Assembly (NCBI GenBank): GCA_031364845.1 | Contig: JANLWX010000060.1 | Coordinates: forward strand, 1-36,164 | Direction of reading: 5' to 3' | From: Candidatus Eiseniibacteriota bacterium | GTDB taxonomy: Bacteria; Eisenbacteria; RBG-16-71-46 | DNA length: 36,164 nucleotides | In this document: piece after piece, positions 1-36,164 of the stretch | How the letters are laid out: each line of letters starts with the position of its first letter | Position numbering within the stretch: position 1 is the first letter of the stretch | Program-made: the position numbers and the translations under genes | Notes under the pieces: generated by a model | What the model saw: the letters and a program-made list of their open reading frames with translations, nothing else | What the model was told of the DNA's origin: nothing | Database searches by the model: none

Positions 1-238
1 CCACTACACCAACATCCGCCGCCCCGCTCCCAACAGTCCCTGGGCGCGCACGAAGACCCTCAACCTCCCGCCCAGACCGGCGCGGGCAGAGCGGACATAA
101 TCACTTGGCAGTTAGGCGGACATAATTACGTTGCAGCGACAGACCACGATCTATCCGCCTGAGACCACTCCCGGGGCGCGATCGGACCGGCCCCGGACCG
201 GGAGCGGGGGCCGGGAGACCGGGGCAGGCGATTCGCAC

Positions 239-266
239 TATAGATCCGTGCGAATTGCGCCGATCC
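239..266 (+). promoter_or_regulatory. Candidate sigma-28 promoter upstream of the 392 gene
   Basis: TATAG-N15-GCCGATCC vs FliA/SigD/WhiG consensus TAAAG-N14/15-GCCGATAA; same spacing as the sites at 879, 3975 and 6668. Confidence 0.4.
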
Positions 267-391
267 TCCCAGGGATTCGAGGAGCGTGTTCTCCGAGAAC
301 GGCGCCGCCTTGCGATGTTCCGATCCCGAACCCGACATCACCGCATGCGGAAACGACGGTGAGCGCGAGTCTTTCAACCCTGGAGGTCGCC

Positions 392-793
392 ATGCCCAGT
401 CAGAAGCTGGTTCGCTGCCAGATCCGTCCCAACGACGGTCGTGAGCAGGTCACCCCGCGCTTCGTTCCGCTCGAGATCTTCGGTCTGTGGGAATTCCTGA
501 TGAAGCAGAAGCACGGCTTCGATGTCGTCGACGCCCGCGCCTCGCTGTGGCTCGACATGGAGGATTCGCCCGAGGCCGCCTACGACGACAGCCAGTACGA
601 ACGCGTCACCGAAGTCACGGCGTTCGTCTACTCGGGCCGCGACGAAATGTTCACCCGCGCGTGCCGCTACTTTCCGACCGATCAGTGCGAGCACTTGAAG
701 GAGATCTTCCTCAAACATTACGAGGGCGATCTGATGAAGACGCAGGTTCGCGAACGGCAGGGCATCTGGTTGCACCGCGAACTGCCGGCGTGA
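392..793 (+). CDS. Hypothetical protein, 133 aa (MPSQKLVRCQ...RELPA)
   Basis: GGAGGT SD at 382-387 before ATG 392; strong GC3 codon bias; protein-like composition; no recognisable family. Confidence 0.8.
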   Translation: MPSQKLVRCQIRPNDGREQVTPRFVPLEIFGLWEFLMKQKHGFDVVDARASLWLDMEDSPEAAYDDSQYERVTEVTAFVYSGRDEMFTRACRYFPTDQCEHLKEIFLKHYEGDLMKTQVRERQGIWLHRELPA

Positions 794-878
794 CCTTCGG
801 GCAGCGCGTTCGGACTTCTACGATTTGCCGCGATCCCTCGCGGACGCATCGACGAGTGCGCCTCAAAACAATCTCCCG

Positions 879-906
879 TTCAGGTCTCCCGAACCGGGGC
901 CGATAC
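879..906 (+). promoter_or_regulatory. Candidate sigma-28 promoter upstream of the mglA-like gene
   Basis: TTCAG-N15-GCCGATAC; both boxes and the spacing are identical to the site upstream of csrA. Confidence 0.6.
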
Positions 907-1155
907 AGGTGCTGGAGTGGGTGGCCAGAAGCAACCCGAGTGGCCCGATTCTCGAAAGCCGGCACGTCCGATGAGACGACGGCGGCGGGAATCGCGACCC
1001 CATCCGGTGCGAGGGATTCTCCGGCAAGCGTGCTTCGGCATTGCGGATGGAGGTCTGTCGTCACCTTCGAAGTTCCCTTTGGAGAAAGGGCGGCAAGGGG
1101 CTCCATGGGGTTCGGCTTCGTGACAGGTTGGGGTCGCTTCTAGGAGGTATCGAGC

Positions 1156-2322
1156 GTGGTCGTCGTCAGTTATTCGGGCAAAGAGATCAACGCGAAGCTC
1201 GTGTACTACGGCGCCGGGTTGAGCGGGAAGACCACGAACCTCGAATCGATCTTCGAGGCGGTTCCCGACACCAGCCGCGGCAAGATGGTCAGCATGAAGA
1301 CGCAGTCCGACCGGACGCTGTTCTTCGACCTGTTGCCGCTCGATCTGGGCGAGATCATGGGCTTCAAGACCCGTTTCCTGCTCTACACGGTTCCCGGCCA
1401 GGTGTTCTACAACGCCACCCGCAAGCTCGTGTTGAAAGGCGCCGACGCTGTCGTGTTCGTCGCCGATTCCGAGATCGGGAAGATGGACGAGAACCTCGAG
1501 AGCCTCGGAAATCTGCGCGCGAATCTGGCGGAGTACGGGGTCAAGCTCGAAGAGATCCCGATCGTGCTCCAGTACAACAAGCGCGATCTCGAGAACAAGT
1601 ACTCCGTCGAAGAATTGAATGCGGCGCTCAACCCGGAGGGAACGATTCCGTGGTTCGAGGCAGTCGCAAGTCAGAGCAAGGGCGTATTCGAGACGTTCCG
1701 CGGGGTCTCCCATCTGCTGATGGAGAAGGTCACGAAGGATCTGCGCCGCACTCCGCTCTCGACGACCGGACGCACGCCGCGCGCCACCGAGGCCGCAGCT
1801 GCGGCAGCGGCGCCCGCGCCCGCGCACAATCCGCTCAGCCTGCCCAACATCTCGGCGATCCCGCTGCCTCCGAACCATGCATCGATCTCGGCGCCGCCGA
1901 ATGCGTCGGACGTGCCTGCGCTCGAGTTCGGACGCGAGGTGAGCCTGCCGCAGGAGGCGCTCGGCGCCGCGGAAGATCCCGCTCCAGCACTAAGGCGGCC
2001 CGAGCCCGCGTTGTCCTCGGCGGTGGAGCGCAAGGATTCGGACTCGCGTCCGCACCCGGTGCTCACGCCGGTGACGACGATCGCGGCGACGGCTCATGCA
2101 ATGAAGTCCGAACCCGCGCACCATTCCAGCGTCCACGCGACCATCGAAACGGAAGCGGCATCGTCCCGCGTGCGTCCGGGCTTGAAGCCGTCCGAGCCGG
2201 TGACCCTGTCGCCCGCCACGGAGGGACTCGACGGAGTGGTCGAGGCGGTGCTGCCCGTCACGGTGACACGCGGTGGAACGCGCGAGATTCTTCTGAGAAT
2301 CGTGATCACCGACCGCGAGTGA
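1156..2322 (+). CDS. mglA: MglA-family small GTPase with long Ala/Pro-rich C-terminal extension
   Basis: EINAKLVYYGAGLSGKTTN (G1), RTLFFDLLPLDLG (G2), LYTVPGQVFYNATRKLVLKGAD (G3), LQYNKRD (G4); SD AGGAGG at 1142-1147, GTG start. Confidence 0.9.
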   Translation: MVVVSYSGKEINAKLVYYGAGLSGKTTNLESIFEAVPDTSRGKMVSMKTQSDRTLFFDLLPLDLGEIMGFKTRFLLYTVPGQVFYNATRKLVLKGADAVVFVADSEIGKMDENLESLGNLRANLAEYGVKLEEIPIVLQYNKRDLENKYSVEELNAALNPEGTIPWFEAVASQSKGVFETFRGVSHLLMEKVTKDLRRTPLSTTGRTPRATEAAAAAAAPAPAHNPLSLPNISAIPLPPNHASISAPPNASDVPALEFGREVSLPQEALGAAEDPAPALRRPEPALSSAVERKDSDSRPHPVLTPVTTIAATAHAMKSEPAHHSSVHATIETEAASSRVRPGLKPSEPVTLSPATEGLDGVVEAVLPVTVTRGGTREILLRIVITDRE

Positions 2323-2378
2323 CACGGCGGCGATCCTGTTCCGAAGACGTCAGGTTTCAGGTGCCCGCGTGTGGAGCA

Positions 2379-2407
2379 TTGACACGTGCCTCCGGCCTGC
2401 CTACGAT
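2379..2407 (+). promoter_or_regulatory. Sigma-70-type promoter
   Basis: TTGACA (2379-2384)-N17-TACGAT (2402-2407); ATG 2417 follows 9 nt after the -10 box with no SD. Confidence 0.65.
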
Positions 2408-2416
2408 CCCTCCCAT

Positions 2417-2884
2417 ATGAACGCCTCGCGCACGTTTGCCCTGCTCGGTTTCGTGGCCGCTCTCGCGGTCGCGACATCTGCTTCCGCCGGAACGCTCGGC
2501 GGCAACTCCGGAATTGGCAGCTACGAGCCTCGTGTCCCCGTCAGCGCGCTCGCGCGACCGATGGTGGGATTCGATCCATCGCGGCTTCACTTCTCGACCA
2601 CCGTCAGCGTCGGCACCGGTTTCGGTGGACGCTCCGAGGGGCTTCAGGTTTCGCGCCTCAGCTATGATTTTGGCGCGCCGCTCTCGATGAGCGTGAGCCT
2701 CGGCAACGCGTTCGGTTCCGGCCGCAGCCGCGGCGGCAATCCGTTCTTCCTCGAGGGCTTCGATGTCGCGTGGCGCCCGAACGCCAACACGGTGTTCCAG
2801 GTGCGCTACCAGGACATGCGCTCGCCGCTCCAGTACCGCACGTACGGGAACTCCGGGTTCGACCCGGCCTACTTCGCGCGTTGA
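2417..2884 (+). CDS. Hypothetical exported protein, beta-strand rich
   Basis: Signal-peptide-like N-terminus (MNASRTFALLGFVAALAVATSASA); alternating amphipathic strands (LSYDFGAPLSMSVSLGN, FDVAWRPN, VFQVRYQD). Confidence 0.75.
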   Translation: MNASRTFALLGFVAALAVATSASAGTLGGNSGIGSYEPRVPVSALARPMVGFDPSRLHFSTTVSVGTGFGGRSEGLQVSRLSYDFGAPLSMSVSLGNAFGSGRSRGGNPFFLEGFDVAWRPNANTVFQVRYQDMRSPLQYRTYGNSGFDPAYFAR

Positions 2885-2930
2885 GCGCGGGCAGCCGTCC
2901 GCCGCTGCGCCGTTCCTCTCCGCTGATCCC

Positions 2931-3713
2931 ATGAGCCGCCTCGCCGCCGCGTTCGATACCGCGCGCGGCCACACGGGTCTCATTCCGTTCCTCACTGCCG
3001 GCTATCCGTCGCTCGAAGCTTCGCTCGAACTCATGCGACGGTTCGATCGCGCCGGCGTCCTCGCGATCGAGCTCGGCATTCCGTTCTCCGATCCGATCGC
3101 CGACGGCGCCGAAATCCAGCGCGCCTCCGAGTGGGCGGTGCGGCAGGGTGTGGGCATGTCCGATGCACACGACCTCGTGACCGAGTTCCGCCGCGATTCC
3201 AAGACTCCGGTGGTCGTCATGTCGTACGCGAATCCGATCGTGTGCATGGGGGTCGAGTCGTTCGCCGCGCGCGCCGCCGCGGCCGGTGTCGACGGCGTGC
3301 TGATCTCGGACTTGCCGGTCGACGAATCGCCCGCGCTGTGGGCGGCCATGGACTCAGCCGGTCTCGATACCGTGGCGCTCGTGGCGCCCACCACGCCCGC
3401 TGCGCGGCTGCCCGGAATCCTCGCGCGCTGTCGCGGCTTCGTCTATTGCCTCGCGCGCACCGGGGTCACCGGTCGCTCGAGCGGATTCGCCGGCGGGTTG
3501 ACCGAGCGCATCGCCGGACTGCGCGCCGCCACCAAGCTGCCCGTCGCCGTCGGATTCGGAATCTCGACCCCGCAGGACGCGCAAGCACTGCGCGGCGAAG
3601 CCGACGCCGTGATCGTGGGCGCCGCATTCATGCGCGCGATCGCCCAGGATCCCGAGCGAGGCGCCGTCGATCGTGCCTCAACGCTCGCCGAACAGATCAT
3701 CGCCGCGCTCTAA
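2931..3713 (+). CDS. trpA: Tryptophan synthase alpha subunit
   Basis: LIPFLTAGYP, IELGIPFSDPIADG (catalytic Glu/Asp), LVAPTT, GFVYCLARTGVTG, VAVGFGIS, DAVIVG. Confidence 0.95.
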   Translation: MSRLAAAFDTARGHTGLIPFLTAGYPSLEASLELMRRFDRAGVLAIELGIPFSDPIADGAEIQRASEWAVRQGVGMSDAHDLVTEFRRDSKTPVVVMSYANPIVCMGVESFAARAAAAGVDGVLISDLPVDESPALWAAMDSAGLDTVALVAPTTPAARLPGILARCRGFVYCLARTGVTGRSSGFAGGLTERIAGLRAATKLPVAVGFGISTPQDAQALRGEADAVIVGAAFMRAIAQDPERGAVDRASTLAEQIIAAL

Positions 3714-3715
3714 TT

Positions 3716-3732
3716 CCGGGAGACCCTCCCGG
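3716..3732. terminator. Hairpin just after trpA, possibly bidirectional
   Basis: CCGGGAG-ACC-CTCCCGG 7-bp stem; no clear U-tract on either strand. Confidence 0.35.
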
Positions 3733-3970
3733 CAAGCCCCGCCGCTTCGCGGCCGGACATTCACCGGAAGAGTCGTCACCCGGAGGATGTGGAGGACGTC
3801 CCGATCAGCGACGGATCCACCACAGGAGATCGAGCAAGAGCACCGTCAGAGCAAGCTCCACGGTCATCCCCGATCGTTGGGCGCGCATCCGTTGCGCGGT
3901 CAACCGACGGCCACGACCACCCGTGGGTTGGCATCGCGGGCGGGGAAGGCGGCGATCTGTCGCCTCACCC

Positions 3971-6448
3971 CTAAGTGTCGGTCGCGAGACGCGGCCACTT
4001 GAGCACCGTTTTCGCCGAGGCGGCGGGTTCCGCGACCGCGCCCGTGAGCTGGCGCAGCACGACCACGGTGACGTCGTCGAGCGGCCGGTCGGTGAACGCC
4101 CGCACTTCCTCGAGCAGCGCTTCGAGAATGTCGGCCGCGCGGCGCCCGGAGTGCATGTCGAGCACGCGCCGCACACCCTCGACGCCGAACAGCTCGTCGC
4201 CGCGACGCGCTTCGGTCAGCCCGTCGGTATAGATCACCACCAGGTCGCCGGCGCCGAGCACCACGCATTCGTCGGGATAGGAAGCACGCAGGCTCACACC
4301 GAGCAGCACACCGCTCGCGGTCAGCTCTTCGCACGTGCCGTCGCGGCGCCGCAGGAGCGGAGGGGTGAGGCCGGCGTTGGCGAAACACAGCCGCCCGCTG
4401 CGCACTTCGAAGCGCGCGCACAGCAGGCCGACGAATTTTTCCGGTTGATCGAGTCCGACCAGTTCGCGGTTGAGCGCATCGAGCAGTTGTCCCGGCGTGC
4501 GCCCTTTGTGGGCTTCGGTGCGGAAGCGGGCCTGAACGCCGGCCAGCAGCAGTGCCGCGGGAATGCCTTTGCCGGCGGCGTCGCCGACCGCCAGCGTGAA
4601 GTCGCGGCCCGGCCCTTCGACGAAGTCGTAGTAGTCGCCGCCCACGCTCTCGCTCGACAGCGCCGCGGCCGCGCAGTCGAGTGTGGGGAACACCGGCGCG
4701 CGGCGCGGCAGCAGATGCGCCTGGATGGCTCCCGCCTCGCGCAGCTCGCGGTCGAGATGGAGCCGTCCGTGCGCCTCGCGGCGCAACGCCGCGTTCTCGA
4801 GCATGACTTCGAGGTGTTCGGCGAAGCGCTCGAGCTCGAACACCTCGTGGCGCGCGAGCCACGAACCGGCGAGCCGGCTTCCGAGCAGCGCGACCGCGCG
4901 CACCGGCTCGTGGCCGATCGGCAGCACCCACCGCACGCCGGCGCGCTCGAGCGTGCCGTGGACATCGGCCGGAAAGCCGACGCGGTCCAATCCGCGCACG
5001 CCGTCGAACTCCAGCGGCCCAGTATCGATCCGCGGCAGACCGGGAGGGGCGAGCGCTCCGAGCGTTCCCACGAATGCGACCACCGGTGCACGCGACGCTT
5101 CGAGCGTCACGAATCCGCAGCCGTCGAGACGCAGCGCACGCATCATCGAGCTGCATGCGTCCTGGAGCACTCGCTCCAGCGATTGCCCCGAGAGTCCGGG
5201 TTCACGTGAGACCCAGGCGGCGAGCGAGATCGCGTCGGGTTGCCGCTCGGGGATCACGCGGCTGCCGAACGATCGCAGCCACGGGGCGATCGGCCCGGCG
5301 ACACACGCGCTCAGGGTCAGCAGCGCGAGGGCCGCGCCCGCGATGCCGGTTCCCAGTTCGGGCCACCACGTGGCGGCCACCGTCTCGCCGGCCACATAGA
5401 GCGCGCTGCCGAACGCCGCGAGCAGCACCATCACGAAACCGATGCGCAGCGCGACGCGGAAGTCGAACACCGCATGCACCACCGCGGCCCACGCGAACGA
5501 AGCCGGCACCAGCAGCGTGAGCAGCACGACCGCGCCCTCGCCGGGCAGCGACACCGCCGGGGAGAGGTTGCGGATCACGATGAACGCGGCGAGCGGCCCG
5601 ACTCCGAGCACGGTTCCCACGAACGCGACCCGCAGGCGGCGGCGTGTGTCGCCCGGAATTCCGCCGCGGAACGCCGTCGCGAACAGCACGAACGCCGCGA
5701 ACAGCCCGGCGCCGAACCACAGCGCGGCGGCGGTCTGCAGCCCGAGGGCGATGCCGGCGCTCGCCTGGCCGGGCCGCGGTTCGAATTGCACCGCGAGCGA
5801 GGCGAGGAACAACGCGGTGCTGACCACATATCCGCCGCGCACCAGCGAGCGCACGCCACCGCGAGGCGAGCGGTCGGGGAACAGCGCGAAGAAGTGGATG
5901 AACAGCGCGGGCAGATAGACCGTCACGCCCGACAGCACCACTTCGAACGCGGCCGCCGCCGGGCCGAAGTTCCACAGCGGGAACGGAGCCAGCAGCCACG
6001 CGAAGCTCAGACACAAGAGCAGGAACGTGCGCGTCAGCGGATCGCGGCGCTCGCTCCACACCCAGCCTCCGAGCAGCACGAAGCCCGAAGCCACGAGCAG
6101 CAGCGCCGCCATCATGCGCCGGTCGCCGCCCGGCAGCGGCTCGGGAACCAGCCACAGCGACCGACGCACGCCGTTGCGGTCGATCGTCAGCGAAAGCGGG
6201 CGGCCGGGAGCGGCACCCGTGGCGAGCGACGTGTTGCGGCGGGGGGTGCCTGGTGCCGCGACCAGGCGGTCGCCGGGGCGCGCGCCCGCGCGCGCGGCAG
6301 GAGAGCCAGGCAGGACCGAGATCACCTCGGCGTCGCGCTGCACCAGCCCGGTGTAGGGACGGCGGGGAAGACTCACCGCGGACAGCACGAGCAGTGCCGC
6401 CACCGGCACCAGCAGCCATGAGAACAACGAGGACGCGCTGCGGTCCAT
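3971..6448 (-). CDS. Membrane-bound SpoIIE/RsbU-type PP2C phosphatase (PDZ, multiple TM helices, GAF-like, PP2C)
   Basis: PDZ-like VISVLPGSPAARAGARPGDRL; many hydrophobic segments; PP2C motifs VGGDYYDF, AVGDAAGKG, ANAG, YTDGLTEA, DDVTVVV; GGGAG upstream of ATG 6448. Confidence 0.9.
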   Translation of the reverse strand: MDRSASSLFSWLLVPVAALLVLSAVSLPRRPYTGLVQRDAEVISVLPGSPAARAGARPGDRLVAAPGTPRRNTSLATGAAPGRPLSLTIDRNGVRRSLWLVPEPLPGGDRRMMAALLLVASGFVLLGGWVWSERRDPLTRTFLLLCLSFAWLLAPFPLWNFGPAAAAFEVVLSGVTVYLPALFIHFFALFPDRSPRGGVRSLVRGGYVVSTALFLASLAVQFEPRPGQASAGIALGLQTAAALWFGAGLFAAFVLFATAFRGGIPGDTRRRLRVAFVGTVLGVGPLAAFIVIRNLSPAVSLPGEGAVVLLTLLVPASFAWAAVVHAVFDFRVALRIGFVMVLLAAFGSALYVAGETVAATWWPELGTGIAGAALALLTLSACVAGPIAPWLRSFGSRVIPERQPDAISLAAWVSREPGLSGQSLERVLQDACSSMMRALRLDGCGFVTLEASRAPVVAFVGTLGALAPPGLPRIDTGPLEFDGVRGLDRVGFPADVHGTLERAGVRWVLPIGHEPVRAVALLGSRLAGSWLARHEVFELERFAEHLEVMLENAALRREAHGRLHLDRELREAGAIQAHLLPRRAPVFPTLDCAAAALSSESVGGDYYDFVEGPGRDFTLAVGDAAGKGIPAALLLAGVQARFRTEAHKGRTPGQLLDALNRELVGLDQPEKFVGLLCARFEVRSGRLCFANAGLTPPLLRRRDGTCEELTASGVLLGVSLRASYPDECVVLGAGDLVVIYTDGLTEARRGDELFGVEGVRRVLDMHSGRRAADILEALLEEVRAFTDRPLDDVTVVVLRQLTGAVAEPAASAKTVLKWPRLATDT
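3975..4002 (-). promoter_or_regulatory. Candidate sigma-28 promoter inside the 3' end of the PP2C gene, facing the 3714-3970 intergenic region
   Basis: Minus strand TCAAG-N15-ACCGACAC. Confidence 0.4.
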
Positions 6449-6667
6449 GCACTCTCCCGATCCTCGTGCGAATCCGGAACCAAATCGCGCCGGCAGGAAC
6501 ATCGATCCGTGAGGACTTCCTGCGCGCGTTCCCGCCCCGCGATTTGCCCATCCTGAGACGCAGGCTCCACCCGTCCGGCGGGAGAGTCAAGATCGGATCG
6601 CGGGCCGTGATTCAGCGTCCCGATCGGGGACGGCGTTGATGGACAATGACATTCAGGCTATTCTCAC

Positions 6668-6695
6668 TTCAGCCGCGTGGAACTTTGGCCGATAC
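6668..6695 (+). promoter_or_regulatory. Candidate sigma-28 promoter for csrA-flgM
   Basis: TTCAG-N15-GCCGATAC about 50 nt upstream of the csrA ATG; flgM is a classic sigma-28 target. Confidence 0.65.
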
Positions 6696-6746
6696 GCTGA
6701 TCGTCGGGGAGAGGGTCCTCGACGCCGGAGCGGAGGAAGCTGGACG

Positions 6747-6974
6747 ATGCTGGTCCTAACAAGGAAGTTAGGCGAGAACATCCGAATCGGTGATTCGGTC
6801 AAGATCACCGTGCTCGAGGTGAGGTCCGGCCAGGTCAAACTCGGCATCGAGGCTCCGCCCGAAATCAAAGTCCACCGCGAAGAGATCTATGCCCGCATCC
6901 AAGAAGAAAACCGTCGCTCGCAAGGCAAAGGCGAAACGCCCGGCCCTGCGCGTGATCCGAACGAAACCAAGTAG
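6747..6974 (+). CDS. csrA: Carbon storage regulator CsrA/RsmA
   Basis: [62 protein letters not shown]. Confidence 0.97.
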
Positions 6975-7110
6975 CTCCGGCGCGCCGGAGCGCGTTCGCT
7001 GGTCCAAGGTCGTCACCGCGCAGACGCGTATTGCGGATGGCTACTACGACCGCGACGAAGTGCGCGAGCAACTGCTCAGCCAGGTGTTGAACGAATTGCT
7101 CCAGCACTGA
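6889..7110 (+). CDS. flgM: FlgM-like anti-sigma-28 factor, overlapping the 3' end of csrA
   Basis: C-terminal [19 protein letters not shown] matches the FlgM core pattern (R..KV...K..I..G.Y..D); small size; fliA nearby; followed by a terminator. Alternative start GTG 6952. Confidence 0.65.
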
Positions 7111-7134
7111 CGCCTGAGTCGTGCGTGTGTGCAG

Positions 7135-7158
7135 GCCCGCCCTTCGGGGCGGGCTTTC
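7135..7158 (+). terminator. Rho-independent terminator after csrA-flgM
   Basis: GCCCGCCC-TTCG-GGGCGGGC-TTTC. Confidence 0.75.
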
Positions 7159-7205
7159 GCATATGCGCCGGGTTTGCGATACTGCGGCACTCCTATGGTG
7201 ACCCC

Positions 7206-8432
7206 ATGCCGCTCGTGAGCGCGCCCTCCGCCGCCGGCCGCACCCGCATCGACTACGAGGCGCTGCTGCGCGCCGTCGCCCGTGACTCGGACGCCGGAAT
7301 CCTCGTGCTCGATCCGAAGCGCCGCGTGCACACACTCAATCCTGCGGGTGAGCGGCTGCTGTCGGTGCGCGCGCCCGCGGTGCGCGGCAAGCCGGGTTCC
7401 ACGCTGCTGCGCACCGTGGTCGCGGGCGACGATCCGGTCGCCGACGCGTTCAAGGCCGCGCAACTCGAGCGCGACACCGTGCTCGTGAACGCCGACGGCG
7501 CCGAGATCCCGGTGGTGTTGCGCAGCGTGCGCTTCGGAAAACCTGCATGGGTCGTGATCATGCTGCGCGATCTCACGCAGATGCGCCGCATGCAGCATGA
7601 GCTGCGGCGCAACGAGCGCCTCGCCACACTCGGCCAGCTCTCGGCCGGCGTGGCGCACGAGATCCGCAATCCGCTCGCGGGCATCGGCACCAGCGCTCAG
7701 GTGCTGTTGCGCCGCTTCGAACCGCGCGACGATCGCGCGCGGTTCGTGCAGGTGATCCTCGATGAAGTCGGACGACTCGATCGCATCGTCACGAATCTGC
7801 TGCTGTAGGCGCGGCCGCGCACGCCGGAACTGAAGCCGGGCGATCTTCCGGCGTGCGTGGCGCGCGTGCGCGAGCTGACCACGGAAGCGGTCACCGCGCA
7901 GGGAATTCAGGTCGAGTGCGTGGTCGGATCGCGGCTCGGTCCGATCTGGCTCGACAACGATCTCGTCACACAGGTGGTGCTCAACGTGACGCTGAATGCG
8001 ATCCAGGCGATGCCGGCCGGTGGCACGCTGCGCTACGAGATCCGGCAGGTACGCCGCCGCCGCCCGCCGCGCGGGCCCGGACGGCGCGCGGACGATCCGT
8101 CGCGGCGTTCCAACGGCGAGCCGCGCAAAGCGCCGGCCGCGGCCGGTTGGATTCACTATCAGCAGGTGCGCGTGATCGACACCGGAGTCGGCATTCCCCG
8201 TCATGCGCTGTCCAAGATGTTCGATCCGTTCTTCACGACCCGGCCCGGCGGTACGGGGCTCGGTCTTTCGATCTGCCAGACCATCATGCAGGAGCACGGC
8301 AGCGCCATCGAGGTGGCGAGCCGCGAAGGGCGCGGCACCACCGTGCTCCTGAGCTTCCCCGTGGAGAAACGCCATGGCGAGAGACGCGAGTCCTCCCGGA
8401 ACCCGGACCCAGCACACGCTGCTCGTCGTTGA
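7206..8432 (+). pseudogene. PAS-HisKA-HATPase sensor kinase (FleS/AtoS/NtrB type) interrupted by an in-frame TAG at 7806-7808
   Basis: PAS-like N-terminus, H-box AGVAHEIRNPLAGI, then LLL*ARP; the same frame continues to N-box QVVLNVTLNAIQAM, DTGVGIP, FDPFFTT, GTGLGLSI. Confidence 0.85.
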
Positions 8433-9807
8433 CGACGAGCGGTCCCTGCGTTTCAGCATCGGAGAGTGGGCGCGCGACCTCGCGTTCCATGCGCTCGAGG
8501 CGTCGACCGGCGCCGAGGCGCTGGAGAAGGTGCGCGAGCACGCGGTCGACGTGGTGCTGCTCGACCTGAAGCTCGGCGAGGACGATGGCCTCGACGTGCT
8601 GAAGCGGCTGCGCGAGGAGGATCCCGGCCTGCCGGTGATCATGCTCACCGGCCACGGCACGGTGGAGCACGCGGTGAAGGCGACCCAGCTCGGCGCCTAT
8701 GACTTCATGCTCAAGCCGCCCAACCTCGATCATCTCGGCGTGATCGTGCACCGCGCGCTCGAACGCGCGCGGCTGCAGCGCGAGGTCGAGCACTGGCGCG
8801 CGGGCACCCAGGGTCAGACCACGTTGATCGGCGAGAGTGCTGCGCTCAAGAAGGTGCTCCAGCGTCTCGAGAAGGCGGCCAAGAGCGGAACCGCGACGGT
8901 GCTGATCCGCGGCGAGACCGGCGTGGGCAAGGAACTGATGGCGCGCCATCTCCACGAACACAGCGTGCGCGCGGGCGGTCCGCTGATCGAGGTCAACTGC
9001 AGCGCGATTCCCGAGCAACTGTTGGAGAGCGAACTCTACGGTCACGAGAAGGGCGCGTTCACCGACGCCAAGCGCTTCAAGAAGGGTCTGGTTGAGATGG
9101 CCGACGGGGGCACGCTGTTCCTCGACGAGATCGGGGAGATGGCGAGCCAGCTCCAGGCCAAGCTGCTGCGCGTGCTCGAGTCGCACACGTTCCGCCGCGT
9201 CGGCGGCAGCGACGACGTGACCGCCGACGTCCGCGTGGTCGCGGCCACGCACCGCGACCTGCCGAAGCTGGTCGCCGAGGGGCGCTTCCGCGAAGACCTC
9301 TACTTCCGTCTCAACGTGGTGCCGATCGAGATGCCGCCGCTGCGCGCGCGCACCGAGGACATTCCGCTCCTGGCGGAACACTTCATCGCGCGCTTCTGCG
9401 GCGAGCTCGGCCGTCCCGCGGCACATCTGCATCCTGCGGCCCTCGGGCTCATGATGTCCTACGCGTGGCCGGGCAACGTGCGCGAGTTGAAGAACGTGAT
9501 CGAGCGCATCGTGCTGCTCGAAGCGGATCAGGAGATTTTGCCAGACCATCTGCCGGCCGAGATGCTCGGTTCCGCCGCGCGCTCGGGTGGCGGTTCCGGC
9601 GTGAATCCGTTCCCGCCGGGTGAGGTCGTGCCGCTCGCCGAGATCGAGATGATGGCGATCCGTCACGCGCTCGACGTGTGCGATGGCAACAAGACGCGTG
9701 CGGCGGGCCGCCTCGGAATCTCCCGCCAGACGCTTCGAACCAAGCTCAAGGAGTTCGCGATCGACGACATCGCGGACGACGACGGCGAGGCCGACGACAC
9801 GAAGTAG
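8374..9807 (+). CDS. Sigma-54-dependent response regulator (REC-AAA+-Fis HTH; NtrC/FleR/AtoC family)
   Basis: [81 protein letters not shown]. Confidence 0.95.
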
Positions 9808-10160
9808 CGCCGCGGCGAAGCGCGCCCCGCCGTCACCGGCGGCGGGGCCGATGATGCAGAGTGGTCCCGGCCGGATCCGCACGCCGCCATCGCCCGGATG
9901 GCCGACCAGAAACCCTCCGGGTGCCACCGCGGCCGCAACGAGGTTGGGCGGGCGATATGCACCCGCCCCACTTCGGTTTGCACGTCCGCCGGAGCGAAAT
10001 CCCACCTTCCGGCCGCCATCGCGGGCGCGCTGCTCCACCCCGCGCGCGCACCCAACTGACGCAGAATCAACGCCATGCCCCTGCCGCGCACCGGTTCACA
10101 CGAGGTCGCGCGGATTCGTGCCCGCGCCGTCGCGCCCGCGGCGTTGCGCCGTCGCACTCA

Positions 10161-10178
10161 CTGGCACGCAGACTGCAA
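10161..10178 (+). promoter_or_regulatory. Sigma-54 (-24/-12) promoter of the 10216-17205 operon
   Basis: CTGGCACGCAGACTGCAA: GG at 10163-64 and GC at 10175-76, matching TGGCACG-N4-TTGCW; about 350 nt of upstream intergenic space for an enhancer. Confidence 0.8.
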
Positions 10179-10215
10179 CCTGGGTTCCTCGTCGTTCACC
10201 TCCCAAGGAGCCCGC

Positions 10216-10617
10216 ATGCCACACATTCTGATCGTTGAAGACGAGCCCTCGACCTCCTGGGCGCTATCGGAGGGCCTGTCGGACGACGGCTTCACGATCG
10301 ACACGTTCCGCACCGGCGAGGACGCGTGGCTGTGGCTCCAGCAGGGAAAGAGTGACCTCGTGATCTCGGATCTGCGTCTGCCCGGAATGAGCGGGATCGA
10401 GCTCGCGCGCAAATTGCAGCGTGGCCCGCACGCGCAGCCGGTGATCCTGGTCACCGCCTATTCCGCCCCTGACGAGGCGGGCGCACTCGAGCGCGCGGGA
10501 ATCGTCGACTTTTTTGCGAAGCCGTTCCTGATCGATCAACTGCGTCAGTCGGTACAGCGCGCCCTCACCGGAGCGCCGCGCCGCAAGACGCGCAAGTCTC
10601 GTGGAGCCACCTCATGA
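10216..10617 (+). CDS. Single-domain response regulator (REC)
   Basis: ILIVEDE, LVISDLRLPGMSG, VILVTAY, FAKPF; AAGGAG SD. Confidence 0.9.
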   Translation: MPHILIVEDEPSTSWALSEGLSDDGFTIDTFRTGEDAWLWLQQGKSDLVISDLRLPGMSGIELARKLQRGPHAQPVILVTAYSAPDEAGALERAGIVDFFAKPFLIDQLRQSVQRALTGAPRRKTRKSRGATS

Positions 10618-10937
10618 AGGCCCAGCCCCGCCGCCGTACCGTTGCCGGTGCCCCGAAACTGACCCTGATCGAAACGCCGGCCCGTCAGCTGCTCGCGGCG
10701 GCGCTCGGCCGCTGCACCGAGCCGCAGCGAACGATGCTCGCACTGATGCTGGTCGAACGCCTGTCTTCGGCCGAGGCCGCCATCACGCTCGGCGTGACGG
10801 TCGGGCAGTTCGAACGCTCCTATCGCTCGCTGATCTCCGACCTGCGCCGTTCGATGGACCGCACCAACCGCAATCGCTGGCGCGCGGCCGCGACGCTCGT
10901 TCGCGAACACGTTTCGCGTCTGCGGAAGGCGTCATGA
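10614..10937 (+). CDS. Stand-alone sigma-70 region-4-like HTH protein
   Basis: ALGRCTEPQRTMLALMLVERLSSAEAAITLGVT...LISDLR aligns by eye with the FliA C-terminus (LDHLPEQERLVVALYYYEHMTLNEIGRALGIS...AMARLR); ATGA overlaps on both sides. Confidence 0.7.
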   Translation: MKAQPRRRTVAGAPKLTLIETPARQLLAAALGRCTEPQRTMLALMLVERLSSAEAAITLGVTVGQFERSYRSLISDLRRSMDRTNRNRWRAAATLVREHVSRLRKAS

Positions 10938-11206
10938 GCGCGGACCGCAACGTGTGGCTCACGCCGTCGGCCGATCCCGCGCGCGAGATTTCGCGCTCGG
11001 CGTCCGAACGGCAGTGGCAGATCGAAGCCGCGCTCGCGTCGCTGAACCAGGAGCAGGCGCGGCTCGACCGCCTCGGATTCGAAGTGCCGCTCGCGCGCTG
11101 CCATCAGCAGCGCCGGTTCTGGGAATTCGTCCGCGCGCTCGACGGCATGGGTGTGACGGGCACGGCGGGCAACTCCGGCATCGACTCAATCGGGCGGGCC
11201 GCGTGA
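10934..11206 (+). CDS. Hypothetical helical protein, 90 aa (MSADRNVWL...IGRAA)
   Basis: Fills the gap exactly, with ATGA and GTGA stop/start overlaps; coiled-coil-like sequence. Confidence 0.7.
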   Translation: MSADRNVWLTPSADPAREISRSASERQWQIEAALASLNQEQARLDRLGFEVPLARCHQQRRFWEFVRALDGMGVTGTAGNSGIDSIGRAA

Positions 11207-12123
11207 GCCGTCGCGACGACAAGACTTCGCGCCCGGCCGCCGAGGCGCGGGGCGCGCTCAAGCTCGTGGGCCACAAGGGCACTCCGTCCGAGCTCGACCG
11301 CATCACGCATCCCGCGCAGTGGCAGCGTTCGCACGTGCCGATGATCGCGGTCGCGAGCGGCAAGGGCGGCGTCGGCAAGAGCAACCTCGCCGCGAATCTC
11401 GCGGTGGCGCTCGGAGAATCGGGCGCGCGCGTGCTGCTGGTCGATGCGGATTTCGCGCAGGCGAACCTCGACCTTCTGCTCGGCGTGCATCCGCGGTGGG
11501 ATCTGCAGCACGTCCTGTCGGGCGAGAAGCAGCCCGAAGACATCGTGCTTCAGGCGGCGAAGAACGTGAAGCTGGTGCCGGCATCCTCCGGCGTTCCCGA
11601 TCTCGCCGAACTCGACGACTACCGCCGCGAGTTCCTGCTGCGCGCGCTCAGCCAGCTCGAAGGTGACGTCGATCTCGTGCTGCTGGATCTCGCCTCCGGC
11701 GTCTCCAACACCGTGACGTCGCTGTGCCACGCGGCGCACGAAGTGATCGTCGTGACCACTCCCGAGCTGCCGGCGTTCTCGGATGCCTACGCGCTCATCA
11801 AGCTTCTGCATCAGCAGGGCCGCATGCGCCCGCCGCACCTCGTCGTCAGCATGACGAGCCCCGAGGATGAGGCCGACGAGACTGCGCACCGCATCCGGCT
11901 CGTCGCGCGCCGCTTCCTGCAGCAGGAAGTCGAGTACCTCGGCTCGGTGCCGTTCGATCCCGCCGTGTCGCGGGCCGTGCGCCGTCAGGAACCTGTCGTC
12001 ACCGCCTTTCCCCAGTCTCCGGCCGCCGCGGCGTATCGCGGTCTGGCAGGACGGCTGTGGTCAGCCCCCGATCCCGATCCCAAGGTCCGCACCCCGCACG
12101 CCCCGCAGCGTCTCGAAGCCTGA
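11203..12123 (+). CDS. flhG: FlhG/FleN MinD-family ATPase
   Basis: IAVASGKGGVGKSN, VLLVDADFAQANLDLLLG, VIVVTTPELPAFSDAYALIK, AVRRQEP; immediately upstream of fliA. Confidence 0.85.
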   Translation: MSRRDDKTSRPAAEARGALKLVGHKGTPSELDRITHPAQWQRSHVPMIAVASGKGGVGKSNLAANLAVALGESGARVLLVDADFAQANLDLLLGVHPRWDLQHVLSGEKQPEDIVLQAAKNVKLVPASSGVPDLAELDDYRREFLLRALSQLEGDVDLVLLDLASGVSNTVTSLCHAAHEVIVVTTPELPAFSDAYALIKLLHQQGRMRPPHLVVSMTSPEDEADETAHRIRLVARRFLQQEVEYLGSVPFDPAVSRAVRRQEPVVTAFPQSPAAAAYRGLAGRLWSAPDPDPKVRTPHAPQRLEA

Positions 12124-12137
12124 ACAAGGAGCCCCGC

Positions 12138-12959
12138 ATGCCGCGTACCGCCACCGCCGCGCCCGTCCGTCGCACCCCGCCGCTTCGGATCACCCGCCGC
12201 ACGACGCCCGCTCCGGCGCCTGCGCCGAAGGCGATCACGTACACGAAGGACGAACTGGTGCGCCGTTTCGCGCCGCTCGTGCGCCACGTCGTCGAGCGCG
12301 TCGCCGCGACGCTGCCGAAGAACGTGGATCACGAGGACCTGTACTCGGCCGGCGTGCTCGGCCTGCTCGATGCGCATGCGAAGTTCGACTCGGGCAAGGG
12401 CGTGAAGTTCGAAACCTACGCGGTGTGGCGTATCAAGGGCGCGGTGCTCGACCAGCTGCGCTCGCTCGATTGGGTGTCGCGCTCCATGCGGCGCAAGGCG
12501 CGCAACCTCGACGGCATCACGCGCAAGCTCGACCAGAAGCTGGGCCGCGCGGCGTCCGAAGAGGAAGTCGCGCGCGAGATGAAGATGTCGACCGGCGACT
12601 TCTACCGCCTGCTCGACCATGTTCGCGGCGCGGTGCTGGTGTCGTTGGACGAGAGCCGTTCGGGCGAGGACCAGGAGCCGTCGACGCTCGGCGACCACCT
12701 TCCGGACCCGGGAGCGCTCGACGTCGAAGCGCGCCTCGAGGAAGAGCAGTCGCGGGTCGTGATCCTCCGCACGCTCGATCATCTTCCGGAGCAGGAACGC
12801 CTCGTGGTCGCGCTCTACTACTACGAACACATGACGCTGAACGAAATCGGCCGCGCGCTCGGCATCTCGGAGTCGCGGGTTTCGCAGGTGCACAGCCGCG
12901 CGATGGCGCGGCTGCGGCTGCGTCTGAACCGGTCGATCCATGGAGAGATGGCCGCGTGA
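12138..12959 (+). CDS. fliA: FliA/WhiG family RNA polymerase sigma-28 factor
   Basis: EDLYSAGVLGLLDA, FDSGKGVKFETYAVWRIKGAVLDQLRSLDWVSRSMR, LYYYEHMTLNEIGRALGISESRVSQVHSRA; AAGGAG SD. Confidence 0.95.
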   Translation: MPRTATAAPVRRTPPLRITRRTTPAPAPAPKAITYTKDELVRRFAPLVRHVVERVAATLPKNVDHEDLYSAGVLGLLDAHAKFDSGKGVKFETYAVWRIKGAVLDQLRSLDWVSRSMRRKARNLDGITRKLDQKLGRAASEEEVAREMKMSTGDFYRLLDHVRGAVLVSLDESRSGEDQEPSTLGDHLPDPGALDVEARLEEEQSRVVILRTLDHLPEQERLVVALYYYEHMTLNEIGRALGISESRVSQVHSRAMARLRLRLNRSIHGEMAA

Positions 12960-13351
12960 TGGCGGCAGAGCACGAGTCCGGCGCGGGCGCTCCGTCCGCG
13001 GCGGAGTTCCGTACGAGGATGCTCCAGTGTGCCGAGGAGATGGTGGCGGCCGGCGCCATGGCGAGCGCCGAGACGCTGCGAGAATCGGTCGAGACGTGGT
13101 GGCGTGAGCAGGATGCGTGGCAGCAGGAAGTCGCGCGCATGCTCGATGTCCATCACGAGATCAATAACGCGCTGGTCGGCGTACGCGGCCACGCACAGCT
13201 CCTGCTCCTCGGGCCCGCCGGTGGCGACCCGCGGGTGCGCGATCGCCTGGAGGTGATCATCCGTGAATCGGAACGCATCGAAAAAGCCGCGCAGCAGCTC
13301 CGCGAAATTCGCAGCCGTATCGTCGGCCCCGACGCGACGCGCGCCGCGTGA
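12959..13351 (+). CDS. Stand-alone HisKA/DHp-domain protein with no ATP-binding domain
   Basis: VHHEINNALVGVRGHAQLLL...RDRLEVIIRESERIEK is an H-box helical hairpin; TGATG overlap with fliA. Confidence 0.75.
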   Translation: MAAEHESGAGAPSAAEFRTRMLQCAEEMVAAGAMASAETLRESVETWWREQDAWQQEVARMLDVHHEINNALVGVRGHAQLLLLGPAGGDPRVRDRLEVIIRESERIEKAAQQLREIRSRIVGPDATRAA

Positions 13352-13358
13352 GCCGCAC

Positions 13359-14363
13359 GTGAAGAAGACCGCGCTCGCCGCGTCGGCCGTGAAGCGGACC
13401 GCGCAGGCCGAGCCGCTCGCTCCGGCCGAACCGGTGGTCGCGACGTCGCGGCGCGGGGACGCCGCCAATGCGAATTCGAGCGACCGCCGCCGCGCCTCGC
13501 GCTTTCTGTGGGCCGCGTGCGAATCGCTGCTGGCGGCCGCCTCCGAGCCGCGCTCGATGAACCGGGCGCTCGACATGATGAAGCAGGCGTTCGAATGCGA
13601 CGCCGTGTCGCTGCACGTGCTCGGCCCCTCGGGTGAGATCCAGCCGTGGAGCGCGCGCGGAGCGTGGCAGACGCGTGCCGGCGACCTGCGCGACTGCATG
13701 TCGGTTCCGCTGTTCCGCGGAGACGAGCGCGTCGGAACCCTGGACCTGCTCGCTTCGCCGGGCAAGAGCTGGCGCCCTGCGCAGCTCGGACTGATCCGCA
13801 CCGCGGCCGGCGCGATCGGTGCGGCGATCGGAACCCGGCTCGAGTTGCAGCGGCTGCGCAATCTTCCGGGACGCGATGCGCTCACCGGACTGCCGGACTC
13901 GCGCGCGTTCCAGAGCCGGCTCGCCGAGGAGTTGTCGCGCGCGCGCCGACACGCGGTGCCGGTGTCGGTGATCGTGCTCGATGTGGACCGGCTCGCCGAG
14001 ATCAACACCCGTTACGGCCGGCCGGCCGGTGACGCGGTGCTGGCCGAGACCGCGCTGGTGCTCAAGCTCGTGCTGCGCGAGTCGGACATCGTCGCGCGCA
14101 TGGAAGGGGACTCGTTCGGACTGCTGCTGCCCGAGACCGATCGCGATTCGGCGCTGCGCTGCGCGGAACGTGTGCGGCGCGCGCTCGAGGAACACCGCTT
14201 CGCCCGCGTCGGCCGCATCAGCGCGAGCGCCGGCGTGGCGGCGTGTCCGCCGGACGGCGTCGAGAACGTCGAACTGCTCGAAGCCGCAGAGAAGGCCGTG
14301 ACGCTCGCGAAGAAGGGCGGACGCCGCCGCGTCATGATCGCCACGCCGTCCGCGGTGCATTGA
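13359..14363 (+). CDS. GAF-like plus degenerate GGDEF-domain protein
   Basis: DALTGLPD, VLDVDRLAEINTRYGRPAGDAVL, RESDIVARMEGDSF, ISASAGVA; start uncertain (GTG 13359 chosen). Confidence 0.85.
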   Translation: MKKTALAASAVKRTAQAEPLAPAEPVVATSRRGDAANANSSDRRRASRFLWAACESLLAAASEPRSMNRALDMMKQAFECDAVSLHVLGPSGEIQPWSARGAWQTRAGDLRDCMSVPLFRGDERVGTLDLLASPGKSWRPAQLGLIRTAAGAIGAAIGTRLELQRLRNLPGRDALTGLPDSRAFQSRLAEELSRARRHAVPVSVIVLDVDRLAEINTRYGRPAGDAVLAETALVLKLVLRESDIVARMEGDSFGLLLPETDRDSALRCAERVRRALEEHRFARVGRISASAGVAACPPDGVENVELLEAAEKAVTLAKKGGRRRVMIATPSAVH

Positions 14364-14365
14364 TC

Positions 14366-16111
14366 ATGGCCGCCCCCGATCTCGATGCCGCGCTGCCGGG
14401 GCCTTCCGTCGCCGATCCGGACGATCGTCCCGCCCGGATTCTGGTCGTCGACGACGAGCCATCGGTAGCCGAGATCTTCCAGGAGTTCCTCACCGACCTC
14501 GGTCACGAGATCACCGTGGCCGCGTCCGGCGAAGAGGCGCAGCGTCTAATTCCCACGCTGCATCCCGACATCATCCTCACCGACATCAACCTGCCCGGAA
14601 TCTCGGGACTCGAGGTGATGCGGATCGCCAAGCGCCACGATCCCGAGACCGCGGTCATCGTGGTCACCGGTCACGCCTCGGCGGCGACCGCGATCGATGC
14701 GCTGCGGCAGGGCGCCTACGACTACATCACCAAGCCGTTCGATCTCGACGAAATGCATCAGATCGTCGAGCGCGGCCTTGCGAACCGGCGGCTCAAGTCG
14801 ATCAACCGGCGGCTGGTGGAAGAGCTGCGCCAGAAGAACGAGATCCTCCAGTGCCACGAGCACGAGTTGCGCGAGCGCGTCGCGAACGCCACCGCCCAGC
14901 TCAAGCGCCTCTACGACGTCGGCATGGAGGTGAGTGCCAACCTCGAACTCGCCCCGCGCCTCGGGATGATCTGCGAGAAGAGTGCAGAGCTGTGCGGTGC
15001 GGCCATGGCGGTCGTGTTCCTCAAGCAGCCTGAGCAGGACGACTGCTATGCCGCCGCCGCGCACGGGCTCGATCTCCCGGAGCTCGAGGAGGGGCAGGTG
15101 CACTGGCTCGGACGCGACAGCGTGATCACGCCCGCCGTCGCCGAGCGCCACACCGTCCGGCGCAACGTGCCCGCGGATGCGGACTCCGAGACGGTGTCCG
15201 GCATCGACGGCCTCGAGTTTCGTTCGCTGCTCGCCGCACCGATGGTCGCCGACGTCGAAGTGATCGGGGCGCTGGTGGTGTTCGATGCTCCGCGCGGCTT
15301 CAGCGACGATGACGAGAGTTTCCTCGAATTGTTCGCGTCGCAGACCGCGATCGCGGTCCGCAACTCGCAGCTGTTCGAGCACACGAAGAGCCTCGACCGG
15401 CTCAAGTCGGAGTTCGTCGCGGTCGTGTCGCACGAGATCCGCACGCCGCTCACGTCGATCAAGGGCGCGGTCGAGCTGCTCTCCGACGACCGCTACTTCG
15501 ACAACACCGGCCAGCAGGGCAAGCTGCTCGCTATCGCGAACGCGAACACCGAGCGGCTGCTGGTGTTGATCAACGACATTCTCGATTTCTCAAAGCTCGA
15601 ATCCGCTTCGCTGCGGTTGAACCTCGAGCCCCAGGCGCTCGAACCCGTGATCGAGCAGGTTGCAAGCGGCATGCGCACGCTGGTCGAGGAGCACAAGGTG
15701 CAGCTCGAACTGCGGCACTCGGAGCCGATTCCGGACATTCCACTCGACGCGGGACGCATCACGCAGGTGCTCACGAACCTCCTGTCGAACGCGATCAAGT
15801 TCTCACCGCCCGGCGGCATCATCGAGATCGCGACCGAACAGGTCGGCGACGAGATCCAGGTCTCGGTCCACGACCAGGGTGAAGGCATCGCGCCGCAGAA
15901 TCTCGCGAAGCTGTTCCGAAAGTTCTCGCAGATCGACTCGACCTCGACTCGCAGGGCCGGCGGGGCCGGCCTCGGGCTCGTGATCTGCAAGGGCATCGTC
16001 GAACAGCACGGCGGCAGGATCTGGGTCGAGAGCACGCCCGGCGAAGGCAGCACGTTCTACTTCTCGCTCCCGGTCGTGAGCCCGTCGAGCGATCTGGTGG
16101 GGCGCTCCTGA
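14366..16111 (+). CDS. Hybrid histidine kinase REC-coiled coil-GAF-HisKA-HATPase
   Basis: ILVVDDE, TDINLPG, YITKPF; KSEFVAVVSHEIRTPLTSI; QVLTNLLSNAIKFS, DQGEGI, GAGLGLVI, GSTFYFSLP. Confidence 0.95.
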   Translation: MAAPDLDAALPGPSVADPDDRPARILVVDDEPSVAEIFQEFLTDLGHEITVAASGEEAQRLIPTLHPDIILTDINLPGISGLEVMRIAKRHDPETAVIVVTGHASAATAIDALRQGAYDYITKPFDLDEMHQIVERGLANRRLKSINRRLVEELRQKNEILQCHEHELRERVANATAQLKRLYDVGMEVSANLELAPRLGMICEKSAELCGAAMAVVFLKQPEQDDCYAAAAHGLDLPELEEGQVHWLGRDSVITPAVAERHTVRRNVPADADSETVSGIDGLEFRSLLAAPMVADVEVIGALVVFDAPRGFSDDDESFLELFASQTAIAVRNSQLFEHTKSLDRLKSEFVAVVSHEIRTPLTSIKGAVELLSDDRYFDNTGQQGKLLAIANANTERLLVLINDILDFSKLESASLRLNLEPQALEPVIEQVASGMRTLVEEHKVQLELRHSEPIPDIPLDAGRITQVLTNLLSNAIKFSPPGGIIEIATEQVGDEIQVSVHDQGEGIAPQNLAKLFRKFSQIDSTSTRRAGGAGLGLVICKGIVEQHGGRIWVESTPGEGSTFYFSLPVVSPSSDLVGRS

Positions 16112-16128
16112 GCGCTCCGCGGGATCGC

Positions 16129-17205
16129 ATGCGCGGCGCCGCAACCGGCCCGCAGCCGGTGCCGCCGAACGCCGTTTCCGCTCCCGCGGCATCCGGGCCG
16201 CGCGTGCTGCTGATCGACTCGCTCGATGCGCCGGGCGCCTATCCCGCCGACATCGCGGTGCGTGCGCGCGCGCTGTCGGCGCTCGGAACCGTGACCACCT
16301 GCGCGGTGCCGACCGGGTTCGGAGCACTCGAAGCGCATGCCGCGGCCGCCGCGCGGAGCGCTGTGGCCGATCGCATGGCGCAGGTGCGTCCCGACGTCGT
16401 GGTGATCGCCTCGTGCGCCGCTTCAGGCGGCGCGCTGGCGCGCGAGGTGAGTGCGAACACGGTGTGGTGGTGGCCGACGGGAATCGGAGCCGCTCCGCGC
16501 CGCTGGTCGCTGTGGCCTGCCGGTCGTCCGTCGGTCGCGATGCTGAAGGACGCCTCGAGCGCCGCGGATACCCCGCATCGCGTCCCGGGAGCGGAAGCGC
16601 TCGACTGGGCCGCGCACGACGCGCTCGAACGTCCGCATTCCAAACTGCCGCTGTGGGACGGACGCTACCTCGTCGTTCCGGCACCGCTCGGCGGGGACGC
16701 CGGCCGCGTGCTGCTCCAGGGATTCGCCGAACTCGACGCGCGCTGGGATCGCGTCGACCTCGTCGTGCTCGCGGATGTGCAGGAGGAATTCCTCGCGCAC
16801 GCTCGCGTACTCGGCATCGGCACCCGCGTGCACTTCGCCGGACCCGCCACCGCCGACGCGGAGCTGACATGGCTCGGCGGCGCCGCGGCCGTGGCGCTGG
16901 CGCCCGCAGGGCCGCTCGCGGCGAGCCTCGTGCTGCGTGCGCTCGCGCGCAACGTGCCGCTCGTGGTGCTCGGACCCCTCGCTGTGCCCATCCAGGCATG
17001 GCTCACGGATCGCGGCGCGCTGCCGCTGCCGTGGACCGCGGCAAAGCTGCCAGCCCGCGTCATGATGAGCGACGCGCTCGAGCGGGAGCGCGCGGTCGAA
17101 GCCGCGTGCGCGCGCGGCATCGAGGTCGCGCATCGCCACGGCGCGGCCGCACTCGCGGCTCGACTCGGTGGCGAACGGCCCGCGACGCGACGCCGCGCGG
17201 CCTGA
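16129..17205 (+). CDS. Divergent GT-B (GT4-like) glycosyltransferase-fold protein
   Basis: RPDVVVI, LGIGTRVHFAG, LVLRALARNVPLVV resemble the GT4 C-terminal domain, but the E-x7-E acidic motif is absent. Confidence 0.55.
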   Translation: MRGAATGPQPVPPNAVSAPAASGPRVLLIDSLDAPGAYPADIAVRARALSALGTVTTCAVPTGFGALEAHAAAAARSAVADRMAQVRPDVVVIASCAASGGALAREVSANTVWWWPTGIGAAPRRWSLWPAGRPSVAMLKDASSAADTPHRVPGAEALDWAAHDALERPHSKLPLWDGRYLVVPAPLGGDAGRVLLQGFAELDARWDRVDLVVLADVQEEFLAHARVLGIGTRVHFAGPATADAELTWLGGAAAVALAPAGPLAASLVLRALARNVPLVVLGPLAVPIQAWLTDRGALPLPWTAAKLPARVMMSDALERERAVEAACARGIEVAHRHGAAALAARLGGERPATRRRAA

Positions 17206-17363
17206 GTCTCGAACGTCGGGACGTCGACCCCGTCGCCCCACCCTGTGATCACGTTCGTTCCCTCGACGGGGCCGTGACGCGCCCTTGCCGAACCCGTTGC
17301 CGCTGGCCGCGGACGACGCGTTCACGCTAGATTCACTCCGGGTTTCATCACGACGGAGGTCAG

Positions 17364-18296
17364 GTGCGGATACTGGTAACCGGGGGAGCGGGATTCATCG
17401 GGTCGAACCTCGCGGACCGGTTGCTGGCCGAGGGCCACGAAGTCGCGATCCTCGATGATCTTTCGAGCGGCCGTCGTGATCAGGTTCCCGCCGCGGCGCG
17501 CTTCTACGAATCCGATCTCGACGATGCCGGCGCCACCGAACGCTGCGTCGCCGAGTTCCGTCCCGAGATCGTGAGCCATCACGCCGCGCAGATCGACGTG
17601 CGCCGCTCGGTCGCCGATCCCGTGCGGGATGCACGCACCAACATCCTCGGCTCGCTCGCGCTGCTCCAGAGCTGCACGCGCCATGGCGTGCGCAAGCTGA
17701 TCTACGCGTCGACCGGCGGCGCGCTCTACGGCGAGGGCCGCATCCTGCCGGCGACCGAGGAGCATCCGGTGAACCCGGAAGCGCCTTACGGCGCCAGCAA
17801 GCATGCGGTCGAGCACTACCTGTACCTGTGGAAGCAGCTCCACGGGCTCGACTGGACGGTACTGCGCTATCCCAACGTCTACGGCCCGCGGCAGAGTCCG
17901 CACGGAGAAGCCGGCGTGAACGCGATCTTCATCGGGCTGATGCTGGCCGGTGAGCGTCCGCGCGTGTTCGGGACCGGCGACCAGGTGCGCGACTACCTCT
18001 ACGTCGATGACGTGGTGGAAGCGAACGTGCGCGCGCTGTCGCAGGCGGGAGGGGAGATTCTGAACCTCGGCACCGGCATTCCGACCTCAGTCGACGATCT
18101 GGTGCGCGCGCTCAATCGCATTCTCGGCACGCAGATCGAGCCGATCCGGGAGCCGGAGCGGCCGGGCGAGATCCAGCGCATCTATCTCGACGCGACGCGC
18201 GCGGGCCGTCTGCTGGGCTGGCGTCCGCAGGTCGAACTGGACGAGGGACTGCGGCGAACCGTGGAATGGGTGCGCGGAGCTTCGGTCCGCCGCTAG
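17364..18296 (+). CDS. NAD-dependent epimerase/dehydratase (UDP-glucose 4-epimerase-like)
   Basis: ILVTGGAGFIGS, HHAAQIDVRRSV, YGASK (YxxxK), LRYPNVYGPRQ, RDYLYVDDV; GGAGGT SD. Confidence 0.95.
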   Translation: MRILVTGGAGFIGSNLADRLLAEGHEVAILDDLSSGRRDQVPAAARFYESDLDDAGATERCVAEFRPEIVSHHAAQIDVRRSVADPVRDARTNILGSLALLQSCTRHGVRKLIYASTGGALYGEGRILPATEEHPVNPEAPYGASKHAVEHYLYLWKQLHGLDWTVLRYPNVYGPRQSPHGEAGVNAIFIGLMLAGERPRVFGTGDQVRDYLYVDDVVEANVRALSQAGGEILNLGTGIPTSVDDLVRALNRILGTQIEPIREPERPGEIQRIYLDATRAGRLLGWRPQVELDEGLRRTVEWVRGASVRR

Positions 18297-18302
18297 GCGG
18301 TT

Positions 18303-19877
18303 CTACCGCATCAGGCGCACGAGCATCGCGATGATCGGCGTGTCGGTCTTCTTGCCCGCGATGTGGTCCGGCTGATTGATCCAGCGGTAGCCGCCGCTCA
18401 CCTGAACGTCGACGCCGCTCGCGGGCCACCAGCGCATGCCGAGCTCGATCTCGCGAGTGGTCTCGAGATTGCCCTCGAACGCCGCGGAGTTCACGCGCGG
18501 AGAGCGCGGGATGAACGGCTCGTCGAGATCGTTCTCGCCCTTGTCGGAACGCGTCACGCGCGCATTGAACTGCCAGTCCGGGTTCGGATCCCACGCACCG
18601 CGCAGCCGGATGCGGCGCGCGTCCGGCGACACCGGAAACCCGAGCGGCTGGCCCTGCGTCACGTAATCGCGGCCGAAGAACGACGTGTAGACGAAGCGCG
18701 TGACGCGCGTGTATTCGCCGCCCCACGTGAGCCGCCCGTTGCCGAAGTCACCGACGCCGTCGTATCCGAGCTGAAACGCGTACTTGTTCGCGTTCTTGCC
18801 GCTGCGCGCGTGCAGGTCGTCGATCAGCACTTCGCCGTACACGCGCGTCCCGTTCGCGATCCGCCAGCTCGCATCGAACGCGGTGAGGATGTTGTTGCGG
18901 TGGGCGACCAGCGAGTCGGGCTCGTTCTGGAGGTGGAGTCGCTGCACGAGCACGTAGGGAATCGCTCCCAGCAGGTAGAGCGGCTGCCATCCGGGCCACT
19001 CGTAACGCGCGGCCTCGGTGACAGCGACGCGCAGCCGCGGATGCGGCTGCCATTCGATGCGGTGTGCGGCGAGCTGTTCTTTGCCCGCCTGCTCGAGCGT
19101 GGCGGACAACGAGATCATGTCGAGCTTGAGCGCGTCCATGTGGGCGCGCATCGAGAGGCCGGTCATCGAAGGGGCGGAGCGCGACAACACGAGCGAGCCT
19201 TCTTCGCCCGGTCCCCAGTGCCATCGGTTCTGGCCGAACTGCATCGCCCAGCGCTGCTGATCGCCGGTGTAAGCGAGATACGTTTCCTCGGTCAGCACGA
19301 TCAGGTCGCTGTTGGGAACGATAGGATCGGAGAACGCGCGCGCGCTGTCGAAGCGCCCGACCACGAAGCGGGTGTAGGCGAGCCAGTGGTCGAGTCCGAT
19401 CGCCACCCGCGACTCGAGCCCCGAGCCGGTCACGACCCGCGAGCCGTGCTTGTCGATCTGCGCGCGCCCGGCGAGTCCGCTCGAGATCTCGAAGTGCTGA
19501 TCGTCCTCGGACTTCTGATAGAGCCTGGGCGTCGAGCGTTGCTCCGGGTGCGCGGTGAACCACGAGGCCGCGTCGCGTCCGAACGCCCGCTCGAGGCGCA
19601 CCGACGAGATCCGGTACGACGGCGGGAGATCGGACGGCGGTGCTCCGGTGCCCATGAGATCGATGAACTGGTAGGGCCGGGTGTTGACGTGGGGGAGCAC
19701 GATGCGCCCGTTCAGGGGCCGGGGATCGAGCAGGTCGAGCGTGCGAATCTCGATCTCGAGCGGATCGCCAACGCTCAGATAGTCGTAGGGCGTCGCGCGC
19801 GCCGTGCCGCACGGCAGGCACGCGAGCAACATGAACACGAGGGCGAGTGAGCGAGCGGAGCCACGGGGATTTCGCAT
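18303..19877 (-). CDS. Capsule assembly Wzi-family outer-membrane protein
   Basis: Signal peptide; FGQNRWHWGPGEEGSLVLS, LAAHRIEW, YGEVLIDD, GEYTRV, PLGFPVSPDA motifs; beta-barrel-like C-terminus; start inferred. Confidence 0.75.
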   Translation of the reverse strand: MRNPRGSARSLALVFMLLACLPCGTARATPYDYLSVGDPLEIEIRTLDLLDPRPLNGRIVLPHVNTRPYQFIDLMGTGAPPSDLPPSYRISSVRLERAFGRDAASWFTAHPEQRSTPRLYQKSEDDQHFEISSGLAGRAQIDKHGSRVVTGSGLESRVAIGLDHWLAYTRFVVGRFDSARAFSDPIVPNSDLIVLTEETYLAYTGDQQRWAMQFGQNRWHWGPGEEGSLVLSRSAPSMTGLSMRAHMDALKLDMISLSATLEQAGKEQLAAHRIEWQPHPRLRVAVTEAARYEWPGWQPLYLLGAIPYVLVQRLHLQNEPDSLVAHRNNILTAFDASWRIANGTRVYGEVLIDDLHARSGKNANKYAFQLGYDGVGDFGNGRLTWGGEYTRVTRFVYTSFFGRDYVTQGQPLGFPVSPDARRIRLRGAWDPNPDWQFNARVTRSDKGENDLDEPFIPRSPRVNSAAFEGNLETTREIELGMRWWPASGVDVQVSGGYRWINQPDHIAGKKTDTPIIAMLVRLMR

Positions 19878-20026
19878 TGTGGGGCATGCTATCCCGGAGT
19901 CCCACTGGTCCGCCAGCGAAGTCGGCGGCGCACCTGCCTGCAGATGGATGCGTGTGATAGGGTCCGGCGCTCGTTGCCCACTGCGGGCGATATTCAACGC
20001 GAGGCTCCCCGATCCCGGAGGACAAT

Positions 20027-22684
<2,658 letters not shown>

Positions 22685-22763
22685 AGCCTGGCCGCCGCGG
22701 CGGCCGGGACGCTCCCGTTCGCGGGCCACGCGATCACGAGGCCCGCGAACCGGTCACCGGTCG

Positions 22764-24290
22764 TCACCGCAACGCCGTCGAATCGCCTTTCGGCGTCCAG
22801 ACGAAATCGGGCCGCGTGTGGAATCCGGTGAGCGGCCAGAACAGATCCTTCTCGTTCTCCCCGAACATCTGCGCGACGTGATCGTAGTAGGGCTGTGCCT
22901 CTTCCTTGAGCCACCCGGTGTGATCGAGCACGACGAGGCCGAACGCGTGCCCCCGCAGCGCGGTGCGCAGCGAGTCCATCAGCGCGTCACGCTGCGGCGT
23001 GTCGCGCGGTCGCAGCACGTCGGTGAGTGCGAGCTCGTGCGCATAGGATGGCTTGCCCGCCATCTCCGCGAGATACGGATGGCTCGGAATCCACACGTCA
23101 CCGCGCACGCGTCGGAGGCTCTCGACGAACTGCCGGCCCGCGGCCGCGTGGGCGGGTGTCGGGATCTGGAGCCACGGCTTGTACAGCAGCAACGAGAATT
23201 GAATCAGACACAGCACGACGGCGAAGCGCTCCAGCGCCCTGCCTCGTTCGCCGAGCGACTCGCGCAACCCGAGCAGGCGATCGAGTCCCCATCCGAATAC
23301 AAGACTCGCGGCGAGATGCGCGGGGATCACGAGATTGTCGTAGCTGCCGACCCGGATCTTGGTCACGTACGCGGCGATCACGAGTCCCACGACGAGCGCC
23401 AGATCGAGACCGTCGCGGCGCCACGTCTCACGCGACATGCGGCAGAAGCCGAACACTCCGAACGCGAACGCGATCGCGAAGGCGCCCAGCAGATCGGTGG
23501 TCCAGAATCCACGCAGCAGCTGGCCGATGATCGGATGGTCGCGCGGGAGGTCGAACGCGTAGTAGGCGTACCAGCCGCCTGAGGCGCGATCGAGTGCGAG
23601 CGTCGCTCCGCCGACGATCGCGCCGAGCGTGGCGCCGAATGCGATTCCGCGGCGCCAGTCGGTGAACACCAGGAATACCGCGGCGGGTGCGGCGATGAAC
23701 AACGCCGACTGCTTGGTGAGCGCGGCGAGCGCGAAGGCGAGTCCGCCGAGGATCCCCGCGAGCCAGGGCGGATCGCGCCGGAGCAGGAGGATGCCCGCCG
23801 CGACGAACGCGATGTAGACCGAATCGACGCGCGCGAGGTCGAACCACGCGCCGCCTTCGCGATAGCTTGCCGCGAACAGGCACGCGCCAAGCACGGCCGG
23901 CAGCCACCGGCTCGAACTCCGGCGCAGAGTCATGTAAACGAACGCGATCGTGCCGAGCGACGCGACGAACGACAGCAGCCGCAGGGGCGCGAATCCGGCG
24001 CCCGCGAACTTGGAAACGATCGCGCCGAGATAGAAGTAGAGCGGCGGGTAGATGAACGGAGTGAAGTGCAATGACGGCGCGACGTAGAGCGGCTGACCTT
24101 CGAGCACTCGGCGAACGTGCGCGACCACCGAGCCCTCCATCCATTCGAGTTCGAACGGGTGCCCCGCGCGCATCAGCGCGATCACGATGTAGGTGAGGGG
24201 ATAGGCGAGCGCGAACGCGGTCACCGCGCCCCACGCGGCACGCATGCCGGTGGTCGTGGTGGCGGGGGCGGTCTCGGGTGTCCGGTTCAT
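22764..24290 (-). CDS. Polytopic GT-C (ArnT/PMT-like) membrane glycosyltransferase, paralog A
   Basis: Many TM helices; HPFELEWMEG, PFIYPPLYF, GAWFDLARVDS, LTKQ; start MNRTPE overlaps the stop of the upstream gene. Confidence 0.75.
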   Translation of the reverse strand: MNRTPETAPATTTTGMRAAWGAVTAFALAYPLTYIVIALMRAGHPFELEWMEGSVVAHVRRVLEGQPLYVAPSLHFTPFIYPPLYFYLGAIVSKFAGAGFAPLRLLSFVASLGTIAFVYMTLRRSSSRWLPAVLGACLFAASYREGGAWFDLARVDSVYIAFVAAGILLLRRDPPWLAGILGGLAFALAALTKQSALFIAAPAAVFLVFTDWRRGIAFGATLGAIVGGATLALDRASGGWYAYYAFDLPRDHPIIGQLLRGFWTTDLLGAFAIAFAFGVFGFCRMSRETWRRDGLDLALVVGLVIAAYVTKIRVGSYDNLVIPAHLAASLVFGWGLDRLLGLRESLGERGRALERFAVVLCLIQFSLLLYKPWLQIPTPAHAAAGRQFVESLRRVRGDVWIPSHPYLAEMAGKPSYAHELALTDVLRPRDTPQRDALMDSLRTALRGHAFGLVVLDHTGWLKEEAQPYYDHVAQMFGENEKDLFWPLTGFHTRPDFVWTPKGDSTALR

Positions 24291-25792
24291 CGAGGCTCCG
24301 GCAGCCACAGCGTCTGCGGGCGCAGCGGCGCGCCCGATCGGGGGAAGAAGGCGCGATCGCCGGGCCCCAACCAACTCGCCGCGGGACGATAGAGGCCGCC
24401 GAGGTGCTGCTCGAACGCCTGGTTGTCGTCGAGCACCAGTGCCGTGAAGCGTCGCGCGACGAACGCCTGTTCGATGTCGTGCTGCAGCGACACCGGGCGC
24501 GAGCGCGGCGCGGCGCGCAATACGTCGATCACCGCCATGAGGTGCGCGTGCGATTCCTTTCCGGCGAGGGTGGCGAGGTACCCGTGACCGGGAATCCACA
24601 CGTCTCCGGGAAGCGCGCGAATCCGGTCGGTGAGCGCCGTACCCGCTTCGGCATCGGCGCGGGACGGCACGTAGCGCAGCGGATTGTACGCAAGGACGGC
24701 GAACTGGACGAGTGCGAGCACGAGGACCACGCGCGCGCGGGCGGGCGATGCCGTCGCCGAGGCGCCCGCGATCCGCACGAAACCGCGCGCGCCGAGGATC
24801 GCGAGTGCTGCGTGCGCCGGCATCAGCACGTTTTCGGCGCCTCCCTCGTGCATGCGCGAAACCCACGCGGCACCGAGCATGCCGGCGGCGAGCGCGAGGT
24901 CGATCCGGCGTTCGCGCGTGATCGCCCCGCCGCGCGCGATACGCTCCGGCCCGCCTCCGGCCTTGGTCTTCGCGCCCGGCAGCAGTGCCGCGATCGAGAA
25001 CGCGATCGCGATCGCGAACGGCGCGAGCATGTCCATGAGCCAGAATCCCGCGACCGCGCGCGGCTCGATGCGATGGGCGCGCGGCAGTTCGAGGATGTAG
25101 AAGGAATACCAGCCTCCGCTCGCCTGCTGGAGGGCGAGATGCCCGCCGCCCGCGACCACCACGAACGCGAGCCCGAGCCCCGCGAGTCCGCGCCGGTCCT
25201 CGAACGCAAGCGCGACCGTGAACGGAAGCATGATCAGCGCCGCCGGCTGCTTCGTCAGATAGGCGACGCCGAACAGCACACCCGCTGCCGCGCCGCGCCC
25301 GAAGCCCCGGCCGCCGGCGAGCACGGCGATCGCGCCGAGCGTGAGTGCGAGGAACAGCGCGTCGACCCGGCCGAGGTCGAACCACGCGCCGCTCTTCGCA
25401 TACGACGCGGCGAACAACCCCGCGGCGATGAGCCCCGCACCGCGTCCGGTGCCGCCGCGGTTCGCGAGCCGCGCGATCAGGACGAACGAAACGAGCGTTG
25501 CCCCGAGCGACACCACGCGCATCGCCGCGAATCCCTCGCCGGTCACGCGCGCGACGAGCGCCGCCGCGTGGAAGAAGACCGGCGGATAAAGGAACGGCAC
25601 GTAGTCGATCGCCGGCGCTCCATACAGCGGCAGTCCCGCGAGCACCCGGCGCACGGCGTCGCGCATGCCGCCTTCGATCCACTCGAGTTCGTACGGATGA
25701 CCGAGGCGCGCCAGTGCCACCGCGAGGAACAGCACGAGCGCCAGCCACGAGATCGCGGCGAGCGCCGCATGCGCGCGGGGGTGCGGCGTCAT
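24287..25792 (-). CDS. Polytopic GT-C membrane glycosyltransferase, paralog B
   Basis: HPYELEWIEG, PFLYPPVFF, GAWFDLGRVDA, LTKQ, ASGGWY; collinear with paralog A. Confidence 0.75.
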   Translation of the reverse strand: MTPHPRAHAALAAISWLALVLFLAVALARLGHPYELEWIEGGMRDAVRRVLAGLPLYGAPAIDYVPFLYPPVFFHAAALVARVTGEGFAAMRVVSLGATLVSFVLIARLANRGGTGRGAGLIAAGLFAASYAKSGAWFDLGRVDALFLALTLGAIAVLAGGRGFGRGAAAGVLFGVAYLTKQPAALIMLPFTVALAFEDRRGLAGLGLAFVVVAGGGHLALQQASGGWYSFYILELPRAHRIEPRAVAGFWLMDMLAPFAIAIAFSIAALLPGAKTKAGGGPERIARGGAITRERRIDLALAAGMLGAAWVSRMHEGGAENVLMPAHAALAILGARGFVRIAGASATASPARARVVLVLALVQFAVLAYNPLRYVPSRADAEAGTALTDRIRALPGDVWIPGHGYLATLAGKESHAHLMAVIDVLRAAPRSRPVSLQHDIEQAFVARRFTALVLDDNQAFEQHLGGLYRPAASWLGPGDRAFFPRSGAPLRPQTLWLPEPR

Positions 25793-25836
25793 CGGCGTCT
25801 CGGGTTGCGCCCTGCGCAGCGGGGCGGATGGGGCGG

Positions 25837-26931
25837 TCACGCGCGCGGGGCGCGCCGCTCGAATGCGGCGCCGAGCACGTCCACGATCTGGAGCCCGCTG
25901 GTTCCGTCTCCGAACGGGTTGTCCCACGTGCGCGGCCGGCTCACCATCGCGCGCGCTGCCGCGACGATGCGCTCCGGTTCCGCGCCCGCGAGCACGTTGG
26001 CTCCGGCGGTGACCGACTCCGGGCGTTCGGTGTTGTCGCGCAACGTCACGCACGGCACCTTGAGGCAGCACGCTTCCTCCTGCAGGCCGCCCGAATCGGT
26101 GAGCACCAAGGCGGCGCGCGCATGGAGCCCGAGGAAATCGAGATAGCCGAGCGGCGGCAGCACGCGCACGCCTTCGGGATCGAGTCCGAGGCGCTGGCAC
26201 TTCGCGGCGGTGCGCGGGTGGAGTGTGGCGAGCACCGGCATCTCGAGCGTGCGGGCGACCTCCGCGAGGCCGCGGAAGATGCCGCGCAGGCGGCTCTCGG
26301 CCTCGACGTTCTCGTGCCGGTGCACGGTCGCGAGCGCGAAGCGGCCCGGAACCACTCCGAACGACTCGAACAACTCGGGGCGCGCCGCCCGGTCGCGATG
26401 GCGCAGGAGTTCGTCGACCACCGTGTTGCCGGTGACGAAGATGCGCGAGGCGTGAAAGCCTTCGGAAAGCAGTTGCTCGCGCGAGTGCGTGGTGGGCGCG
26501 AACAGGTAGTCGGAGAGGTGATCGGCGAGGATGCGGTTGGTCTCCTCGGGCATCGTGCGATCGAACGAACGCAGACCCGCCTCCACGTGCCCGACCTCGA
26601 GGCCGAGCTTGTGCGCCGCGAGGGCGCCGGCGAGTACCGAGTTCGTGTCGCCCTCGACCAGCACCACGTCCGGCCGCTCCTCTGCCAGGACTTCGGCCAT
26701 GCGCTGCACCATCACACCAACCTGCCACGCCGCTTCGCCCGAGCCGACCTCGAGATTCACGTGCGGGCGCGGCAGTCCCAGCTCGGCGAAGAACACGCCG
26801 TCCATCTCGAAGGAGTAGTGCTGGCCGGTGTGGATCAGCACGAACGGAATCCGCCGCGCCTCGCACGCGCGCACCACCGACGCCATCTTGATGATCTCGG
26901 GACGCGTGCCGACGACGATGCCGAGTTTCAT
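25837..26931 (-). CDS. wecB: UDP-N-acetylglucosamine 2-epimerase (non-hydrolysing)
   Basis: GTRPEIIKM, HTGQHY, GDTNS, HVEAGLRS, MPEETNR, TDSGGLQEEA, LRDNTERPE. Confidence 0.96.
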   Translation of the reverse strand: MKLGIVVGTRPEIIKMASVVRACEARRIPFVLIHTGQHYSFEMDGVFFAELGLPRPHVNLEVGSGEAAWQVGVMVQRMAEVLAEERPDVVLVEGDTNSVLAGALAAHKLGLEVGHVEAGLRSFDRTMPEETNRILADHLSDYLFAPTTHSREQLLSEGFHASRIFVTGNTVVDELLRHRDRAARPELFESFGVVPGRFALATVHRHENVEAESRLRGIFRGLAEVARTLEMPVLATLHPRTAAKCQRLGLDPEGVRVLPPLGYLDFLGLHARAALVLTDSGGLQEEACCLKVPCVTLRDNTERPESVTAGANVLAGAEPERIVAAARAMVSRPRTWDNPFGDGTSGLQIVDVLGAAFERRAPRA

Positions 26932-27755
26932 TGCGCGCTCCCACTGGTTCCTGCGGCGCGTTCGGCGGCCGCGATGCGCGCGCGGACCGCAGTACGGCGG
27001 TGAGGGCCGAAGCGCTCGAGGAACCGTTGCCCGAGCAGCGTGACCGTGGTGCGGATGGTGCGCAGCACCTTCATCTTGCTGTTGCCCACGCGCTCGCCGT
27101 AGTCGAGCACGAACGGAATTTCGGTTGCGCGCACGTCGAGCGGCCGCAGCTTGATCAGCAGATCCATCACCGCTTCGAATCCGCGCGCGGTGCAGAGGTC
27201 GTCGCCATAGGCGAGCCGCGCGCGCCGCAGCAGCGGGACGCGGAAGGCGCGGAAGCAGCAGGTGTAGTCACGCACGCCGGGAATCGGGAACATGCCCTGG
27301 AACACGAGCCTGCCGACATCCGACAGCGCGCGGCGATAGCCGGGCACTCCGTGGACCTCGGAACCCCCGCGGTAGCGCGAGGCGATCGCGAGATCGAATC
27401 CCTCGCGCACGCGCGCGACCAGCACCGGGATCAGTGCCGGCGGATGCGTGTTGTCGGCATCGAGCGTCACGATCACGTCGTCGTCCTGCGCGTGGTCGAG
27501 GCACCAGTAGATGCCGGTGCGCAGCCCGGCGCCGAGTCCCTGGTTGCGCTCGTGCCGCAGCACCGTGAGCGTGAGCGTGCCCTCGCTGTCGTGGACGGCG
27601 CGCTCGGCCTCGGCGATCGTGCGGTCGGTGCTGCCGTCGTCGACCAGCACCGCGCGGTAGGCGCCGCCGTCCGCGCGCATCGCGGCCACCAGCGCCATCA
27701 GTGTGGGATGGATGACGGCTTCTTCGTTCCACGCCGGGAAGATCACGAAGATCAT
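26928..27755 (-). CDS. Glycosyltransferase family 2 (polyprenol-phosphate sugar synthase-like)
   Basis: PAWNEE, VDDGSTDRT, NQGLGAGL, TLDADNTHPP, ASRY, DYTCCFRAFR. Confidence 0.9.
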   Translation of the reverse strand: MIFVIFPAWNEEAVIHPTLMALVAAMRADGGAYRAVLVDDGSTDRTIAEAERAVHDSEGTLTLTVLRHERNQGLGAGLRTGIYWCLDHAQDDDVIVTLDADNTHPPALIPVLVARVREGFDLAIASRYRGGSEVHGVPGYRRALSDVGRLVFQGMFPIPGVRDYTCCFRAFRVPLLRRARLAYGDDLCTARGFEAVMDLLIKLRPLDVRATEIPFVLDYGERVGNSKMKVLRTIRTTVTLLGQRFLERFGPHRRTAVRARIAAAERAAGTSGSAQ

Positions 27756-29071
27756 GCGATTGCCGCCCGGCGAACCGGCGCCGCAGTTTCCGCCATGAGC
27801 TGCGGCATCATCGCGTCCACTCCTTCGCAGCACGAATTCCATGAATTGACGCGCGGATAGACCTGCGCGGTCCCCGCGAGATAGAGGCGGCCCGGGATCA
27901 CCGAGTGCGGCGGACGGCGCGATGTGTAGTTGAGCGTCCACACCGGTTCCACATACGGCGCGCGGAACAGGAATGCATCCACGATCGTGCGCGCGGCCTG
28001 CGGGAACAGTTGCTCGAGATCGGAACGGTAGCGCGCGAGCAGATCGTCCTCGCCGGCGGCGAACAGCGCGCTGTCGCGATGCGCATAATTCACGAGATAG
28101 GTGACGTGCAATCCGTGCGAGCGTTCGAGCGGCACCAGGTTCGACATCGCGATCGCGCCCTGTGCCGTCACGCCGCTGTCGACGAACGGCATCCAGTAGT
28201 ACGGCGTCGCCGGCTGCTGCGTGAGGAACACGGCACTCACCACACCCTGGTAGTCGAGCTTCAGGCCGGCGATCGCGGCGTCGAGGCCGAGTCCTTGCGT
28301 CATGTTCTGGAACACGCCGAGCGGCGAGGTCGCGACCACGTAGTCGAAGCGTTCGGATTCGCCGCCACGGATCTGGAGCGTCATGCCGTCGTCGGTGCGC
28401 CCGATGGAGTCCACCCGGGTCGAGAGCCGCAGCCGGGTGCCGCGTTCCGTGAGACGCTGCTCGAACGCATCGATCAGTGAGCGGTAGCCGCGGCGCAGAC
28501 AGCCCTTGCGCTCGGGTCCGGTGCTCTTCTCGCGATGCATGCGGCTCGACAGCCACAGCGCGGGCAGCGAGGTGTAGGGATCGCCGATCTTCGCCGCGAG
28601 CAGCGGACGCCACAGGATTTCGAATGCGCGTTCGCCGGCCATGCCCTTGAGCCAGTCGGCGGCCGTGATCGCGTCGAGCGCCGGATCCATGCCGCCGGTG
28701 CGAGCGCGCAGTCCGATCAGCCCCATGCGCAGCCGTTCGATCACGGTGAGCGGCGGGAAGCGCAGCAGATCCCAGGGCGTGTTCATCGGATGGATCTGGC
28801 GGCGGTACATGAATCCCATCTTCGTCTCACGCCACAGAAGATCCCCGTCGAGACCGAGTTCCGAGATGTGCCGCAGGAGTGCTGCGTCGGCGGGGAGGAT
28901 GCAGTGATAGAACCGTTCGAGATGCTCGCCGCGATATTCGAACGTCGTGCCGAGTCCGCCGAGGAAGCTTTCCCCTTCGAAAAGCGTGACGTGGTGGCCC
29001 AGCTCCGCGATGCGCGCCGCGCTCGCAAGCCCCGAAATGCCGCCACCGATCACTGCCGCGTGTAGGGTCAT
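27752..29071 (-). CDS. FAD-dependent oxidoreductase (protoporphyrinogen/amine oxidase-like family)
   Basis: VIGGGISGLASA Rossmann motif, LGGL, LERFYHCI; GGGAG SD. Confidence 0.85.
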   Translation of the reverse strand: MTLHAAVIGGGISGLASAARIAELGHHVTLFEGESFLGGLGTTFEYRGEHLERFYHCILPADAALLRHISELGLDGDLLWRETKMGFMYRRQIHPMNTPWDLLRFPPLTVIERLRMGLIGLRARTGGMDPALDAITAADWLKGMAGERAFEILWRPLLAAKIGDPYTSLPALWLSSRMHREKSTGPERKGCLRRGYRSLIDAFEQRLTERGTRLRLSTRVDSIGRTDDGMTLQIRGGESERFDYVVATSPLGVFQNMTQGLGLDAAIAGLKLDYQGVVSAVFLTQQPATPYYWMPFVDSGVTAQGAIAMSNLVPLERSHGLHVTYLVNYAHRDSALFAAGEDDLLARYRSDLEQLFPQAARTIVDAFLFRAPYVEPVWTLNYTSRRPPHSVIPGRLYLAGTAQVYPRVNSWNSCCEGVDAMMPQLMAETAAPVRRAAIA

Positions 29072-29428
29072 CGCTCCCCGGCTTGCGTGCATGGCGCACA
29101 CGCCCGGTGGGGGTCGCGTGCACGATGCAATCGTCTGTCCGTCGTTCGATCCCGGCCGCCCGCCCGGCGGCCTCCAGTTCCGCGCGCCACGCGCCACGCC
29201 GCGATGCCGCGAGGTGTGCGCGAGTGGCCGCCAGTGCGGTCCATGGGAGGGATCAAGCAGTCAAACCGCACCCACAATAGAAGCGGGCGGGCCGGGCGAC
29301 AAACCGGCAACTTTCGGCTCGGGACGTGCTTATCGAGACCATGGAATGTTCCGGCTCCCGATCCTCACCCGTCCCCGCGCCAGCGCGCGGCCTGTTTCCC
29401 GCCGCGGGAAATGGGCAGGGGGCCGCGC

Positions 29429-30400
29429 ATGACGGCATCCGGGCGTCCCGACGCCACGTTCGGGGTCGATGTCGTTCCGATGGAACTCTGCCTCGCCGCG
29501 TGCGGGCACACCGACGCCGGCGCCGATCCGATCGTCTACACCACTGGGCTGCCGCGGCTCGCGGAGATCTTCGAACGCGCCGGAGTGCGCGCGACGTTCT
29601 TCGTGCTCGGGCGCGATGCCGGAGCCTTCTCACGCCCGCTCGCCGCACTCGCCGCCGCCGGCCACGAGATCGCGAGTCACTCGTTCAGTTCGCCGTCCGC
29701 GTTTTCACGCCTGAGTCCGGTCCAGATGCGCGATGAAATGATCGCCTCGCGCAATGCGATCCGATCCGCGCTCGGGATTCAGGTGACCGGCTTTCGCGCG
29801 CCGCAGTGCGACCTCGACCGGCGTGGGATCGATGCACTGATCGCGACCGGCTATCGATACGACGCCTCGGCGGAGCCCACGCCGTGGCTTGCGTTCGCGC
29901 GCGCGGCGATGGCCGTGCGCAGCCGTGATGCGTGGCTCGCGTCACGCCTGCGCGCGTGGCCGTTCACGCTGCGGCGCGATCCGCACCACGCGCGGACGTC
30001 GTCAGGCTCGCTGGTTGAGTTCCCGGCGGCGGTCACGCCGTGGAGCCGCCAGCCGGTGCGCCAGGCCGTGTTCGCGCGTCCGACGGCCTCCCGGTTCAAG
30101 GCGATGATCGACGGGTTCGCGAACCGCGGAGAGTCTCTGTCGTGCTCGCTGTGCGCGCTGGATGCGCTCGGTCTGGTCGAAGACCGGCTCGATCCGCGCC
30201 TCGCCCATCACTCCGGCATGAACCACACACTCGAGCAGCGCCTCGAACGCATCGAACGGATCGTGCACCTCGTGACGGGACGCTTCCGCGTCTCGACGTT
30301 CGGCGAACGTGCCACCCGTTTCGCGGCGTGCGAACCGGCGAATGAGGCGGCGAACGTCACTGCGGTGACGCCGGCCATCGAAGCGCGCAACGCCGCGTAG
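29429..30400 (+). CDS. Polysaccharide deacetylase (NodB/CE4)-fold protein, probably degenerate
   Basis: GVRATFFVLG, GHEIASHS, GFRAP, GYRYDAS, LVEFP; start uncertain. Confidence 0.8.
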   Translation: MTASGRPDATFGVDVVPMELCLAACGHTDAGADPIVYTTGLPRLAEIFERAGVRATFFVLGRDAGAFSRPLAALAAAGHEIASHSFSSPSAFSRLSPVQMRDEMIASRNAIRSALGIQVTGFRAPQCDLDRRGIDALIATGYRYDASAEPTPWLAFARAAMAVRSRDAWLASRLRAWPFTLRRDPHHARTSSGSLVEFPAAVTPWSRQPVRQAVFARPTASRFKAMIDGFANRGESLSCSLCALDALGLVEDRLDPRLAHHSGMNHTLEQRLERIERIVHLVTGRFRVSTFGERATRFAACEPANEAANVTAVTPAIEARNAA

Positions 30401-30489
30401 TTTCCGGCTCCCGGCCGGAGCATGGAACAACTCAGCTCCGGAGGCGTATGGTGTGCAGAACGTTGCACACGACCCTCTGGAGGTGGCTC

Positions 30490-31851
30490 ATGCGGAATCA
30501 ATCGAAGGTTCGACCGCGCGCGGCGGCAGGTATGGCGGTGGCGATCGGTGCGCTGGCAGCCGCCGTCGCACACAGCGGCCCTGCGGTGACGGTCTACACT
30601 CGCGACCTCGGCTTCGTGCGCGAGGAACGCATTCTGGAACTGCAGCACGACCGTGACACGGTGCTGGTTCCGGTGCCGGAGCGCATCGACTTCTCTTCAG
30701 TGCGCCTGGTGCCCGCGGGTGCGAAACTCGAACGGCTCGCGTATCGGTTCGACGTCGCGACCGGTGACGGCGCGCTCGAGCGCGCGCGCGGCTCGCGCGT
30801 GCGCGTGGTGCTGCGCGGCGAGCGCGTGGTCGAAGGCACGCTGACTGCGGTCGACGGCTCGTGGCTCGTCGTGCGCGAGAACGACGGCAGCCTGCACACG
30901 CTGGCGCGCAATGCGGCCGACGATGTCCGCATCGCGAATCCCGGCGACCGGTTCACGCTGCGTCCCGCGCTCGAAGCCGTGATCAGCGGGCGCAAGGGCA
31001 CCGTGAACGCGGAGTTGGCGTATCTGACCGGCGGACTGTCGTGGAGTGCCGAGCACGTCGTCGTGCGCCGCGGCGAATCGGCGGCGGTGTGGTCGACGAA
31101 CGTGACCATCGAGAACACGACCGGACGCGATTTCGTGGACGCCACGCTCAAACTGGTCGCGGGCGAGCCCAATCGTGAAGGCGGTGGCTCGCCGCCGATG
31201 CCTTACATGGTGCGCGCTCAGATGGCCGCGGACGGGGCGATGGCGGAGAAGGCGCAGATGACCGAGCAGGCATTCGCCGACTACCACCTGTACACGCTGC
31301 AGCGTCCCGCGACGCTGCGGGAGCGCGAGACGCAGGCGCTCGCGATGCTCGATCCGCGCGACGTCAAGGTGAAGCCGCGCTACCTCTATCGCGGCGGTGA
31401 TGCGCGTGGCGTGCGCACGCAGATGGAAGTTGTGAACTCGAAGGCCGCGGGGCTCGGCGTGCCGCTGCCCGGTGGCCGCGTGCGCTTCTACGAGTCCGAT
31501 CCCTCGGGGGCGCTGCAGTTCACGGGAGAGACGACGCTGCGTCACACGGCCGAAGACGAGAAGATGACGCTCGAAGTCGGATCGGCGTTCGATCTGGTCG
31601 CCGAGCGGCGCGAGACGTACAACAAGCGCATCTCGGATCGCGAGCGCGAGTACGGCGTCGAGATCAAGCTGCGCAACCGCAAGCCGACCAACGTCGAGAT
31701 CGTGGTCGAAGAGGGGATCGGCGGCGACTTCGAGATCACGCAGAAGTCGCACGACTTCACGCGCAAGGACGCCAACACGATCGAGTTCAAGATTCCGGTG
31801 GCGGCCGGCAAGGAAGCGGTGCTCACGTACATCGTGCGCTCGCGCTGGTGA
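30490..31851 (+). CDS. DUF4139-domain exported protein
   Basis: Signal-like N-terminus; VTVYTRDLGFVREER, YLTGGLSWSA, ATLKLVAGEPN, DYHLYTL, GLGVPLPGGRVRFY, AFDLVAER; GGAGGT SD. Confidence 0.85.
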   Translation: MRNQSKVRPRAAAGMAVAIGALAAAVAHSGPAVTVYTRDLGFVREERILELQHDRDTVLVPVPERIDFSSVRLVPAGAKLERLAYRFDVATGDGALERARGSRVRVVLRGERVVEGTLTAVDGSWLVVRENDGSLHTLARNAADDVRIANPGDRFTLRPALEAVISGRKGTVNAELAYLTGGLSWSAEHVVVRRGESAAVWSTNVTIENTTGRDFVDATLKLVAGEPNREGGGSPPMPYMVRAQMAADGAMAEKAQMTEQAFADYHLYTLQRPATLRERETQALAMLDPRDVKVKPRYLYRGGDARGVRTQMEVVNSKAAGLGVPLPGGRVRFYESDPSGALQFTGETTLRHTAEDEKMTLEVGSAFDLVAERRETYNKRISDREREYGVEIKLRNRKPTNVEIVVEEGIGGDFEITQKSHDFTRKDANTIEFKIPVAAGKEAVLTYIVRSRW

Positions 31852-33128
31852 TGCGCGACGAGCCGGCCGCGCGGCGCGTCAGCTCCGAAACGATATCCGA
31901 ACCCGGTGCGGGTGATCCCCGCATCGGGTTCGTGCTGCGTCTGGGACGTGCGCTCCACTCCTACGGTTATCCTTCGCACCAGCTCGAGGACGTGATGGGT
32001 GAGGTCGCGGTGCGCCTCGGGCTGCAGGCGCAGTTCTTCACGACCCCGACATCGATCTTCGCCGCGTTCGGTCCGCAGGATGGCCAGCACACCTATCTGC
32101 TCCGCGTCGAACCGGGTGACGTTCACCTCGAGAAGCTCGCGGCCGTCGATGCGATCGGCCGCGAAGTGCTCGCGGGCACGCTGGATCCCGCGCTCGGAAC
32201 GTCGCGCCTCGCAGCGATCGTCGCAGCACCTCCGCGCTACGGCGTGGCGCTGACCGTGATCGCCTCCGCGCTGTCGTCGGCTTCGGTCGCGAGGTTCCTC
32301 GGCGGCGGAGCGCGTGAAGTTGCACTCGCCGCGGTGATCGGACTGGTGGTCGGCGCGCTCGCCTTCTCGACCGCGCGCATCCGCTCCGCGCGCCGGGTTT
32401 TCGAGCCGCTCGGCGCGTTCGTCGCCTCGGTGCTCGCCGCGGCGCTGTCGATCCCGTTCGGCCCGTGCTCGGTGTACGTCGCCACGCTCGCCGGCATCAT
32501 CGCGCTGATCCCCGGGCTCACGCTGACGACCGCGATGACCGAACTCGCCACACGGCATCTCGCCGCCGGAACCGCGCGACTGTCGGGTGCCATGGTCGCG
32601 TTCCTCGCGATCGCGTTCGGCGTCGCGATGGGCGCCCGCGTCGCCGAGCTCGCGTTCGGCGCGCCGCACATCGCCGAACCGATCCCGCTTGCCCCGTGGA
32701 CCGAGTGGGCGGCGCTGCTGCTGGCGCCGGTGAGCCTGACGGTGCTGTTCCGCGCGCCGCCCCGCGAACTGCACTGGATCGCGCTGACCTCCGTGTGCGC
32801 GTTCTTCGGCGGCCGGCTCGGGGCCCGCGTGTTCGGACCCGAGCTCGGCATCTTTGCGGGCGCCCTGGTCGCCGGCGTCACGAGCAATCTCTACGCGCGC
32901 CTGCGCTGCCGCCCGGCCTCGGTGACGCTGGTGCCCGCCGTGCTGCTGCTGGTGCCGGGCAGCATCGGCTTCCGCGGCCTGGCGCTGATGCTGGAGCAGC
33001 AGGTCGTGGGCGGAGTCGAGAGCGCGTTCCGGATGCTGCTCATGCTATCGGCGCTGGTCGCGGGCCTGCTCATCGCGAACGTGGTGGTGGAAGAGCGCCG
33101 GATCGTGATCGTGGAACGCGGAAATTGA
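31851..33128 (+). CDS. Threonine/serine exporter ThrE family protein
   Basis: LGRALHSYGYPSHQLE, FTTPTSIF, IPGLTLTTAMTELA, LLLVPGSIGF; about 10 TM helices. Confidence 0.9.
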   Translation: MRDEPAARRVSSETISEPGAGDPRIGFVLRLGRALHSYGYPSHQLEDVMGEVAVRLGLQAQFFTTPTSIFAAFGPQDGQHTYLLRVEPGDVHLEKLAAVDAIGREVLAGTLDPALGTSRLAAIVAAPPRYGVALTVIASALSSASVARFLGGGAREVALAAVIGLVVGALAFSTARIRSARRVFEPLGAFVASVLAAALSIPFGPCSVYVATLAGIIALIPGLTLTTAMTELATRHLAAGTARLSGAMVAFLAIAFGVAMGARVAELAFGAPHIAEPIPLAPWTEWAALLLAPVSLTVLFRAPPRELHWIALTSVCAFFGGRLGARVFGPELGIFAGALVAGVTSNLYARLRCRPASVTLVPAVLLLVPGSIGFRGLALMLEQQVVGGVESAFRMLLMLSALVAGLLIANVVVEERRIVIVERGN

Positions 33129-33207
33129 CTCAGGCCGAAAACTTCGAGGATCGGGGCGGGGTACAGTTGTGCTCGACGCCGCGCCACCCGTCTCTGGAGG
33201 CTTCCCC

Positions 33208-33783
33208 ATGAAGTGGATTTGCACGTTTGCGCTCGCCGCGCTCGCCGGTTCCTCGTCCCTCGCTGCGGCGCAGACCTTCGTTCCGCAGTCCGACGCCGAG
33301 AAGCCCCGGGTCCAGTACACGGACTCGCTGGTTTCACTCAACGATCAGTGCGCGGTCGCCAAGCGCAAGCTCAGCCTGTCGGTATCTCCGGTCTACGTGA
33401 ACGGGCAGCCGGTGGCGTTCTGCTGCACGGCGTGCCCGGCGATCTTCTCGAAGGATCCGGAGAACTACGTGAAGGAGTTCGCGCCCAGGCTCGAGTGCCC
33501 GGTCGCTAAGGGCCACGACGCCGTGATCGAGCCCGCGACGCGCGCGTACGTGAATCACGATGTGTTCTTCTTCTCGGATGCGAAGGCGCTGCGCGCGTTC
33601 GTCGCGCGGCCGCTGAAGTACGCCAGCCGCCTCACCGATCCCGTGAGCCGCAACCGGTTCAAGCCGAGCCCGAAGTCGCCGCACACGGTGCTCGATGGAC
33701 GGCCTTATTATTTCGAGAGCGCCGAAACGCTCAAGGCGTTCCAAGCCAGCCCCGATAGCTACGCCACGCGCAAAGGCGCCTGA
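33208..33783 (+). CDS. Exported YHS/TRASH-repeat protein
   Basis: Signal peptide; VAFCCTACPAIFSKDPENY, VFFFSDAKALRAFVARPLKY, TDPVS...YYFESAETLKAFQASPDSY; GGAGG SD. Confidence 0.8.
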   Translation: MKWICTFALAALAGSSSLAAAQTFVPQSDAEKPRVQYTDSLVSLNDQCAVAKRKLSLSVSPVYVNGQPVAFCCTACPAIFSKDPENYVKEFAPRLECPVAKGHDAVIEPATRAYVNHDVFFFSDAKALRAFVARPLKYASRLTDPVSRNRFKPSPKSPHTVLDGRPYYFESAETLKAFQASPDSYATRKGA

Positions 33784-33824
33784 TCCAGGGCGCAGTCGCG
33801 CGGTTCTCCAAAGTCCCGTCAACG

Positions 33825-33861
33825 AAAACGAGCCGGTCGCGCGAAGTGCGTGGCCGGCTCG
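33825..33861 (-). terminator. Rho-independent terminator for the minus-strand Gly-rich gene
   Basis: CGAGCCGGTCGCGC...GCGTGGCCGGCTCG stem (33829-33861) preceded by AAAA, read as a U-tract on the minus strand. Confidence 0.65.
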
Positions 33862-33877
33862 CTGCATGGGGCGAAAC

Positions 33878-36164
33878 CTATCGGACCGTCGACGGATCCT
33901 TCTGAGCCACGAACGGTTCCGGCGGGGTCAACGTCGACGAGGCGCTTCCGCTCGGACCGGTCGCCGCGGCGGGACCGACACCGCCACGCAATCCGCCGGC
34001 TCCGCCGTTGCCCGGGATTCCAACTACGTAGTTGGGGCTCGTGTTGACCGGGGCAGACGTGCCGGCCATGACCAGCGCGACGCTGTAGCCGCCGGCTCCG
34101 CCCGCCCCGCCACCGCCGGGTCCGCCCGTGCCACCGGTTCCGCCGTTGCCTCCGGGTCCGCTGTCGCCGGCGCCGTTGCCGCCCGTGCCCGGGTTGCCGC
34201 CGACACCGCCGGCGCCACCCGCTCCGCCCGTTCCGCCGTTGCCGCCGTTGCCGCTCGTGAACCGGCACGTGGTGAACGTGGGTGAGGAGTTGAACAGGAA
34301 CACCGCGAACGACGCGCCGCCACCCGGACCGCCGCTTCCGGCCACACCCGCACCACCGCCGCCACCACCACCGCCACCGCCACCGCCCTTGTCGGCAGCG
34401 CAGATTGGCGAGTTCAGCTGCCCGCCGCCGCCGCCGCCGCCGCCCGCGGCGCCGACGCCGCCGGTGCCCGCGGTTCCCGGGAGTCCGGAGTGCGGCACCC
34501 ACTGGCCGGCCGACACGGTGCCGCCGCCGCTGCCCGCAACGCCCCCGTTGCCCGGCGTTCCGGCGCAGCCGGCTCCGCCGTTGTTGCCGGTGCCCGCGAC
34601 GATGCCGCACCCCGTGGACCGCGCACCGCCGGTGCCGCCGGTGGCGCAGCCGCTCGTGCTCGAGCCATTGAATCCCACGGCATCGAAACCGCCGAGCCCG
34701 CCTCCGACTCCGGGGACGCCACCCGGAGTCCCGGCGGAGCCGCCGTTGCCTCCCAGACCTCCTGAGCTCGAGTTACTGCTGCCCGCAGTGCCGTTGGCGC
34801 CGATCCCGCCCGATCCGCCGCTCGTTCCGGGAGTGCCGGTCGCGCCGGTGCCTCCCAGGGCCGACTGGAAGCGGCAGTCGTTGAACACGAGGTTGTTGTT
34901 GCTGCCGCTCGAATAGAGCGCGATCGAGTTCGCGCCCGGCGTGATCTGATTGGAGCCGCGGAACTCGAGCGCGTTCAGCAGCGTCGCGGTCGTGATGCCG
35001 TTCGCGGTCGCCGGGAGCGTTCCGACCTGCACGAGCGTGTAGACGCCGGCCGAGCGCGTCCACGTCACGGGGCTCATTCCGCCGTAGATCTTCACCCCGC
35101 CGGCGAGCACCACGGATTCGGGGTAGGTGTCATTCGAAACCATGATGACGGGCGCGCCCGGACACGACCCCGGCGTCGCTGCGGCGATGAGTCCGGCGGC
35201 GATCGTCTTGAACGGACTTGCGCGCGTGCCGAGGCCGCTCGGGGATCCGGTCGAGGCCGACACATAGAATGTGTCGGGATCGTCGATCACGAAGTTCGTC
35301 ACCGCGACTCCGATCGCGCCGTCGTCATCGCGCACCGTGAGCCGGGCACGCTTGATGCCCGCCGAATAGAAGTGCGTCGTGTAGCCGGTCGAGGCGTTCG
35401 AGTAGTCGATCACGCCGTCGTCCTCGAAGTCCCATTGATAGAGCACGACCACTCCGTCGTTGTCGATGCCGGTGGCGGTGAGCTGCACTGCTGTGGCGGA
35501 ACAGGTGCCGATCGATCCCGCGGTCGCGACCGGAGGGATGTTGCGGTTGAGCCGCAGCAGCATGCTCGCGACACCGACCGAGTCGCCCGCGACGCTGAGC
35601 GTCCCGTCGGTCGAGTCGGGCAGGAAACCCGGGTGCTGGCCGATGATCTCGTGCGCGCCGATCGGCACGTCGGTCATCACCCACACGCCGACGTCGTCGG
35701 TGACGGCGATGTAGGACGTGCCGCTCACGAACACCAGCGAGCCGCGATGGTTCGCATCGTCCTCGCGCGTCGCGATGCCGGAGAACGTGCCGGTCGGGAG
35801 CAGGTGGATGTTCACGAACGTGGTGTCGGTCGTGATCGCGGGTAGATCGACGCGCTGCGACCCGGCGCGATGATGGCGTGCCGCACCGGTGACGAGATAC
35901 TCGCCGGCCGTGATTCCGGCGAACACGTAGCGGCCCGCGGCGTCGGTGACGGTGGCGCGCAGGTCGGCGTCCGATCCGAGCGGCTCGAGCGACGCGGGCT
36001 CCGCTTCCGGACCGGGCAGCGCGCGGCCGAGCGCGCGCCGCACCGACGTGCTGAGGCCGCCGCTCATGCGTTCGAGCGTGACGACCACGCCTGCGCCGGC
36101 ACTCGCGTCGTCGACCAGCACGCGGCCCGCGATGAACGCGCCCGTGGGAACGGCGATCGGTTCG
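33878..36164 (-). CDS. Large surface/secreted protein: carboxypeptidase-regulatory-like Ig domains, PKD, DUF1565-like segment and PGRS-like Gly-rich C-terminus; probably starts beyond the window
   Basis: TVTDAAGRYVFAGITAGEY; PPVATAG...YQWDFEDDG...ARLTVRDDDG (PKD); FYVSASTGS...GTRASPFKTIAAG; GGxGGxGG repeats; frame stays open to the window edge. Confidence 0.85.
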   Translation of the reverse strand, partial: EPIAVPTGAFIAGRVLVDDASAGAGVVVTLERMSGGLSTSVRRALGRALPGPEAEPASLEPLGSDADLRATVTDAAGRYVFAGITAGEYLVTGAARHHRAGSQRVDLPAITTDTTFVNIHLLPTGTFSGIATREDDANHRGSLVFVSGTSYIAVTDDVGVWVMTDVPIGAHEIIGQHPGFLPDSTDGTLSVAGDSVGVASMLLRLNRNIPPVATAGSIGTCSATAVQLTATGIDNDGVVVLYQWDFEDDGVIDYSNASTGYTTHFYSAGIKRARLTVRDDDGAIGVAVTNFVIDDPDTFYVSASTGSPSGLGTRASPFKTIAAGLIAAATPGSCPGAPVIMVSNDTYPESVVLAGGVKIYGGMSPVTWTRSAGVYTLVQVGTLPATANGITTATLLNALEFRGSNQITPGANSIALYSSGSNNNLVFNDCRFQSALGGTGATGTPGTSGGSGGIGANGTAGSSNSSSGGLGGNGGSAGTPGGVPGVGGGLGGFDAVGFNGSSTSGCATGGTGGARSTGCGIVAGTGNNGGAGCAGTPGNGGVAGSGGGTVSAGQWVPHSGLPGTAGTGGVGAAGGGGGGGGQLNSPICAADKGGGGGGGGGGGGAGVAGSGGPGGGASFAVFLFNSSPTFTTCRFTSGNGGNGGTGGAGGAGGVGGNPGTGGNGAGDSGPGGNGGTGGTGGPGGGGAGGAGGYSVALVMAGTSAPVNTSPNYVVGIPGNGGAGGLRGGVGPAAATGPSGSASSTLTPPEPFVAQKDPSTVR

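What the first reader, a model, noticed from the sequence alone, without database searches (positions are those of the whole stretch)
6668..16111. Flagellar regulatory cascade without flagellar genes: candidate repurposed sigma54->sigma28 developmental or polarity circuit
Seen in sequence: csrA, flgM-like, a PAS kinase with a sigma-54 activator, then a -24/-12 promoter heading a translationally coupled operon containing flhG and fliA. Known context: these genes normally sit among flagellar genes (fliW-csrA, flgM-flgN, flhA-flhF-flhG-fliA, fleSR-fliEFG). Here every structural or export neighbour is absent. In their place are a REC protein, a lone sigma region-4 protein, an unknown protein, a lone HisKA protein, a degenerate GGDEF protein and a hybrid kinase. 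Inference: the circuit was kept and rewired for another programme such as cell-type switching, surface motility or predation. Precedents are Chlamydia sigma54/sigma28 and Streptomyces WhiG.
Basis: partly seen in the sequence, partly recalled or inferred. Interest (0 to 1): 0.88.

Follow-up and report, generated by a model that had tools for sequence, protein, structure and literature searches.

The report
Flagellar switch kept for pilus polarity
An uncultured bacterium (Candidatus Eisenbacteria) in whose genome no flagellar parts genes were found keeps the regulator genes of its ancestral flagellar cluster, and conserved promoter motifs suggest that this switch likely turns on a type IV pilus and cell-polarity programme instead.

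Summary
Confirmed. The 97%-complete genome shows no flagellin, FlhA, rod, motor or FliW gene. Among 201 phylum genomes FliA is in 187, flagellin domains in 69. Flagellated relatives hold the same genes in the same order with flagellar operons between them. The block is therefore the old flagellar supercluster with its structural genes deleted; REC, sigma-4, GGDEF and hybrid kinase are old neighbours, not replacements. The sigma54 site is in 56/56 loci, the sigma28 site before csrA in 44/49. Genome-wide, the sigma28 motif peaks at one spacer (19 hits versus 0-5). It is conserved before mglA (22/29), an SgmX-like TPR gene (27/27), a PilB paralogue (24/29) and pilT (13/25), but absent before core pilus operons. 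Cascade proteins end in ssrA-like AA (FliA 63/78; background 2.9%). Likely a pulsed sigma54-to-sigma28 programme for pilus polarity, probably held before flagella were lost. Nothing is shown experimentally, and this genome's kinase carries a stop codon. Precedents: Legionella, Rubrobacter WhiG, Bdellovibrio. The scan noted this cluster before in six findings on other genomes.

The parts
   Evidence: exact-spaced site in 22 of 29 related mglA loci, -10 box in 23
1156..2322 (+). MglA-family GTPase with a long C-terminal extension; predicted sigma28 target
   Evidence: PDB MglA E 4.6e-72; a second mglA with an upstream MglB-sized gene lies on C87 and has no site
6668..6694 (+). sigma28-type site before csrA-flgM
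   Evidence: 44 of 49 related loci
6747..6974 (+). csrA
   Evidence: PF02599 E 8e-26, TIGR00202 over cut-off
6889..7110 (+). short FlgM-like anti-sigma (73 aa; C-terminal half conserved, N-terminus short and variable)
   Evidence: found in 50 loci, mostly 63-73 aa; Pfam FlgM in 8 of 44 alignment members, not in the window protein
7206..8432 (+). PAS-HisKA-HATPase sensor kinase, interrupted by TAG at 7806-7808 in this assembly
   Evidence: relatives read L-L-x-Y/F there; best-matching run does not cover the site
8374..9807 (+). REC-AAA-HTH sigma54 activator (GAFTDA loop)
   Evidence: PF00158 E 7e-69; groups away from the activators that precede flgB
9936..9946 (+). inverted repeat CAAC-GAG-GTTG, candidate enhancer 226 bases before the sigma54 site
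   Evidence: GAGGTTG in 27 of 56 loci, nearly all at about 200-235 bases; only 1 of 18 sigma54-type sites in the genome has it
10162..10177 (+). sigma54 -24/-12 site TGGCAC-N5-CTGCA
   Evidence: 56 of 56 loci holding both activator and REC, 0 of 56 elsewhere in the same spacer; rpoN present
10216..10617 (+). single-domain receiver protein
   Evidence: PF00072; homologue in the flagellated G037 cluster; ends AA in 48 of 69
10614..10937 (+). lone sigma28-like region-4 protein, recognition helix not conserved; candidate FlgM decoy
   Evidence: best PDB hits FliA/WhiG region 4, E 1e-11; homologue in flagellated G037
10934..11206 (+). unknown 90-aa two-helix hairpin protein
   Evidence: 64 loci; model pLDDT 84; no Pfam, Atlas or Foldseek match; no RsiG motif
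11203..12123 (+). flhG/fleN-type ParA/MinD ATPase
   Evidence: 51% to the gene after flhF in G037; GKGGVGKS Walker A
12138..12959 (+). fliA (sigma28), C-terminus MAA
   Evidence: TIGR02479 over cut-off; region 4.2 GISESRVSQVH in 77 of 78; ends AA in 63 of 78
12959..13351 (+). lone HisKA (phospho-acceptor) protein, His kept; candidate phosphotransferase or phosphate sink
   Evidence: PF00512; H[DE][IV]xNAL in 65 of 68; ends AA in 58 of 66
13359..14363 (+). GAF-GGDEF protein with RxxD site kept and active site decayed; candidate c-di-GMP receptor
   Evidence: RxxD in 67 of 68, GG[DE]EF in only 7 of 68; intact GG[DE]EF in flagellated G037, G039, G060
14366..16111 (+). REC-GAF-HisKA-HATPase hybrid kinase
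   Evidence: follows fliA also in flagellated relatives; ends AA in 30 of 60

Best explanation
The block is the regulator part of the ancestral flagellar gene cluster of Eisenbacteria, without the structural genes that flagellated relatives carry between the same regulators, and it likely still works as a sigma54-to-sigma28 cascade that is predicted to switch on pilus-polarity genes (mglA, an SgmX-like TPR gene, accessory PilB/PilT motors, some pilins) along with signalling and envelope genes. Predicted steps: the PAS kinase would phosphorylate the activator, which would bind the CAAC-N3-GTTG element and open the sigma54 promoter; the operon would make FliA with REC, FlhG, HisKA, the GGDEF receptor and the hybrid kinase; FliA would transcribe its targets and also its own brakes csrA and flgM. 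The conserved C-terminal AA ends would let ClpXP clear FliA and its operon mates, giving a pulse. With no export gate for FlgM, release likely comes from titration (newly made FliA or the lone region-4 protein) or proteolysis. The pilus role was probably held already while flagella were present, which explains repeated retention.
For: Shown: no flagellar genes in G000; FliA 58 of 61 versus FlhA 15 of 61; FliA 187 of 201 versus flagellin domain 69 of 201, family f11 38 of 41 versus 0 of 41. Same order and flanks with flagellar operons inside in G037, G039, G055, G060. Window FliA groups with those flagellar-cluster FliAs (97), apart from a second FliA (98) that accompanies the flagella of family f1 (quick tree). 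Promoter motifs conserved. Spacer-15 peak 19 versus 0-5, 14 of 19 intergenic and within 300 bases of a start. Sites before mglA 22 of 29, TPR 27 of 27, PilB paralogue 24 of 29, pilT 13 of 25; controls valS 0 of 15, kinase 0 of 51, epimerase 1 of 42. The TPR site uses GCC-GAT in 28 of 28 although these codons have 31% and 36% usage. Sites before pilus ATPases also in G040, G056, G057 and flagellated G037. AA ends: FliA 63/78, HisKA 58/66, REC 48/69, hybrid 30/60 versus CsrA 0/50, FlgM 0/50, activator 0/52, genome 2.9%; tmRNA tag ends LAA, clpX present. MglA-SgmX-PilB act together in M. xanthus (PMC7519303, abstract).
Against: All regulation is inferred from motifs; no transcript, binding or phenotype data. 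Core pilus operons (pilM-type on C122 and C47, pilB-pilT-pilC on C186) and the mglB-linked mglA have no site. 30 of the 37 genes with a site are not pilus or Mgl genes. The enrichment (7 of 16 hand-picked units versus 37 of 2090) used a pattern widened after seeing hits, and the 16 omit the two pilM operons; the first pattern gives 4 of 16 versus 24 of 2090, the published WhiG pattern 2 of 16 versus 50 of 2090 (p 0.054). The MshEN-ATPase site is kept in only 8 of 22 (-10 box), 3 of 22 exact. The SgmX match is weak (52 bits, cut-off 1800). The kinase has a stop in this assembly. Kin are not independent, so counts overstate.
Confidence: 0.66

Rival explanations
1. The cascade is a global cell-stage switch (dispersal, attack or dormant form), as FliA appears to be in Bdellovibrio and sigma54/sigma28 in Chlamydia; pilus-polarity genes are only one arm.
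For: 30 of 37 predicted targets are non-pilus: hybrid kinases, HEAT-HD, HDOD, REC-GGDEF, glycosyl and carbamoyl transferases, murA. Sites before murA and murB occur in both G000 and G057, and before clpX in G056. AA degrons, a lone REC, a lone HisKA and an RxxD-only GGDEF recall the Caulobacter CpdR/ChpT/PopA layout (recalled, not tested). Motif equals the Bdellovibrio attack-phase consensus TTAAG-N16-CCGATA (PMC3627812, passages).
Against: No gene for a distinct cell type was identified; the best-conserved targets tested are the polarity and pilus genes. This rival overlaps the best explanation and differs mainly in scope.
Confidence: 0.22
2. The block still serves flagella: it helps control the second, unrelated flagellar system that part of family f1 carries, and persists in the others only since a recent loss.
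For: Flagellin-domain hits in 28 of 86 and FlhA in 9 of 36 family members.
Against: That system has its own flhF-flhG-fliA2 and activator. Family f3 has FlhA in 0 of 10 and f11 flagellin in 0 of 41 while keeping FliA. FliA promoter-reading residues are invariant at 60-85% overall identity.
Confidence: 0.06
3. The block is a decaying relic in this genome, with no current function.
For: In-frame stop in the kinase; GGDEF active site decayed.
Against: The stop is unique among 74 kinase matches and a 90%-alike contig reads TAC; the other 11 frames are open, order and both promoter motifs are conserved, and target sites are enriched in this very genome.
Confidence: 0.06

Closest known systems
FliA-FlgM kept in non-flagellated Legionella oakridgensis (review PMC5655016, passages read)
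   Same: sigma28 and its anti-sigma outlive the flagellum; flgM is sigma28-dependent; FlgM must be removed without export (there it seems to be degraded).
   Different: There only FliA and FlgM remain in one species. Here kinase, activator, FlhG, CsrA and c-di-GMP genes remain as one block across most of a phylum, with a predicted pilus-polarity output.
WhiG-RsiG switch of Rubrobacter and Streptomyces (PMC8325347, PMC13595943, passages read)
   Same: A sigma28-family factor with the flagellar promoter type directs type IV pilus and c-di-GMP genes (Rubrobacter).
   Different: Anti-sigma there is c-di-GMP-bound RsiG; its motif is absent here. Here a FlgM-like gene, FlhG, CsrA and a sigma54 tier are kept in the ancestral flagellar locus, and the targets are polarity regulators and accessory motors rather than the pil cluster.
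FliA as attack-phase regulator of Bdellovibrio bacteriovorus (PMC3627812, passages read)
   Same: Same promoter consensus and spacing; many non-flagellar targets.
   Different: Bdellovibrio is flagellated and flagellar genes are part of that regulon.
Chlamydia sigma54 then sigma28 late cascade (review PMC13463777, passages read)
   Same: sigma54 acts before sigma28 in a non-flagellated organism; ClpXP matters for timing.
   Different: The chlamydial sigma28 regulon is two genes (hctB, tsp); no FlgM/FlhG/CsrA block is described in the passages read; here about 20-40 targets are predicted.
MglA-SgmX-PilB module of Myxococcus xanthus (PMC7519303, abstract and introduction start read)
   Same: The three best-conserved predicted targets resemble these three proteins.
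   Different: SgmX likeness is weak (N-terminal 190 residues only), this MglA has a long tail and no adjacent mglB, and sigma28 control is not described in what was read.

Membership tests
sigma28 (FliA/WhiG) family | Full-length match to TIGR02479 above cut-off, regions 2, 3, 4 | tested here: met
   243 bits versus 189.6; Pfam r2, r3, r4
sigma28 (FliA/WhiG) family | Promoters of the TAAA(G)...GCCGATA type enriched at one spacing before genes | tested here: met
   19 hits at spacer 15 versus 0-5 at spacers 8-23
sigma28 (FliA/WhiG) family | Transcription from these sites depends on this sigma factor | not testable with these tools
   no RNA holder listed
Flagellar regulon (FleQ/FleSR-FlhFG-FliA-FlgM type) | Flagellar structural and export genes in the genome as targets | tested here: not met
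   (97% complete, 233 contigs)
Flagellar regulon (FleQ/FleSR-FlhFG-FliA-FlgM type) | Regulators orthologous to those inside a flagellar cluster | tested here: met
   synteny in G037, G039, G055, G060; quick FliA tree, support 97
FlgM anti-sigma family | Pfam PF04316 match of the C-terminal sigma-binding region | tested here: inconclusive
   window protein none; 8 of 44 homologues at E<=0.05, best 1.5e-6 for the G037 protein; no PDB FlgM hit
FlgM anti-sigma family | Binds and inhibits FliA | not tested
   no complex was folded
WhiG2-RsiG switch | RsiG with E(X)3S(X)2R(X)3Q(X)3D motif | tested here: not met
   0 matches in cluster proteins and in the 3624 proteins called for G000 (motif from PMC8325347)
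Active diguanylate cyclase | GG[DE]EF active site | tested here: not met
   window EGDSF; intact in 7 of 68 relatives; RxxD kept in 67 of 68
SgmX (predicted target on contig C186) | NF052243 over cut-off | tested here: not met
   best NCBIfam hit, E 3.3e-14, 52 bits versus 1800; PDB hits are generic TPRs
ssrA-like ClpXP degron | Conserved C-terminal Ala-Ala, tmRNA tag of the same ending, ClpX present | tested here: met
   holds also where the next gene does not overlap (FliA 22 of 26)
ssrA-like ClpXP degron | Degradation by ClpXP depends on the ending | not testable with these tools
   needs an assay

The most novel reading that the evidence does not exclude
Eisenbacteria run a phylum-wide, self-terminating cell-state pulse: a dedicated sigma54 activator makes a degron-tagged sigma28 together with a free sigma region-4 mimic that titrates FlgM in place of the lost export checkpoint, and the pulse builds a polar, pilus-driven cell through MglA, an SgmX-like effector and PilB/PilT. 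The flagellum was a dispensable output of this older programme and was dropped several times.
Probability: 0.22. Interest if true: 0.82.

Novelty: new variant of a known kind. Interest (0 to 1): 0.58.

Why it matters
It gives a natural series for how a sigma cascade outlives the organelle it is known for: flagellated, partly deleted and fully deleted versions of one locus exist in one phylum, and some members later carry a second flagellar system with its own FliA. It predicts pilus-based surface behaviour and a regulated cell state for an uncultured phylum. It also poses a testable answer to how FlgM is relieved without export (region-4 mimic or proteolysis). The separate ideas have precedents (Legionella, Rubrobacter, Bdellovibrio, Chlamydia); the whole retained block, its scale and the predicted MglA/SgmX-like/PilB output were not found in the ten paper searches run.

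Tried and rejected
Rfam: no family in the window. The 133-aa gene before mglA is not MglB-like (no Pfam or NCBIfam hit). RsiG reading of the unknown protein: motif absent; Atlas best score 0.78 and Foldseek best E 2.0 are uninformative. AA endings as a by-product of start/stop overlap: genome rate for 4-base overlaps is 4.8%, and FliA keeps AA in 22 of 26 non-overlapping cases; for the sigma-4 and unknown proteins the overlap may still explain part. TPR site as a protein constraint: rejected by fixed synonymous codons. Kinase stop: not resolved, the best run has no contig over 7711-7819. Expression: no RNA holder listed. Atlas look-up of the HisKA protein did not complete. One search is circular (the target is in the alignment) and is not used. 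The careful FliA tree did not finish; the quick tree is cited. No species tree was built. Chemotaxis: only one MCP-like hit, under cut-off; CheA was not searched. Look-up of earlier notes by place gave nothing.
Full report
Observation. The window is contig C20 of a 4.6-Mb genome, 97% complete, 233 contigs. Its close relatives carry record titles of Candidatus Eisenbacteria. Translation and family scans confirm csrA, a PAS kinase, a sigma54 activator, REC, a lone sigma region-4 protein, an unknown protein, a FlhG-type ATPase, FliA (TIGR02479, 243 bits against 189.6), a lone HisKA, a GAF-GGDEF protein and a hybrid kinase. The FlgM-like frame 6889-7110 has no Pfam hit itself; 8 of 44 aligned homologues hit FlgM at E up to 0.05. 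The kinase frame holds a TAG at 7806-7808. None of 74 related kinase matches has a stop, a 90%-alike contig reads TAC, and the best-matching run has no contig over the site, so error or strain mutation cannot be told apart.

No flagellum found. Flagellin, FlhA and rod/hook families gave 0 matches in G000, while each rang in 4 of 14 control genomes. tblastn with the proteins called in ten stretches of flagellar clusters of relatives found no FliF, FliG, FliM, FliP, FlhB, MotA, FlgE, FlgK, FliD, FliS or FliW; FlhF and FliI gave only 28-37% hits that I read as SRP GTPases and ATP synthase. rpoN and clpX are present; one MCP-like hit is under cut-off. Among 61 genomes FliA matched in 58 and FlhA in 15, so 43 have FliA without FlhA. 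Among 201 phylum genomes FliA is in 187 and a flagellin domain in 69; family f11 has 38 of 41 and 0 of 41. These tallies include incomplete genomes and the unpublished G038; no conclusion rests on G038 alone.

What the block is. In 80 related loci the order csrA-flgM-kinase-activator-REC-(sigma4)-unknown-flhG-fliA-HisKA-GGDEF-hybrid is kept wherever the contig reaches (counts: fliA 80, flhG 76, GGDEF 72, REC 70, hybrid 68, HisKA 67, activator 65, unknown 62, kinase 55, csrA 51, flgM 48, sigma4 32). The flagellated G037 has the same flanks (mglA, trpA-like, SpoIIE-type gene on one side, valS on the other) and the same regulators with flagellar operons between them: flgF to fliW before csrA, fliC-fliS-fliD before flgM, then kinase, activator, REC, CheR, REC, sigma4, a second kinase/activator pair, flgB to flhA-flhF, flhG, fliA, HDOD, GGDEF, hybrid. 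G039, G055 and G060 agree in the parts fetched. So the window is that supercluster after deletions at about five places that spared the regulators. REC, sigma4, GGDEF and hybrid kinase are old neighbours. Only the unknown protein and the HisKA protein were not seen in the flagellated clusters fetched. The retained activator is not the one before flgB (FastTree). A quick tree groups the window FliA with the flagellar-cluster FliAs (support 97) and sets apart a second FliA (98) that lies in flhA-flhF-flhG-fliA clusters of flagellated f1 members and G058, with FlbT and FlaF in G020. Loss looks repeated: G053 keeps fliW, csrA and a flagellin-domain remnant while its family mate G060 is complete, G057 keeps fliN-like and fliO genes, and f1/f3 lack what f2 of the same order has. 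At least three losses are inferred from these leftovers; no species tree was built.

Promoters. The sigma54 site lies before REC in 56 of 56 loci holding both activator and REC, and in 0 of 56 elsewhere in that spacer. An inverted repeat CAAC-GAG-GTTG lies 226 bases upstream in the window; its core occurs in 27 of 56 loci, nearly all at a similar distance, and before only 1 of 18 sigma54-type sites in G000. A site TNNAG-N15-GCCGAWA precedes csrA in 44 of 49 loci. It equals the attack-phase consensus of Bdellovibrio, TTAAG-N16-CCGATA (PMC3627812). In G000 the pattern taken from the csrA sites has 19 hits at spacer 15 and 0-5 at each other spacer from 8 to 23; 14 of 19 are intergenic within 300 bases of a start; GCCGATA alone is intergenic in 90 of 366 cases against 9% non-coding DNA.

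Predicted targets. In G000 sites precede the window's mglA, an MshEN-ATPase/pilT/pilU operon, two more pilT units, a PilB paralogue, a pilin and a minor-pilin operon. Conservation in relatives, leaving out loci with short upstream DNA: mglA 22 of 29 exact and 23 with the -10 box, PilB paralogue 24 and 28 of 29, TPR gene 27 of 27, pilT 13 of 25, MshEN operon 3 and 8 of 22; controls valS 0 of 15, kinase 0 of 51, epimerase 1 of 42. These loci are the 30 best matches per search, so mostly family f1. The TPR site lies in the end of the upstream gene and is GCC-GAT in 28 of 28 though genome usage is 31% and 36%. The TPR protein's best NCBIfam hit is SgmX, far under cut-off; in M. xanthus MglA-GTP binds SgmX, which localises PilB (PMC7519303). 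Sites before pilus ATPase units were also seen in G040, G056 and G057, and before pilins and a PilB-type gene in flagellated G037, so the link probably predates flagellar loss. Against a pure pilus reading: the two pilM operons and pilB-pilT-pilC have no site; 30 of 37 genes with a site are signalling, envelope or unknown genes; murA and murB have sites in G000 and G057, clpX in G056. The enrichment of 7 of 16 hand-picked units against 37 of 2090 used a pattern widened after seeing hits; the stricter pattern gives 4 of 16 against 24 of 2090, and the published WhiG pattern 2 of 16 against 50 of 2090, p 0.054. PilM is in 57 of 61 genomes.

Timing parts. Products of the sigma54 operon end in Ala-Ala: FliA 63 of 78, HisKA 58 of 66, REC 48 of 69, hybrid 30 of 60, unknown 21 of 64, sigma4 15 of 37; FlhG ends in Ala in 72 of 73. 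CsrA, FlgM and the activator have 0 of 50, 50 and 52, GGDEF 2 of 67, the genome 2.9% (frames outside a length range were dropped). The tmRNA tag ends LAA. That such ends are ClpXP degrons is recalled knowledge, untested here. The GGDEF protein keeps RxxD in 67 of 68 but GG[DE]EF in 7 of 68, while flagellated relatives have it intact: a receptor role is inferred. The region-4 protein is closest to FliA/WhiG region 4 but varies in the recognition helix, where FliA is invariant in 77 of 78; a decoy for FlgM, like the sigma mimic PhyR (recalled), is a hypothesis whose binding was not tested. It also exists in flagellated G037. FlhG damping the activator, as FleN does FleQ, rests on a search listing and recall.

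Mechanism. Shown: genes, order, absence of flagellar genes in this assembly, orthology by synteny, conserved motifs, AA ends. Inferred: kinase to activator to sigma54 promoter to FliA; FliA to csrA-flgM as feedback and to pilus-polarity and other targets; ClpXP reset; FlgM release without export. I put 0.66 on this reading, 0.22 on a broader cell-stage switch, 0.06 each on service to the second flagellum and on decay.

Known systems and novelty. Regulators outlive flagella in L. oakridgensis (PMC5655016, passages). WhiG directs pili in Rubrobacter through RsiG (PMC8325347 and PMC13595943, passages); the RsiG motif is absent here. FliA is a global phase regulator in Bdellovibrio (PMC3627812, passages), and sigma54 precedes sigma28 in Chlamydia (PMC13463777, passages). 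PMC13443453 (passages) mentions Eisenbacteria only for a low predicted rate of CsrAs that repress a flagellin transcript. PMC7519303 was seen as abstract and outline. Ten searches (listings only) showed no description of this locus; the library lacks most subscription papers and no supplements were read. The scan's own notes hold six earlier findings of this cluster in other Eisenbacteria genomes and two of a similar sigma28-pilus link in myxobacteria; they are unchecked notes and gave me the Legionella and Bdellovibrio leads. Verdict: real, a new variant of a known kind, interest 0.58.

Noticed in passing
window 7806-7808: In-frame TAG in the PAS kinase where relatives have Tyr/Phe; error or strain mutation unresolved.
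   Followed up: partly
L130-L131, L286-L292 (family f1 members and G058): A second flagellar system with its own flhF-flhG-fliA, and FlbT and FlaF in G020, unrelated by tree to the native one; in G020 flhG and fliA were called as one frame.
   Followed up: partly
L134:9992-13336 (G030): Remnant of the second system (fliA2, flhG, activator, flaF) in a genome without flagellin or FlhA hits: regulators again left behind.
   Followed up: no
L121:7537-11291 (G057) and L125:681-10246 (G053): Different leftovers of the native cluster (fliN-like, fliO; fliW, flagellin-domain fragment), pointing to separate deletions.
   Followed up: partly
window 392-793: Conserved 133-aa protein of no known family directly before mglA, 64-70% identical in relatives and 52% in G037.
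   Followed up: partly
window 6889-7110, 10614-12959; L120, L122, L125, L128, L132: Several cluster proteins start with a similar L-[RK]-[LV]-[IV] stretch (FlgM, sigma4, FlhG, FliA); meaning unknown.
   Followed up: no
L178:2246-3930 (G000 C67): pilT lies inside the accB-accC operon, also in G001 and G056, with a sigma28-type site; in G000 this pilT was called as two frames.
   Followed up: no
G000 C90:18701-21517; L150, L166: lptC-lptB-rpoN operon has a sigma54-type site in G000, and the lptC homologues in G017 and G037 have sigma28-type sites: possible feedback on rpoN.
   Followed up: no
L181:4716-5192 and L182:3205-3645: A pilin and the minor-pilin operon have sigma54-type sites; the minor-pilin operon has both kinds.
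   Followed up: no
window 16129-18296, 22764-30400: Glycosyltransferase, epimerase, PMT-type and deacetylase genes flank the block; the epimerase follows it in 42 of 80 loci.
   Followed up: no
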